Position numbers and translations under genes: made by a program | In this document: positions 1-64,000 of the stretch, in pieces | Numbering within the stretch: position 1 is the first letter of the stretch | Layout: every line of letters begins with the position of its first letter | The notes under the pieces: generated by a model | Database searches by the model: none | What the model saw: the letters and a program-made list of their open reading frames with translations, nothing else | Told to the model about the DNA's origin: nothing | From: Cyanidioschyzon merolae | Lineage: Eukaryota | DNA length: 64,000 nucleotides | Assembly (NCBI GenBank): GCA_000091205.1 | Contig: AP006499.2 | Strand: one strand, 5' to 3'

Positions 1-69
1 ACTTGACCACAGACGCCTCCTAGAATTTTTGGACCGGCCACCTACTACTGGTTCCAACTTATTCTTGCA

Positions 70-2176
70 TCATTCCACCTTGAATGGTTCTCCCACAAAA
101 TTCTCTCTTGTCATCTCTGGAAGTCTTTTTTCCATCACCACACATTTCCTGATATTGATTGCGGCGTTAAAGTCTCGGTTCACAAACTCCATCCGTTTCT
201 TGCCATCATTGATTGTACTTACTAATGCAAGTCGCCCATGAACGTTCGCCCTCCTTTCCATTTGCTGTCCCGTCAGCGGTCCGTATTTTTCATATCCTCA
301 GGGCTCCGCTGGCACTTTTTTCATCTCGAATCTCTGAAGTGTGCATCCCAGTTCATGGTGTATATACAATGCTCGGAACTCATCGATCGGTAGCGGAACG
401 AAACGCCTTGCGCACTCCTTGTACGTTCTCGCCGGTGGAGCTGGTGTAGTCCCTTTTTGGGTCTTCCAGCGTCCTGCTCCGTTTGCCACTACGAGCCTCT
501 GACGTTCATCCTCCTTCAAGCCACTCAACTGATTGAAAAAGTTGGCAAACGCCCGCTGCTTCCCACAATACAGGTTCATTCGCAGACGAGCCCACCGAGG
601 CTTTGTATACTCTTTCCACAGCGCATCCCAATGAGCAACGCGACCTTCCATGAATTTCCGAAAAGCTTCAAAGTCCGCTCCTCGACTCGTCACCTTGCTC
701 AAGGCCTCCAGGTGCTCTTTCAGTTATGCGTTCCACGTCTCGATTTTATTCCTTGCATTCATGATTCTGGAATCTCGATAGTTTCTTGCTCTCGAGAACT
801 TTAAAATACTCATGCCTTTCTGAAGTAAGTTGCCGTGGATTCCATCTTCCGCACGCTTGGGTACTGCGGTGGTTATGATACTTGTGCCCCAGGGTCCGCG
901 CCAACGACAAGGTCGTTATCCTGCACTTTCTGCGTCGCAGAATCCGCCTCCTTCTCATCTTCATGCTTCGTTACGGGCGAGGCCGAGCATGGAACAAGAC
1001 GATCCGCCTTCAGGCGCCGACGGTGTACACACATGGATACCCCATCGGTTTCGATCACCCCAGCGAATACCTTTTGTTCGCTGACTTTCAAACGTTTGAT
1101 TTCGAAGATATTTTTCTGGTACTTCTCCCGGTTGACACCGGTGACCTCCTTCCTGCTAACCTTGAACTCCGGACAGATCTCCCTCATGATGCCATGAAGG
1201 ACTGCGGAATCGATGGTCACGAAATGTGCCCTGATGTTGCACAACGGAACCACGTTGAAGCGCTTCTCCATTAGGAACGCTTCCGTCTCTCAGACGCTTC
1301 ATTGTTCCCGCGATTCAGCTCCATCTCCGCCTTGGGTTCGAGCTCTCGGTCTGGGTGCACGAAATAGCGCATAATTAGGGGATATCATCATTTTTTCACC
1401 TTTTTTCATATCTGATACCTTTTCTGCTGGGTTGACCGGCCTCAAGGGTGCACGGTGCTCATGAATAGTCGCACGGATTATAGAATCCTCATTCGTGCAC
1501 CTGCGTGATGTCTTCTTGTCGACGAACTCGATCTCCTGTTCAAGCTGCCGATCGTCCGTCATCCCATTGGTGATGGCCCATCTTTCCTTCGCGAGAGAGA
1601 CCCGGTTGGAGTGCAAACACGGCGCATATCATGAAGCCCTGGAGGTTCATGGTTAAACGGTCTCCAAGTTCGTTAGGTACCGCATGGCCCCGTGGGTGTA
1701 AATATTCCAGTCCCTCTGAATCGAGTACCGTAGAAGCTGTAGAAGGGATGCTTTTCGTGGAGGGCATGCACCCGCTCATTTCCCCTCGAGGTTTCCCCTG
1801 TGGCGAGCACCAGGTGGCGAAGAAGGGTCCTGCTGAAAAATTCTTCCGGAACCTCGGCTGTTTCGATGTCGGCCACGTCTTCATTCATCTCCTTCACCAA
1901 ATGCATTAGCCCTGACGAAGCCTTTATAACACTCATGGAGTAAGACGCAACACGGTTTCTGGGAGTCTCTTGCAACGCTTCCTTGGACGGATGCTTGATA
2001 TGTTTAAGATGGCAGGCTTTGACAACCATCACGTCGTTGTGCCGTCTTTCTTGCAGCCTTTGACGTCGGGCCTCCTTCATTTGCTTCTTTGTCTCGTCCT
2101 GTTCCTCTTCGCACTGGACTGTGTGTTCGTTTGTATCCGCCAGCTGACGACACTGGGCCTCCAGGAGCCTCCACTT
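70..2176 (-). pseudogene. Fanzor1-like RuvC nuclease (TnpB homologue) ORF remnant of copy LA, about 690 codons in 5 frame-shifted pieces
   Basis: The putative ATG at 2176-2174 follows a 5' leader intron. An N-terminal K/R/E-rich (NLS-like) stretch precedes the ASSGLMHLV block, the RuvC-I D in GADPG, LVVANGAGRW at the expected RuvC-II position (no Glu), HHELGCTLQRFE, and NRDFNAAINI (RuvC-III). Confidence 0.55.
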
Positions 2177-2209
2177 TCACTCGCATAACTTTCCTTTTTA
2201 ATTTTTTTT

Positions 2210-2274
2210 CTGAAAAAGAACGCACCTTGAATGCTTCAGGTATAAACAGCGAAAAATCACTTGAATACACTTAC
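2210..2274 (-). other. Putative 65-nt spliceosomal intron in the 5' leader of LA (GTAAGT...TTTTTCAG)
   Basis: Minus-strand reading is CTCAAG|GTAAGTGT ... GCGTTCTTTTTCAG|AAAAAAAATT. An intron of identical length with a GTGAGC...AG boundary sits at the homologous position of L+ (61441-61505). Confidence 0.5.
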
Positions 2275-3119
2275 TTGAGGGTTGGAATACGATTGAACTG
2301 AAAAGCATACTTTGCTACGACTTCAATGCAAATACACCGCGTGCAGCAGAACAACACGCTCTTGATACCGATCGCGTTTCCGTTCAAGAGCAGCATGCGC
2401 GAAGTGTCTCGTGTAACTGGCTGATGTCTCTGGTGCACGTGTCCAGCCCCCTACAGAAAAAAAACAGAGACTCACGACTAACTGGCAACGATATGACAAT
2501 TTCTTTCCCCCCTCTAAGGTAAACGTTAAAAGGCGAAAAGGTTTCCATATTGTCGAAAGTTTATTTTATAGGCGAAACGTCCCGCGAGCCGGACGTGTCT
2601 GCCAGACCAGTGCTTCATGCGACCCCAGTGGAAGGTGCTTGCTGGAAACCCGAGCAACTCGTGCGAAATGCAGTTTATTATGAGACTAGGAGCGGGTATG
2701 CTGCGTCAGGGCGTCGGCCTGGTCGCAGTTATCTCCTTACATATCGCTTGGCGCTGCCGCAGGCACTAGGTCTGTCTGCAGAGCTTGCAGGCTCCCAGAA
2801 AGATTATGTACTCTGGCTCTGTATCGGGAAAAGCGCTCCTCGATTCGATGCCCTCTGTGGTACGGTAACGCGGTTTTGTCTCCGCGATCCATCTGTTCCA
2901 GCGGTTTAGGCGCCACTACGGGTGCTCGTGGTAGGTACTCGCGCACGCTAGAACGTAAAAACCGACCAGTATGTCCGAGATGAAGTGTAAGAGATGGATC
3001 TTAGTCGGCCGGGGCGGGAAGGGCAGCATGATGAGCGCTTCCTCGAAAGCCACTACCCATCCATCCCGAAATCTGGGATCCATGGTAAATGTAAACGTTT
3101 GTCATCGAAAAAAAACAGA

Positions 3120-4483
3120 TCGAAATTAATATGCAATTCACCGTTTAGATCGAAGACGAATTGTCTCTAGTATGTATATTCTTTATTGAAGAGTGCAATG
3201 AGGACTGCATGGTTCCTTCAGGTCAGTCATAGCAGGTCACTCAGGTGGTTGACGAACACTGAAAGAGACCAACAGATGCGCTACGCGCCGAAAACTGATA
3301 TTCTTCAGGCCTGCTTGCGGTCAATGATAGAAAATGGTCCGTTGATAATGCTACCGAAGAGCAAAAGCTATGATAATAGACGTCAAGTAGGTGTCTCTGT
3401 TTCTCACTAGTTTGTTCATGTGGTCCAGCATACAGGGGGATACAGTCGCAAGAAAGTCCTAGTTCACGAACGGTCATCTTCCAATGAAATCGCAACGACA
3501 GCGTTCCTGGAGCTCAGCGATCGGGACAGAGTACAGGAACGTCGGGTTGTTTCAGTTGATGAGATTTCCTTTCGACAAAACGGTCGGAGCATGTATAGGC
3601 ATTTGTGGGGAAAAGAGCCTGTTATATATACGATCGAACTCGAAAATAACTCGGACCTCATTATCTGTTCTAGCTGCAGTCGATTCACTCTCCGGCCTCA
3701 GTCCCGCTCGTAGAGAAGGCTCATCCAACAGCACCAACCATTCCGTCGAATCATTGAAGACTTTTCCCTCACGTCTCGCGACGTTTTTCCACTGAAAAAC
3801 GTGGTATTTCAGCATTACCGTCGCGGTCGAGTTTTTGCCGATTCTGTCGGGGTAGAGTTGGTTTTCATTTCTCCGTGAGCTCCGTGATTCGGTCCCATCG
3901 AAGGAGAGTTTTCGATCGAAAAAAGGTAATGATCTCTCCACTGGGCGAATTGATGAAGCGTCCAGCACACGATGACACCGCGGACAATGTCGTCTCTCTT
4001 CTGCAAGTCTTCCTCTTTCCGGGAAGGTCCTCATTTAGGCACATTCAAAAGTGCGCCCATTCGCAGAAAATGAGGGATGAACTGAGGTGTATATTTCAGA
4101 AGGTCGAGATTGAGAGAAGGCAGCGGAGCGCTTCGGTGATAGGAAAGCACAGAGGGCTGACAGAGCACCACATGACGCTGAGGGTGCGAATTCGAGGACT
4201 ACTTGCACTGGTGAGTTCAACCAGCAGCAAAAAACGCATGAAGTTCGTGAATGGTGAGTTTAACACTGAGAAAAATACAAGGAGATGTGCATTGTTGAAG
4301 ACGAGACGCGAGGAGCTGACGCGAGCGAACTTTATGGGGTAGCCTCTCGGGTTCGAGGTGTACAAGGAGAAGCTGAAGCCGATCGCAGGGTGCCGGCCAA
4401 ATACGGTTTGAAGGCGCCTGCCGTTGGGCGAATATACATACTCAAAAGTCGTGGAATGTTGTTCGTTATACTGGAAAGAATAC
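3120..4483 (+). mobile_element. Short TnpB/Fanzor2-like element copy S1 (degraded, about 1.36 kb)
   Basis: The 5' end (CGAAATTAATATGCAATTCACCGTTTAGATCGAAGACGAATTGTC) is shared with S3. The interior has RuvC-I-like VLAAVDSLSGLSP and the C-terminal sequence MRDELRCIFQKVEIERRQRS...RGLLALVSSTSSKKRMKFVNGEFNTEKNTRRCALLKTRREELTRANFMG (degenerate RuvC-III). The conserved 3' block at 4373-4460 includes CGGTTTGAAGGCGCCTG and GCGAATATACATAC, and the 3' end TACTGGAAAG matches S5. There are multiple frameshifts. Confidence 0.65.
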
Positions 4484-5755
4484 TCGTAGTCAAACCATGA
4501 GGGCTCACCAACGCATGGGTACTTTTAACAACATCAAGCGTTGTTTTGGGACGGCCTCTTCCACTCCTTGCCGCTGGATTTCGTTACCTCACCGCCACCA
4601 AGATGAGTCGTGACGCCCGCTACAAAGCGCTCCTAAAATAACCGATACCACTATGCAGCGCATTCATAAACCACTGCGCGCTTCTCCTTTTCTTACGAAC
4701 AGCACGCTCAAATACCCCATTCATCTGGCTCTCCGTCTAGCGGTTCCATGGCAGCTCGTGGGCGCACCAGATCGCGCCCCTATATCGCGACGACGAACAC
4801 CCGACGTCGGCCGTTCACGAGTGTTCTCAGACACTCATGCCGAAAGCCCAACGGGGTTCTCACGTCAAATACTCCTCTCCGCTCTCATCGCACGCCCCCC
4901 TCTCTTCGCGCCCGTCGACGAGCCGGCACTCAACAGCGACACCGTATGTCTCTCCAGCTGCAGGCTCGCTACGGCTCCCGCGTCTCCCGTTTCCATGGGA
5001 AAGGGGCCTTGGACGCGGGCGCGCGCCGTCGCAGCGGCCGCCTCCAGCAGAGTTTGCGTCACCGCTCTGCACAGCGGGAGCGTAGACGGATCGAACCAGC
5101 TGGGCTGGATATCTCCAGCGCGGATCTCCCTCTTGGTGCCCCGCCTCATCGTGGTCAGCATTGCGTTGCACGGATTCTCCCGCGGACTGGACAGCGTGCG
5201 CGTGCGCATGCGCCCGCCCAGAATACGCGCCGTGCGGATCGCCCCGAGCGAGCCCGGGGTCTGTCGGTACCGCACGAGACGCCGAGACGGAACGAGGGCG
5301 TCGAGGCGACCCTTCTGCATCCGCCAACGACATGTATCGGGCGACGAGGGAGGCCCTCGGTGGATGAGCTTTGTCGGACATGTTGTCACACCTTACCACA
5401 GCCGATCATGGCAGCTACGTTGTGCGTCTCGAGGCTGTACACAGCGAAGATGGCAATGGCAAGCAAAGCATATATCGTGACGACCGCCTCTGGATGAACT
5501 GTTTCAAGAACACCTGGTGGCAGCGAAATCGGGACTTGAACACTGCCATCAGCATCCTTCAACAGTCGACAACGGACTCCGAGGGAGCGGAGCGTCCAGC
5601 ACGCTGACTGGCGGACATAAGAAAGGAAAACGGAGCATTTGCAGAAAGAGTCTGCGAGGGCTGGTGTGCATGACAGTACGATGAAATCCAAACCTGTGCG
5701 AGTACGCCCGTGTCAGGATGCCTGTTCCATTTCATCCCGACATGCGTGAACGTAC
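4484..5755. repeat. Direct repeat R1 (1272 bp), about 99% identical to R2 at 10861-12156
   Basis: Near-identical ORF artefacts (4653-5497 vs 11030-11895) confirm the identity. R2 has a 21-bp insertion (about 11738-11758) and a 3-bp indel at the right end. R begins immediately after the S1 3' end. Confidence 0.85.
5386..5755 (-). repeat. C/H-rich coding-like module of repeat family E (copy a), embedded at the right end of R1
   Basis: Minus-strand translation HVGMKWNRHPDTGVLAQVWISSYCHAHQ...DGSVQVPISLPPGVLETVHPEAVVTIYALLAIAIFAVYSLETHNVAAMIGCGKV is homologous at aa level to 40480-40902 (+), 15170-15613 (+), 11784-12156 (-) and 60990-61165 (-). Confidence 0.6.
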
Positions 5756-6066
5756 ATGCACTGAACCCGTTACGTAGCGGCGACGTCGTATGAGTGATTG
5801 CCGTTTGCAATCACGCGCCGATCGCGAGACGGCCGCGCGTCACAGCATAGGGTGCCAGATTTCAGGGGCGTCTGCTGCGGAGCCGTATCCCACGGCCTGC
5901 CTGCAGGCTCGGACACGTCCCAGATTGGCAACTGATCCCGGACACGTGGTGCGATCTGGACGCGTTTCACATGGACAGCAGCTGGAGCGCTCGCGCGTCG
6001 ATGTGGAACACCCGGCGACAAGAGCCAGCCTGAAATTCACACCCGGCTTTAGAACTCGCTGTACTT

Positions 6067-7902
6067 ATGGTTGCGCTGGAACTTCCAGCAGCCATGTCTA
6101 AGGTGGAAGTGGTAGGTCTGGTGGAGTCCAACACGGGACGACAGGCAGTCCTTGTTTCCGGTGAGCAGGAAGCTGGGCAACCAGACAGGAACTGGTTTAC
6201 AAGTCAGACGGCCGCTGATCTTTGCACCCAGAGCAGGCCTCGTACTCGCCAGATGGGTCCGGTTTACTGTCCAATTCTTGGCAGAGAGCCCACCACCAAA
6301 AACCGGGCACGCTCAGATCAAAATTCGCTCTATGTTCGGGAAGCTTGCGAAGGGACCGTGTACGCTTCCAATCGCTACGAAACACGAACTTCTGAGCTCT
6401 CGCGGGAAGCGCCAAGAGACGAAGCTGGCGACGGTAGAGCGCAGGTTCAAACGACGCCCACGCTGATTTCCGCTGAAAAAAGACTCGAAGAAACCAACAG
6501 CCTTCCCTGTGTTCTCGAAGGTTCCTCTTCACACATGCCACGCGTTCTGAATAGCACCGTCGAAGTGCCGATATGCAAGTCACGGAATATCTCGGCGGCA
6601 GATGAGCAGCCTGAGGTTCTGCGTGAGCGGTCACTGGAGAAAAATGTGAAGCATTGGTCTTCTATTCATTTCCTTCTATCAGCTGCACTTCGTCCCCAGT
6701 ACTCGACAACCGTCAAGGAGGACGATTGCTCGAGACGAGCAAGGCGACGTGTTCATACTCGATCGCGTTCGGCAGGATATGGCGCTCTTCGCGTAGTCCC
6801 GGAGAAGTATCTGCTGGATCGAACGCATGCTTCGGTGCTGGGGGCTTCAAATCAGCGGGTTCTTCGATGGCTCGCACCACACACTGGGGAGAGCGGTGTC
6901 CAGTTATCATCATCATCATCATCAGCAGCAGCAGCAGCAGCGCCCCGGAGCGTTACTGGCACGGGAGCACTGGTATCCAGACCACGCGAGGGCGGATCCG
7001 AGCATGCGGCGCCCAAATGTTCGAGTACGTCATTCACTGCGCGAAAGCGTGGCCGCAACATCTCCTGCACGCTGAACAGCAACGTGAACAAATGCTCTTC
7101 CAGGGACACCGACTCAGACGGGTCGAGTGCAGTCACGGAGATGATCCCCGATACAGAGCACATCCTGATCCATCAGGCTGGCGTCAGTTCACTTGCGGTA
7201 GAGGTAGATGGTGAAATCGATCCATGGCTCATTATCGCCACGCTGCCGCCCCGAGAGTATGCGGCTCCCGCGCCTCAGATCCGCCTACCGAAGCCGGATC
7301 CCGCCGTGCGAGATCGCCCGACACTCGTTTTGGATCTGGATGAGACGCTTGTACACTGCTCGACAGAGTTTATGTCTGATGCTGACTTTAATTTCTCCGT
7401 GCACTTTGAAGGAACGAATTACACAGTATATGTGAAACGGAGACCTTTTTTACAGGCGCTGCTCCAGTACGCTGCTCGCTATTTTGAAGTGGTGGTCTTT
7501 ACCGCCTCGCAGAAAGCGTACGCAGATCGTCTTTTGAACATTTTAGATCCTGATCACACACTAATCCACCACCGGCTCTTTAGAGATGCGTGCATCAATG
7601 TTGCGGGTAACTATCTGAAAGATTTGACCGTGCTGAGTCGTGACCTGCGACGTACCATCATTGTGGATAACAGCCCCCAAGCTTTCGGCTATCATTTGGG
7701 GAACGGCGTTCCGATTCTAACCTGGACCGATGACGAAAATGACCGCGAATTGATCCAGCTGATTCATCTGTTAGAGGATATGCGCGACGAATTGGAACAC
7801 GGTAGCGGCGATGTTCGTTTTCTTGTCGAGCGGCGTTTCCGCAATAAGAATCGCGTTGAGTTCTACAGAGCGTTTCTTGCCTCCATTGATTCTGCACAAT
7901 GA
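6067..7902 (+). CDS. FCP1-homology (NIF/SCP1-like) phosphatase domain protein with a long low-complexity N-terminal region
   Basis: A 611-aa ORF begins at a true ATG. C-terminal HAD-type FCP1 domain: LVLDLDETLVHC (DxDxT), YVKRRPFLQALLQYAARYFEVVVFTASQKAYADRLLNILDP, and IIVDNSPQAFGYHLGNGVPI. Confidence 0.7.
   Translation: MVALELPAAMSKVEVVGLVESNTGRQAVLVSGEQEAGQPDRNWFTSQTAADLCTQSRPRTRQMGPVYCPILGREPTTKNRARSDQNSLYVREACEGTVYASNRYETRTSELSREAPRDEAGDGRAQVQTTPTLISAEKRLEETNSLPCVLEGSSSHMPRVLNSTVEVPICKSRNISAADEQPEVLRERSLEKNVKHWSSIHFLLSAALRPQYSTTVKEDDCSRRARRRVHTRSRSAGYGALRVVPEKYLLDRTHASVLGASNQRVLRWLAPHTGESGVQLSSSSSSAAAAAAPRSVTGTGALVSRPREGGSEHAAPKCSSTSFTARKRGRNISCTLNSNVNKCSSRDTDSDGSSAVTEMIPDTEHILIHQAGVSSLAVEVDGEIDPWLIIATLPPREYAAPAPQIRLPKPDPAVRDRPTLVLDLDETLVHCSTEFMSDADFNFSVHFEGTNYTVYVKRRPFLQALLQYAARYFEVVVFTASQKAYADRLLNILDPDHTLIHHRLFRDACINVAGNYLKDLTVLSRDLRRTIIVDNSPQAFGYHLGNGVPILTWTDDENDRELIQLIHLLEDMRDELEHGSGDVRFLVERRFRNKNRVEFYRAFLASIDSAQ
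6908..6940 (+). repeat. (CAT)5(CAG)6 trinucleotide microsatellite inside the phosphatase ORF, encoding poly-Ser/poly-Ala in frame
   Basis: Direct reading is catcatcatcatcatcagcagcagcagcagcag. The in-frame translation is SSSSSSAAAAAA. Confidence 0.9.
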
Positions 7903-9066
7903 CAACTTGCCACATGAGTATGGAGTATGTTTAGATGGGAAGCATGTTACCTGCCATTGACCACCAGGTTGCGCCTCTCCTGGCGAACAGAAACGATGAC
8001 AGCATTCCTCTGTGCAATGACGCGTCGCGAGATCGAGCGCTGTAATGCGGACCGCGACGCCCACGGAAGCGCCGAGATCATTGTCCGGTGAAACAATTTC
8101 AGTTCGGGCGCTTGGTACTGATCGTCGGGACAGCCGCTGCTCGCGACGAGATTGTATCGCCTGGTGCCCTTTGAGCCTTTGGAGAGCACACGATCGCCGC
8201 GAGTTTCCTACTCTGTACATATAAACGGCTTTTCCCGCTGTGCCAAGTTATACCAGACGCTCTGACGCACAGTTTCCTTTCGAATGAAGTTTTAGAGCTC
8301 TGGAGTTTTACTAGCTGCGAGCATCGAGTCCAGGGAGCGGCTTGGTCTATCAAGGAACGGGATTGCAAGTGATTCTCCTAAAGGAGTGCAGCTTAAACAC
8401 GTATGCATGGAGCCCAGTCCAAGACAGCCTTGGGCAAACTTTACTTTGTGAGAACCCACGAAAACTGTCGGTGATATGCAAGCTCTTATTCTGATGATCT
8501 AACGTTCCCAAGCGCAGATGCTCGCTTGCGAACTCCGTGAGGGAGACGCACCTAAGCTGCGCACACTGAGTACCTCCAAAGAGTTGGAACACTCTCAGGA
8601 TCGGGCTGGGCCGAGCGATATTCATCGAAATTTTCGATTCTCATGCATTTTCCCCATGAGCCTCCGAGTCGATAGGCGTCCGAAGCAGAAACCTTGTCCG
8701 TGCAAATCGATTTGCTGCGCTGAAGTTTCTGTCCGCTGCTGTCCGGCAAAGCTGGTACCGCATTCCGTATGAGTACGCAACGCAAGGCTCTGTTCGCGAA
8801 GCGAACGTCATTGGTCAGAGCGTGTCAACGAGTCCAGATCCGCTGCAAATTGCATGCTTGTCTGTATGCGTGGATGCGTGCGCGCATTAGTGCTTGTATG
8901 TCGATGGAAATCCGGGAGTCAGTCAATCAGTAAGTCAGTCAATCAGCATGCACAGCTGGCCGTCTGCTTGCGGGCATACCTATACGCATATTTACATACA
9001 TGTGTGCGTGCGAGCATGCATGTCTGTCTGCTTGCGGTCGATTGCAGCCTTTCATGCGCCAAAACA

Positions 9067-10368
9067 TCAAATCCAGTCTCCGTGACGAATCTTTTCGGGC
9101 AAATATACTTCGGTTAGGTACTGGAAGCCGAAATTGCTGAGAGCCTGAATCTCAGCCTTCTCTTTCCGCTTCACCATCAGGGAGAGCTCTCGATGCCAGG
9201 CTGGATTCTTTTTGATAAAATCTTCTTCCAGCATGTCTTTTCCGGTCTTAAGATCATTTTCTGTCATCGCAAGGCGGCACTGCTCCGGGATACCGTAGCG
9301 ATCAAGGTCGGTTGGCCGAATCCCCAACCACTTTATATCGGGCGTTGCTAGATTTGCAGAATCGTAGCTCATGCCCTTACTGCCACTCATGTAAACCGAA
9401 AGAATTTTCAGTCCGTACGGATCGCTGTCTACTAGACCAAGGATTGGTAAATGCAATTCCCGCTTCAGTCTTCGCAGAAACAAACGTGTTCCGACGTCCG
9501 GCTGACCTTTTGCAGTGACAATAATGCATTTCACGCGATTATAGAAGCGATCTTCCGCTAAGCGCATAAATGCTGCATCCTTCTCGACCAGGAGGATAAA
9601 TTCGGCGTCCGATGTTATATTCGTGATTCGATCGGTGTACGGAGGTATTGCTTTCCCGCCAACGCCCATACGCGTGCAGTCGATCAAATCCCCGTCTTCC
9701 TGGAAAGTTACACGGCCAACGACGATGCCTTTCTCTGACGCAACGACGTTTAGAGAGTTTCGAGTACAGCCGATCAGGCATGCAACATCGTTGAGCACAT
9801 CGTCTGACTCGGTTTGCTGCCGAAACAATTTCACATCTGTGTAGAACAAGTCGCGTTTTGTTGTGTGTATCCGTCGGGTGCAAAGCTCGTGCACAAGCTG
9901 TAGCACTCTCGTCATGATAGTGGTTTTGCGAACCGAGGCGACGGAGGCGAAGTTGCGAATCGCGACCCCGTCTTTGAGCACGATCCGTTCCAGCTCCTCG
10001 ACGTACTCTTGGTTGCCCGCGGATCTCCGTGGCACCTTGTAGGAGAGACCACGACCCTCCAGTATAGACTTTGCTGCGGAGAGAATGACTCGTTCGAGTT
10101 CGGCAAGTACCTGGTCGCAATCGAGCTCGCGCACCTCTATGCGTGCTGCGCTCGAGGCATCGGAACTCTGCTGCAAAATAAACCGTTGTTTTGCAGCCTC
10201 TCTGGACTCTATTTCCCTTTTCAACTCCCGGACTCTGTTCAGAAAAGACTCAGCGTCAACAGCCGCCGTTCCGCTAGAGACAGCACCCGATTCTGCCGCC
10301 TGTTTCCACTTCCGAGAGGCTGTGCTCAGCCGCGGCTCGGTCGCGGTTTTCTTTCTCTTCGCAACCAT
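9067..10368 (-). CDS. SPO11: Spo11 / DNA topoisomerase VI subunit A family protein (433 aa)
   Basis: True ATG at 10368-10366. The catalytic-Tyr motif is [12 protein letters not shown]. The Toprim domain has LLVEKDAAF (Glu) and [17 protein letters not shown] (DxD). The N-terminal about 110 aa is K/R-rich. Confidence 0.85.
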
Positions 10369-10860
10369 AAGATGAGGTGCTCGGGCCCCAGTCCGTCCAA
10401 AAAGCTTTCAAGCAGGAACGTATGCAGCACAAGCGGTACGACGAAGCAGCCTGCCTTTCGATCTTGAGCGCTGATGCGTACCGTTCGGCGAAAACTCGCG
10501 CCCGCCACGGGATCGGCAGAGGCGCAGTGTGCACCGAACACTCGCGTTCGCGCCAAGCTTGCATGCGGCGTGCGGATGTCAGCGCATCGCCTTCTGAGGC
10601 GAAGTACGACACGCGTATTCGGTTCTCTTCAGCACCTGGACCGGTTTCAGCGCCGCGGATCAAACGCAATCAGGATCGAAAGTCACAGAAAAGGCCTCGA
10701 GGGCCCGTATGGACCATGAAATGTCCGAACCTAAGGCACGATAACTGACGTGAACGCCAGAGCCCGACACAGCAGGAAGAAAAAATCCAGCTTTGAGCTA
10801 CTCCTTCTGATCCTGCATTTCCATTTTTCTCGAAATGTTTTAGATGAGCAGTGCCGAGGT

Positions 10861-12156
10861 TCGTAGTCAAACCATGTGGGCTCACCAACGCATGGGTACT
10901 TTTAACAACATCAAGCGTTGTTTTGGGACGGCCTCTTCCACTCCTTGCCGCTGGATTTCGTTACCTCACCGCCACCAAGATGAGTCGTGACGCCCGCTAC
11001 AAAGCGCTCCTAAAATAACCGATACCACTATGCAGCGCATTCATAAACCACTGCGCGCTTCTCCTTTTCTTACGAACAGCACGCTCAAATACCCCATTCA
11101 TCTGGCTCTCCGTCTAGCGGTTCCATGGCAGCTCGTGGGCGCACCAGATCGCGCCCCTATATCGCGACGACGAACACCCGACGTCGGCCGTTCACGAGTG
11201 TTCTCAGACACTCATGCCGAAAGCCCAACGGGGTTCTCACGTCAAATACTCCTCTCCGCTCTCATCGCACGCCCCCCTCTCTTCGCGCCCGTCGACGAGC
11301 CGGCACTCAACAGCGACACCGTATGTCTCTCCAGCTGCAGGCTCGCTACGGCTCCCGCGTCTCCCGTTTCCATGGGAAAGGGGCCTTGGACGCGGGCGCG
11401 CGCCGTCGCAGCGGCCGCCTCCAGCAGAGTTTGCGTCACCGCTCTGCACAGCGGGAGCGTAGACGGATCGAACCAGCTGGGCTGGATATCTCCAGCGCGG
11501 ATCTCCCTCTTGGTGCCCCGCCTCATCGTGGTCAGCATTGCGTTGCACGGATTCTCCCGCGGACTGGACAGCGTGCGCGTGCGCATGCGCCCGCCCAGAA
11601 TACGCGCCGTGCGGATCGCCCCGAGCGAGCCCGGGGTCTGTCGGTACCGCACGAGACGCCGAGACGGAACGAGGGCGTCGAGGCGACCCTTCTGCATCCG
11701 CCAACGACATGTATCGGGCGACGAGGGAGGCCCTCACGCGCCATGGAGCGGCCCTCGGTGGAGGAGCTTTGTCGGACATGTTGTCACACCTTACCACAGC
11801 CGATCATGGCAGCTACGTTGTGCGTCTCGAGGCTGTACACAGCGAAGATGGCAATGGCAAGCAAAGCATATATCGTGACGACCGCCTCTGGATGAAATGT
11901 TTCAAGAACACCTGGTGGCAGCGAAATCGGGACTTGAACACTGCCATCAGCATCCTTCAACAGTCGACAACGGACTCCGAGGGAGCGGAGCGTCCAGCAC
12001 GCTGACTGGCGGACATAAGAAAGGAAAACGGAGCATTTGCAGAAAGAGTCTGCGAGGGCTGGTGTGCATGACAGTACGATGAAATCCAAACCTGTGCGAG
12101 TACGCCCGTGTCAGGATGCCTGTTCCATTTCATCCCGACATGCGTGTTGAACGCAG
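10861..12156. repeat. Direct repeat R2 (1296 bp), partner of R1
   Basis: See R1. The E-family module lies at 11784-12156 (-). Confidence 0.85.
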
Positions 12157-13024
12157 CAGCAGATTCGTGCCCCATGTGCAGCGCATGATGGAGCCCTCGC
12201 CTCGTGCTCTATAGCGCCCAGCATAACTACCTTCGAAAAACGGCCGTAACCCGTAAAGAAAGCGAAGATTCCTGGGATCTGCACATAATAACGAGCGGCG
12301 ACAACAAGGATTCAAGGAAAATCGGGCCAATGGCTCGCTCTTGTGTACAGGAGACGCGCAAATCTGTCTGGATTTTATGCAAAGCGCAGAATACATGGAT
12401 GTCGTGCACAGGAGACGGATAACTTTCTGTAGCTTTGACGCAAAGCGCAGCATAACTGGATCCTGGGCAATAATAACGCACAATTGAGTTTTTCTCAATA
12501 CGCTCACGCTGAAAGCAAGGACACAGAGGAAAACACAAGACCTTACTCCAGGACGCGTCCCCCGCCAAAAAAATACGGCCTCGCCAGTCACCGGGCTCTT
12601 TTTCAGCGGTTCGCCAGCCCAGTTTCGCCTTGGCGCTCCCCGCAGAGCAGTATCGGAGCTACAATCCCCAGCGACATCGCTAGCACGTGTCCCGGCGCTG
12701 GGATGCGAATCCCGCCAATTGGCGGCTGCACCGAGTCGTGTGCTGATCGCGCAGCGTGATGCACTCAGCGCCGCCGTCGTCGCCGGCGCCGGCGCCGGCG
12801 CCGCCGCATAAGGGCAACCGGACAATCCGCCAGCCACGACACGGCAGCGGCCGGACGTCGGGTGCCGCCAAAGCCTTAGAACGTACACCGTTTCTGCTCG
12901 CGTAACTGAAGGGCCTGGACGCCACGCTCAAAGGGTGTGCGTTGTCGATCTCGTGCTTCTTTCCATAATACGGACGAAACGTTGAAAAACAAAGTTTTTG
13001 TAGTTGAGTGGAGACCCCGAAAAC

Positions 13025-13534
13025 ATGATCGTGTGGAAAGACGTTTTCACTAAAGACGAACTGCTCTCTGATGGAATGAAAAACGTTCGGGAGCTGGAGA
13101 ACGGCCTTCTCCTGGCTTGCGATTCGTACAATGTGACGCTAGGCGGAGGCGACTATGGAATCGCGAACAACGACGAAGAAGCTATGGGGGCAGGCGGCGA
13201 CACTGCGGGCGCAGAGTCGGTGAACGTGGTGGTGGACGCTTTCAAGTTGCAGAACATTCAGCTGCCACGGAAGGATTTTCAGGTGTACATCAAGAAGTAT
13301 TCAAAACGGTTGAAGGAATACCTTGAGAACGAGAATCCATCTAGAGTGGCGGCGTTCATGGAAGGAATGAAGGAATGGGTACCGAAGATGCTCAAGGAGT
13401 TCGACGAGTACGAGTTTTATATGGGCCCTTCCTGCGATCCCGACGCATTACTGGTTCTCGCGAAATACGAAGGCGAAAGTCACTACCCGACTTTTCTGTA
13501 TCTCAAGGATGGGCTTGCTGAAGAGAAGTTTTAG
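13025..13534 (+). CDS. TCTP: Translationally controlled tumour protein (TCTP) homologue
   Basis: ATG at 13025. MIVWKDVFTKDELLSDG...FQVYIKKYSKRLKEYLENENPSRVAAFMEGMKEWVPKMLKEFDEYEFYMGPSCDPDALLVLAKYEGESHYPTFLYLKDGLAEEKF aligns along the full length of TCTP. Confidence 0.85.
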   Translation: MIVWKDVFTKDELLSDGMKNVRELENGLLLACDSYNVTLGGGDYGIANNDEEAMGAGGDTAGAESVNVVVDAFKLQNIQLPRKDFQVYIKKYSKRLKEYLENENPSRVAAFMEGMKEWVPKMLKEFDEYEFYMGPSCDPDALLVLAKYEGESHYPTFLYLKDGLAEEKF

Positions 13535-13629
13535 AACAGAACAGAAACACTCATTTCAGTTTAATCTGCAGGTTAAATACGACCAATGGATACCTGGGGA
13601 TTTAAGACCGCTCGTGACCAACAGTGCGG

Positions 13630-14622
13630 TCATGCGAGGTTGCCTTCGGGCTCTGGCTCTTGTTCACGATGCTCGGCAAACTCATGAGGATCAAATTCTG
13701 GCGGGGGCGATGCACCCCCGGCAACAGAGTGATCAACGCTATCCGAGAGGGGGCTCGCATCCGCCGAAAACCGTGACGGCGTCTTTGACGTCGGGCTCTG
13801 CATACGCTGACTTGTGCGCTCACCCGAGGTGTTCACCTGAGAGCTTTCAGTCCAATCAATCTTTTGACTGGTGAGGCTTCCATGTTCAGTCATAATATCT
13901 TGCAGTTCTCTGTCTTGTTCAATAAGCGGCTCGAATTTCAATGCTGCCAGTTGGTTAGAGATATAAACAATGAGGGCCCTTGAGAACACAACATCCTTGT
14001 TGCGTTCGAGCATTTCAACACCAAGCTGGAGAGAGTTGCAGGCGTCCTCTGCAGACTGTCTGGATTCAAGGAGTTTCAGACGGTTGCGTTCCAAACGCGC
14101 GTCCGAATCCTGCTTTTGCGCTGCTTCGAGCTTCTCGACTTTGGTTAAATAATAGTTGACCTCTCTCAGGCGCTCCTCATACACGTGTGCTCGTTTTCTC
14201 ATCTCTTTGCACTTTTCGAGGAACTCGTCAACTTGCGCTAAGACGCTCTGGACCCCCTCCGGTGTCGGTTTACTCTCGTTCTGGCGGTAACCCGTTGGCG
14301 GTGGGCGAAGAAGACCAATCTTACACATGTGTTGTTCCAGTGCCGAGACAACGTTCGCAGTATCTGTTGCGGTGCTGTAAAATGGGTGCGTAGCTTCGAA
14401 CATAGTCTGTATTGAGCCGGTGGCATCACTCATGTTCGCCAGCAGGCTCTTCCAGGCGTTCTCGTTCGCAGCTAGCACGGCTCGTACTCGTTGGGCCCGA
14501 CGCTCCAGGCTGTCCAGTACGTCCATCGCAGCCTCGTACCGAGTTTCGGGCGCACTCGCCGGCCCCCTGCGAAGTACAGCGTCTTTCGAGCTCTTTAAGC
14601 TTAACTTAACGCGGTGAAGCAT
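13630..14622 (-). CDS. Hypothetical coiled-coil protein (330 aa), possibly BAR-domain-like
   Basis: True ATG at 14622-14620. Long heptad-like helices (LREVNYYLTKVEKLEAAQKQDSDARLERNRLKLLESRQSAEDACNSLQLGVEMLERNKD) and an acidic C-terminus. No confident family assignment from sequence alone. Confidence 0.4.
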   Translation of the reverse strand: MLHRVKLSLKSSKDAVLRRGPASAPETRYEAAMDVLDSLERRAQRVRAVLAANENAWKSLLANMSDATGSIQTMFEATHPFYSTATDTANVVSALEQHMCKIGLLRPPPTGYRQNESKPTPEGVQSVLAQVDEFLEKCKEMRKRAHVYEERLREVNYYLTKVEKLEAAQKQDSDARLERNRLKLLESRQSAEDACNSLQLGVEMLERNKDVVFSRALIVYISNQLAALKFEPLIEQDRELQDIMTEHGSLTSQKIDWTESSQVNTSGERTSQRMQSPTSKTPSRFSADASPLSDSVDHSVAGGASPPPEFDPHEFAEHREQEPEPEGNLA

Positions 14623-15138
14623 GGTTGCGGTCGCTGAGAGGCAGAAGCTTATAATAGCGATGGTTCATTTGCGCCGATCATGAATACATCACGTACAAGT
14701 GCCGTTTTGTCCAGTATTCCCTGGATCATTCCCGAAGGCTGTAACGCAGGACACGTGGCTGCACCGCGGCATCTCGTTCCGGAACGTGCGTAGACGGACG
14801 CCGCGGCCCCTGGGTGTCCGATCATCCGGTGGCGTTCGGCGATGCACCGATGCTGCGGAAACCACGAGTTGATCAGCGAGCGGCTCGAATGCCGAGGTGC
14901 CTCGTCAACGCGCGACGCCAACATCCCCCAAAATACGATATTTCGCGATCGCGACCTGTGGAAACGCCGTTCATGCAGGGGGTTGTCGGCGATGCCGCGC
15001 CAGGCGCAGGCGCACGTGTGGCGCTGCTCAACCAGCCCGAGTCTTTGCGTAGCCAAGGCAAAACATGAAACATGAAAATCACGTTGGGGGCGCTCGACCC
15101 TGAGTCTGGATTTCTGAGCAGCGGATGATACCAGGGCG

Positions 15139-16640
15139 TGCGCCACTACATCCATGTCAGAATAAAATTGAAGAGGTCCACTTAGCCGACATGGGTGCAA
15201 ACATCAGAATCATTTCAGAGTAAAACAGAATAGGTTCATCGCGCAAGCTTGGATCCGCACTCGCTATGGTTACGGCTCTTCCTAATGGCATCAACGCGTG
15301 CCTTTAGAGGCTTTTTCTATGACAGCTTCCCTTTACGCTCTTGTATCTCGGGCTCTATACAGGCCGACCTCCGCTTTCCGTCGAGCTCTGTTGCCAGCAG
15401 TCGGAGGATATTTATGGCAACATATTCGTTTGGATTCCGCCGTTTCCGGCTGCAGCAGACGCATTTCACGCACAGAGTGAAGATGAGATCTACGTTTCTC
15501 TTGCCATTTTCATACTCTTTGCACAAGGCCTCGATACGGTATTCGTAACCTTCAGAATTGCCACTGTTAACGTGTTTCAGTGTGTCCAACACAACTTCTC
15601 CTTCGAGGGCTAGCCTATGACGTATGAACGCTTACTTCATCGCTCGGTGCATGCCCTTGACAGGTACATAAGGTTCACCGCCCCGCTCCGATGTTCTCCT
15701 CGGTTTTCGCGCCCGGTACAGTTCCTTACGATCGCGGACCTCTTGTGAGCGATTCTCGCGGTGAGGGCACTGCACGCTGCTCGTGCAAGCCCAAACTGTT
15801 GTGTTTCAAACATGGATTGTGGAACACGATATTGTCCATGATCAAACAAGTATCGAAAGGAAAATTTAGGCTGGAGGGGAATTCGAGCTGTGTCGGTCCC
15901 TCTACGCTCGCTTCGTGCACAGCGGTGACGCATTCTCTAGTCAAAGCAATCACTGGAATGACTCAAGTCCGAGTCCAAGACGATTCTTCGTGTAAGAAGA
16001 ACAGACGGCAGCCGATGGGAGCGTATTCCTTGGTAGGTATCATGCTGCTGCCGTCGAATAGTGTTTCGTCGATGGACACCAAGAGCGGAGGGTTTGTCTT
16101 TCGAACGAAGTCCAGGATTTGATGTGAAAGGTTCGAAAAACAAGTGGCATGAGCTTTTTAACGACTGGTCAAGGGAGGCTGCCGCGTTTTTTCCTTCCTC
16201 AATCTAGCTACCCGAATTGATACCCCCACGAGTCGCGTTGAAAAGTGACCATCGAAACCTTGAAGAATGCGTTATTTGAGGACGTTACGCATATGGAAAT
16301 GAGCCGACTGGAGGGATGGACGTATGAATCGGATCATGACATCGGAATTTTACGAATACATTGTCGATGGGATCGCGAATCATTTCGATTCACGTGGCGG
16401 AACGAACTCAAGCGACAGAGAGTTTGAGGAGCCACTCCAAAATGACCGCCGAAAGTCCTGAAACTTCGAATGAATCCTCAAGTCCTTGCTGCCGCACTTC
16501 GAATGTCGAGGCTGTACTTCAGAAAACCATTCGAAAGAATCGAAATTATCTGAAGAGAGCGAGAAGCTGAGTGTTGCAATCAATTCTGAAACAGGTTTAG
16601 GAATCTTCTCTTCGGTGCTGCGAACGAATATTCCTTATCT
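15139..16640 (+). repeat. Unclassified repeat family E, copy c (C/H-rich module plus downstream conserved segments)
   Basis: Homologous to 40450-41885 at the nt and aa level. The module at 15170-15613 and LWNTILSMIKQVSKGKF...VRVQD at 15691-16122 match KDLWNSMLSMVEQMLEGKF...VRVQE at 41064-41324. The motif TGCTGCCGCACTTCGAATGTCGAGGCTGTAC is shared. Confidence 0.55.
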
Positions 16641-18152
16641 GGAGCCTGTTGTGACGAGCGACTTTCCAGCATCCAAGAATGACGCTTGTCTGTTGGTGTC
16701 GCTGCAATAAATCTAGCTTTATGTTCATTCATCCTAGTTCACGAAGAAACATATAATTGAATTGAGGATCCTTTCCGATCAATGGGCCACAAGTTATCTT
16801 CGTGATGAATCTTTCTTCTAGAGGCCTCTGGCAAGATTCACCTGGAGACTCGGATATTTTGAACGGGAACGTCTCGCAATGACCATCTCAATTGCCACCA
16901 CTCAACTGCCCAACTCTTGCTCCGCGCCACGCTTTGGTGCCAGGACAGAATCCACGGCCCCCCGGGGCATACCATCAGATACTACCTATTCGACAACGCT
17001 TTCGTTGGGTAGGCTCGATGGATTAAAGCTGATGTTTTCGAGTGCGCGGAGCATGGCGGTTCGTAGGGCACAATCCTCATCTCAGCTGTGGATACAGCTA
17101 GCACCGCTTATACCATATATTTACGTGTACAATGTTCACCTCCGGAACAGCAGCATGATCGTTCCAGCGATACCTCGAGCGACGCATCTTCAGGGAGCAT
17201 TGCTTATGGCACTTGACGCGCCTCCGGGGTCACGCTGCACAGACAGGACGAATTTGCGATGTTTTTGCGGCAGTCAGCTCGAGACTTGCAATCATTTTTT
17301 GAATGATAGAGAGGAACTTCACCGTGAAATAGCGAGCTCGAGCTTACGACTATCCATCGCGTTGAAAGCCGATAGACATCTGATGTGCGAGCTCGTGCAC
17401 TAGATTCGCTGAAGGCAATTTTTTCCAGGAAACAATCATGTATCCAACCAGGATTGCTCTCGTGTGCGATGAGTTCATGCGACAGGGAAATGGATATCAC
17501 ACCGATCAGCGCACCTGAATTTTCCAAGAGCCTCAGAGGATTCTTCCCGTCGAAGCTGGCTGGTTGATGTCTCCACCGATATGAGTTTACCACCGGATGC
17601 CGGGCCTACCGAGGACACGCACTGAGATTCTGCATTTTCGGTAGCGACCCTCCCACAAAATGACCGGTTTCTTTTCGTGGCCATGTGGGCTCGCTACGGT
17701 GCAGAACGTTCTCGCTGAGCCTCAATCGCGAAGCAAGCATTGGTGCCTTGCTGGAGACGCGGTGCGCGCTCTGGGCGTCCACCTCAAACATTCGGAGCCA
17801 GACCTCTGCCAATTCATCATCGTCGCTACTCTGGAAAGTGCTCGAGCGATGCGCGACATGCGTGTGCTCCGAGCGCTCACGAAAGCTCGCGCGCTGAAAC
17901 GCAAACCTTTGCTCCTCTGGCCTGAAAGCCGGTTCTGAATACAGTCTCTACTGCATAGCGCTTGTAGCGGAGCCTCGACGGAGCTGTAAGAAAGGGCCCG
18001 CATTGTCGTTCCAGTCAAGGAGAGCATCATCTGCACAGAGACACAAGTTCAGCGCATAGTACGAGACATGCTCGAGGCAACTGCAACAGCGACAGCACAG
18101 CGGTGCTCCGCACGTGGACATGCAGCACACAAGGCCTTACAATACGCATATT

Positions 18153-19274
18153 TTAGAGCAGCCTGCCAATGAGGCGGCTGAGGAGTAGTCTGAGCTGAAT
18201 TCCGGGAGTCATAGGAAGCTGCAAACGGCGATCGAATGCGTCATAGCCCGAAGCACGTAATTTGCGCAGATAGTCCGCCGCCAAAACAGCTGGTAGAAAC
18301 GCTAATCGACACGAGCGGGGAATCCGCTTCCAGGTCTCTTTGTCTGAGCGAGCGCGCTCCAAATATTCTTCTGCCACAAGTGCAATCGACTGGAAGGCAC
18401 CCCGCCGATCCACGGAGGACTGGACCTGGAGGTTCACCAACTCCTTCGCGGAAATCTTCCAAGCTTCCATGACATCACGAGGCACATATGTCTGCAAGCG
18501 AGCTGCGTGATATGGTGCGCCTCGCAGAAGCGTTGCAAGACCCGCCGCCGTACCTACGTCCATAGCGACTCGATCCAGCAGCTGAGCTGTTTCGCGTTTG
18601 GGCGGCTCGCCGTTGGCCCCGACAGCATGCAAGATTCTCGCGTGCAGCGCAATACACGACCCGTGCGAAGCCTGGGTGTATTCTACCAGATCTTGGATTG
18701 TATGCGGCTGCGGATACTTTAGATCCTGCTCCCTTGCTGCAAATAGTGCTTCAAAAGGCTCTACAGGGAGCGCGAAACGTTGAATCGTTTCGCATAGAGC
18801 ACGCAGCGTCGGACTGGAGATCGAGGTACGAACACCAGTCTCCGCACTGCTTCCATCGTATATTCCGTGCACGGCATTGCGGAAGAAAGATAGACGGAGT
18901 CTTCCCATGTCCTCGTTAGAAACAGAGTCTTTGATTCGAGCGAGCTGCAGGTTGAACGCGAAGAGCGCCGCATGCGCACAACGTGCTCTCTGCTCCGCAT
19001 GAAGTACGTTGATCAAATAGGCTCCATACTCCATCTGTCGCAACTGTTGCAAGCAGTACTCATAATCTTGGCGTTGCGCCTCCAAAACTGTGGGAAACTT
19101 AGGCTCCCAACTCGTCGGGAAGGTATGAACGCTCATGCGGCCCGCGGTGAACGCGTGTGTTTCGGTGGTGCTTCCAGTCCGACAGCCCGTTTCTCCCTTT
19201 TCTAGACTTGATGGCTGCCTCGCCTCAAAGTCTTGAAGGTTCCGGTAACCTCCAGGCGTTCGCCATTGGTCCAT
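18153..19274 (-). CDS. NDUFAF6: NDUFAF6-like protein (squalene/phytoene synthase family; complex I assembly factor homologue)
   Basis: YCLQQLRQMEYGAYLINVLHAEQRARCAHAALFAFNLQLARIKDSVSNEDMGRLRLSFFRNAVHGIY matches the NDUFAF6 pattern. The ORF track starts at TTG 19331. The first ATG in frame is at 19274 (MDQWRTP...). Confidence 0.6.
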   Translation of the reverse strand: MDQWRTPGGYRNLQDFEARQPSSLEKGETGCRTGSTTETHAFTAGRMSVHTFPTSWEPKFPTVLEAQRQDYEYCLQQLRQMEYGAYLINVLHAEQRARCAHAALFAFNLQLARIKDSVSNEDMGRLRLSFFRNAVHGIYDGSSAETGVRTSISSPTLRALCETIQRFALPVEPFEALFAAREQDLKYPQPHTIQDLVEYTQASHGSCIALHARILHAVGANGEPPKRETAQLLDRVAMDVGTAAGLATLLRGAPYHAARLQTYVPRDVMEAWKISAKELVNLQVQSSVDRRGAFQSIALVAEEYLERARSDKETWKRIPRSCRLAFLPAVLAADYLRKLRASGYDAFDRRLQLPMTPGIQLRLLLSRLIGRLL

Positions 19275-19461
19275 GGAACCATTCTTTACGGGAACTTGCA
19301 AGGCTTTCGGCACCCCGCAGCTAGCACACAAGTGCAGGGACAGGCACTTAAGGCGCCGGAGGCGTGCGCGCGCGGCACTGCAGAGCGTTTCGGGGGAGCA
19401 GTCTCCGGCGCTCAGCAGCGAGACGGTGGGTCACCTGTAGAAAGCGTCGCCGATCTCAAGG

Positions 19462-19561
19462 ATGCCGAAGAACAAGGGCAAAGGAGGCAAAAACAGGAGA
19501 AGAGGGAAGAGCGATAATGACTCGATCAAGCGTGAGATAGTTTTCAAGGAGGACGGGCAAG
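19462..19561 (+). CDS. EIF1A: eIF1A exon 1 ([33 protein letters not shown] + 1 nt)
   Basis: ATG at 19462. The exon ends CAAG|GTAAGT. The phase-1 junction joins exon 2 to give ...[15 protein letters not shown], the canonical eIF1A N-terminus. Confidence 0.8.
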
Positions 19562-19818
19562 GTAAGTGACTGCGATGTAACCTGCTAGGGCAGTGTCGAG
19601 CACAGCTGCACGCTCGGTGTGGAATCAGCTCTGCGTGATGAAACTTTCGAGTCTCGAATCCTGAATGGCGAACCAACGTCTCTGAAGAATACTGAACCGA
19701 ATTCCTCGTTTCTGATTGGGCACTGTCTGAGCTTTGCGTGTCTGCGCACCGTAGACAGCGCTGCGTGCACTAGTTCCACGAACAACAACTAACCGTTTCG
19801 TTTTCGTATCGGTGACAG
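19562..19818 (+). other. eIF1A intron (257 nt, GTAAGT...ACAG)
   Basis: The donor is GTAAGTGA at 19562 and the acceptor is ggtgacAG at 19817-19818. The reading frame is restored across the junction. Confidence 0.8.
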
Positions 19819-20189
19819 AATATGGACAAGTTTTGCGCATGCTTGGCAACGGCCGGTGCGAAATCCACTGCTTCGATGGACAGAAGAGGCTTGGACATAT
19901 TAGAGGAAAGATGCGGAAGAAAGTGTGGGTAAATGCGGGCGATATCGTTCTGGTCGGTTTGCGGGATTTCCAAGACGACAAATGCGATATCATTCTCAAG
20001 TATTCTGCTGATGAGTCTCGTGCGCTCCAGCGCAAGGGCGAACTTCCGGATAACATTGTTCTGAATGAAGCAACGGATACTGGGGATGGAGCTGAAGTCG
20101 AGTTTGAGGTCGACTTTGACGAAGAGGAAGAGGTTGCGAAGCAGCCAGCACGCGGGGCCATGCCTGAACTCGACATCGATGACATTTAA
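19819..20189 (+). CDS. EIF1A: eIF1A exon 2 (S1-like OB domain and acidic tail, stop TAA)
   Basis: [62 protein letters not shown]...DFDEEEE...DIDDI. Confidence 0.85.
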
Positions 20190-21184
20190 TGGAGATCGAT
20201 TTGAACTCGGCCTTGTGCACAAGAACGGGATATGATTTGACGACATATCAGCTCCCTTGCGTCAGATCGTGGCCAACCCTACCGCCCTGGGCTGGCAGTG
20301 CGACCCGGGGCCATGCCGATCTCAGGTCGTGAGCCGTCGCCTCTACGCAAATCGTAAAATGCTGTGTGGCAGATGCCGGCCTGTGCGCCTATGCTTCAGA
20401 GTCCATAAACGTATACTCGACATGCGAAAAAGCCGTATTTTCCGAGTCCAGGGCCATGGGTGCAACCATGAAAGACTGAACACGAGCACCCGAAGGGGGC
20501 AGCAGCTAGCGCTCACGACCTACATTGACAGCTGTTTCAGTCACAGACACGAGTGCGGTGTTTTTTGCGTGGTTCAACAGCATCTCGCCCAGTTGGAAAA
20601 TAATGGACAAATTGCTGGCTACCAATGTCTTTGACTCGCACAGACGGCTACTTGCAATGCATTCCATCCTTCTAGGAAAAGGCCTACAGGTGGGTCGCAG
20701 CGATGCTCAAAGGCGCTGGCAACCCAACGTTGCGGTTTAGAAGGTAGTTCGCGTTTTTTAGCAGAGCGATGATAGTACGAATATTTTTCCCCGCTGCAGC
20801 ATAAGCATGGTCCGAAGCCACTCGCTGACTACAGAAGCACAGACTTTACAGTGCCGGAACTGAGTTTTGCACGACACGGAAGCGCCGCACTGCTCTGGGC
20901 TGGTGACACTTGGAGCCTTCAGCGCAGGATCTGGGGTCTCGTTGCCGGCTGCTGGTCGGGGTCGCGCATCCCGGGTCAGTCAACGGCGACGGGTCCGATC
21001 CGTTGCAACACTGGGGAAACGCGTGCGCGAGCCCACGCAGAAGCATTGCACCCAAGATCTGTACATGGGCGGAAGAAGTGGACATTGTGCCCGTGCGCCG
21101 TCGGCGTCGCCACGCACGCGAATGCTCCCGGATACTTTTTGCTCATCATTGAACGTCGTTTCTGTCGCGGCTAGCACTGCATCA

Positions 21185-21340
21185 ATGCCTTCTCATAAAA
21201 CTTTCAAGATAAAGATCAAGCTCGCGAAGAAGGCGAAGCAGAATCGTCCGGTTCCTGTATGGTTTCGGTACAAAAAGGACACAAAGATCAGGTACAACAA
21301 CAAAAGAAGGCACTGGCGGCGAACGAAGCTGAACTTTTGA
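21185..21340 (+). CDS. RPL39: 60S ribosomal protein eL39 (51 aa)
   Basis: [51 protein letters not shown] embedded in the longer artefactual ORF 20867-21340. The ATG is at 21185. Confidence 0.85.
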
Positions 21341-21643
21341 AGCGCAGTACTTGCGAGCAACGCCGTGTACGTCGTCGTGTTTACCGGCGGCTCTGGTAGC
21401 TCAATGTTTCCGAGGAACGCATCGCAAGCTACTGAACGGCAACGGTGCGCTGCTTGAAGGCGATGCGAAGTGTAAACCCGGGTCGGGGAAATAGATCTTT
21501 GGAGCTATCGAAACCAGAGCGCTGGTTGCCCGTGCACCTGAGCAAGTAAAGTTCAATAAGATACCGTGAATACCTTTGATGCAGCTTCTTACGATTAGCA
21601 AGGTTTTAGGCGCTGCAGAGTGACCAGTGTGTTGCGACTAGCG

Positions 21644-22510
21644 TTACAATTCCCAAGGGGTGTCTAGCTTGGACTCTTTCGGTGACGAGGCGCCTCGCGG
21701 CATAGTCGGCCCTCGAGCGGAGAGCGGGGTTTGTCTGTTCGGGGCTTCTCGTACACCAATGACAGCGTCGTTCAGATAAACCTGACTGTCGTCATCTGCC
21801 CCGCTCGGTGCGTGCTTTTCATTCTTCGAATAGCTCGGCCAGTCATATTTTTCCTTGAGCAGCAGCAAATGCTTGTAGACGACATTCCATTTGCGTTCCT
21901 GGCCATTGGGAAGACGGGCTTGTACCTCTTTCGCGATCTGAACTTTGCTACGGATCCTTGGAGCAAGCTCATGGTAAACCTCGCTGAATATCGCATCCTC
22001 CGCTTCAGTGAACCGTAAACGATGCGCTTTGCTGTTGACTGGGACACCGGTCTCGCGGGAGCCGCTGCGCGCTGCCGCATGGCCGTTATAAGTGCGAGCT
22101 TCGCGCTGCTCGACACCGTAGCTCGAGGCCTCTTGGACCTCTCTGAAACCAACTGGGCTGGCGGCTAACGCTCTCTTGGCCGATAACTTTCCGAGTTCGA
22201 TGTTTTCGGATAGTGTTTCAGGTGTCGAGCCCACCTGAACAGTTTCGTTTTCGAGTGTCCCTTGGTGAGTCGGAGCCCCAGTAGAAAGCGTCTCAATCAT
22301 GAACTGGGCTGAAGCAATACTTGCTTGCGCAGCGCTGAGCACAGAAGGCGCGTACTCTGCAGCCCATTCACGGAGCGTCTGCTGTGATTCCAGTGTAACG
22401 GAGAGTTGCCTTAAGTAGTCTAGTTTCTCCCGGAGTGTAGCGGTAGCTGCGAGCAGTTCAGAGAACAGAAGGTTCCATGCCTCTGGCGGAGCGCCTCGCT
22501 CTTGATTCAT
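21644..22510 (-). CDS. Hypothetical protein (about 288 aa), possible SANT/Myb-like helical C-terminal region
   Basis: First ATG at 22510 (MNQERGAPPEAW...). The C-terminus is RFTEAEDAIFSEVYHELAPRIRSKVQIAKEVQARLPNGQERKWNVVYKHLLLLKEKYDWP. The assignment is weak. Confidence 0.35.
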   Translation of the reverse strand: MNQERGAPPEAWNLLFSELLAATATLREKLDYLRQLSVTLESQQTLREWAAEYAPSVLSAAQASIASAQFMIETLSTGAPTHQGTLENETVQVGSTPETLSENIELGKLSAKRALAASPVGFREVQEASSYGVEQREARTYNGHAAARSGSRETGVPVNSKAHRLRFTEAEDAIFSEVYHELAPRIRSKVQIAKEVQARLPNGQERKWNVVYKHLLLLKEKYDWPSYSKNEKHAPSGADDDSQVYLNDAVIGVREAPNRQTPLSARGPTMPRGASSPKESKLDTPWEL

Positions 22511-23054
22511 AAGAGCAACACACCCCACTGTCCAAAGTCTCCTGTTGATTAGTTACTCGTGAAACACAGAGAGGACCATCCGCCCTGAGAAACCAGAACG
22601 CAAAGCCGCTACTGTGCTGGGCGCTCAACAAAACGGTGGCGCACGCGCATCAGTGACGTGTGTTTCCCGGTGCGACGTTGCGCGGTATTTAGTGCAGAGC
22701 GGTCGAGCTTCGGTAACACAACTGTCTTATCTATGAGGACACTCGCATTCTATGCTGGGAGCGCCCAGAAGCGCACTTCTCGTCTGAACCGGACGTAAGG
22801 GCATATGGTGTTGTATCGTCTGGTGCGCTGCGGTCGATAGTGCGCTTGACGGCGTTGGACGATGTAAGGCGCACTTGAACGTGCCTGGTCGCGGTTTCGA
22901 CTGTCGACTCAGCCTCTATAACGTCTAGGCGTTTTCTCTTGTTTTGTAAGTCGCGGAAAACGTACAATAGACAACGCAGCTCCATAGCACAATACACACA
23001 AATTAGTCGAGCGCACGGTGGGAGGTCGGTTGCGTCTCGACGGCAGCGAGCAGG

Positions 23055-24505
23055 CTGCACGCTTTCTGGAGCGAAAAGTTTCGCGACCATAGAATGTACA
23101 CAAATAAACCTACTCACAGAAGACACCCAGCCTTTTTTGACGGACTGCATGCTATCGGCTTCAGCAACCCCTTGCACAGTTTGAGCCTTAGCGGTTGCGC
23201 GACAAAGTTCGCTCGCGTCACCTCCTCGTGTCTTGTCTTCAGCACTGCACATCTTTTGGTATTGATGGCGACGTTACCGTCTCGGTTCACGAAATCCTTG
23301 CGTTTATTGCCTCTGCTTGAACTCAGCATTGCAGGGATTGCTAGAGGTCCTGCCTTCTATGAAATCAAAGTCTCGTTATCGTCTCGTTGAGCAAACACAT
23401 TTTCTCGCCTTTTTCCGTTCTTCTTCTTTATCACTCGCTCTTCTTCGGTTGGTGGTCGGCGTGAAGAGGATCTTTTTTTTCGTTCCTTTTTTGTGGAACC
23501 CGGCGACACCGGGCCTCCAGGATCCTTGACGTCCGTGACCATACCTATTCCTCGGATTTTTTTTATTTGAAAATGAACGCACTTCTTTATGCCCTTAGAT
23601 GAGGGCCTTCCTGGAGCGAGCAGGATTTGCGGAACAAAAACTACTTGTGCCCCGGTGTGTCACCGTGCAGAACGCTCCAGGGACTCGCCCAGTGGAGCGA
23701 TCATTATGTTAAAGGATACAAAACACTCCTTCGATGAGGTTGAAACACGTAGAGCACGGAGGAATGAAAAGCAGCGCTATCTGGATAGAATCTGCAAAAA
23801 CTCGAACGCATCGGAAATGGTGCAATGCCACGTTTTCCAGTAGAGGGAAGTCGGCGGACGTCAGGGAAAAGTCTTCAATGATTCGAATTTGCGGGTGCTG
23901 TTGTATGAGTCTCCTGTACGAGCGAAACTGAGGCCGTCAAATGGATCAACTGCAGCTAGAATAGACGATGATGTCCTCGTTCTCCTCGAGATCGATCGCA
24001 CATACAACGAGCCCCCTCTTTTTGAATACCCATATACGCTTCGGCCGTTTCGTCCAAAGCAAGTCTCATTTACCGGCGAAACAAACCGCCATTCCCGTGC
24101 TTCATACCGATCGCGACGTTTCAGGGATGCTGTCGTAGCGATTTCGATGGACGATGGTCGTGCATGAGCTAGGACTCTTTTTTTGCGACTGTATCCCAGT
24201 GTTTTCAGTACCACATGAACAAGTTTTTGAGAAACAGATACACTCTTGGCGGCTACTATCGTCGCTTTTGCCTCCCGCAGGGTGATCAACGGGTCGTATT
24301 TCCACCATGGACCGCAAAGAGTCTTTAAGAATATGGCTCTTGGCGCGGAGCGCGTATCCTGTGATCTTTCAGTGATCCTCAACTATCTGAGAACTGCCGT
24401 ATGACTGACCTAAAAGAAAAATACGGTCCCCCGTGCACAATGAAGTAAGGAATATATATCCTCCAGGCAGTTTGCCTTCGAATTATACGGTACGATGTAA
24501 CTTGA
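23055..24505 (-). mobile_element. Short TnpB/Fanzor2-like element copy S2 (degraded), with a K/R/E-rich insertion module
   Basis: The 5' region (minus) matches S4. The interior has ILAAVDPFDGLSF (RuvC-I-like). The C-terminus is KRKDFVNRDGNVAINTKRCAVLKTRHEEVTRANFVAQPLRLKLCKGLLKPIACSPSKKAGCLL, and the conserved 3' core CTGAAGCCGATAGCATGCAGTCCGTCAAAAAAGGCTGGGTGTCTTCTG is the reverse complement of 23117-23166. An extra module (23376-23582, MRSFSNKKNPRNRYGHGRQGSW...RASDKEEERKK) is shared with S5. Confidence 0.6.
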
Positions 24506-24935
24506 TATCGATCTGCCGCTCGTACTGCGAAAAAGCATTCGATGACACGCATCAGCGGTGGAACAGAATTGACCTGAAAGTCCGCAGAAATCGAACAATC
24601 TTTCAAGGTTTTGTCCATGATTCTAAAATGTGATATATTGGTCCATAACGCATTGCACGCCAAGCGATCGCGAGCGCCGCTCCCCATGTAACGAGCACCG
24701 ACGCGCGTCTGACGCCGAGCCCGGGCCAAAACTCGAACCGGTGCTGCGCAGCGACGGCCGCGACACGATGTGGCGAATGCCGGCGTATTCGTCGACACTT
24801 TGTAGACGCTCTAGCGCAGGCTTTACGTAACGAACTTTTTCTGATCGAAAACCAAAACTCAGTTTGATCGTACCTTGTGCACGCGTGGACAGTAAAAACT
24901 TGTATTGGGACCGATAATTGTCATAGGACGCGACC

Positions 24936-26447
24936 ATGGCAGTTTGTTTCGTTCTTCCGCACAATGGACTCGCGGCAGTAGCCGGGAGGCGAGCGCAGAG
25001 TGGCTGGAAACCCAGCGGTGCCCTCTTCCGCGAAACGAGAATGGTTATTAGCGCCAAGCCTGATTCAAAGAAAAATACTGGTGGTCGCGTATGGCGACCT
25101 TCTTCTTGGCGGGAAATGCCTGTCAAACAGGTACCGACGTACCCAGACGAGGCGAGGCTGCAGGATGTTGAGGCGAGGCTGCACAAGGCGCTGCCCCTGG
25201 TCTACACTGGTGAGTGTGAGCACCTGAAAAAGCTGATTGCAAAAGCCAGCCGCGGAGAAGCATTCGTTCTACAAGGAGGCGACTGTGCGGAGTCATTCGA
25301 GGAGTTCGAAAAGTACGGTGGCGACAACATACGGGATACTTTTCTCCTGCTCATTCAGATGAGCATCGTTCTCATGTACGCCCTCGGGTTGCCGGTGGTG
25401 AAAATCGGTCGCATGGCTGGGCAGTTTGCGAAACCACGCACATCGCCTATGGAGCGGGAAAAGAATAAGAAGCTTGAACTGCCCAGCTATCGTGGCGACA
25501 TGATCAACGGGCCCGAGTTCGAAGCACGAGCGCGCGTGCCCGATCCCGAACGGATGCTCCGAGCGTATCACCAGAGCACTGCGACGATCAACCTCGTGCG
25601 AGCGCTTGCGTATGGTGGTTTCGTGGATCTACATCGCATCCATGAAATCAACTTGGAATTCGTGAACGGCACACCGCAGGGAAAACGCTTTTTCGAATAC
25701 GCTGCTCGGATCACGGATGCTCTGCGCTTCATGTCGAGCTGCGGCATTCAAGCCAACTCCCCGATGATCAAACAGGCAGAGTTTTTCGTCTCACACGAGG
25801 CACTTCTGCTTCCATACGAAGAAGCGCTCGTACGCCAGGACAGAGAGACCGGCAAGTACTATGCAACTTCAGGCCATATGATCTGGTGCGGCGACCGAAC
25901 CAGACAGCCAGATGGTGGCCATGTCGAGTTCCTACGCGGCATCGCGAACCCGATTGGGATCAAATGCGGACCCTCTCTGACTGAGGCGGAGTTGATTGAG
26001 CTGCTGGACATTTTGAATCCGGACAATGAGCCAGGTCGCATTACGCTGATCTCACGTGTTGGTGCTGGACGAGTACGCGAACATCTGCCTCGTTTTATTG
26101 AATGCGTGCAGCGTGAGGGACGAATCGTTACCTGGTCATGTGATCCAATGCACGGAAATACGGTAACAACTGCATCCGGAGTGAAAACTCGGCGATTCGA
26201 CGACATTTTAAGCGAAGTCAAGGAATTTTTTGAAGTTCATCGTGAAATGGGCTCGATTCCGGGCGGTATTCATCTGGAAATGACCGGCCAGAATGTGACA
26301 GAATGCATCGGAGGTATGTATGAGCTCTCGGATGCGGATCTGGCCACTCGTTTTGAATCTCGATGCGATCCGAGACTGAATGCGAGCCAGAGCCTGGAAT
26401 TAGCTTTTCTGCTCTCGGAGTACATGTCGGGCAAGCGTACGGATTGA
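24936..26447 (+). CDS. aroA(II): Class II (plant-type) 3-deoxy-D-arabino-heptulosonate-7-phosphate (DAHP) synthase, 503 aa, with an N-terminal extension
   Basis: True ATG at 24936. PLVYTGECEHLKKLIAKASRGEAFVLQGGDCAESFEEF, KIGRMAGQFAKPRT and HMIWCGDRTRQPDGGHVEFLRGIANPIGIKCGPS match AroA class II over the full length. Confidence 0.85.
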   Translation: MAVCFVLPHNGLAAVAGRRAQSGWKPSGALFRETRMVISAKPDSKKNTGGRVWRPSSWREMPVKQVPTYPDEARLQDVEARLHKALPLVYTGECEHLKKLIAKASRGEAFVLQGGDCAESFEEFEKYGGDNIRDTFLLLIQMSIVLMYALGLPVVKIGRMAGQFAKPRTSPMEREKNKKLELPSYRGDMINGPEFEARARVPDPERMLRAYHQSTATINLVRALAYGGFVDLHRIHEINLEFVNGTPQGKRFFEYAARITDALRFMSSCGIQANSPMIKQAEFFVSHEALLLPYEEALVRQDRETGKYYATSGHMIWCGDRTRQPDGGHVEFLRGIANPIGIKCGPSLTEAELIELLDILNPDNEPGRITLISRVGAGRVREHLPRFIECVQREGRIVTWSCDPMHGNTVTTASGVKTRRFDDILSEVKEFFEVHREMGSIPGGIHLEMTGQNVTECIGGMYELSDADLATRFESRCDPRLNASQSLELAFLLSEYMSGKRTD

Positions 26448-26539
26448 GCACCCCGCGGAGTAAAGCTCCAGCGAGTATGATCGGCAGGTTCATCTACACC
26501 ATGCAAAAAAACCCGCGACCAGAGCGAGGCCTCGCTCCT

Positions 26540-27211
26540 CTACATGATCGAGCATAGGCTCCGGTCCGCGTTGAGTCTCGCCCATGCTCTGGATGTGTTT
26601 GGCGTGTCGTTTCGATGCGCAGCGGGCTTTTGAAGAACGGGGAGTTCCAGAAGTCTAGTGCCGTCTGGTCGCAAAATATCTCCGTAAATGACGTACTCGA
26701 TGGTATCCAGTTCCTCTTGAGAAAGCGACCGACTGAGGACGCGACTATGCGCACGCAGGAGTTTCTCTGTGACGCGGCTTTCCGGCTGATCGCTCTTCCA
26801 TCGATTTGCTGAAGTCTGCAGAACGTCGCAGTTGGTTGAGTCTGAGCGTCCACCTTTGCCCCAGGGTGCGCGGTGGTCATACTCGTAACAGAGCGGACCG
26901 TTGCAACCATGCAGTGCGCGGCATACCAAGTTCCCGACTCGATCGAAGCGCCAGCGCCTTGGGTGTCTACCCGGAACAACTTGAGCGTTCCTCCAGCAGA
27001 TGTTTCGCTCAGTATGCGAAAACAGGCGCCTTCCGTCGCGACGCGTATCCTCCAGGACGTCTTGCGCGACGGTTAGCAGCTTCCGACCCCAGACCGGCTG
27101 CTGCATCACCTTCCCAGCTGTGCACGCTGAAGCTTGACCAGTGCAAGCAGTAGCGTTGTTTCCTCCAGGGGCTCGTAGCGTCTTATCGAGATCCTTTACC
27201 GAGTTCAGCAA
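26540..27211 (-). CDS. Hypothetical ORF (223 aa), Cys/His-containing; may not be a real gene
   Basis: An ORF in a gene-sized gap between the DAHP synthase and Rab6 genes. NICWRNAQVVPGRHPRRWRFDRVGNLVCRALHGCNGPLCYEYDHRAPW. No family recognised. Confidence 0.2.
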   Translation of the reverse strand: MLNSVKDLDKTLRAPGGNNATACTGQASACTAGKVMQQPVWGRKLLTVAQDVLEDTRRDGRRLFSHTERNICWRNAQVVPGRHPRRWRFDRVGNLVCRALHGCNGPLCYEYDHRAPWGKGGRSDSTNCDVLQTSANRWKSDQPESRVTEKLLRAHSRVLSRSLSQEELDTIEYVIYGDILRPDGTRLLELPVLQKPAAHRNDTPNTSRAWARLNADRSLCSIM

Positions 27212-28570
27212 GAAACCTGGGCAGGCAGTGAACCTAGCAAGCCGGCTTCAAAGGTTTGTTGCACGTCGAAGCGCTCATGAAGAAACCGTTTATCGCCCAA
27301 CACCGTCTGCGCAAGCTGGAACCAAATGAAGCGTTCTAGGATGTTTTCAGGATGTCGTACTGCTAAACTGTCAGCGTTGCGTCCGCAATGCAGCGGTTTG
27401 TGCTGCGCTCTATGATCGATGAAACCTGTGCGAGACAAATATGCTTCCGAGCGACCATCAACGGTGCAGGTCATAGAGCCAATCCATACCTGACAGGTCG
27501 AGAAGAGCATCGATCGATCCTCTGGCAATGCTCCATAGCGAAGACATGTGAGCTAGACTGCGTGATGCGCGACACCCCGAGGATCCATTCGCCCCCGGTC
27601 TTGGAGCGCCCACATGTGAGGTCGAAGATAAAATCACGAGCGCCCAGGTTCTCTTCAGGTATCTCCGCTTTCTTCCGTTGTGTCTATCTCCGGGAGGGAG
27701 CTCCCGTAAACCCAGAAACAACGCGGTAATGAAGAATCCATCGCACAGGACTCGAATTGCTGCTCGAGTGTTGCAACATTCGAGGCACTCAACATCGGGG
27801 TCGTGCATCTGCTTGACATCGCGACGTTCGTGGTTGCGTGCCTTTGCCTATTCGGAAGCTCTAGCGCACGCATGTACGGTGTGCGTCAAGCCGTCACTCC
27901 CTCATACATGGGAAAGCCCTGCTCTCTCTGTGCTGCATCCGCAACTTCGCTATAGGCGCTGTTGCGGACGCTCACGATAGAGTCGGTGTGTGATGGAACG
28001 TACGAAATGACTTGTATCTCCGGGGGGAATAGCGAGTGCTGGAACTTGTAGGTGGGTAGAATTACGGGCGCTTTCCCGATCGCCACTATCAAGCTCAATC
28101 GGAGATTCCTGGTCGCTAGAAAAGTTCTCTCAACAAGCAACGTACAGCGTTCTGGTTCGATGTATGCGCAGCGCCGTGTTCACGTCAGGTTCTGGCGCAG
28201 AAGCGTCGTATGGCTGTTTCCACCGCCGTGGCGGATGCCTTGCTCCAAGCACCAGGTATACGGTCACATTATTGGTACTGACAGGGAAGATGCCTCTCTA
28301 GCGCCGATTCCAACTACGAGATGCTACGTACTGAACGACCTGTGCTGGCGTTTCAGCATACCCAGAGCGACGCCGCATCGGATGCTGCGGAACGTTCTTC
28401 AGTGACATCCTGCACGTGGGTGAAACTGGACGCCCTCTCGGGGACGCGCACTGCGCGCCATCTGCGACACACACCGCGTCCGTTCTGGGTCCGTAGCTGT
28501 GGTCAGTGGGGTTTGCTTGACGACCTGGCGCTTAAAGAGAGCGCAGCATAAATCCGGGTCTGTCTGCTGA

Positions 28571-29230
<660 letters not shown>

Positions 29231-30232
29231 CCTGTAAGGCGATCTTGGCGGTGCAGCACTGAAGGGTTTCAAGGCCCTCGGTTAAATGTCTCAAAGTTCC
29301 GCGTACTAGGCGCGGCGCACGGAAGGCGCGCAGTCGTGTTCGTACCCTAGACTGGTACAGGCTGTGAGAATCTCTTCTCTATCATGCATCCGTCGCAGTA
29401 CGTTCTTTAAGGAAATGCATTTCTATCAAAGGACCTCGGTGGTCCTGGTAAACGAGTAGGGCGATGGTTCCGGAAAAGGCTGAAGGGCGACGGTGCTGTG
29501 CCAGCGCCGACCGCCTTCTTCGTACTAGCGCCCGCTTCTGGCTCTGTAACGCTTGCCTTAGCACTAGCAGTCGCTGACGTCGTGCTCGCTGCACCATTTC
29601 CAGTGGATGCTCTGTCATGTGTTTGCACGCTCTGTGCGGAAGCCGTTTTTGGTGGTTTCTCCGCCGCACTTGACGAGGACCCCGCAGTGCTACCGGCATC
29701 CGTTGGTACCCGAGGCACTACTCCAGTCGTTTGTTTCCTCTCAAATGCTGGCAGCTGGCCGTTGCGAATACGACTGCGAGCTGAATCAGCTCCGGGCATT
29801 GGAAGGCGCTTCTTGCCAAGTTTGCCGCCTCGAGTCAATATCCAGCCGTCGCCGCCCCAGACTCGGTCTGCGCGAAGCACCAGCAACGGGCGGCTGTTCT
29901 GCGCAGAGATCGAGCTCCGCCAGCTAGTCTCGTGAAGTGCATGCGCGCAAAACCCGATGACACCTATTGAACCGAGTGTTCCAAAGGACTGCAACGCACT
30001 CAACGCAAAAGCTTGGCACTGCATGGAGAGGCTCAGACACCCTGAAGGAATTGATGAATAAAGATCAAGCGCAGCTAACTGTGGAGCCGTAGCGGCGGTC
30101 GGCGCTCTGCGGCACACGCGGCAGTGGGTAGTTTAAGAAAAACAACAAAGCGGACATTCTCTTGCGGTGTCCGTGTATAGGGTCTTTCATCTCAATTTCG
30201 TTCCGCCTCTGCTACGTTCTGTAGAAGAAGGT

Positions 30233-31620
30233 CGAAATTATTGTGTAATTAACCTTTTAGATCGTAGACGAATTGTCAGTAGGGTACGTATTCTTTACTA
30301 AACAGTCCACGGAGAACTGCATTCCTTCTTCATGTCAGACATTCCACATCACGCAGATGGTTGCGGAACACTGGAAGACAGGCATAGACGCGCTCTGCGT
30401 CAAGAACCGATATTCTCCACGTGTGCTTCCAATCAACGGTAGAACACGATCCTTTGATCACCTTTTCCGGAAGTACAAAGCGACGATAATAGATGCCACC
30501 AGCGCCTCTGTTTCTAAACAGCTTGTTCATGTGGTCCAGAATACACTAGGATACTGTCGCAAGAATGTCCTAGTTCAATCACCGTCATCTCCCATGGAAA
30601 TCCCAGTTACAGTGCTCCTTGAACATCGAGATCGGTATGAAGCACAGGGACGTGGGTTTTTTTCCTCAGTCAATGAGACTTGCTTCCGATGAAACAGTCG
30701 GAGAAGATACGGATATTTGCGGAGCGGGGCGCCCGTTCCATATACCATCGAATTCGAGACGAACGACGAAATCATCATCCGTTCTAGTTGTAGTGGATTC
30801 TATTTACGGCCTCAGTTTCGATCGTGGGGAAGGCTCATACAACAGCACCAACCATTTTGTCGAATCATTGACGATTTTTCTCTAACATCTGGCGACGTCC
30901 TTCTACTGAACAACGTGGCATTTCACCAGCCCCCTCGCGGTCGAGCGTTTCCCGATTCTATCGGGATAGAGCTCGTTTTCATTCTTCCGTACGCTCCGTG
31001 ATTCAACCGGAACGAAGCAATCTTTTGTATCCTGAAATGCAACGATTGCTCCACAGCGAGATTCGCTGAAGCGTCCAGCACATGGTAAAACTGGGCCACA
31101 TTATGTACCATTTGCGCAAGTGCTTTTTCTTCCGGGAAGGGCCCCACCAAAGGCCATAAAGAAGTGCACTCACTCTAAAAGAATTAAGGGATGAGCTGGG
31201 ATGCACACTTCAGATGCTCGAGATTGAGAAAAGACTGCAGAGCGCTTTGGCGACAGAAATGTACGAAGACATGATAGAGCACCAAATGGCACAGAGGGCC
31301 TAAGTGCGCAGATTCCTCGCATAGGTGAGTACAAGCGGAAGCAAGAAAGGCATGAAGTTCGTGACCCGAGATTATAACGCTGCTATCAATATCAGGAGAT
31401 TTGCGGTGCTGGCGACGAAATCCCGGAAGCTGACGCGAGCTTCCTTTAGAGGGTCAGCATCTCAGGCTCGAAGTATGCTGGGATAAATACTGAAACCGAT
31501 AGCAGGCAACCGGTTGAAAAAGCCTGGGAGGCGTCTTCTGGTGGATATGCATATACCCCCACATGGCGGTGCGAAATTTTTTATTTCACTGAGGGTATGT
31601 ATTTTGATGGACTTAAATAG
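30233..31620 (+). mobile_element. Short TnpB/Fanzor2-like element copy S3 (degraded), with an intact RuvC-III motif
   Basis: The 5' end CGAAATTATTGTGTAATTAACCTTTTAGATCGTAGACGAATTGTC matches S1. The interior has VLVVVDSIYGLSF. The C-terminus is LRDELGCTLQMLEIEKRLQS...KKGMKFVTRDYNAAINIRRFAVLATKSRKLTRASFRG. The 3' core at 31491-31552 is CTGAAACCGATAGCAGGCAACCGGTTGAAAAAGCCTGGGAGGCGTCTTCTGG. Confidence 0.65.
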
Positions 31621-31656
31621 AAGAAGCGGACACGATCGCAGTCGACGCGGGCGTGA

Positions 31657-32955
31657 ATGCTGCGAACCCCGTATTTCCATCCGCCCTTCTGCTGTGCTAA
31701 GCTGTGCTGCGGAAAGAACAAGGTCCCGTGTCAAATGAACACGGAGTCGCGTTGGCGGCGACAATTTGGAAGAGGTGCAATGCTTTCCTCGAATACTCTC
31801 GCCGGCTTTGTGAACGTATTCGGGCCGGTGGCGGGCCAAGCTGGAAGCACGCGTGCGGCGCTTCGAAGCGCAACGGTACGGCTCAGCAGGGTCTGCACGG
31901 ACGCGGTCTCACGGCGAAACCGGAAGCAAGCCACCTGTATGAGGCCGCGCTCGCGTGCGCGACTCTTTATGGGCACCGATACGAACCCAGATGGTGAAGA
32001 CAATGAAACTCGCTCTGGGTCACAAGGAGGTCAAAACTCCAGCGATGTCGAAAAGCACAAGGAGGCGTCTGCCTCATCTGGGCAGTCCGGGAGAAGCGAT
32101 ATGGGTACGCGGGATATTGAATTTAACCTTGGCCCCAAAGGCGAGTCCCTTACTGCGTCAGCTACCGAAAAACCAAATCCATTCTTGGAATATATCCGCT
32201 CCTTGTCTCCGCCAGAGACTTTGAAGCGTTTTGCCGAGTCGGCACCCAAAGAAGTTCAAGCTGCCATGAAACAAATGGTCGTCAACATGTTGGGCAACCT
32301 GCCGCCTTTCGCGTATGCAGTTACCATCACCACGCTGGGGCAGCGTCTAGCGGACCTGCTGTATTCTACAGCGATGACGGGCTACATGTTGCGCAATGCT
32401 GAGTACCGTCTCTCGCTGACGCGCTCGTTGGGATACTGGAGTCCCAACGATAATCAGAGTAACGAGCGGTTGCGGCAAGAGATCGAGCGCATAGCACCGG
32501 ATTCTGTCATTCGTCTGCGCAACTCGGATGGCACAACCACCGAGGTTCCCGCCGCGAAATTCCTCGGAGAGCTCTGTGAAGAAGTGCGCGCTCTGAAAAG
32601 CGAATTAGCCCAGTACGAAGCGGGAAGCAATCGGATTCTCTCCTACATTCGCTCTCTGAAACCCGAGAACCTGGAGCAGCTGACAAAAAGCGCAGGCACT
32701 GAAGCTGTAGATGCAATGAAAAGGACAGTGAAAACCTTGCTTGAGCAGTCGGGAGTTAAGGGCGAGCTTCCAGTCACCCTCCCGGCAGCTGAGCTGTCAT
32801 CGCTCCTCTTCTGGCTCATGGTTCTCGGATATGATATTCGAGAAAAAGAAGTGAAAATGGATTTTGAACGACAGTTTCATAGGGGTTATCTATCGAGTTC
32901 GAACGAACAGAAACCGGAGGACGAAGGAAGCGGCCCGGACGCGCCTCAGCCGTAA
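31657..32955 (+). CDS. DUF760-family protein (two DUF760 repeats), as found in plastid-bearing eukaryotes; the N-terminal start is uncertain
   Basis: PFLEYIRSLSPPETLKRFAESAPKEVQAAMKQMVVNMLGNLPPFAYAVTITTLGQRLADLLYSTAMTGYMLRNAEYRLSLTRSLG recurs as ILSYIRSLKPENLEQLTKSAGTEAVDAMKRTVKTLLEQ...LSSLLFWLMVLGYDIREKEVKMDFERQF. The ORF start abuts the S3 3' end, so the real ATG may be downstream (for example MNTESRW or MLSSNTLAGF). Confidence 0.6.
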   Translation: MLRTPYFHPPFCCAKLCCGKNKVPCQMNTESRWRRQFGRGAMLSSNTLAGFVNVFGPVAGQAGSTRAALRSATVRLSRVCTDAVSRRNRKQATCMRPRSRARLFMGTDTNPDGEDNETRSGSQGGQNSSDVEKHKEASASSGQSGRSDMGTRDIEFNLGPKGESLTASATEKPNPFLEYIRSLSPPETLKRFAESAPKEVQAAMKQMVVNMLGNLPPFAYAVTITTLGQRLADLLYSTAMTGYMLRNAEYRLSLTRSLGYWSPNDNQSNERLRQEIERIAPDSVIRLRNSDGTTTEVPAAKFLGELCEEVRALKSELAQYEAGSNRILSYIRSLKPENLEQLTKSAGTEAVDAMKRTVKTLLEQSGVKGELPVTLPAAELSSLLFWLMVLGYDIREKEVKMDFERQFHRGYLSSSNEQKPEDEGSGPDAPQP

Positions 32956-33067
32956 AAAAGCGAGGCAAGTCGATGGCTGACAAAATTTGTCGCTACTGTA
33001 TTTGGGCTGGGACGAGGAGGTCCTCGGAGCGCGCTGCATTGTCGCTACGACATCGTCTGAGCATTGC

Positions 33068-36000
33068 TTACAGTACCGGAATAGTTGACTGCTTCTGGGC
33101 AGCATCCCATTGGCGATAAAGTTGATGCCATCGACGCAAACGCCGTCGACGAGCTCGCTCGCTTGCGTGACGTTGGTGGCTGGCAGCGGCCTCCATGTGC
33201 GATGATTCCCCTGAGAAAGAATCTTGCTTACGTCGTAGCAACTCGTCACATGTTTCTCCAATATGGACCAAACGATTCGTGTTGAGAGACATTTTCGATT
33301 CGAGTCCGTTCGAAATCAGAACTTGAAGCATGAGCTGCCTTTTCCAGGTTTCGTAAAGCGATATTCGATCGGGATCCGATGACGTAGCGTGGCCAAGTCG
33401 GCGACACCAGGACGCAAAGGATCGCTCCAGCGGCACGTTCACAACAGAACGCTCGAAGGCGTAGAGTTTGCGGGCATCAACCGCCATCGGCAACATATCC
33501 AGCGTGTGTTGGTGCTGGTGTTGTCCTTGCCAAGCAAAGAATCCTAGATAGCTGGCCGCCGCTTCCGCAGCTGCAGCGGTATCGCGTCGACGTGGAATGC
33601 CCTCATCGCTTGTCAGCAGGGTTACAGTGAGGATTGCTGGAGTCGACGCCAGCGTGGCTCGATCCTCCTTGGGTTCGAGGTCACTGGCGCCTGACCCCAC
33701 TGGCCCCGGAGCGTCCTGCACCTGGAAGCGATAGAGATTCCCACCGCGCTCATCGCGTAGAATTTGTAGCGCTTTGATACAGTACGACACCTCTGCAATA
33801 CATAGAGCTTGCGCTTCCGCGTCGGTAACGCCATCACCATCAGGGACCAGACCGCGCACGAGATCCTGCTCTTGAGCAAAATACAAGGCAACGAGTCTCG
33901 ACTGAGCCGTGTTGTACGCTTGTTTCACTAACTTGAATAGCACCTTGTCTAAGGTAAAGAGCACGTACGATTCAGGCCCCAGTACGCGGCGGCAGTAGTC
34001 TTCATACTCTTGGCTATCGATGGCATTACTCAGGTACCTCCGGAGCATGTCCATATATTCTCTGTATATGTCCGAGGGGGCGCGCAGCGTCGCCTCCGCC
34101 CTCGCTTCACCTTCGGGATTGTAGAGGGAGTCGGAGATGGATTTGAGGTCCATGGCCGCCTCAGGCTGACGTTGCTCGTTCATTCGAGCTGATCGTTGCC
34201 TCTCGTACTGGGACTGCGCCATCTGTCGAGCGGCGGCCAGACGCTGGAATGCGATTTCGTAGAGCCGCATGAGAATATACAGGGACTCGTCGGCGAAAAG
34301 AACCGAGTCGTTCCGATAGCGCATCCTCTCGACTCTTGCATTGCGCTTCGGACCCGGCACAGAAGTCGACCCGGTTTCCGCCTTGATCGCTGGTGCCTCT
34401 CCGGGTCGCACACTGGGCACCTCCTCTGACAACGACAGAATGACTGGATCGAGGCCATTCCCGCCATCCCGTGTGTCCATCTCAGCACAGAAGTTTTCAT
34501 CAGGCGATGACTTTCGCGAGACGCTGTCGGAGGCCGCCGGCGAGTCCCCCGCTGAGCGCTCATCTGCAGCACGAGCCAGCTCATTCCGCAAAAGGCCACT
34601 CACATCCGCAAGCTCCGAATCCGTCTCTTCGCGAACGACGGGCGCAGTGCACTCGCCAGGAGTCTCGACTGCGCGAACACCAGGATCATGCAAATTGATG
34701 CCAAAGAATCTCCCGAAAAGCTCCGCATAGAACTGCAAGAGATGCGCACATTCCATCGGCCCGTACTCTAGATGAGACAAAAACGACACCAGTGCATATA
34801 GGTCCTGATGCGCCTTCTTCAGACGGAGGCGGAATCGCAAGCACGGAGGCTCTAGCGCCGACACCACCGCAAAGGGGTCGCGTTCAGGCGCCGCCGCTGA
34901 ATCGCCACACGCAGCGCTCAGTGATGCGTGCGCGCACTCGAACGTGCCCCCGTGGACGCACTGCAAAGCAACTTGCCGAGCGCGCCAACTGTTTTCGAAC
35001 TCACGGCTGAGCGCAGGGTGTCCGAAACCGCAGCCGAAAGCGACACAATCACAGGAGCCAGCCATGATATTCGCGGCAAAGACAGCGACCGTGATCGCTT
35101 CCATGAGCGTCCGGACCTCTGCGATGTCGTGGATGTCCTGGAGGAGGCCACGGACGCTGATTGTGCGCTTATCACTCTGTCTGAAATAAAAGCTTCGGTG
35201 ATCCAGGCTCTTGAAATAGTTGCGTTCACAGATTTCTCTCCAGAGTTTGTTCATTTCGACGCGAGCTCTTCGCCATTCCTCGTCCTTCTGTTTGAGGCGG
35301 TTCAGGACAATTGGAACTGCCACACTTGGTTGCATCTTCACATGCATGACCATTTCTGGGCCGTGTGCTCCATAGACTCGCTCTATGGCCCGGTAATGCA
35401 CTGCACTGAGGGCGTGCTCGGCGAGCATATGTTTTGCCTTTTCTTCGTCGCTCATATGGGCGATCACCATGGCCAGAGGTTCAAGCTTATGAATCGTTGC
35501 CGCATTCGTCTCGATGACCATATCCAGCTCGTAGCGATCGTCTTCACATCGAAAGAGATTGTCTTCAAACTGATTGCGACGCATGTGCTTGAACGAGCCC
35601 TCCTCGCTCCCGGTCGGCACTGACACCCAGATATCGTTCAGTACCTGTTTCTCAAGCTCACCGCGACCACTACATGGCATGGATTGAAATTCGGAAGGTA
35701 TGCGTTTGTAGCTGGTGTCACAACGTTCCCGGGACTCTGCTGCCGCCTCGCTGAGCGACTTGTAGCGCCAGAGCCCGTCAACCGGGGGGGCGGTCGCCGA
35801 CGGTGGAGCACGGCCCTCTAGAATCGCCAGCGCTGCCTCGACGCCCGACATTGCACTTTCTGCATCGGTTGGATGCTTGGACCTGCGTGCTGGGGCACAA
35901 GCATCCAAGAACGTGCGGAAGGCCTCGCTTAAAATATGCCTGTGTCCGAAAAGTTCATCAGCAAGGCTCATCAGCTCTGTTCTGCCGATAATCTCCTGGT

Positions 36001-37723
36001 TGTAAAGACTCAGGCACTTGATGAACTCATGAAATTGATGTGCTTCCATGCGCTCCCGCAATTTTTCGAAAAAGAGAAGCTCGGCTCGAGCTCCGTAAGA
36101 AATGGGCGAAAGTCCAGACAACGCAGTAGCAGCCGTTGAAGACGCGTGCGGCGCTGTCGCAATCGTCTGTTCCAGGTGCTGTGGAACGAGTGCAGCCTGG
36201 AGCGGAGCATCACGCCCGTCGAGGCTAACTCCCTGCGCAGTTTCGCTGCGTCGACTCCTTTTGGTTCGCTTTGTGGGTCCTCCCGTCGCACCAAGGTTGC
36301 TCGCCGCTCGTTTTGCCCAAGTTATTTGTCTTGCGCTCTCGATTTCATCCTCCACAGAATCTGGAAGAAAACTCTTGAACTCTTCCAGGAGATCTGGATG
36401 ACCGCGAAAGATCTGAGAGACTTCATCCAGCACGCTGAATTTGTCCTCTCCGTCGCGCTGATAGGCCTGCAGAATGTTCAGAAACCTCTGGTAGATTGCT
36501 GGTTGGTTCTGAAAACGCTGCTTGACTTTGTTCACGTATTGGATAGCGTGGTCGAATTCCTCATTGTTGAACGTGGACAAGCTTGGTGGTACCCCAACGG
36601 CTTGTGCGTTCACGACAGCTGCACTGTCGGCGACGGTATCCGCAACACGTTGCGGGACGTGCAGCTGTTTGGGTTCCTGCGAAGGCTGAAACGCTCGAAA
36701 CGCTTCAGGTCCAGCTCTAATGTGGGCGTTTCCCATGGCAGAAGACATTTCAGCGACTCTGTATGCGTCTGGAACAGCATGCTGACTTGGACGAGTGATT
36801 GCGCCTGGATATGGAGCGCGAGCACGGGTATCCTCTGCAGCGACCGTAATCTTCGCATCATCCCTTTCATTTGCAGGGCCGGGTGTTTCTGCGTGAACGG
36901 GTGCTGCATCCAAGCAGTCTGAGAGCTCAATTTTGTATCCCGCCGGCAGAAAAGTGTTGAAGCCAAGCACAAGGTTGGGATAGCCGCGAAAAAGACGCGT
37001 AACTTGCTCAATTACGCCTGGTGTATCGATTGTTTGCGCCTTGAATTCTTTCATGATGTCCAGGAATTTTGCATAGATTCGCGGCCGATCCTCGAACTGG
37101 GCCTTCACCTGCTCTAAATAAGCCAGAGCGTCCTCGACTCTCAAAGCTCGCGCCTGCGAGCCTTCCTCGGTCTCAGCAGGTTGATTCATTCGGTCAGCAG
37201 CTGCACTGGTCTCCTCGGACTGGGGATCGAGCTTAAGCACCGTGCGTGCGGCACCAGCTCGTTCTGTGCTGTCGCTCTCGCGTTTCGAGCTACTATTTTT
37301 ACCGCTCACCGTCGGTTCAAGGTTTTGCGTAACCTGTTTCTCTGTAAACTCTAAGTGCGTTTTGTGCTGGCTCGAAGTAGGCGATATAGGCTGGGTTGCT
37401 GTCTCCCGAACGTGCGAATGCGCACCCTCAACTAGCGTCGCCAGTTCATCTTCTATTGTTCGTGCACCTTCTCTCGGCATGGTGTCCGCCGTGACATCTC
37501 TGGGCACGTTTTCGGTCTCCGAACGTAGCGCTTCAGCGCGTTCGCTACGATCATCTGTGCTTTGCAAAATCATCCCGGCCTCTTCGCTGCTTCCGAGACC
37601 AGCAGATCCCTGCGGACGCTGTGGTTCTGCCTCAACGCGCAGAGGCACTGTTTGCGTTTCTGGTGGCACCAGTGATGCCTCACCCGAGATCCGCTCCAGT
37701 AATCTATCTTCAGACTCCTCCAT
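33068..37723 (-). CDS. SIN3: Sin3-family transcriptional co-repressor (1551 aa) with three PAH domains and an HDAC-interaction domain
   Basis: True ATG at 37723-37721. PAH1 is ALAYLEQVKAQFEDRPRIYAKFLDIMKEFKAQTIDTPGVIEQVTRLFRGYPNLVLGFNTFLPAGYKIE. PAH2 is AIQYVNKVKQRFQNQPAIYQRFLNILQAYQRDGEDKFSVLDEVSQIFRGHPDLLEEFKSFLP. PAH3 is HEFIKCLSLYNQEIIGRTELMSLADELFG. The HID-like and Sin3 C-terminal regions follow. The ORF is one continuous open frame. Confidence 0.9.
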   Translation of the reverse strand: MEESEDRLLERISGEASLVPPETQTVPLRVEAEPQRPQGSAGLGSSEEAGMILQSTDDRSERAEALRSETENVPRDVTADTMPREGARTIEDELATLVEGAHSHVRETATQPISPTSSQHKTHLEFTEKQVTQNLEPTVSGKNSSSKRESDSTERAGAARTVLKLDPQSEETSAAADRMNQPAETEEGSQARALRVEDALAYLEQVKAQFEDRPRIYAKFLDIMKEFKAQTIDTPGVIEQVTRLFRGYPNLVLGFNTFLPAGYKIELSDCLDAAPVHAETPGPANERDDAKITVAAEDTRARAPYPGAITRPSQHAVPDAYRVAEMSSAMGNAHIRAGPEAFRAFQPSQEPKQLHVPQRVADTVADSAAVVNAQAVGVPPSLSTFNNEEFDHAIQYVNKVKQRFQNQPAIYQRFLNILQAYQRDGEDKFSVLDEVSQIFRGHPDLLEEFKSFLPDSVEDEIESARQITWAKRAASNLGATGGPTKRTKRSRRSETAQGVSLDGRDAPLQAALVPQHLEQTIATAPHASSTAATALSGLSPISYGARAELLFFEKLRERMEAHQFHEFIKCLSLYNQEIIGRTELMSLADELFGHRHILSEAFRTFLDACAPARRSKHPTDAESAMSGVEAALAILEGRAPPSATAPPVDGLWRYKSLSEAAAESRERCDTSYKRIPSEFQSMPCSGRGELEKQVLNDIWVSVPTGSEEGSFKHMRRNQFEDNLFRCEDDRYELDMVIETNAATIHKLEPLAMVIAHMSDEEKAKHMLAEHALSAVHYRAIERVYGAHGPEMVMHVKMQPSVAVPIVLNRLKQKDEEWRRARVEMNKLWREICERNYFKSLDHRSFYFRQSDKRTISVRGLLQDIHDIAEVRTLMEAITVAVFAANIMAGSCDCVAFGCGFGHPALSREFENSWRARQVALQCVHGGTFECAHASLSAACGDSAAAPERDPFAVVSALEPPCLRFRLRLKKAHQDLYALVSFLSHLEYGPMECAHLLQFYAELFGRFFGINLHDPGVRAVETPGECTAPVVREETDSELADVSGLLRNELARAADERSAGDSPAASDSVSRKSSPDENFCAEMDTRDGGNGLDPVILSLSEEVPSVRPGEAPAIKAETGSTSVPGPKRNARVERMRYRNDSVLFADESLYILMRLYEIAFQRLAAARQMAQSQYERQRSARMNEQRQPEAAMDLKSISDSLYNPEGEARAEATLRAPSDIYREYMDMLRRYLSNAIDSQEYEDYCRRVLGPESYVLFTLDKVLFKLVKQAYNTAQSRLVALYFAQEQDLVRGLVPDGDGVTDAEAQALCIAEVSYCIKALQILRDERGGNLYRFQVQDAPGPVGSGASDLEPKEDRATLASTPAILTVTLLTSDEGIPRRRDTAAAAEAAASYLGFFAWQGQHQHQHTLDMLPMAVDARKLYAFERSVVNVPLERSFASWCRRLGHATSSDPDRISLYETWKRQLMLQVLISNGLESKMSLNTNRLVHIGETCDELLRRKQDSFSGESSHMEAAASHQRHASERARRRRLRRWHQLYRQWDAAQKQSTIPVL

Positions 37724-38427
37724 CTATTGTGGCGAGTTGGCTTTTGCCCAGGTTGCGACCAAGGCAAGCTCACGACTATATTTCCACAGCAGTGCTGGCT
37801 TTCCTCGAGCGAGAGCAACCTGCGCGCAGCAGTCTCAGATCCGACTCCGCTTCCCCGGGGCGCGTAGCTTCTAGAGTGGTGAAAACATTATTAACACAAT
37901 CCGTGACCTGTATTGAAATTGTGCAAGCTAACCAGATTCAAGTAACGGGTAATAAATATAAAAATAAATCTTATCGTCGTCATTCAGGACGTCCAGGAGG
38001 GATGAAGATTCGTTATTTTTATCAAATAGGTGGAAAAAGAGCATTGGAACATGCAATTAAAGGTATGCTTCCAAAAGGTGTGAAAGGTCGCCAATTGTGG
38101 CGAAAAATTCGTATAGAAGCTTAGAAAGAGTTATGTATGCCATAGGAAAACGTAAATGTGCCATCCCCGGGGAAGCAACCAGCCTGTATCGTGTACCAAG
38201 CTGCAATCCATATTTGTGCATATTAATTCTAAACATTCCACGATTGAACTGGATCCAGTGCAGCCTCGAATCGCGATGCCACCCTGGCGGCTAACCTGCT
38301 GCGCGTACCTGGCAGCTAAAAATGATTCTTGTTCCTCTAGTTGCTTTCAACTTAATTCAGTTCCAACCCCGCTGTATAAAATCGAATGATTTTTCTCAGT
38401 GTAGAGCACGAGATCGAGGTCACTATG

Positions 38428-39788
38428 TAATTTATTGTGTACATCTTAGATGAATAGCCTGTAGGATATATTCTTTAGTAAACAATCCCTGCAGGACTGT
38501 ATTTATCCTTCAGGTCAGTCATACAACAGTACTCAGACGGCTCAGGAACACTGAAAGAAAGGAGTATATGCGCTCCGCGCCAAGTACCGATATTCTCAAA
38601 GCATGGTTGCGGTGAATTGTAGGAATTGGACCCGTTGATCGTTTTTTACGGAAAGCAAAAGCGAAGATAATAGCGAACACGGGCGTCACTTTTCTCACGA
38701 GCTTGTTCGGGTGGCGCTGAAAACAGAGGTATACTGCCGGAGAAAAGAGCCCAGTCTCATGCACGGCAATCTCCCGCTGAAATCGCCTCAGCAGAACTCC
38801 TGGAACGTTGCGATCTGTAAGAAGTAGAGGAACTCCGGATCGTTTTCTCTGTCAATCAGACTTTATTAGGAAAATACGGTCGGTGCGTGTATGGGTATTC
38901 GCAGAGCAGGCAGCCGGTTGTATGTAAGATGAAACTCACAGAGAACGAGGATATTATCATCTATTCTAGCTGCGGTGGATTTACTTGGCGGCCTCGGTTT
39001 CGCTCGTAGAAGAGAATCATGCAACAGCACCTGCTACGTCGAACCATTGAAGACTTTCCCCTGACGTCTCACGACGGCCTTCTATTGGACACCGTAGCAT
39101 TGCAACATTCCCCTTGCGTTCGAGCTCTTGCCGATCCTGTCTGGGGTAGAGCTGCTTTTCAATCCTTCATACACTCCCTGGAAAAATCCAATCGAAGGAA
39201 TGTTTTCTATTGTGAAACGTACTGATCGCTCTACTGGACGAATCGCTGAAGATCTCAGCACATGGTTACACCGAGGCACATGTCGCATGTCGTCCGCAAG
39301 TCCTCCTCGCTCCAGGAAGGTCCTCACCTCAGGGCCTAAAGATTTGCATTCATTTTCAAAAACCAAAAATCTCAGGGATGAGCTGGGGTGCACGCTTCAC
39401 AAGGTCGAGATGGAAAGAAGGCAACGGATCGCCTCGGCGATGGAAATGGACAGAGACATCACAGAGCTGCAAGTGGCATTGAGGGCGCGCATTCGAGGAC
39501 TCCTTGCACCGATGAGTATCACGAGTGAGAAGAAATGCATGGAGTTCGCGAACCGAGATTTCAGCGCCATCGTCAATATCAGATGATGTGCGGTGCTGAA
39601 GACAAGACCCGAGGAGCTGACGTGATCCACTTTTTGGGGCAGTATATCAGGCTCTAAGTGTACAGGGATAGAAACTGAACCTGACAGCAGGATATCGGTT
39701 GAAAAAGGCTGGGGCATCCGCGAATGGGCGAATATATACCATCCATAGGCGTGAAATGTGTATCCTTTTTCCTGCAGTATGTATTCAT
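38428..39788 (+). mobile_element. Short TnpB/Fanzor2-like element copy S4 (degraded)
   Basis: The 5' region is shared with S2. The C-terminus is LRDELGCTLHKVEMERRQRIASAMEMDRDITELQVALRARIRGLLAPMSITSEKKCMEFANRDFSAIVNIR*. The 3' core at 39675-39725 is GAAACTGAACCTGACAGCAGGATATCGGTTGAAAAAGGCTGGGGCATCCG, followed by GCGAATATATACCATCC. Confidence 0.6.
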
Positions 39789-40449
39789 GCATTCATCACG
39801 ATTAGGTGGATCGAGTGGCGACCTCTCGTTCGTACGCTGAACGCGCGTCCGAACAGCAGCTTTGCTGGAACAGGGGCAGTGCTTTGTTGTCGAAAACAGG
39901 CCGAAAACCAAGCCGCGGCTTGTTGCCAGTCAGCATTTTCCCGAGAACGATTCCCATTGATCGACATCGTAAATTTGAATCCGAGATGCCTCCTGCATGA
40001 AGCTTGCTACGCACTGGGTTTTGCTCCACTCGATACAAACCTGCGCAATCTTTCCACGAATGCTGAAGTCCCAGTTTCGGAGCAACGAGTTGTACTATGA
40101 ATAGAGCAAACTTGCAACCAGTTCATGATTTCGTAAACTTGCACTAGGGCGGCTGGCAAGAAACACTGGCTTTTCGATACGGCGCATGCTGAGCGATATC
40201 AGCCCGATATTGAAATACGGTATTTTCTTCTCGTGAAATGCAGCAGGCAGCCCGCGCAGAAGGAACCTGAGCCGAAGCATCCCAGAAGTGCCTTTCGGGG
40301 AGAAAGCAGCAAAGTACATGACAAATTTCTACGCAGATCATTATGCGTATGGCCTGGCCACATCCAGCGGGCATCTTTGTGAAACAGCACTTTCATAAGA
40401 CGCTGCTGTGAAAAGCCCTTGAATGCATCACTATTTCCAAGTTCTGCGC

Positions 40450-41885
40450 GTGCGCCGCCACCGATACAGCATCTTCGGCTCCTTTATGCATGCACGCAGA
40501 TACATCCACGTCAAATTCAAATGGAACCGGGCACATTCACCTAACACGGATGTTTACTCTAAAGTTTGGGTCCGGTCCCTTTGCCATCAACACCAGCATT
40601 TGCGGCATTTTTACGCGACTGCTTCCTCTTGCTTTCTCTCACCGCCGGCTTTAAATATGCAGGTCTTTCCATTTCTCCAGCCGCGTTGCCAGAATTCGAT
40701 TGATCTGGATGACAGCATCAAGGTCCTGATTATGATGCTTCCGGCAGCTGCCGACGCAATTAAAGCAGATGCGGAAGTTGCTATCTACACCCTGCTTGCC
40801 ATTTTCATCTTCTTCTTACATCGCCTCGGTGTGCCCATTGCAGTAGATGCACTTGGCTGCGGTATAAAATTCCCATGGTTACACCACATATTCTCCTCAT
40901 AGGGCGGCCCTCTGAAGCGTGAACGTTTACTTCATCGCTTGCAGTAGGTCGATGAAGAGTACTTGAGGCTCCCCTCGGTTGCGTTCTCCGTTTCCGATCC
41001 CGATATCATGCCCCAAGATCATAAGCTTTTCCGGGGCAATCACATAAACGAGCTATCTGTCCGATGCGTGAACGCGCACTGTTCCATTCGATAAAAGATT
41101 TGTGGAATTCGATGTTGTCCATGGTGGAACAAATGCTAGAAGGGAAATTCGCGCAAGCGATCGAATCGAGAAATTTCGATCCGTTTACGCTCCATTCGTG
41201 CAAATTGTTGAAGCACTGTCGACTAGAAGCGATCGCTGCTATGATGCGAGTCCGAGTCCAAGAGCCTTTTCTATGGAAACAGAAGATATGGAATCATCTG
41301 AAAGATATCCATGTAGAGGTATGACGCTGGTGTGGACTGCATTTTCGTCGATAGCCACAAAAAGATGAATGATTCGTCTTCCGGAAGAAATTGATTATAT
41401 GGAATGAAATGCTCAGTATGTGTTCGGCGTGAGCTCGTGAAGAAATCGTCATGGAAGGTGACCGAGTGTTTTATTTCGTCCATAGAGCAGCGCGGATTGC
41501 TGCGCCCAAGATTTGCGTTGAAGTAGAAAAAAAATTCTTCGAAATTCCTTATTTGACTATGCAAGAGGTAATAAAAAGATAAGAAAGAATTCTTTTACAC
41601 ATGGATTGGATGATCAAATTGTTTATTCGAAGCACCGTCGTTTGAGGGTGTCACGAATACTCTTTATAACGGTGACGTACCAAAATTCCAGGGGCAGAGT
41701 GTCGACAGTGCTACTCCAAGAGAACGATCGCAAACCCCAAACTGCTTATGCATCCATCAGCCCTTGGTGCTGTGCATCGAATGTTAAGGCTGTACATCTA
41801 TAAAGAAGATCGACAAAGTCGACATGCATAAAGCGAGTGCGCGGCTCAGTTTCACATTTAAATTTCACTTCAGGATTATATCAAC
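40450..41885 (+). repeat. Unclassified repeat family E, copy b (C/H-rich module plus downstream conserved segments)
   Basis: ORF 40423-40902 (HVKFKWNRAHSPNTDVYSKVWVRSLCHQHQ...LPAADAIKADAEVAIYTLLAIFIFFLHRLGVPIAVDALGCGIKFPW) and 41064-41324 are homologous to copy c (15139-16640). Copy b carries an AT-rich insertion at about 41500-41640. Confidence 0.55.
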
Positions 41886-42439
41886 TCTAGAGGGCGTACT
41901 GGGCATTCGATAATTGTCCAAAAACGCAGCGCGTCACCTCTGCCAAGTTGTGAAATTCCATGAAGTACAGTATGCGTTCCGTCATGCTGTCGCTTCCACT
42001 AGAAGCACCCGCGGTAACATTCCGTGGGAAAGGATGCGCGGCTGCGCATTGCATGCAAAACAACTTGGTTGTGAGAGAAGAGATCGCTGTTTGAAATATC
42101 CATCACTCTGCATAGCCAACACGGATGCAAAGCACAAGATCTCCAGCGAATCTTCTCGTATAGAGTGTTCTTCTGTCATGTCGCCGTCATTAACAAGAAG
42201 AGCCCTTGAATCCACATATCTTTGGAGCCCAGTAGAGATGCGCAGCGCTCTCGAGCGCAGTATCTGGCGAGGATATCTCTCCTCATCCTGGGTTCGGGGC
42301 TCTTTCGCAAGCTCCAGACGAGACTCTCACTCACGAATGTAGAATGACTTAGCCTCATCGTAGTTCATCACTTGCCACGGAAAATCGTTCCCTGCGTATA
42401 CATGCGACGTTGAAACTTTGCTGGATTAACGAACAGTAC

Positions 42440-44800
42440 CACACCAGCGACACGTGCCAGTTGGGAATCGAGTGCGATCACTCCTGGCGGCTGAGATTCT
42501 TCTCGACGGTCGTCTTCACCGTTTCAGCGCAACGCCGACACTGAGTAATGAGCGATTTCCTCGAAATTTCGCTTGAGACAGAGCTGCTGAAAGCTCAGGA
42601 AGCACGAGAAGTTTCCGGACGTTGGTCGAGATCTTCAAGTCACGATGCAGAAACCGCTTGCCGGAATGCGTAAAGTTGGAATCACAGCCAAGAAAGCATC
42701 TCATCTTCATCCATGATGGCATCTGACGGTGAACCGGCGTACCGAATAATATCTCGTACACCCAGTTCAGTTTCAATGTATTTTTTTCGACCTGTTCCCG
42801 CAGGCGCCCATGCACATGTTGCCTGGATGCCGTAAAAAACTGATCGATGAGACTCACATAGAATCGATTCTAGCACTTGTCATGCGCTCTCGTTGAAGGC
42901 GTGGGAGTGAAGCCTTTTAACGGTCCAGCACGTTCATAATAATCGGATACCATCAAACGACACGATTTCTCGGTCATATTCTTTCCCAAGTCATTGAAGA
43001 AGTTGGCAAATGCGCGCTGCCCTGCCCTGTACAATTAAAACCGTTGGCGGCTCGAGCACGTTTCCATATGCGCCCAACAGGAATCGTACGCATGAGCCAC
43101 TTGGACGCATTCGCATTCTCTGACTGGAGAAAGCAAAGCATTGTCCCTGCTCGACAAATTGCCAAGGGCGTTGAGACTGGTCCTGAAGCTGCCATTCCGC
43201 CCATTGGTATTCCTAATAGCGCGCATCATTCTCGAGCCCAGATGGTATCGACCTCTGGGAAATTGCTTTTCTTGATCTACTTTCTGTTCATGTATTTAAC
43301 TTGGCCCTCTTTATTTAGAGGTACCCTGGCAGCCATGGCGGTCTTAAATCGGCGATCTATGCCCCTGAAATGATCGTTCTATTCATCTTCTCTAAAGATT
43401 AAAAACGAGTCATGTTGCTCGACTCAGTCCTAGGTTTCACGAGTTTCTTGATGTCCTCCCAGCTAAATTCTCTGCCGGTCTCCGTGGTCCATGTAAAAGC
43501 TTTCCGTTTCACCCCTGTAGACGAGAAACCTTGCACGAGCTCCGCCGATGCTCTTCCCGATATTGTTGGAATGCGTCGTGGTTTCTCGCAGAGGGCAACT
43601 CTATCTTCACCTTTCTCGCTCCATGGCTGGCCAGCATGAACGTTGTTGCTCAGCTTCACATCCGTTTTCCCCGCAGAATCCAGACGCACCGTCCAGACGC
43701 ACTGCTCCGAGCGTGTTACCGAAACTTGCCCTCTCTATTCATGTATCCTCTATTTCTTAACTAAATTTTCGCTTTCTGCTCCGTCGCGAGCATGCCCATG
43801 AACCGAAGCGCGCCTTTTCGCTTCCTCTCTCGCATGAGTTGAGGAGCAACGCAGCAGTCGTGGTGTTTTGAAAGCAGAGAACGATTTTGCGAAGACCGCT
43901 ATCACGGATGCGAATGACTCTTCTGTATCATAGATCATATAAATTGCGTTTGACGGTAGAGTAGACACCTTTGACTGGACTGGGCCAGGGAGAGTAAATA
44001 CGCACGAAGAGAAGCTCAAATCTTGTCCCAGCAGTGTCCCGCTAACCGTTTTGAGTAATATGAAGCAGTGTAATCTAGGAACAGGAAACAGGTATGTGGG
44101 AAGGAGCCGCCCCGAGTTATGCCTCGAGAAATGATGAGCTATTTAATGATTCATTCAGTTTGACCATTCGATTCATACACCGCCGAGGCTGATAATGGCG
44201 GATTACTCGCTTTTCTAGTCTTCAGAAATAGTTATTTGCCTCTTGCTGAGTGCCCGTGTAGAGTTCTCGCATTTCTCTCGAATGCAGTCTCATCTAGTGA
44301 TTCGAAAACCCATCTCCAATCTAATGAGCGCTCCTATTTTAGTACCAATTCTACACCATGCTGCTCAGCGCGCGATGGTTTCCAGTAGAAGCGCGCGTTT
44401 TGCTTTATACATCCACGTCTCTTCGCCACCGTCCGTTCCAACGATGCGAGAAGCTCATTTCCTGTCGATTTTTCAATGTTATTTCTTAGGGAACGTATGG
44501 AGTGGCGTGAATCGGCTACGGGGCAGCCTTGCACATAGTGATCGGATGGTTCTGTTTCGTCGACGCGACCTCCGGGATAAAAGCTAAGATATGGATGGTC
44601 CATCCCCTTGTTGATCCATTGAACGACTAACCTCGTCGAGTAAGTTTTTATTTCTCGCCAGCTAATATTGACAGTATAAAGCCTTTCCATAACCTTTCCC
44701 TAATCTACAGGATACAATACTTTCGTTAAATACCCGCTAGAAGAGCAAACATAACCAGTAAGGTTGCGGTGATCCAGATAGTCCAGAATTCACTGCACTG
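42440..44800 (-). mobile_element. Long TnpB/Fanzor1-like element copy L3 (diverged, degraded)
   Basis: Minus-strand segments align to LA/L+: 44334-44690 (YSTRLVVQWINKGMDHPYL, about the ASSGLMHLV block), 43750-44019 (...DGAESENLVKK, about GDGAESREQ), 43399-43689 (VKRKAFTWTTETGREFSWEDIKKLVKP, about VRKIEFTGETSETYWKNIFDIKHLK), 43035-43229 and 42880-43040 (VQVAHAYDSCWAHMETCSSRQRF*...QRAFANFFNDLGK, about VRVAHWDALWEEYTKPRW...QRAFANFFNQL), and 42516-42857 (RFYVSLIDQFF...GKRFLHRDLKISTNVRK, about RDFNAAINIRK). The 3' core at 42472-42530 resembles the family block. Confidence 0.55.
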
Positions 44801-45221
44801 AGTACAACGCACATGAAACCAACGCACACAAACCAAGGACAGTTGCATTCTCGCCAAACTGCGCAGCATTCTCAGGCTGATGACTGCCAAATAGAATATA
44901 GGCACGAGAGCAACCGATATGGAACACTGCTTTCCATGGTAGATCGAGAGGTCGGTGTCGTGCACCTGAACAAGCAGCCAGCCTTGGGTGTGAATCCACC
45001 CCTAGGGATGCACGCCCAGAACTGTATCGTCGAAACAAGACGCGTGCCTTGAGTTCGGGAAGCCCAGTTTCTCGCCTATACTTGTTAGGAACTGCAGTTT
45101 CTTGAGAAAGGCACTCCCAGTAGTAGTGAGGGCGTGTTGGTGCTTCCTGGCTTCGAAGCTGGAAACGAGAGCACTGAATTCTGGGTTGGCGAGGACTCTA
45201 GGAAACTGGCCTGCGGTCTCA

Positions 45222-45935
45222 ATGATAGAGCGCTGCGGTAGTTCTTTCTGTACAGCCTATATCGCCTTATCCGTCCTCTTCGACGTCTATCTTGTGCGAT
45301 TTTTTTTGGACGCGGTAAAGGTTGCCTTGGGTCTACCCAAATCAGCGGGGGAAAAGCTCTTCTCCGCAAGACTCTACAAAGCCCTTCAGAGCACGAAGAA
45401 GAGATCTATTCCCCTCTTCGTCCGGGTGATTTCTTCGAGTTGTGACGGTACCATTTGGTTCTTCTTCCCTTTGCTTGTGGGGCTCGTCGCAAACAGTCCT
45501 TTTGCATGGCCTCTGCTGCTGCACTGTTTCCTAGTGCCAGCGCTAGCCGAGCTTGTGGTGAAGAGCATCTTCAGACGACCGCGCCCCAGTCACAATACCC
45601 GTCACGTGTTTCTGGCCCCTGGGGAACGCTTTTCCTTTCCTTCTGGCCACTCGACGAGAGCAGCCGCCATCGCATGTTTCTGGACAAGATGGTTATGTTG
45701 CGCTTTGAGTCCTCGAAATGTGTGTTTAGCGCTTTGCGTGCACTTCTGGGCAATCAGCATCTCGCTCTCGAGAGTGACTCTCGGACGCCATTATCCCAGC
45801 GACGTCATCGCAGGGCACTTGGTCGGGACTCTTGCAACGATCATTTCGCAAGAGGTGCTTCTCTTGGATGCGCGATTGCCGCCCCCATGGCAACTCCTGC
45901 ACAGTAACCTGTTGTCCAGGCGTTTTGCAAATTGA
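45222..45935 (+). CDS. PAP2-superfamily lipid phosphate phosphatase (type 2 phosphatidic acid phosphatase family)
   Basis: Tripartite PAP2 motif: KSIFRRPRP, FPSGHS and SRVTLGRHYPSDVIAGHLVG, with several TM helices. The ORF track begins at TTG 45102. The first ATG is at 45222 (MIERCGSSF...). Confidence 0.65.
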   Translation: MIERCGSSFCTAYIALSVLFDVYLVRFFLDAVKVALGLPKSAGEKLFSARLYKALQSTKKRSIPLFVRVISSSCDGTIWFFFPLLVGLVANSPFAWPLLLHCFLVPALAELVVKSIFRRPRPSHNTRHVFLAPGERFSFPSGHSTRAAAIACFWTRWLCCALSPRNVCLALCVHFWAISISLSRVTLGRHYPSDVIAGHLVGTLATIISQEVLLLDARLPPPWQLLHSNLLSRRFAN

Positions 45936-47169
45936 AGCCGCCGGTTACACCGTCGACATCGAGCACTTCCCCGCCAAAGTATAGACCTGGCACGCGCTTG
46001 CTCTCGCACGAGGCCATATTCACATCGCGAAGGTCGACGCCGCCTGCCATTACGAACTCTTCCTTGAAGGGAGAGCGGCCCACTATATGAAGCTCACAGC
46101 GAGTAAGAGCATCACCGAGACGTTTCATTTCCGCTGCGCTTAGGTTTGCGTAATTTTGCGTGCTATGAATTCGAGCTACCTTGGTTACAAGTGCAGCCCA
46201 GAGCCTCCGAGGCAACATGAAGGGATTCCTGGTGAGAATGCCAAGACGACGACCCGAGCTCTTCCGCCAGCTCTCCATGACCTCCGTGAAAGGGCCGAAA
46301 GAAGGAATGAAATTCAATTGAGCAGTGAAGCGGTACTTGCGTTCACAAAATACTCGAGCGCCAAAAGCAGATAGGGCAAGCACCGCTGGCCCCGTTATAC
46401 CACTGTGACTTATGAGCAATGGACCAGTCTCCTTTAGTGCAGGGCCATTTAGAGTTGCTCGGGACGCGGGTTGCGCGCTCGGCTCCGCGAAACTGACCTC
46501 AGCTTCTGGTATCGCGATGCCAGCCAGCTCGAGAAGCCATGCATGTCTCTCGGGGCATACCGTAAAGCTAAACAGACTGGGTACGAGCGGCACGACGCGA
46601 TGATCGCCGAGCATCTGGGCCCAGTCGAGTGCTCTTTGTGAGGCTCCAGTTGCCAACATCAGCCTCCGCGAACTAAAGTGCCCGCGCTTTGCAACGTCGA
46701 CTCGGAACAGCGGCTGGTCGCCCTCGCGCTCGTGTGCAACGTCCGTGACTTTGCAGTTTGTCTCGACTTGCACACCAAGCCGATCAGCCTCTGAAACGAG
46801 GGCGTCTACTATACTCTGGCTTTTATTAGAAACCGGAAAAACTCTTCGATCAGATTCTACCTTTAACTTAACTCCGCGACGCTCAAACCAGTCGAAGGTT
46901 TCGCGAGGCCCAAAGCGACTCAACGGTCCGAGTAGCTCACGACTTCCACGTGGATAACGTCCGGAAAAAGTTTGCAGATCGAACGCTGCGTGCGTCACGT
47001 TACATCGTCCACCACCGCTTATACGAACCTTCCCCAGCACTTGAGAACCGGCTTCGAAGATAAGCACCCGCGGTTGAGTGCCGCTGAGCGCTAGCGCACA
47101 CTGAGCACAATGAATCGCCGCGAAGAAACCAGCGGGGCCTCCACCTACTATGACAACGTCAAATATCAT
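45841..47169 (-). CDS. HI0933/BaiN-like FAD-dependent flavoprotein (aminoacetone-oxidase family)
   Basis: N-terminal Rossmann motif MIFDVVIVGGGPAGFFAAIHCAQ and RISGGGRCNVTHA, typical of the HI0933 family. The ATG is at 47169 (the ORF track starts at GTG 47214). The 3' end overlaps the convergent PAP2 gene by 95 bp. Confidence 0.65.
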   Translation of the reverse strand: MIFDVVIVGGGPAGFFAAIHCAQCALALSGTQPRVLIFEAGSQVLGKVRISGGGRCNVTHAAFDLQTFSGRYPRGSRELLGPLSRFGPRETFDWFERRGVKLKVESDRRVFPVSNKSQSIVDALVSEADRLGVQVETNCKVTDVAHEREGDQPLFRVDVAKRGHFSSRRLMLATGASQRALDWAQMLGDHRVVPLVPSLFSFTVCPERHAWLLELAGIAIPEAEVSFAEPSAQPASRATLNGPALKETGPLLISHSGITGPAVLALSAFGARVFCERKYRFTAQLNFIPSFGPFTEVMESWRKSSGRRLGILTRNPFMLPRRLWAALVTKVARIHSTQNYANLSAAEMKRLGDALTRCELHIVGRSPFKEEFVMAGGVDLRDVNMASCESKRVPGLYFGGEVLDVDGVTGGFNLQNAWTTGYCAGVAMGAAIAHPREAPLAK

Positions 47170-48121
47170 CAGTGAGATACGATTCGATTCATCTAATGCG
47201 CCTTGTCTAGCCACGGGAGCGTCAAGTAACGCGGCAGTGCCTGGCCCTCAGCACTGAATACACAAAAGTCTTACGAAGGCTGGCGATGCCCTGCCGCAAA
47301 TCACCAGAATCACAGGGATTGGTTCGCTGCTGGGCGCTGTTTGCGCCCCGTATAGGATACAGCATGATTGTTCCGCCTTCTTTGCTTCCGTCATGTCGTG
47401 TCATACGAAACTTGGATGCTTCGAGCCGTTCTGTAGAGTATTGTGGCGGAGCGCATGCCAAAAGATGCCGCTCGTCGAGGCTCCGCGGCTGGCGAGATGC
47501 ACTTTATGCTTGGGTTCGATAGTGGAGCGCATCTGACTTGCGTGATAGGTGTCTGTTCTGGAGGGGTTGTTGGAAAAGCGGAGTCTCTGGACTGAGACAT
47601 TCAATGGTGTGCATCAACGCTATTTGCCGTTTAAATTGGCTCCGGAGCGCCTCAAATCCTGACGATCTGCCGCCGTTTTGGGCGGCATTCTCTGCACCTG
47701 CCTCAAGCAATAGATCGAGTATATCGTGGAACACTACTGGAGCATTTCTTCCCGAAGCAGACACCCGCAGCATTTCGGTCTGACGCCACTGGAGCTTAGG
47801 CTGCTTCTTCGGCAGGGGGTCTAGGTCTTTTTCCCGCAGCGGCTGCATGCAGATAAAAAGGATCCGTCCATTTCTCCAACTGAAGGAAAGATTTTATGTT
47901 CGTGCAAAAGCGGTATTTCTATCGACGGGCATGGCAATGGACACGGGAGGAACTTGAATACATTCGAAGGATTTCAGCGTGTTTAGCTTGCAGACGAACA
48001 CCTGCCTCGAAAAGCAGCTCTCAACGAACCCGACCAGATGCTCCATCGGAGAAATTCACCTTTGTATCTAATGCATGTGCCCTATAGGAATGGATGCTCC
48101 AGTGGAAGGCGCGCCAACGAC

Positions 48122-48988
48122 TCAGCACCGAACGAATCGAATCCGAAAAATCTGTCGACCGTTCAAAATGCAGCGCATCTCACGCTCGCTCCGCACGGGA
48201 TACGGAGAATCGCTCAGGTTTTCGGCGGTGAACTTTCCGCTGCTGACGAAAACCTCTCTGATATACTCGTGGACCTCTGCTACATCGGTTTGGCACACCA
48301 CTTCTGCGCCAGGGGCCAGGCCTTCCGACAAGCAGTGCACCAGCTCAGGCTGCACCACGCGTCTTTTGTGCTGACGTCGCTTAAAATAAGGATCCGGAAA
48401 GTTCAGCGAAATTCGGCGCACCATGCCCAATGTATATGTCGATATAATTTTTTCCATGGCAGCGTTCGCATTACAGCACACGAAAAAGACCCTGTCGGCC
48501 ACGTGTGCGCGCTCTGCGCGTATATTGGCGAACTCTACGAGTGGACGACGAATCTCCAATCCGACATAGTTGTAGCTTGGATCTTCCTGCGATAACTCAA
48601 GCAGAAAAGTTCCGGTCGCACAACCAATATCAATATGCAACGGTGCCCGACGATCGTTATACACTCCGACCGGCCATTCCGGTGGAAGCTCTACCAAAGT
48701 TCGCAGGTGTTCCGATAAAGGGTTCACGTGCTGCCGCACTCTCGGGCGCTTTGCGCGATCTGATCCAGAGTCTCCTACATTGGGAACCATACCTTTCAGA
48801 TCAAAACTGTTATCGGGCGCGTTCTGTGAGGCGTGGGCGCATACTAGACAGCGGCGCGACAGGCAAAGTAGCAGGCTTCGCTGAACGGAGCACGCTCCGG
48901 GCCTTGTGGCGTTCTCCACTGCGAACTGACCAAAAGCACTTCGAGGGAAGCAGAAAAGAGAGGCAAATAAAAGCCTTCTCAGGAGCAT
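48122..48988 (-). CDS. TRM8: tRNA (guanine-N7)-methyltransferase (TrmB / Trm8 / METTL1 family)
   Basis: True ATG at 48988-48986. RVRQHVNPLSE...PVGVYNDRRAPLHIDIGCATGTFLLELSQEDPSYNYVGLEIRRPLVEFANIRAE...NFPDPYFKRRQHKRRVVQPELV, with an N-terminal extension of about 70 aa. Confidence 0.8.
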   Translation of the reverse strand: MLLRRLLFASLFCFPRSAFGQFAVENATRPGACSVQRSLLLCLSRRCLVCAHASQNAPDNSFDLKGMVPNVGDSGSDRAKRPRVRQHVNPLSEHLRTLVELPPEWPVGVYNDRRAPLHIDIGCATGTFLLELSQEDPSYNYVGLEIRRPLVEFANIRAERAHVADRVFFVCCNANAAMEKIISTYTLGMVRRISLNFPDPYFKRRQHKRRVVQPELVHCLSEGLAPGAEVVCQTDVAEVHEYIREVFVSSGKFTAENLSDSPYPVRSEREMRCILNGRQIFRIRFVRC

Positions 48989-50458
48989 TCAACAGGATCA
49001 GGGCTCTTCGTGAAAGTGTATAAGGTGGAGTAACACGAAACTCTTCGGCCTTCGTGCGTGGCGCACAGGGCCAAATGCAATGCCACAGGTGGCTCTTTGA
49101 ACAGCAGGTGCTAGCCCGCGGCATCTTCATTGAGCTCCAGGGGAACAAAAGAACGAGCAGACCTGGTTATCCGGTGTTTGTATGACCCAGAAATGCAAAG
49201 ATAGTGTCCGCAGGTGAGAATCCCCCAGAATAATCAGTTTTGCTACAATATGCCGCCGATGCACGCGGAATGCGCTCGATTTATCGCATGACGCAGTCGA
49301 GGACGCTTAGGTTTTGCACCCGTGTGCATTCGTGCCTTGTCATCGACGCACCATGTGACACCCTCGATAGGATCGGTTTAGGTTCGGCATCCAGGCCTGC
49401 AGATCCGACAAACGCACCCCAGCAGTTAATGTTTGTAATTGAGGTGTGTAGATGAATCGATCCAGACGCTCCTGGATGCGCGAGTATTCAGAGCCTGGAT
49501 GCACGGGAGAGCTCTCGGTTTCGGATTGACGCCTCTTTGTTGCAGCAGCTCCACATCACCTTTCGCAACCGGAAACAGAAGCTCGATCGATCTAGTGATA
49601 CCAGGATGTTGAGTTTACAGCACGCGCATCCAGCAGCACCGAAAGCACCGCCGCCCATGTCCCGAGGAGTTCGCGCGTGTCCGCTATCCCTGAAGGTCTA
49701 CGATCGATGTAACTAGCCAGAATGCTTCAGATAAGTAGTTTTATGGGCGTGGGATCGTTTAAACGAACCAGGGATCCCCTTTCCTGATTTAGTGCAGCAC
49801 TCCAGAGCGTATACGCGGAGTTCTTCAAGGAAATTAGACGAACGGGCCAGATATGCCCTTGCGGCTTTCAGGTTGCAGTCCGTTCGACGCGACGATACCA
49901 CCTGCATTCGAGCGGAATGCGACATGAGGGCAGAATAACGCTAGCGTTGCGGCTTTTAGGACGGAGTTGGTGCACCCGCAACCCGAGTGCGATAGAGCGG
50001 GACAGCCGGGTTGTTCAAACCGGGTTGATCCATTAGAGGCCTTGTGAGACAGCAACCGAGCTTCGGTGCTGTCCGCAAGCGTAACGCTGGAGAACACACG
50101 GTTTCGGCGGCCGTGCGAGTTACTTGTCTTCGAAGGTGCACGGCTTGGTTCCCAAGCAGCTGCTCCCTGCTCGTTGAATTAGCACAGCCGTGGTACACGG
50201 GTGTCGTGTCTTTCCACCACAGCACGGCTGCTAAGCACCGGCACTCGTCGCAAAGTTCCGCTATAGACTGCGACCGCGCCTAACGCGCTCCGACCTTGAT
50301 AGCTCGAAAGCGTCCACGAATTCGTAGGGAGCGAGCCTGGAACGGAGTGCTGGTCTTCAGCGGAACTAACTGCAAAGCTACGTCTTGCACTGCAGCTACG
50401 TCCAGCGAGCGTTGACCAGGACCGCTCAGACGCCTACAGCGAATCATAGAAAGCGGGC

Positions 50459-50474
50459 CAGAAACTAGTTTCTG
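50459..50474. repeat. Perfect 16-nt palindrome CAGAAACTAGTTTCTG inside a 2.4-kb gene-free, structure-rich region (48990-51440)
   Basis: Read directly from the sequence. No long ORF with recognisable homology lies between TRM8 and S5. Confidence 0.8.
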
Positions 50475-51471
50475 TGCAGAAAAGACCTCGGACGTGTCAG
50501 CAGAGAGCCGGACTCCTCAGATCTGCAGACTCGGGTGGCCTGCGCAAGTCGTCGCCGCAGTAACGGTGACTGGACGCCGGTCCAGAAACTTTTGAGCCGC
50601 GTGACGCCAAAGTACACCCATGGTTACTTCATGCGGCAGAGCTGCACGCCTGCGAGCGTGCTCCCGGATGTGCCAGCAACTGGAGCTCGAAGACGGCAGC
50701 AGTGTCCCGTTGAAACAATGGCAACCACAGCCTGCATACCAACGAGACGCTGAGCAGAAGGTCTCCATATATCGCCAAAGCCACTGCATGCTGCTGTGTC
50801 TGTTTCGAGGTGCGCACTCAACGCCATGCGGAAGCAGCTCATCGGCCGAGCAACCGCCTCCGACAGATACTGCTTCTCGAGGAGCCGAGCAGCAACACTA
50901 GTCGACAGCGACCGGTGCTGGGGAGGCCTCGGTCACCCATGCACTTCCGGACGCTCTTGTTCTTCGACTCAACTGCGCACATGTTGTACCAGCCGCTTAC
51001 TGATGCTGGCGCGCGCATAGAGCACGTTGCTGGTGCTTCAGGGTGCATGACTAAACTGAATCACCGCGCGGGGATGTTAACGGCGAGATCGATTTTCCCG
51101 CGGTGGTGCTACTGTAGCGCCTGCTCGCAGCAGCAACAGCAGCATCAAAAGCTGCAGTCATGCCGGTACATGGTGCACTGTTTACTGCGTGCGCGTTGCG
51201 CAAGCAGAGTCCTCTATATCCCGAAATTGTGTTTCGCGCAGTCTCATCACAGGCAGTTTGTTGGCTTCGAGCGCGCTTCATCGAGTCCCGAGTTGGTATC
51301 ACAAATAAAGAAACTTTCGAATGGTGTCTTAGTCGTTGCAGTAGATGCAAACGATCGCGTGATGCCTTTCGTGCAGCACTCTTGCGGTCGCGAATGCCGA
51401 TGCCGGGGTTTGCTGTGTCGGCGTCTATGGCGTGCACGCACTCGCAGCAATAAGTACACATGCGGGAGCTT

Positions 51472-52000
51472 TTGTATCGCCAGTAAAATGGACAACATTT
51501 CATGATCATAGAGGGAAAATATATACCTTCTCACAGACGCTTCCCAGCCTTTTTCAATCAGTTGCCTGCTATCGGTTTCAGTGTTTATCCCCGCACGCGT
51601 CGAGCCTACGAGGCTATCCCAAGAAGTTGGATCGCTCCAGCTCCTTGGGTCTCGTCTTCAGTGCGACACACCTTCTGATATTAATGGCGGCGCTGACGTC
51701 TCGGTGCAAGAACTCCACGCGTGCATTGACGCTGGTTAAACTCGCCACTGCAAGGATTGCTGGAAATCGTGCCCTCTGTGTAACTACAGTCTCGTCATCG
51801 TCCCGTCTCGTAAACACCTTTCCTCGCCTGTCTCCTCTTTTTTCTTCTTCGTCACTTGCTCTGCTTCGCTCAATATTCGGCGAGAAGAGAATTTTTTCCG
51901 TTTCCTTCAGGCAGCCAACGATGACGGCCTTCCAGGATCCGGGACTTCCATGCCCATGCTTTGTCCTTGGATTTTTTATTTCTTCAAATGAACGCACTTG
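51472..52000 (-). mobile_element. 5'-truncated short TnpB/Fanzor2-like element copy S5, closest to S3, with an intact RuvC-III motif
   Basis: Minus ORF 51614-51997: MRSFEEIKNPRTKHGHGSPGSW...RASDEEEKRGDRRGK (the module shared with S2), then ...PAILAVASLTSVNARVEFLHRDVSAAINIRRCVALKTRPKELERSNFLG. The 3' core (reverse complement of 51523-51578) is CTGAAACCGATAGCAGGCAACTGATTGAAAAAGGCTGGGAAGCGTCTGTGAG. The tail GAAATGTTGTCCATTTTACTGG matches the S1 tail. Confidence 0.6.
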
Positions 52001-52208
52001 GGGTCCATCTGCGATAAACCGCGAAAAAGCATTTGCTTACACGCACCTGGGGTCGGAATATCATTGAGGTCAAAGACTAGAAGCAGAATCCTCTGGGTAC
52101 TTACGCGGGGCGTCGTCCCTCTGGCGAACTTGCGCTCGGAGAGGCGCGCGGATTGTTTATGCAGATTCTCGCGTTTCAACGCATATCAAAAAGGTTTCCG
52201 CAGGCCTC

Positions 52209-52547
52209 ATGGATACGGAACAGCCACAGGATATCTCTCCTGACGAGACTCGGCTGCGGCCTGGCGAGGTTGAGAGGAGAATAATTCAGGTGGAGTCCCA
52301 GCTGACAATGGCTAGGCGCGCCCGTCTGGTAGCCGAGGCGGCACTCGAGGCGCTCGGAACTGTTGCGCCAGAGCGCCAAGTTGCACGCGCCGTCGGCAAG
52401 TGCTTTGTGCTCTCGACACATTCTCGAGTGGAAGATCAGCTACGTGCGGAACTAGTGCGTTCGGAGGAAAGCATCGCGAGGCTCTCGGAACTCAAGTCCC
52501 TGTTTGAGAAAAAGTTAGCACCGCGCACTGTGCGCTCGGAGCATTAG
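52209..52547 (+). CDS. Small coiled-coil protein (112 aa), possibly a prefoldin beta-type subunit
   Basis: ATG at 52209. Helix - beta-hairpin - helix layout (…RLVAEAALEALGTVAPERQVARAVGKCFVLSTHSRVEDQLRAELVRSEESIARLSELKSLFEKK). The assignment is tentative. Confidence 0.35.
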   Translation: MDTEQPQDISPDETRLRPGEVERRIIQVESQLTMARRARLVAEAALEALGTVAPERQVARAVGKCFVLSTHSRVEDQLRAELVRSEESIARLSELKSLFEKKLAPRTVRSEH

Positions 52548-54096
52548 GTGCCTCATTCCGCGCAGCGAGTGCACGCAGATTTGCGCAGAACCCACGGTCC
52601 GCCGAGCTTGCGCGTTAAGAGAGCTTGACGTGTGCGTCCGGCTGCAGCTGGAGCGGTATATTGGTGAATACGGTCTCAAAGTTTGGGGCACCTGCCCAGC
52701 CGGAGCATGACAGCTGCGGATAGTTATGGGATAGCAGCATACACGAGTAGCTTCGGAAACGCAGTGTATCTGCAGCGAGCTCGCCTAACAGCCGTACTGA
52801 TGCGAGCGGCTTGCGCATAGACTGCAAACGGATCTCGATGACGCTACGAAGTGGTGCCTTTGTCTCGCCAGCTGTGTCCTCGGCATCGGGCCAGCACTGA
52901 GCCCTGTAGAATGCGAAGGACCGACTATTCGTACGATAGAATGGGGTGAGGGGTTCGCGTTGTACAGTTGCACACCACCTGTTCGTGAGCATCCGAGCGC
53001 CGCGAGTCGAGAGCTCGCGTCTTCCCATATGATCGCCAGATCAGGGGCACCTGCTGCAATGCATTGCGAAGGCCGTGCATTGCTTATCAGAGCTGGCACG
53101 CTGCATCTGCGTTGTCGCGATACAACGCGAATATGCCGTGAGCCGAGTGGTGCTCTTGTGGCAGGGGGCGTAGCGCTGCCTTGTGGCCTGCACAGCATCA
53201 CGCGATGTCATCGAACGATGACTCGCCATTGCTGTCTGTAAAGCATTTACACACAGTTATTGCGCTCATTGCATGTCATGCAACCAGGCGTCGATTGCGA
53301 GTGACTGGCCTGGGCGCAGGTGCAGTTTATGAACATGCCAGCGACCGGGTGCTCCTGGCCCTTTTTCAGACGAGTTGCTACGTAGAGCATGCGACTCCAA
53401 TATCTCAGGTCTGAATGGCTGGCAAGCTGGCTGGCCCTGGGTGCTCTGGAGATGCATCCGCAGCGTAGTCCGTGCCGGCTCGCATAACCGAACAAATATA
53501 TACATTTTTGTATCTTTTAGACCATCGATGATTCACCAGACGGTGCGCGAGACGGAAGTCACCCGCCGGGGTGGCATGCATATGACGCTCCACGAGCGCG
53601 TCGCTCGAAAGCGTCCAAGTTCCTTGGTACGCCGGGCCTCCCTGTGGCTGGCTTATCCGACAGGCCAACCACTTGTATCGTGCTTCTCTTCACGCTGATT
53701 CTATGAATCGAATACCCCCTCCTCGGCACCATGCACATGCCCGAACGCAAGTCGTTTTTCGCAGTACGTCAGATCCAAGTATTCCTGATCGTTAAATTCT
53801 TTTTAGGCACTTTTATGAATGGACGTCTAATGCTCTTCTGCTGAGCCAGCTCGCGAATCTAAGGTCGGTTGTTAATTTGAAGTTTTACGTTCAACACTCA
53901 CGAAGCGTCCGCATGAATGCGCACCGCCGATTGAAAGAACAAAATCGATCGCAATAGCGTCTACAGCCATGTTCTCGTGGAAGTATTGCTGCGTATGTGA
54001 AGGCTCAGATACACAGATATCTAAGAAGCTTGGATCCGTTCACCCTCTGGATCGAAGCACTGAGTTACAACACCAAGCTTCAGATGCTGGTACAAT

Positions 54097-55164
54097 ATGC
54101 CAAAGTGGTCGCCCTCGAGGTTCCACCGCTACCGGGCACGTCTGTTTTCTCTACTATTCGCTTACACACTAGCACTTGTTGCGTTCGCTGCAGCCCTGCG
54201 CGCACTTTCCCTTAGGGGCTTCTCTAAGACCCCATTTCCCGCCCAAAAGGCACCAGTCTCGTTGCTCATTATAGTTTTAGGTTATAATCGACCGTTGGCG
54301 CTTCGGAGGCTCTTAGAGTCGCTAGCCAAAGTCAACTGGCTGCAAACTCGTATAGACTTGAGAGTTTGGATCGATGCTGGGGATATTGCGGCTTCCTACG
54401 ACGTAGCTAAGGGCTTCCATTGGGACCACGGCCAGAAAATTGTTCGCCAACGTCTGAGGCACCACGGCCTGTGCGGGTCCTGGCTGAACGCCTGGCCAGC
54501 CTGGGACACGCACGAGTATGCCCTGATACTGGAGGATGATCTAGAGGTCCACCCACAAATTTTCGAAGTTTTCCAATACCTGATTGCAAAGGGCGTTCGG
54601 GCGAACGCTTCTGGCTTTATACTGGAAAAGCTTGCCGAGGTTCCCTGTGGGTCTCTTGTTCATTACGCTTCCAGCTGGGCCCCCGTTTTCTCGCGCCGCC
54701 TTTTCCAGGACTTCGCGCGCTGGTACGATTCACGTCGAAAATGCGCCCCAGACTTTAGACCTTTCATTCGCGGCCATGATGAAACGTACAACCTTTGGAT
54801 TCGGGAGCATCGCGACGTATGGTCACCATGGCTCCGGAGATTTCTCTTCGAACGCGGCATCGCTCTTACGTATCTGGGTTCTCTCGATCTGGTGCATAAT
54901 CATCAGGAGCGAGGTTCCAGTCGAAAGGGTGCTTCTCCTTTCTTCATTCGCACAGTTGATTGGAGGCATATCGAATTGGATCTAATTGACACCTGCGTCG
55001 TGAGAGAGCCGCCTGTGTACGAGTGCTTCCTGAAAGCGAGCAAACATTTTTGCACGCGTTTAGACGGCAATCGAAGCTCTCTTGTAGACCGAGGCTGGAT
55101 CGAGTTTTTGACGGACAAACTCTGGATCTGCTCACCATCGGCCCCGTCTGTAAAGGCGAAATGA
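54097..55164 (+). CDS. Putative type II membrane glycosyltransferase (GT-A-like fold with a DxD-type EDD motif)
   Basis: N-terminal signal-anchor LFSLLFAYTLALVAFAAAL, then LIIVLGYNRPLALRRLLESL and ALILEDDLEVHP. No exact family is named. Confidence 0.4.
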   Translation: MPKWSPSRFHRYRARLFSLLFAYTLALVAFAAALRALSLRGFSKTPFPAQKAPVSLLIIVLGYNRPLALRRLLESLAKVNWLQTRIDLRVWIDAGDIAASYDVAKGFHWDHGQKIVRQRLRHHGLCGSWLNAWPAWDTHEYALILEDDLEVHPQIFEVFQYLIAKGVRANASGFILEKLAEVPCGSLVHYASSWAPVFSRRLFQDFARWYDSRRKCAPDFRPFIRGHDETYNLWIREHRDVWSPWLRRFLFERGIALTYLGSLDLVHNHQERGSSRKGASPFFIRTVDWRHIELDLIDTCVVREPPVYECFLKASKHFCTRLDGNRSSLVDRGWIEFLTDKLWICSPSAPSVKAK

Positions 55165-55767
55165 TCGGTTTTGGGTAAGAAACACAGAGCAAGGCAAGTG
55201 AAGACGCCTATTCAGATTCTGGCATTCAGAATCCAGCTCGGATATCTATTATCTTCGAAGTGCGGCGCGCTTGAACATCCCGACCGGATGCTCTAATACT
55301 GAAATTTGCGAATGAATTTTTCGATGCCTCGAACGATGGTTCATGAAAGCGTTTTGGGCCAATCGTCCCGTATGTGCAACTGACAGAGCGTGGCGTGTTC
55401 ACAGGGCGGAGACAAAGCTATCATAACATGGAAGTTGAAGGAATCCACGTTCTGAGCGCAACGCTAGTAAACTTGACCGAGCAAGCCAGATAACCTTCGG
55501 TGACGGCGCTGAATATCTAAATGACGGCGAAGTTTGTTGGTCAAATCCGGTGACAAGGCTCAAAACACGTTCCGAGTCCAGACATACAAATCGAAGGAGC
55601 AAGGCTGTTTTACCGCATACATCTTCAGAACCAACTCACTGGGATACATATCCCCCGGTTTCTAGAATCATGCATCTTAGGCTGATGTCAATCGGACACA
55701 GCGATTTGGTAATCAATGCGGATGCGTTTGCATGAAAACGACGAAAAAGCATTCACCATCTCGGGGT

Positions 55768-58002
55768 TCAACTCGTCTGCTCCGGCTCGCGGTATCCATA
55801 CGCGACATCCTCGCGTTCGACGATACCGACTAGTTTCCCACGTTCGGTGACATATATCATTGAAGGCATCAGCATAACGAAAAGAAAATGAAGTTGTCGA
55901 ACGAGCGAGTAGCTCGTGACCACAATGGGCGAAACATCACAAGGGACGACAAGAGAGGAGGTTGGTTCCAAAACTGTCGCGGTCCGCTTGCCTTTGGATG
56001 AATGCTCGCCACTTGGCGTTTCATCGACAAGACCCTCGATATTCTCACTCAGATCCGCAGCGTCCAGAAGGACTAAGGTCCGGTGGCCGGCGATCGGCTC
56101 TGGAACATCTTCTAGTACGTGTTGCAGTCGATCCACAATTTCCTTCCGAGATATAGCGCCAAGAAGGTATCCGTTTGCGTCGATCACGGGAAAAACCAGT
56201 CTATTCGGAAACTTCTCAAGGATCCCCTTAATATGTTGTGGCTCTGAATCTGGAAAAAGATGAGGTTCTCCCTCTATCGGGTGCATGATTTCTCGAGCCG
56301 TCATCTCAGGGCTCCTATCTCTCCGCAAAATTGGCATATAGGGGAGGTGTTTCATCAGAACAAGCGTTTCGTACAGCGATCGATTGAAAGCGTTGCCCAC
56401 AATAACTGCCAGCAAAACCGAAATCAGAACAGGCACAAGGTGCCGAATCTGACCGGTTACCTCGAAGATGATTACTGCACACGAGAGCGCCCTAGTGACG
56501 CCTGCTGTGAAGGCGGCTGCCCCCACAACTGCATAGCTGCCGGGAACGATCGCATTCCCGAACACAACACGCATCAGCTCACCGTACAGCCGCCCGAAGC
56601 CGGCTCCGATGAGAAAGCTGGGCACAAAGACACCGGCGGGAAGTGGAAGACCGATGGACAAAGCAACCAAAATGAACTTAATTATAGGCATTAGTATCAG
56701 TTCTGTCCAGCCAAAATGATCCGTTTGGTACAGCGGCACAGCCTTGAACAGATCATTGATCGTGGCGCGTGGGTCCAACGCAAACAAGCGAAATGGATAC
56801 TGCAGCGCCGACGCAAAAAGCGCCACGACACCCACAAGAAAGTAGCGATTAGTGCCTGGATAGTGTCGCATTCGTAGTTCGTAGATGCTACGGACACAGC
56901 GGATGAATAATGCTCCAAGAACGCCCATGAGAGCCCCCAGAATGGCGTACAGCAAAGTTTGTGTTCGGCTCACATCGGAAGCGTCAAAGTTTGTACCCTC
57001 AAATGCCTCAACGAGTGGCGTCGTATAGAGCAGCTCGTAAACGATGGCACCGGATAGCGCACTCAGCACCCCCTTCCAAAAAGCTTGCACGAGATAGAAT
57101 GAAGCTATGGTTTCAATGGAATAGAGTACGCCTCCAAGAGGCGCACCAAACGAGGATGCAAGACCCACTGCGCATGCTGCCGCCAAAGTCTGCAGGCGCA
57201 GGGCCCGGTCTGTACAAAGCTCCTTGAAAACACCTAGCCGATAGAACTGATGAGCAATGATGCAGGCGATATGCACGTTGGGGCCCTCCCAGCCTACGGG
57301 CAGGCCACCACCGATCGCACATATGAGGCCCAGTGCTTTTGCAAAAAGAACTCGAAGTTCAAGAGCACTTCTCATTTTGTCATAGAACCCTGAAAGTATT
57401 GACTTCATCTGCGGGAGGCCGGACCCCTCCGCCTCGGTGCTTAGAACAGCGCACCAAAACGTCGACAGCAGGCACAACGCGACGCCGGATACTACGTACA
57501 GAATATAGCCGGCGAACCGTCCAGCGAGACGGCTGATCTTCATGCGCAGCTCCTCCAGTCCGTGCACCGCGAGATCCACAGCGAAAATAAACAGCGCCGC
57601 GGTCACTCCGAGCAGGGTTAAGAAACAGACGAGCCGCAGGAGGTACATCAGAGATCCCCTTGGCGTGCAGCTACCAAGCGCATTCCAACAACGGTATGCA
57701 TCTCGCGGTGAGACGGAGCCGTATGATCGCTCGTTGGCGTCAAAACCTGTGTCGTAGGGAGCCAGCCTCAGACCGCTCTCCGTTTCCTCGAGGGAGATTT
57801 GCTGACTCGATTCCGACGCTCTCGTTCCCACCGGGGTTGGATGGCGGGCGAGGTTGCCCATACTATCAAGAAGTCCATAGTCTACTTCAAGTGTCCCAGT
57901 TATTTTGGAGCTCATGAACGCTCGCTGAAGCGTTCTATGGATACGCGTCTGAAACTTGTTTTCGATGTCAACAATATGAATTGTTATTAAGGTAAACGTC
58001 AT
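55768..58002 (-). CDS. CLC: CLC-family voltage-gated chloride channel / Cl-/H+ antiporter with C-terminal CBS domains (744 aa)
   Basis: CLC selectivity motifs GSGLPQMKS, GWEGPNVHIA and AGVFVPSFLIGAGFG, with tandem CBS-like regions near the C-terminus. True ATG at 58002-58000. An internal Met (MSSKITG) is an alternative start. Confidence 0.85.
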   Translation of the reverse strand: MTFTLITIHIVDIENKFQTRIHRTLQRAFMSSKITGTLEVDYGLLDSMGNLARHPTPVGTRASESSQQISLEETESGLRLAPYDTGFDANERSYGSVSPRDAYRCWNALGSCTPRGSLMYLLRLVCFLTLLGVTAALFIFAVDLAVHGLEELRMKISRLAGRFAGYILYVVSGVALCLLSTFWCAVLSTEAEGSGLPQMKSILSGFYDKMRSALELRVLFAKALGLICAIGGGLPVGWEGPNVHIACIIAHQFYRLGVFKELCTDRALRLQTLAAACAVGLASSFGAPLGGVLYSIETIASFYLVQAFWKGVLSALSGAIVYELLYTTPLVEAFEGTNFDASDVSRTQTLLYAILGALMGVLGALFIRCVRSIYELRMRHYPGTNRYFLVGVVALFASALQYPFRLFALDPRATINDLFKAVPLYQTDHFGWTELILMPIIKFILVALSIGLPLPAGVFVPSFLIGAGFGRLYGELMRVVFGNAIVPGSYAVVGAAAFTAGVTRALSCAVIIFEVTGQIRHLVPVLISVLLAVIVGNAFNRSLYETLVLMKHLPYMPILRRDRSPEMTAREIMHPIEGEPHLFPDSEPQHIKGILEKFPNRLVFPVIDANGYLLGAISRKEIVDRLQHVLEDVPEPIAGHRTLVLLDAADLSENIEGLVDETPSGEHSSKGKRTATVLEPTSSLVVPCDVSPIVVTSYSLVRQLHFLFVMLMPSMIYVTERGKLVGIVEREDVAYGYREPEQTS

Positions 58003-58160
58003 GTGGCCGGTTAGCGCAAGCGCGCTACAATAATCATTTGAGTCTCGCAGTCTCTACAAGTTCGGTGTCAGCCTCTTGCCACTCTGGCCGTTTCTGCTTT
58101 AATTCTGTAGAACACTTTGTTCAAGCAAGAGGAATTCTCGTTCCCAGGAGCCAAAAAGCG

Positions 58161-58880
58161 CTGCTGAATATGGGTCAGGCTATGTCTAGGTGGTACGAAA
58201 CAACCCTCTTCGATGGGGCGATGGAACTCTTCGAGTCCAATACGCAACGGAAACTGCGCCAGAGACTCTTTCAGTACATGGATTGCGATGAGCCAACGAA
58301 TACTACGTCGGTGCTCGAAATAGGAGCTGGCGCAGGTTTGAATCTCCCACACTATCCGGTATGGGTCAAAGAGCTTCACGCTTCGAGTCTATCGCCCGAC
58401 TTACCACCAAAAGCTAAAAAACGAGCGAGGAAGAGGAACATCAAGGTATACTACAAACAAGGAAAGCCAATAGGTCTACCATATCCGGAAAACTCGTTCG
58501 ACTATGTCGTTGCTACGTTGATCCTTTGCTCTCTACCGGATCGCGAAGGTTTCGTGAAGGAGATCTATCGAGTACTCAAGCCAGGCGGAAAGTATTTGTT
58601 CATGGATCACGCTTGGCAAAGTGCGGAGGCTCAGACTCATCTGTCCCGCATGCTTGCCCCGCTACATCGTAGGCTAGCTCTCGGATGCAGCCTCAAAAGT
58701 GTCTGGGCTGACTCAGTTTTTACCTCTGCTGGTTTCAAACGAGAGGATCTTCATGTAGAAGAAGAGATACCGAAGGGGTTTTCATGGCTTGTAGGTAAAA
58801 TTTTTCTGGGCTATGCGACAAAGCGTCCGGAGGCTAGCGACTTTAAAATGGACGACCGGCATGGCCAGAGGGCGTGTTGA
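58161..58880 (+). CDS. Class I SAM-dependent methyltransferase (Methyltransf_11-like)
   Basis: VLEIGAGAGLNL (motif I), LPYPENSFDYVVATLILCSLPD and YRVLKPGGKYLFMDH. The ORF track starts at TTG 58038. The first ATG is at 58161. Divergently arranged with CLC (158-bp intergenic region). Confidence 0.6.
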   Translation: MLNMGQAMSRWYETTLFDGAMELFESNTQRKLRQRLFQYMDCDEPTNTTSVLEIGAGAGLNLPHYPVWVKELHASSLSPDLPPKAKKRARKRNIKVYYKQGKPIGLPYPENSFDYVVATLILCSLPDREGFVKEIYRVLKPGGKYLFMDHAWQSAEAQTHLSRMLAPLHRRLALGCSLKSVWADSVFTSAGFKREDLHVEEEIPKGFSWLVGKIFLGYATKRPEASDFKMDDRHGQRAC

Positions 58881-60989
58881 ATTTACTTGTGTCGATGTGT
58901 AGAACAGGTGAGCAGTCCAAAGAGCACACAGCATTGGATGGGTGCGATAGCCATATGGCTATGCTGATGAAGTCTGTGACGAGGTCCCTCTGCTTAATCG
59001 CTGAGAAACTTTTCTCGTCCGATACAGTGCCTTGCATGGGTTTCGGATGTTCGGCTTGAACGCTGTTTCCGTCAAAACGCCGCACGGGTGCAACCGCACG
59101 AAACCTCTCCCAGCCTTTAAACATCTAGGGAGCACCCCCTTTGGATTCTACGCTTCTACCAGCGAGCAAGCAAGAGAGATTTTTGCTGATGATTCAGAGG
59201 CCGTCAGAATAATTAGAAGGGTCTTCCTTAACGTTTACCCGAAAGGCTGTAGCACGCCAGCTCGACAGGAGTCTTCAAAAAAGCTCAAAGTGTTGACAGT
59301 ACGTGAGCGAAGAGCAACTGCACTCATGCAAACGTCTACCCCTACACCGCATGGAGACTTTCCAGTATGCGGGATTCTTGGATACAGCATCCTCCAAACC
59401 AGTGGGAAAATGAATTTTACTTAACGCGTCCTTGAGCCGCCGCCCGCGAGGGTGCTGTAAAGCTGCGCTGCCTCTGTACGACGTGCACAGACCCGCGCCT
59501 CGCACCCGAGAGAGCCCCCACTGGAGACTAGGCTGCTGGAGAGCCGCGTGCTCGATCAAGCCAATATTCCACAGGCGTTTCCATGACTAAAGCTGGCTGA
59601 GCGAGGAAATGCCCGTGGGTGAGGTGAATTCTCTGTTCTGAGCATTGAGAGTACGTCCACATCAGTGGAAACTTTTAGAAGCTTTCATCTAAATGAAATA
59701 ATTAGTGCATTTACCTCATCGGGCTGTGCCCGACTCATGAAATGACTAAGCGTTTGAACTAGACTGTCTCATTTCCGCACCAATGAAATGGCGCTTTTTT
59801 CCCGCGGAGCTGTTTGTTCACTTACGTTGTAGCTGTATATCAACGAATCCAATCATCACTATCCAAAAGCTGAGTTGCAGTTGGATGCTGAGGAAGAAAT
59901 CACTGTAGCAATCGAGGCCTCCGTAAGTTAGACCGACCCCACCCGTGTGTCAGAATAAAACGGAACGTCGCACTGCTCGCTTTTCCCATGCCTTTCTAAT
60001 TTTAGCCCAATCATTTCTTAGATGCGCATCCTCCGCACTCAAACTAAAATAATAAAAGTTTACAGGTTCACTCGTGGTTTTTTTGGATTCTCGTTCGTTT
60101 TTCCGTGGTAGCTTGTTCGACTCTTTGTTGCTGGAATGCGTTTCTTTGTCGAAATCATAATGATTCACGACGCCATTGAACAAGGATTCGTAAAGTACCC
60201 GATTATATTATCCAGTTGATACGTCCAAGATTCCATTTTTCTCCTTTCTTTGCGTCTAGTACGATGAAACAGCGCATTCTTCAAGTGTTTGACCTTTCTG
60301 CTTCAAGACAGCTGGAGCGCGTAGCAACTTGCACCGCTGGATTGACGACGACGAAGAAAATTCGACATCGTCCCTTGAATAGCGTTTCGTAAACGCACGC
60401 CAAACGCTCACTGAACCAATCACAGCAAGTAATCGATGCGGTTCGAAAAGCAAGTCCTTCCCTCTTGATCGCCATCGACGAAACGGGATTCCGCCGCAAT
60501 TATAAGCTATCTCTCACGGGACCCGCTCCCAGAGGCACCCATCTCATTTTCCGCGCGGAAAAGGTTCTTGGACTAGAACTAGAGTCGTCGCTGCGATCGC
60601 TTCCACTCGGGATTCCGTCACCGCTTTGAGCCTGGGGGCGTACACGGATCGAGATCTCTCGAGCGCTTTCACAACCTGGAGCTTCCTTCTGGTACTTGTT
60701 TCAGCATGGTCAACATAGCGTTCCGTGAATCCTCTATCGAATAGAACAGCGAGCACTCGGGCGCGCAGCAGACATAGTACTCGCCAAGTAGTCACCCAGC
60801 TCAAGCACGTCATCGTAGAGTTCGCCGTCGGACCCGGAAACGGAGGAGCGAACGGACAGGACCCTTTTCTGGCTGTCAAATTGGCATGTGCCGAACGATG
60901 AAGAAAGGGTTCATGATCTGCAGGGCGACCCTTTGAGGAACAGTTTTCGGGTATATAGGGGAACACTTGACCACAATCAGATGTCATCG

Positions 60990-61165
60990 CCGCGATGAGC
61001 GCACCGCGACTTTACGCGAGGAAGACGCAAATGGCAAGCAAAGCGTAGATCGCATCTCCCTTTCGAGCATTAGATGCGTGAGCAGCAGCCGGAAGCAGTG
61101 AAATGGTGGCTTTGACACTGCCATCAACATACTTCTACTTCTGAAAACGGAGCTAGAGGGACAAG
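60990..61165 (-). repeat. Partial copy (d) of the E-family C/H-rich module, directly upstream of L+
   Basis: The minus-strand translation DGSVKATISLLPAAAHASNARKGDAIYALLAICVFLA* matches DGSVQVPISLPPGVLETVHPEAVVTIYALLAIAIF of copy a. The nt motif GATGGCAGTGT(C/T)(A)AAG is shared. Confidence 0.5.
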
Positions 61166-61440
61166 AGAATTCTGCGTTGCTACAGGCGCATATGAGAGAG
61201 ACAAGGGAAGTAGTCAAACATCATGCCCGCCAAGACTGGTATTGACGAAAGTGAGAAGCGACCCAAAGCCTAGTCTTTTCTCCCGAGTTAGAGGGTCGGT
61301 CCTCGTTTGTTCAGAAATGAGTGTAGATCTGCCTCCACGTTGGGGGCCTATTAATGAAATGATTCATAATCCGCGTCCTCCTGCTGGCAAACCTGCTCTT
61401 TCTACTTATGGTCTATCACCTCAATTTAGTTCCAATCTCA

Positions 61441-61505
61441 GGTGAGCGTCATCGAATGCTTTTTCGCAGTTTTCAGCAGGAGCATTGGAGTGCATTCATT
61501 TTGAA
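61441..61505 (+). other. Putative 65-nt spliceosomal intron in the L+ 5' leader (CTCAG|GTGAGCG...TTTTGAAG|)
   Basis: Same length and position as the LA intron (GTAAGT...CAG). A leader of about 25 nt precedes the ATG at 61531, as in LA. The upstream ORF 61242-61445 cannot be spliced in frame, so exon 1 is non-coding. Confidence 0.5.
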
Positions 61506-61530
61506 GAAATGAATAATCCAAGGTGAAGCT

Positions 61531-63678
61531 ATGGATATGCAGGACAGAGATCCTGTTCACCAAGTGTCGCCGGCTGCCAGAGAAAAGCAAAAAGCAGTGT
61601 CTAGTCCAGAGGAAAAGGAGAGGACAAGAAAGAAACGGCAGGTGGCCCGAAGTCAATGGCCGCAAGAAAGACGAATGTACGACGATACGGTGGTGATAGC
61701 CTGTCTTTTCGGACATATCACGGATACGTACGAGGAAAAATTGCGAGACGCCATCAGAAACCGTGTCGATTCGTACTCCATGAGTACTAGAAAGGCGTCG
61801 TCAGGGCTAATGCATTTGGTGATGAAGATGAACGAAAACGTGACGCACATGGAAACAGTCGCGGTTCCGGACGAGTTTTTCGACAAGACCTTTATTCGTA
61901 ACCTAATGCTTGGCACAGGCGAAACACGGAGAGAAAATAGCGGGTTCACGCCCTCCACGAAAATTATGCCGAACTCCGCTTCGAGGGTACTCGAAACAGG
62001 GGTGACCAGGATATTTACGCATGCGGAGCGATGAAGTATCTCACGAACCTGAAGAACCATTTGACGATGAACCTCGAACGTTCCATGATACGCGCCGTGG
62101 TTGCACTCTACTCGGGCCTGTCTCGCAAAGGACTGCGGGCGATTATCAATGGCATCACGAAGGATCGCAAGCATGAAGATGAGATCGAATTCGTCGACAA
62201 GAAGACGTCACGCAGGAGCACAAATGAAGCGTCTGTAATCCAAGGGGTTATAAAAGAGCGCCGTACAGTGTTGGGGCTGGCGAATCCAGTAGAAGAGGTA
62301 TCAGATATGAAAAAAATGAAGAGAGACACTATCGCCTCGTCCTGCGATATTTCGTGTTTTTGGACCAAGAGGTCGAACGCAAGAAGGAGATGAAGCTGAG
62401 TGAGCAAAAAATGAAGATTGGGAGAGACGGAAGGCTGCCCTGACGGGGAAGCGCTTCAACGTCGATCCGATATGTAACGTCAAGTCATACTTTGTGGGTA
62501 TCGATTCAAGAGTCCTCCATGGAATCATGAAGGAGATCAGTCCGGAGTTCAATGTAAGGAAGATAGAGTTCACTGGTGAAACAAGTGAGACGTACTGGAA
62601 AAACATCTTCGATATCAAACATCTCAAAACGAGCAAGCAAAAGGTATTTACTGGGATGATTGAAACCGATGGAGTAGCCTCGTGTGTGCACTATCGGCGG
62701 TTGAAGAAAGATCGGCCAGTCCCTTCGTCGGCTGCGCCCGTTACGAAGGATGAAGAAAACAATGAGGAGGATCCTGCGATGCAGGAGGTGCAGGATAACG
62801 ACCTTGTCTTTGACATGACGAAGGATGAAGAAAAGAAGAAGGCGGATCCTGCGATGCAGAAAACGCAGGATAACGACTTTGCCGTCGGCGTGGACCCTGC
62901 GAATACGAATGTCATAAGTATCGCAGTACCTAAGCGTGCGGAAAACGGTACTGACGGTAATTTACGTCAGAAAGACATGCGTCTGTTGAGATTCTCGAGA
63001 GCGAGATTCTATTGGGAATCGGGAATAATGAATGCGAGGAAGAAAATCGACACTTAGAATGCAGGAATGAATAATCACCTGGAAGCTTTGAGCGAGGTGA
63101 CTAGCCGAGGAGCGTACTATGAAGCCTTTCGGAAATTCATGGAAGTTCGTGTTGCCCACTGGGATGCGCTGTGGGAAGAGTATACTAAGCCCCGGTGGGC
63201 TCTTTTGCGAATGAATCTATACGGTGAGAGGCAGCGGGCGTTCGCGAATCTTTTCAATCAGTTGAGCGCCCTCAAAGAGGATCAAAGTCAGAGGCTGGTA
63301 GTGGCATACGGAGCACGGCGATGGAAGACCAAAAAAGGGTATACGCCAGCTCCAACGACAAGAACGTACAAGGATTCCGCAAGGCGTTTCGTCACGATAC
63401 CTCTAGATGAGTTTCGAACATTGCATACACACCATGAACTGGGGTGTACATTTCAGAGAGTGGAGATAGAAAAGTGCCAGAGGAGCCCTGAGGATATAAA
63501 AAAGTATGGACCGCTGACGGAAGAGCAAATGGAAAGGATTTCGAAAGTTCGTGGACTACTTGCATTAGTAAGTAAAACCAGTGATGGTAAGAAACGTATG
63601 GAGTATGTGAACCGAGATTTTAATGCCGCTATCAATATTAGGGAATGTGCGGTGCTGGAGAATAGGCCTCCAAAGTAG
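61531..63678 (+). pseudogene. Fanzor1-like RuvC nuclease (TnpB homologue), about 690 codons in 4 segments (61531-62034, 62031-62393, 62494-63057, 63067-63678)
   Basis: N-terminal K/R/E-rich region, then the ASSGLMHLV block. RuvC-I is DNDFAVGVDPANTNVISIAV. LVVAYGARRW lies at the expected RuvC-II position. The Cys/His cluster is HTHHELGCTFQRVEIEKCQ, and RuvC-III is GKKRMEYVNRDFNAAINIRE. A +2 frameshift at 62031, a stop or frameshift near 62391-62403 and an in-frame TAG at 63679 (PPK*TRENFIGQPLKVE...) disrupt the ORF. Confidence 0.65.
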
Positions 63679-63836
63679 ACAAGAGAGAACTTTATTGGAC
63701 AACCTCTCAAAGTGGAACTATATGAGAGAAAGTTGGAAGCAGTGGTGGATGCCCGGTCCGAAAAGACGGGGAGGCGTCTGCACGTCAGCTGGAGAGGATT
63801 TGTCTAAGGCGCGCTGATCGCCACTACTGTCCACCG
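63679..63836 (+). ncRNA. Candidate omega-RNA (guide RNA scaffold) region of L+, conserved with the 3' blocks of all seven other copies
   Basis: AAGTTGGAAGCAGTGGTGGATGCCCGGTCCGAAAAGACGGGGAGGCGTCTGCACGTCAGCTGG (63731-63792) aligns with the reverse complement of 1-62 (LA) and with the S-family core CGGTTGAAAAAGGCTGGGAGGCGTCTTCTGG. The conservation persists where the overlapping ORF tails differ in stop position and frame. Confidence 0.4.
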
Positions 63837-63870
63837 CCGGCGAGCACGCGCTCGTGCGCGTGCTCGCCGG
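63837..63870 (+). other. Perfect 15-bp inverted repeat (hairpin) CCGGCGAGCACGCGC-TCGT-GCGCGTGCTCGCCGG at the 3' end of the L+ conserved block
   Basis: Read directly from the sequence. Its position suggests a 3' structural element of the candidate RNA, a terminator, or a subterminal transposon hairpin. Confidence 0.75.
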
Positions 63871-64000
63871 ATGCCGCTCCGCGACATGAAATCCGCCACC
63901 AACCCCCTTTTCGGTTTATTGCTGAGGTGGTGGGAGTGTATTGCTCGTTTGAAAAACCGTGAATTCGGGAAAGATGCGGGAATCAAAAATTTGCAAGCCA

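Follow-up and report, generated by a model that had tools for sequence, protein, structure and literature searches.

A decayed CMe-1A Fanzor1 copy in Cyanidioschyzon merolae, its C-terminal coding tail and a candidate omega-RNA in its 3' UTR

Fanzor1 omega-RNAs and the CMe-1A family

One of the features shared by the characterised Fanzor1 loci, and known since 2023, is an omega-RNA encoded at the 3' end of the locus, where it abuts the right end of the transposon (PMC10432273, PMC10530073). Fanzor1 omega-RNAs comprise a conserved first stem-loop, a second that varies freely, and a guide, with a total length of 75-150 nt (PMC11423790). In PpFz1 and SpuFz1 the total is 75-90 nt (PMC10432273, PMC11423790), SpuFz1 combining a 75-nt scaffold with a 14-15-nt guide (PMC10432273). 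The omega-RNA of GtFz1 overlaps 17 codons only (PMC10432273).

Exactly one Fanzor1 family, CMe-1A, was described in C. merolae by Bao and Jurka (2013; Mob DNA 4:12, PMC3627910). The element is 3169 bp long, has neither TIRs nor TSDs, and is present in ~150 copies with ~80% identity to the consensus; its Fanzor1 protein is called CMe-1 (PMC3627910). The element, the consensus and the protein, including the residues that were later flagged in the block considered here, have thus been in print since 2013 (PMC3627910). That paper predates omega-RNAs, and the 3' UTR, the terminal hairpin and the S-type chimeras discussed below are absent from it (PMC3627910). There is likewise no C. merolae entry in the supplements of Saito et al. 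2023 (PMC10432273). The sole piece that had gone undescribed is a probable omega-RNA in the 3' UTR.

The DNA analysed here, called the window throughout, is a 64,000-nt stretch of C. merolae contig AP006499.2. An earlier note had flagged positions 63679-63870, overlapping the 3' end of an ORF, as a candidate omega-RNA. Part of that proposal stands, in that the interval contains a conserved non-coding 3' UTR and hairpin (63808-63870); its core block, by contrast, is coding. Taken as a whole, the explanation that we regard as very probable is a dead CMe-1A copy in which the flagged block is coding sequence and a constrained UTR is the most likely omega-RNA scaffold.

Decayed CMe-1A copies and chimeras in the window

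The window carries intron-less eukaryotic housekeeping genes, among them a Sin3-like ORF of 1551 aa and genes for Spo11/TopoVIA, NIF phosphatase, phytoene/squalene synthase, class-II DAHP synthase and a CLC channel. The ORF for DAHP synthase has 100% identity to a Cyanidioschyzon merolae 10D protein, and a tRNA scan of the window found none. Interspersed with this content are eight related repeat copies, recovered by self-blastn and tblastn where they had previously been placed. Stops and frameshifts occur along the whole length of all eight, and no intact Fanzor1 ORF is present in the window: the long copy at the 3' end, L+, is in four pieces with an added TAG, and the second long copy, LA, is broken, as are all of the short, or S, copies.

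L+ extends over 61430-63885 on the plus strand. The body of its decayed, 5'-truncated CMe-1A Fanzor1 gene, at 61430-63675, survives as four ORF pieces that retain the motifs GVDPANTN (RuvC-I), LDEFRT and VNRDFNAAINIR (RuvC-III). LA (10-3107, minus strand) is decayed yet near full length, and its 3' UTR is lost at the window start, the 3' end at 1-75 being merely cut by the window edge. It lies head-to-head with the first S copy (3107/3116). A third Fanzor1 remnant, at 42400-43175 on the minus strand, is far more divergent (31% aa identity) and lacks the block. Homology past the first stop had been claimed for all copies; alignment bears this out for seven of the eight, the exception being 42400-42530 on the minus strand, where ~42% identity is alignment background.

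The identity of the long copies was established with the published CMe-1A consensus, taken from the supplement of Bao and Jurka 2013 (PMC3627910). Its 3' 555 nt align to 63288-63842 at 88% nucleotide identity, and LA is matched at 86% over 502-10 and at 80% over 3107-2465, the latter corresponding to the 5' ~630 nt; from these alignments, the long copies are CMe-1A. The window copies resemble the published element in organism, protein C-terminus, length of ~3.2 kb, absence of TIRs and a mutual identity of ~80%. [quoted passage not shown] The stretch at 61430-63885 would accordingly represent a dead, 5'-truncated copy of the ~3.2-kb Fanzor1 transposon CMe-1A. A separate piece of the CMe-1A 5' part (TE-N2-like), the part that L+ lacks, lies at 27908-28132 on the minus strand.

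Judged by its sequence relationships, the window ORF is a Fanzor1, as the earlier, broader assignment to TnpB/Fanzor had it. A profile of 70 diverse homologs searched against the PDB matches three Fanzor1 structures, PpFz1 (9cf0, E 3.3e-21), SpuFz1 (8gkh, 3.3e-13) and GtFz1 (9cer, 7.5e-7). Only this profile of 70 diverse representatives gave a PDB match: phmmer with the window protein, and then a profile of 30 close homologs, found none. Pfam searches of the window ORF pieces and the long homologs gave no TnpB/Fanzor match, though one sub-threshold Cas12f1-like_TNB match was seen in a distant relative; Pfam PF26935.1 is annotated for many homologs in the protein database (P0002, P0003, P0005 and others). 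The family is large, a word-indexed search with the window protein returning 184 relatives at 50-80% identity and an exhaustive profile search 1486 related cluster representatives. Of the motif given by Bao and Jurka, D-X(125,275)-[TS][TS]-X-X-[C4 zinc finger]-X(5,50)-RD, the elements GxDPGNTN, DEFRTS and NRD are found in the consensus. The zinc-finger stretch of the consensus, THHELGC...EKC, has two Cys and two His only, and in the window copy the motif TS is changed to TL. An AlphaFold2 model built on a shallow alignment reached a pLDDT of 33, too low to be of use. Within the L+ ORF there is a 64-nt tandem duplicate (62743-62806 and 62818-62881); it encodes acidic DNDxVV..KHEExKEA repeats, whose number varies among homologs (P0002 versus P0003).

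The S copies are chimeras of ~60-120 nt of CMe-1A, ~1 kb with DDE_3 remnants, the last ~80 Fanzor1 codons and a 3' UTR of their own. The first, at 3116-4483 on the plus strand, shows the DDE_3-like remnant, the ~80 codons and the separate 3' UTR. Others lie at 30229-31536 and 38344-39774 on the plus strand, the latter with a frameshift within the block, and at 23104-24583 on the minus strand; 51481-52088 (minus strand) is a short deletion derivative that keeps both ends. The DDE_3 (Tc1/IS630-like) transposase matches are weak and fall short of the Pfam cut-off, with E values of 5e-4 to 2e-3. The motifs quoted for the S copies, and the abrupt stop of homology after them, were found roughly as described before. 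Similar chimeras occur in metagenomes (L025:6410-7711, L061:4575-5936, L065:4835-6195), and all S-type chimeras are decayed. They form no part of the 2013 CMe-1A description (PMC3627910).

Two further repeats were seen in the window. A 1.27-kb sequence is present at 4484-5748 and 10861-12146 with 98% identity, beginning exactly at the end of the first S copy; its ORFs have no Pfam match, and the repeat may represent either a recent segmental duplication or a further mobile element. A dispersed family with 64-69% identity (15817-16390, 60153-60724, 41079-41271, 60558-60749) is unrelated to the Fanzor ORF and flanks two of the long copies.

A handful of JGI metagenomes yielded more than 444 related stretches. 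One locus, L060 (Ga0080006_1163603), has an uninterrupted 747-aa CMe-1-like ORF at 831-3149, and a second locus (L073/L066) is 99.2% identical to it with a different flank, which suggests that the element has transposed recently in a hot-spring population of Cyanidioschyzon. Another metagenome locus, L020, corresponds to the 3' end of the window. Family statistics given below refer to 51 non-redundant copies.

The C-terminal coding tail and its variable first stop

The flagged block is ordinary coding sequence, the last 42 codons of the decayed CMe-1A Fanzor1 gene. This ancestral C-terminal tail, TRENFIGQPLKVELYERKLEAVVDARSEKTGRRLHVSWRGFV, occupies 63679-63804 on the plus strand and includes the flagged core at 63733-63783, where the core strings quoted for L+ are indeed present, as are those quoted for the S copies. 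Read in the frame of VNRDFNAAINIR, L+ continues as ...ENRPPK*TRENFIGQPLKVELYERKLEAVVDARSEKTGRRLHVSWRGFV*. The published CMe-1 protein ends in ...KLEAVVGGRSKKTGRRLHVSWRRFV (also quoted as ...RPPELTRENFVGQPLKVELYEKKLEAVVGGRSKKTGRRLHVSWRRFV and ...EKRPPELTRENFVGQPLKVELYEKKLEAVVGGRSKKTGRRLHVSWRRFV), and the flagged block falls inside it. The same frame reads through the block in database homologs and in most of 80 metagenome loci, and the uninterrupted 747-aa ORF of L060 includes the tail. S copies read LKPIAGxRLKKxGRRL in this frame, with LKPIAGCRPNTV*RRL in the copy at 3116-4483, LKPIAGNRLKKPGRRLL in that at 30229-31536 and LLKPIACSPSKKAGCLL in that at 23104-24583; they would be older chimeric relatives that have kept this coding tail and its frame.

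Codon-level statistics agree with this reading. Among the 51 copies the tail is open in the ORF frame in 39, the other two frames being open in 4 and 2. Diversity in the tail is 0.228 at third positions versus 0.144 at positions 1 and 2 (p=0.001), a periodicity confined to that phase; the flagged core alone gives 0.230 versus 0.139 (p=0.016), and the ORF body 0.256 versus 0.106. The block had been proposed to be specially conserved at the DNA level, and its conservation to go beyond one fixed coding frame. Neither proposal held. The core has a mean diversity of 0.169 and the ORF body one of 0.156, and at four-fold degenerate sites diversity is 0.252 in the tail versus 0.289 in the body, so that the block overall has no excess synonymous-site conservation among the 51 copies (p=0.22). 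Nor is the block better conserved than the ORF in pairwise comparison: S copies share 0.67 identity both in the block and upstream, L+ and LA 0.72 in the block versus 0.83 upstream, and S and L copies 0.55 versus 0.63. The block looks conserved past its stop because the copies belong to one family, with ~70-88% identity throughout, and because the tail is under (weak) coding selection.

The stop that precedes the block, an in-frame TAG at 63676-63678, would on this evidence be a nonsense mutation, with the TAA at 63805-63807 as the real stop and with active lineages having kept the tail under (weak) protein-coding selection. In the published consensus this codon is TTG (Leu). Across the 51 copies it is the most variable codon of the 3' ORF (TTG 10, TAG 9, TGG 8, CTG 8, TCG 6), with a stop in 20%. 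In the profile match to structures, the SpuFz1 and PpFz1 proteins terminate at about the equivalent of 63676-63678. Since the codon sits about where other Fanzor1 proteins end, it is apparently a hot spot of stop gain and loss, and the ~42-codon tail may have been gained through loss of a stop. The different stops of the copies had been taken as a sign of selection on the nucleotide sequence; they are better described as pseudogene lesions across one fixed, otherwise open frame. More generally, in families of decayed copies a scatter of stop codons is no proof that a sequence is non-coding.

That said, protein constraint is weaker in the tail than in the ORF body, the ratio of third-position diversity to that of positions 1 and 2 being 1.5-1.65 versus 2.1-2.7, and the last six tail codons have no codon periodicity. 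The wider protein family mostly terminates ~31-33 aa past NRDxNAAxNI, which makes the block core a lineage-specific C-terminal extension; it could once have been UTR. Its basic stretch GGRSKKTGRRL (...GGRSKKTGRRLHVSWRRFV) could be an NLS. Three four-fold sites in the tail, at 63720, 63741 and 63753, are invariant, and 63740-63747 is complementary to 63823-63830. Given the relaxed protein constraint, the invariant sites, this complement and the lineage-specific extension, an RNA element that partly overlaps the tail is possible.

A stronger form of that idea is that the block itself (63679-63790) is an omega-RNA scaffold overlapping the 3' end of the ORF, with selection on nucleotides or RNA structure and dual use as coding sequence. 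There is precedent, in that the omega-RNAs of TnpB and GtFz1 overlap C-terminal coding sequence (PMC10432273). The weakened protein constraint, the few invariant synonymous sites and the 8-bp complementarity of 63740-63747 to the conserved UTR run would all fit, as would a core common to the L and S families despite their different UTRs. We nonetheless consider it unlikely. The single-frame periodicity, the 39 open copies, the lack of overall synonymous-site constraint and the ordinary level of conservation, all given above, tell against it. In addition, the block on its own is no more stably folded than shuffled sequence (z=-0.77), and the 3' regions of the S copies fold no better than shuffles (z +0.1 to +1.6).

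The compensatory base pairs expected of a structured RNA were also sought in the block. Candidate stems in the tail and UTR showed no covariation, 150-237 of 500 shuffles reaching the observed values; changes in these stems mostly break pairs, in numbers indistinguishable from those in shuffles. RNAalifold on the tail and UTR gave a 3-bp stem only. Two stems considered individually, the long-range 63740-63747/63823-63830 and GCGTCT/AGACG, were rejected for want of covariation, and S copies do not have the UTR partner of the former. Conservation in one coding frame and an absence of covariation, the outcomes that the earlier note had itself named as counting against an omega-RNA, are thus what was found for the block.

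The 3' UTR, the terminal hairpin and the right end

Constraint on the nucleotide sequence itself is found beyond the true stop. Past the ancestral Fanzor1 stop (TAA at 63805-63807, TAG or TAA in most copies), the plus strand carries a small hairpin, GGCG-N7-CGCC, at 63808-63822, whose stem is almost invariant and whose 7-nt loop is hypervariable. It is followed by a strongly conserved non-coding run, ACTACTGTCCACCG, at 63823-63836 (family consensus ACTACTGTACAC..), and by a terminal hairpin with a perfect 15-bp stem and a 4-nt loop at 63837-63870, at the right end. The bases at 63871-63885 are either the last of the element, being similar to those of locus L005, or flanking DNA. Conservation beyond that expected from coding, not found for the block at 63679-63804, is found for 63808-63834: diversity over GGCG (63808-63811) and CGCCACTACTGTACAC (63819-63834) is 0.10 versus 0.256 at third positions of the ORF body (p=1e-4). 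Hypervariable positions, at 0.55, are the 7 bases between these two segments and several bases at 63835-63843.

This region also folds. The z score of 63805-63885 is -3.75, and none of 200 shuffles folds as well. The terminal hairpin differs in sequence among copies, for example TCGTTCGA-CTT-TCGAACGG or AACGTTTTTC-TTTT-GAAAGGCGTT, and in 42 of the 51 copies, versus 27% of control windows, the terminal stem reaches 8 bp or more, with a mean MFE of -18.5 versus -9.2 kcal/mol. In 44 of 51 copies G-U pairs make the sense-strand form of the hairpin the more stable one (ddG -4.9 versus -1.6 kcal/mol in controls). Within hairpin class 1 no significant changes on both sides of the stem were seen, in copies that are only ~15-20% diverged and give low power; the hairpin is kept across different sequence classes, with thermodynamic support.

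The right end of the element was localised by comparing copies. In long copies homology had been thought to end at 63790; it runs on to ~63842, or past the hairpin to ~63870-63885. The two 99.2% identical loci, L060 and L073, diverge immediately after the hairpin, which places the hairpin at the right end of the element. The published CMe-1A consensus terminates inside the hairpin, and other copies share 5-15 more bases beyond it. Between the 5' and 3' ends no TIRs were found, and the 5' ends hold no inverted UTR 16-mer of the kind expected for a Helitron2-type asymmetric TIR. Of 33 copies, 16 have GGTG within 14 nt downstream of the hairpin, versus a 5% background, and this motif is complementary to a conserved ACAC just 5' of the hairpin, at its foot. 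Among loci L001-L080, some copies share TTTCCAGGGG or CAGCG instead of GGTG in the first 14 nt past the hairpin; from this sharing, the right end either varies by subfamily or lies a few bases past the hairpin.

The conserved UTR and hairpin (63808-63870) therefore lie 3' of a nuclease gene and end where near-identical copies diverge. By analogy with characterised Fanzor1 systems, the 63 nt past the true stop, made up of the GGCG-N7-CGCC hairpin, the ACTACTGTACAC run and the terminal hairpin, would be the most likely omega-RNA scaffold, with the small hairpin as candidate stem-loop 1 and the terminal hairpin as candidate stem-loop 2 or as a transposon-end structure. Transcripts would extend into ~15 nt of flanking DNA as guide, which, if the omega-RNA exists, would begin at or shortly after ~63871. 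We infer that this ~63-nt unit of two stem-loops is a better candidate omega-RNA than the block, and that the UTR is probably transcribed and acts as such. A search of the whole window with Rfam 15, which may hold no Fanzor omega-RNA model, gave nothing at gathering score, and permissive thresholds gave chance-level miRNA-hairpin matches only.

The unit is similar to the Fanzor1 omega-RNAs of SpuFz1, PpFz1 and GtFz1 in its layout: two stem-loops, the first conserved and the second freely varying, with flanking DNA next. It is also similar in size, with a scaffold of ~63 nt here, a 75-nt scaffold in SpuFz1 and a 75-nt total in PpFz1. It differs in several respects. The first stem has 4-6 bp versus 7 bp in solved Fanzor1 structures, the CMe-1A right end has no TIR, and there is no sequence similarity. 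With the ISDra2-type TnpB omega-RNA (IS200/IS605) the unit shares its location at the 3' end of a RuvC nuclease gene, a hairpin right end and a guide in the flank. That RNA, however, overlaps its ORF by ~100 nt or more, whereas the CMe-1A data oppose RNA-level constraint in the tail, and CMe-1A has no TnpA.

A rival reading is that the conserved UTR and hairpin are DNA-level transposition signals, a right-end structure recognised by a trans-acting transposase rather than an RNA. Subterminal hairpins of IS200/IS605 and the 3' hairpin of Helitrons are structures of this kind, and the pairing of ACAC with GGTG recalls that between guide and cleavage site in IS608. The hairpin does lie at the very end of the element, with GGTG complementary to its ACAC foot at the frequency given above, and CMe-1A is without TIRs or TSDs (PMC3627910). 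The element, however, contains no Y1/HUH or Rep-helicase gene and has no CTRR end, and the greater sense-strand stability in 44 of 51 copies fits an RNA, or else top-strand ssDNA. On balance we see a purely DNA-level role as a possibility, though not a probable one. The hairpin could have both a DNA-end role and an RNA role, as the right end does in TnpB systems.

It is less probable still that the hairpins are ordinary 3'-end or terminator elements of the Fanzor1 mRNA with no guide function. Their place directly downstream of the stop codon and the sense-strand bias in folding would suit such elements. Nothing specific favours them, however, and an almost invariant 16-nt run and the exact transposon-end position are typical of omega-RNA/right-end modules in the family. 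A last reading, which we regard as quite unlikely, is that the CMe-1A right end is an unusually small (~63 nt) Fanzor1 omega-RNA module, made up of a conserved stem-loop of 4-6 bp, a conserved linker and a second stem-loop that keeps its structure but not its sequence, and that the tail has grown over formerly non-coding sequence as a stop at 63676-63678 was repeatedly lost and gained. If this were true, with the ACAC foot pairing with the outside GGTG, the module could double as an IS200/IS605-like ssDNA end in a eukaryote.

Our preferred reading, a constrained UTR beyond a coding tail, moves the likely RNA module ~130 nt downstream of the site first proposed. C. merolae is a genetically tractable alga of acidic hot springs. 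CMe-1A copies number in the hundreds in hot-spring metagenomes, and at least one of them has an uninterrupted 747-aa ORF. With a tractable alga and such an ORF at hand, a heat- and acid-adapted Fanzor1 with a ~63-nt candidate scaffold would be directly testable.

Follow-up and report, generated by a model that had tools for sequence, protein, structure and literature searches.

The perfect hairpin at positions 63837-63870 of the 64,000-nucleotide stretch of DNA that was analysed (the window) is a real feature and marks the 3' boundary of the element in which it lies. This element is a decayed copy of the Fanzor1-bearing CMe-1A of Cyanidioschyzon merolae, or of a very near relation. Hairpins at this position are a family-wide property of CMe-1A, and across the copies they are more stable on the sense strand. 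We consider that, with a probability of roughly one half, it is the last, poorly constrained stem-loop of the scaffold of a CMe-1A omega-RNA, situated just before the guide. The sequence of the hairpin in the window is a private variant of the family hairpin, and its perfect palindrome is probably the product of an event at the DNA level in the lineage of this copy.

The hairpin, CCGGCGAGCACGCGC TCGT GCGCGTGCTCGCCGG, is a perfect inverted repeat of 15 bp with a loop of 4 nt, and it begins 158 nt downstream of the stop codon of the nuclease ORF (63676-63678), much as the sequence-only reading had described it when it placed such a repeat ~160 nt past that ORF. It is the sole perfect stem of at least 10 bp with a loop of 3-10 nt in the 64-kb window, the chance expectation from a pattern search being 0 matches, and in 20 shuffles of the window sequence the longest perfect stems reached 8-11 bp. 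It also forms in the minimum-free-energy structure of 63660-64000. The stem contains 0 wobble pairs and is equally stable on the two strands (-36 vs -39 kcal/mol); hence, by itself, this particular hairpin is silent on whether it functions as RNA or as DNA.

CMe-1A was described by Bao and Jurka in 2013 (Mob DNA 4:12; PMC3627910) as an element with ~150 copies, each ~80% identical to a consensus of ~3 kb, which lacks both terminal inverted repeats and a recognisable target-site duplication, and whose class was left open (PMC3627910 section 12). Its 5' 635 bp equal another element, TE-N2_CMe, and the published description includes one protein, the Fanzor, with the hairpin, an omega-RNA and the exact 3' end all unmentioned (PMC3627910). 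The element of the window and its relatives agree with this description in the consensus termini, the 3' block, the protein, the copy number, the identity between copies and the presence of the TE-N2_CMe module in the family. The published consensus start CGATGACAAAACGTTTACATTGACC is the 5' terminus obtained from multi-copy comparison (TTTCTTTTCGATGACAAAACGTTTACATTGACC), while the 3' block and the motif GCCACTACTGTACACCGCTGGCG agree with the published consensus end, which runs to ..GCCACTACTGTACACCGCTGGCGGCAGCGTTTTTCTTTTGAAAGGCG (..CACCGCTGGCGGCAGCGTTTTTCTTTTGAAAGGCG), inside the family hairpin. The ORF pieces of the window can be aligned with the protein CMe-1 of that paper, whose consensus is 734 aa long. 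We recovered 157 related stretches from metagenome contigs, typically with 76-88% DNA identity between copies, and 254 protein clusters related to the nuclease ORF of the window. The 5' module, ~650 bp in these copies, is attached in either orientation, and in copies with internal deletions it is also fused directly to the 3' part.

Two copies of CMe-1A are present in the window, and are termed L+ and L- after their strands (Table 1). The L+ copy, which ends in the hairpin, is without ~170 nt of the body as well as the 635 bp of the TE-N2_CMe module, and differs from the published element in being 5'-truncated and frameshifted and in carrying the private GC-rich version of the hairpin. The 3' end of the L- copy, together with any hairpin that it might have, lies beyond window position 1. 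The other Fanzor-like fragments of the window (~4080-4310, 31190-31430, 39360-39610 and 42600-43175) have no comparable hairpin downstream of them. The window as a whole is eukaryotic and intron-poor; its genes include a homologue of Sin3 and one for a CLC channel, and a PPR gene is a neighbour. The nuclear CpcD gene of the related metagenome contigs is indicative of a cyanidialean red alga.

Table 1. Features of the two CMe-1A copies in the window, and terminal hairpins of other copies in the family.
Feature	Position	Strand	Remark
Whole CMe-1A copy L+	61420..63870	+	5'-truncated; start approximate
Second CMe-1A copy L-	10..3115	-	5' end complete; TE-N2 module 2459-3115
Decayed Fanzor1 (CMe-1) ORF	61531..63678	+	four pieces, 61531-62034, 62031-62393, 62494-63057 and 63067-63678, with frameshifts
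Conserved non-coding 3' block, candidate omega-RNA scaffold	63679..63836	+	~160 nt
Long-range helix, 5' strand CAGTGGTGG	63740..63748	+	pairs with 63821-63829
Long-range helix, 3' strand CCACTACTG	63821..63829	+	inside near-invariant GCCACTACTGTACAC, just upstream of the hairpin
Left hairpin arm CCGGCGAGCACGCGC	63837..63851	+	first 6-8 nt (CCGGCG[AG]) are part of the family terminal motif CACYGYYGGCG
Hairpin loop TCGT	63852..63855	+	
Right hairpin arm GCGCGTGCTCGCCGG	63856..63870	+	between-copy similarity stops here
First 20 nt of unique host flank (ATGCCGCTCCGCGACATGAA)	63871..63890	+	
Type A tail			GGCG-TCGTTCGA-CTT-TCGAACGG-CGTTGTTGGTG
Type B tail			GGCGACAACGTTTTTC-TTTT-GAAAGACGTTTG..TGGTG
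Type C tail			GGCGACTGCTTT..GAAGCGTTCGTCGT
Short-form tail L008			CACTGGCG-ccat-CGCCGGTG
Short-form tail L029			CACGGGCG-gcat-CGTCCGTG
Short-form tail L068			CACGGTCG..CGACTGTG

The nuclease ORF of the L+ copy is not intact. In addition to its frameshifts, it contains a private nonsense codon, TGG>TAG at 63055-63057; as 52 other copies read TGG at this point, this in-frame TAG, which separates the third ORF piece from the fourth, was rejected as a conserved feature. The L+ copy is thus a non-functional pseudogene, in which the RuvC motifs can nevertheless be made out (VGVDPANTN, DEFRT and NRDFNAAINI), and an alignment of 54 sequences of the family displays the split RuvC pattern D..E..RD, with D55, E227 and R294 invariant and the catalytic D295 conserved in at least 90%. 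A full scan of representative proteins yielded 878 homologues, many of them 600-700 aa in length. Nine of the 54 family members match PF07282 (the Cas12f1-like TNB or zinc-ribbon domain), with a best E-value of 3e-5; the cysteine pattern is degenerate (HHELGC..C).

Pfam scans with the window pieces and close copies gave no match, a PDB sequence search with either of these found nothing, and the family assignment relied on distant homologues and a fold search. An AF2 model of one homologue, P0033 (pLDDT 85, pTM 0.80), has as its top Foldseek matches the SpuFz1 structures 9cey and 8gkh (E = 4e-11 to 7e-11, TMq 0.57-0.59), followed by PpFz1 and GtFz1 and then by Cas12 and TnpB proteins; TnpB 8h1j comes only 12th, with E = 1e-3. 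Judging by this model the CMe-1A nuclease is a Fanzor1, as published. The ORF had been taken for a TnpB relative on first inspection, and this stands, with the Fanzor structures SpuFz1, PpFz1 and GtFz1 as the best fits to the homologue model.

Several comparisons bear on where the element ends. In a BLAST comparison of 84 loci, the similarity in the 3' block stops at query positions 149-170, mostly 156-170, with query positions 159-170 corresponding to window positions 63837-63848. A profile of between-copy conservation computed from 37 copies gives values of 0.77-0.90 in the ORF, 0.73-0.83 in 63680-63799 and 0.79 in 63820-63839, then 0.44-0.62 in the hairpin, and ~0.24 from 63880 onward, which is the background. 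This drop at ~63880 indicates that the hairpin closes the conserved block; the DNA downstream of it is unique among all loci compared. It had earlier been claimed that the hairpin directly follows the conserved block and sits at the element boundary, and with this both the BLAST end points and the conservation profile agree. In a sister species (L086), in which the neighbouring PPR protein is 79% identical, the syntenic interval measures 1.5 kb as against 5.45 kb in the window, which implies that the insertion-rich region is absent from L086, although the DNA there is too diverged for an empty-site comparison to place the boundary at the level of single bases. We also considered a 5' flank that repeats the 3' tail, as in a long target-site duplication or a tandem junction, and rejected it, as the flanks score like the controls (p = 0.55). 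One locus alone, L027, stood out in the comparison of 5' flanks with 3' tails.

The survey of terminal hairpins covered ~50 independent copies from metagenomes. Most tails of the family fold back after a near-invariant GCCACTACTGTACAC-CGCYGGCG, with which the 3' block ends, into a stem of ~8-19 bp, and a stem of at least 8 bp that starts in the conserved motif CACYGYYGGCG was found in ~34 of the 46 non-redundant tails (about three quarters). In most copies the 3' strand of the hairpin, ..CGTTGTTGGTG, is the last conserved sequence before the unique flank. The hairpin sequences themselves differ between copies and represent at least five sequence types. When compared with shuffled sequences, the 50-nt tails have a mean z of -2.2, with 23 of 47 below -2, whereas control sequence 150 nt further on has z ~0. 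Folding is more stable on the sense strand in 39 copies, with 8 copies showing the opposite (Wilcoxon p = 2e-6); the flank controls are without bias at 25 to 21. A strand-symmetric scorer which treats both kinds of mismatch alike counts 58 G.T against 12 A.C in the family stems; the copies descend from few masters, so that neither the strand counts nor the G.T/A.C counts represent independent events, and most of the G.U excess goes back to a small number of master sequences. Covariation in the terminal hairpin is nil in the type-A subset (0.116 against a shuffled mean of 0.129, a value which 439 of 500 shuffles reach), and the compensatory changes that can be picked out by eye are anecdotes.

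The 3' block is nearly as conserved between copies as the ORF, and gives CMe-1A the layout of an omega-RNA locus, namely a conserved non-coding region that extends from the ORF end to the right end and is followed by a variable flank. The consensus fold of the block comprises 48 pairs and includes a 13-bp long-range helix; seven consensus pairs are G.U. Its score is -49 for the sense strand as against -35 for the antisense strand. In the alignment 89.6% of the cells are paired, and 88-93% in the long-range helix (helices 5 and 6). Covariation in the block is weak to moderate, at 0.122 as against 0.112 in shuffled alignments (2 of 500 shuffles reach it), a level that related sequences can attain without structure; there are 14 double changes where 8 are expected, and departures from the consensus pairs keep pairing in ~42% of cases, close to what the neutral decay of dead copies would give. 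The fold was obtained from a trimmed alignment, and RNAalifold returned almost nothing on the whole 299-column alignment with the flank included. A search of Rfam gave no match at the gathering threshold in the window, and matches at chance level only (E ~1 or more) in 63400-64000.

The greater stability of the sense strand, the G.U-rich stems of the family and the sense-strand fold of the 3' block favour a role of the hairpin in RNA. Furthermore, the succession in CMe-1A of a conserved block, a stem-loop that turns over between copies and a unique flank fits a Fanzor1 omega-RNA, and it is on this ground that the hairpin can be read as the guide-proximal stem-loop. The scaffold of the Fanzor1 omega-RNA extends from the stop codon to the right end of the element, and the guide consists of the 14-15 nt beyond (PMC10432273 section 7). 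In the Fanzor1 structures a conserved SL1 is followed by 1-3 variable stem-loops before the guide, and this part of the RNA 'may not be constrained' (PMC11423790 section 5). By analogy with these systems, the 3' block and the hairpin of CMe-1A would constitute the scaffold of the omega-RNA, which would be transcribed either together with the nuclease mRNA or after it and be bound by the Fanzor; the hairpin would be the final stem-loop between the conserved core and the guide, and the 14-20 nt of flank that come after it (63871 onward) would serve as the guide. The guide-proximal region of Fanzor1 omega-RNAs is known to vary and to be under little constraint, and the presence of several unrelated hairpin sequences at one position in CMe-1A is in keeping with this. 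The stem of the window copy has lost its apical two thirds to a private GC-rich perfect palindrome, and Watson-Crick pairs have taken the place of the basal wobble pairs.

[quoted passage not shown] Unlike them, its candidate scaffold is ~190-210 nt long rather than 75-150 nt, and has no embedded inverted repeat. A structural element of a guide RNA had been one of three options offered by the sequence-only reading, and is the best supported of these: the position, the sense-strand stability and the G.U-rich consensus speak for it, whereas the covariation in the hairpin, being nil, does not.

It is also possible, albeit unlikely, that the hairpin is a right-end signal in single-stranded DNA for the transposase that moves CMe-1A and TE-N2_CMe, perhaps one of the HUH or rolling-circle kind; such a role is compatible with a role in RNA, and both could be exercised at once. 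In IS200/IS605 elements the right-end hairpin sits inside the omega-RNA, and in Helitrons, Replitrons, IS91 and IS200/IS605 it marks the site of termination or cleavage. A terminal hairpin without inverted repeats is a hallmark of HUH transposons (PMC10288648 section 9), which CMe-1A fits, having its hairpin exactly at the element boundary and having neither terminal inverted repeats nor a recognisable target-site duplication, with its class open (PMC3627910 section 12). In addition, the window hairpin is a perfect DNA palindrome, the copies without the TE-N2 module start with a small hairpin GCGCTCAGTGAGCGC, and the left end TTTCTTTTCGATGACAAAACGTTT resembles, in direct orientation, the loop and 3' arm of the commonest right-end hairpin TTTCTTTTGAAAGGCGTTT, although this similarity is marginal (score 9.5, P = 0.02 against shuffles).

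However, a hairpin formed by DNA would be weakened by the numerous G.T pairs and the strong bias to the sense strand, and the presence of several unrelated sequences at the hairpin position is hard to reconcile with a sequence-specific protein site. The left end recurs in TE-N2_CMe, yet that element has a 3' end of its own (..GTCTCTGTTCTTTGTTCTA) without a comparable hairpin, and the 5' flanks of CMe-1A are unlike its 3' tail (p = 0.55). When the ends were examined for Helitron features (a 5' TC, a 3' CTRR ~10 nt past the hairpin and insertion at A/T), they proved to be TTTC... and ...TGGTG or ...CAGGGG, with the canonical 3' CTRR absent. Bao and Jurka, who defined Helitron2, left CMe-1A unclassified. 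As for Replitrons, homologues of their transposase were not found in red algae (PMC10288648 section 8), which also counts against a DNA end signal of that type. In sum of likenesses, CMe-1A has a terminal hairpin and no terminal inverted repeats, comparable to the hairpins at the 3' ends of Helitron and Helitron2 and to the palindrome at the right end of Replitrons (PMC3627910 section 9; PMC10288648 section 9), and possibly a short direct similarity between both of its ends; unlike those elements, it lacks a CTRR end, asymmetric terminal inverted repeats and any RepHel or Rep gene. In green algae, Helitrons are known to carry Fanzor1 genes as passengers (PMC3627910 section 9). The more specific proposal that the hairpin and the weak left-end similarity are together the signal of a hairpin-dependent single-strand transposition, HUH- or rolling-circle-like, of CMe-1A and TE-N2_CMe appears improbable to us.

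A further explanation, which we likewise regard as unlikely, is that the window hairpin is a private and functionless by-product of mutation, its tail having been rebuilt by fold-back or template-switch repair at or after insertion, and that the hairpins of the family are merely inherited sequence. The core CACGCGC-N4-GCGCGTG is found solely at the window locus among the 94 loci compared, and the outer GGCGAG..CTCGCC is common to the window locus and one other locus (L003-L005) only. The nearest relatives by the 3' block carry the ordinary type-A tail, and the window-type tail was not found in the closest partial relatives, P0057, P0085 and P0049, in which the tails are of type A, ordinary or truncated. 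The basal CCGGCG..CGCCGG of the window hairpin corresponds to the basal pairs of the family with U->C, and the last 8 nt of its right arm (CTCGCCGG) sit where the family has the terminal ..YGTTGGTG; the apical part is new. That a copy ~15% diverged from its nearest relative should contain a perfect 15-bp stem is suggestive of a templated event at the DNA level, and both the decay of the L+ copy to a pseudogene and the missing covariation signal in the hairpin are in line with a by-product.

Against this, the hairpin is identical in an independently assembled contig of the same locus (L001) despite SNPs nearby; another contig of the window locus (L007) stops at the second base of the hairpin. 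The by-product explanation also fails to account for the folding of unrelated sequences at the same position, as in L008, L029, L068 and types A, B and C, and for the structure of the tails (z = -2.2 as against 0 in the flanks) and their strand bias. A mutational origin accounts for the private perfect palindrome and not for the family-wide pattern. It had been proposed at the outset that other copies be checked for the same hairpin: its position proves to be family-wide and within the boundary, whereas its exact sequence occurs solely here. A hairpin unique to this copy and lying outside the element had been named as the outcome that would speak against it; the sequence is indeed unique to the locus, but its location is inside the element boundary and not outside.

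A role as transcription terminator, or as mRNA 3'-end signal of the nuclease gene, is very improbable. The hairpin does lie downstream of the ORF, and past the stem the tails of the family are rich in G/U. However, intrinsic terminators belong to bacteria, whereas the host is eukaryotic, as its Sin3, CLC and PPR genes testify; what comes after the hairpin is ATGCCGCTCC, with no U-run, and the type-B hairpins hold T5 in stem and loop, which would stop RNA polymerase III early. The suggestion of a terminator made from the bare sequence is accordingly dropped, on account of the missing U-run and the eukaryotic host. Least probable of all is the other analogy drawn at that stage, a subterminal hairpin of an IS200/IS605-type element moved by a Y1 TnpA: the nuclease is a TnpB relative, and like ISDra2 and ISHp608 the element has a right-end hairpin and neither terminal inverted repeats nor target-site duplications, but the genome is eukaryotic, the protein groups with Fanzor1 and not with IS605 TnpB, Y1 TnpA is absent from the element, in which full-length copies hold the Fanzor ORF and no other sizeable ORF (PMC3627910 agrees that no second protein is encoded), and Fanzor1 is carried by diverse eukaryotic transposons, with only Fanzor2 retaining an IS607-type context (PMC3627910). 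Full CMe-1A has a hairpin at the right end and none at the left end to match it, multi-copy 5' flanks have no conserved motif beyond a frequent A, and, unlike in IS200/IS605, the hairpin sequences are not conserved in the manner of a protein site. As in IS200/IS605, the CMe-1A hairpin could serve as both DNA and RNA.

The description of CMe-1A predates the knowledge that TnpB and Fanzor proteins are RNA-guided. In that 2013 account the ends and the class of the element were left open (PMC3627910); its 3' boundary is now placed at the foot of the terminal hairpin. Within the literature examined, the terminal hairpin and the candidate scaffold are new for the CMe-1A family, while the element family and the general kind, a Fanzor1 with a 3' guide-RNA scaffold, were already known. 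The window copy itself, as a dead element with a private palindrome, has small practical meaning. Were the single-strand transposition reading true, it would classify a so far unclassifiable transposon of red algae, and would provide eukaryotes with a counterpart of IS200/IS605, where a single hairpin at the right end is both a DNA signal and a part of the guide RNA of the nuclease. The reading that we prefer, of the hairpin as the guide-proximal stem-loop, supplies a candidate omega-RNA for a Fanzor1 of red algae, with a predicted scaffold at 63679-63870 and a predicted guide from 63871, and this candidate is directly testable in an organism that is genetically tractable.

A contig of a sister species (L086, 8120-9614) is syntenic with window positions 58816-64271 and carries the same CLC and PPR neighbors, the PPR protein beside the interval being 79% identical between the two; the CLC-PPR spacing is 1.5 kb in that contig as against about 5.5 kb in the window. 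The entire CLC-PPR interval, including the L+ copy (the 5'-truncated, decayed copy of the Fanzor1-bearing transposon CMe-1A), is a lineage-specific build-up of insertions. Just upstream of the L+ copy, the stretches 60153-60749, 61018-61158 and 61400-61523 have counterparts elsewhere in the window that are 64-79% identical (see table), and are further dispersed repeats. The window also contains a second CMe-1A copy, with a complete 5' end that includes the module equivalent to the TE-N2_CMe element; this copy has frameshifts and runs past window position 1 at its 3' end, so that any hairpin there falls outside the window. Six more fragments show 31-57% protein identity to the C-terminal RuvC portion of the Fanzor, and these probably represent Fanzor families that are older or different. 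Four of them were examined for a downstream hairpin, and no strong one was found.

Transposon- and repeat-related features in the window
Feature	Window position	Strand
CMe-1A copy, 5' end complete	10-3115	-
TE-N2_CMe module of that copy	2459-3115	
Fanzor RuvC-part fragment	~4079-4306	
Fanzor RuvC-part fragment	23231-23320	-
Fanzor RuvC-part fragment	31193-31429	
Fanzor RuvC-part fragment	39359-39610	
Fanzor RuvC-part fragment	42600-43175	-
Fanzor RuvC-part fragment	51647-51760	-
Match to DNA upstream of L+	15821-16390	
Match to DNA upstream of L+	24524-24583	
Match to DNA upstream of L+	40675-40815	
Match to DNA upstream of L+	41079-41271	
Match to DNA upstream of L+	51965-52088	

The in-frame TAG at 63055-63057, between the last two pieces of the Fanzor ORF, gave the first impression of a conserved codon; this was rejected, as the position is TGG in 52 other copies (and TGA in one metagenomic locus, L003), making it a private TGG>TAG change. 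Separately, the ORF contains a 75-nt tandem repeat (62743-62806 and 62818-62881), which encodes an acidic/lysine-rich stretch immediately N-terminal to the RuvC-I motif and varies in number among copies, from two units in the window to ~5 in the metagenomic locus L075 (3448-3827).

Comparison of the element's left end (consensus TTTCTTTTCGATGACAAAACGTTT) with the right-end hairpin (TTTCTTTTGAAAGGCGTTT) revealed a weak direct similarity (score 9.5, P = 0.02 against shuffles). The base directly 5' of the left end is A in about nine of 13 full-length copies. We also observed that in locus L027 (~150-190), as in L015, the 5' flank CATTTGCTGTTGCCGCTGA is similar to the 3' tail CGTTTGCTGTTGCTGGTGA of copies with the type-B right-end hairpin. 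This likeness may be what is left of an end-to-end arrangement; none of the other 15 copies showed it.

The TE-N2 5' module occurs in both orientations on the Fanzor-carrying body, or is absent (L021 1651-2298, L084 1503-2323, L003 3130-3170 and others), and some copies have another shared 5' region. Without the module, the body starts with a small hairpin of its own, GCGCTCAGTGAGCGC, followed by CTGGGAGATC. The "element" may thus be composite, made up of two units.
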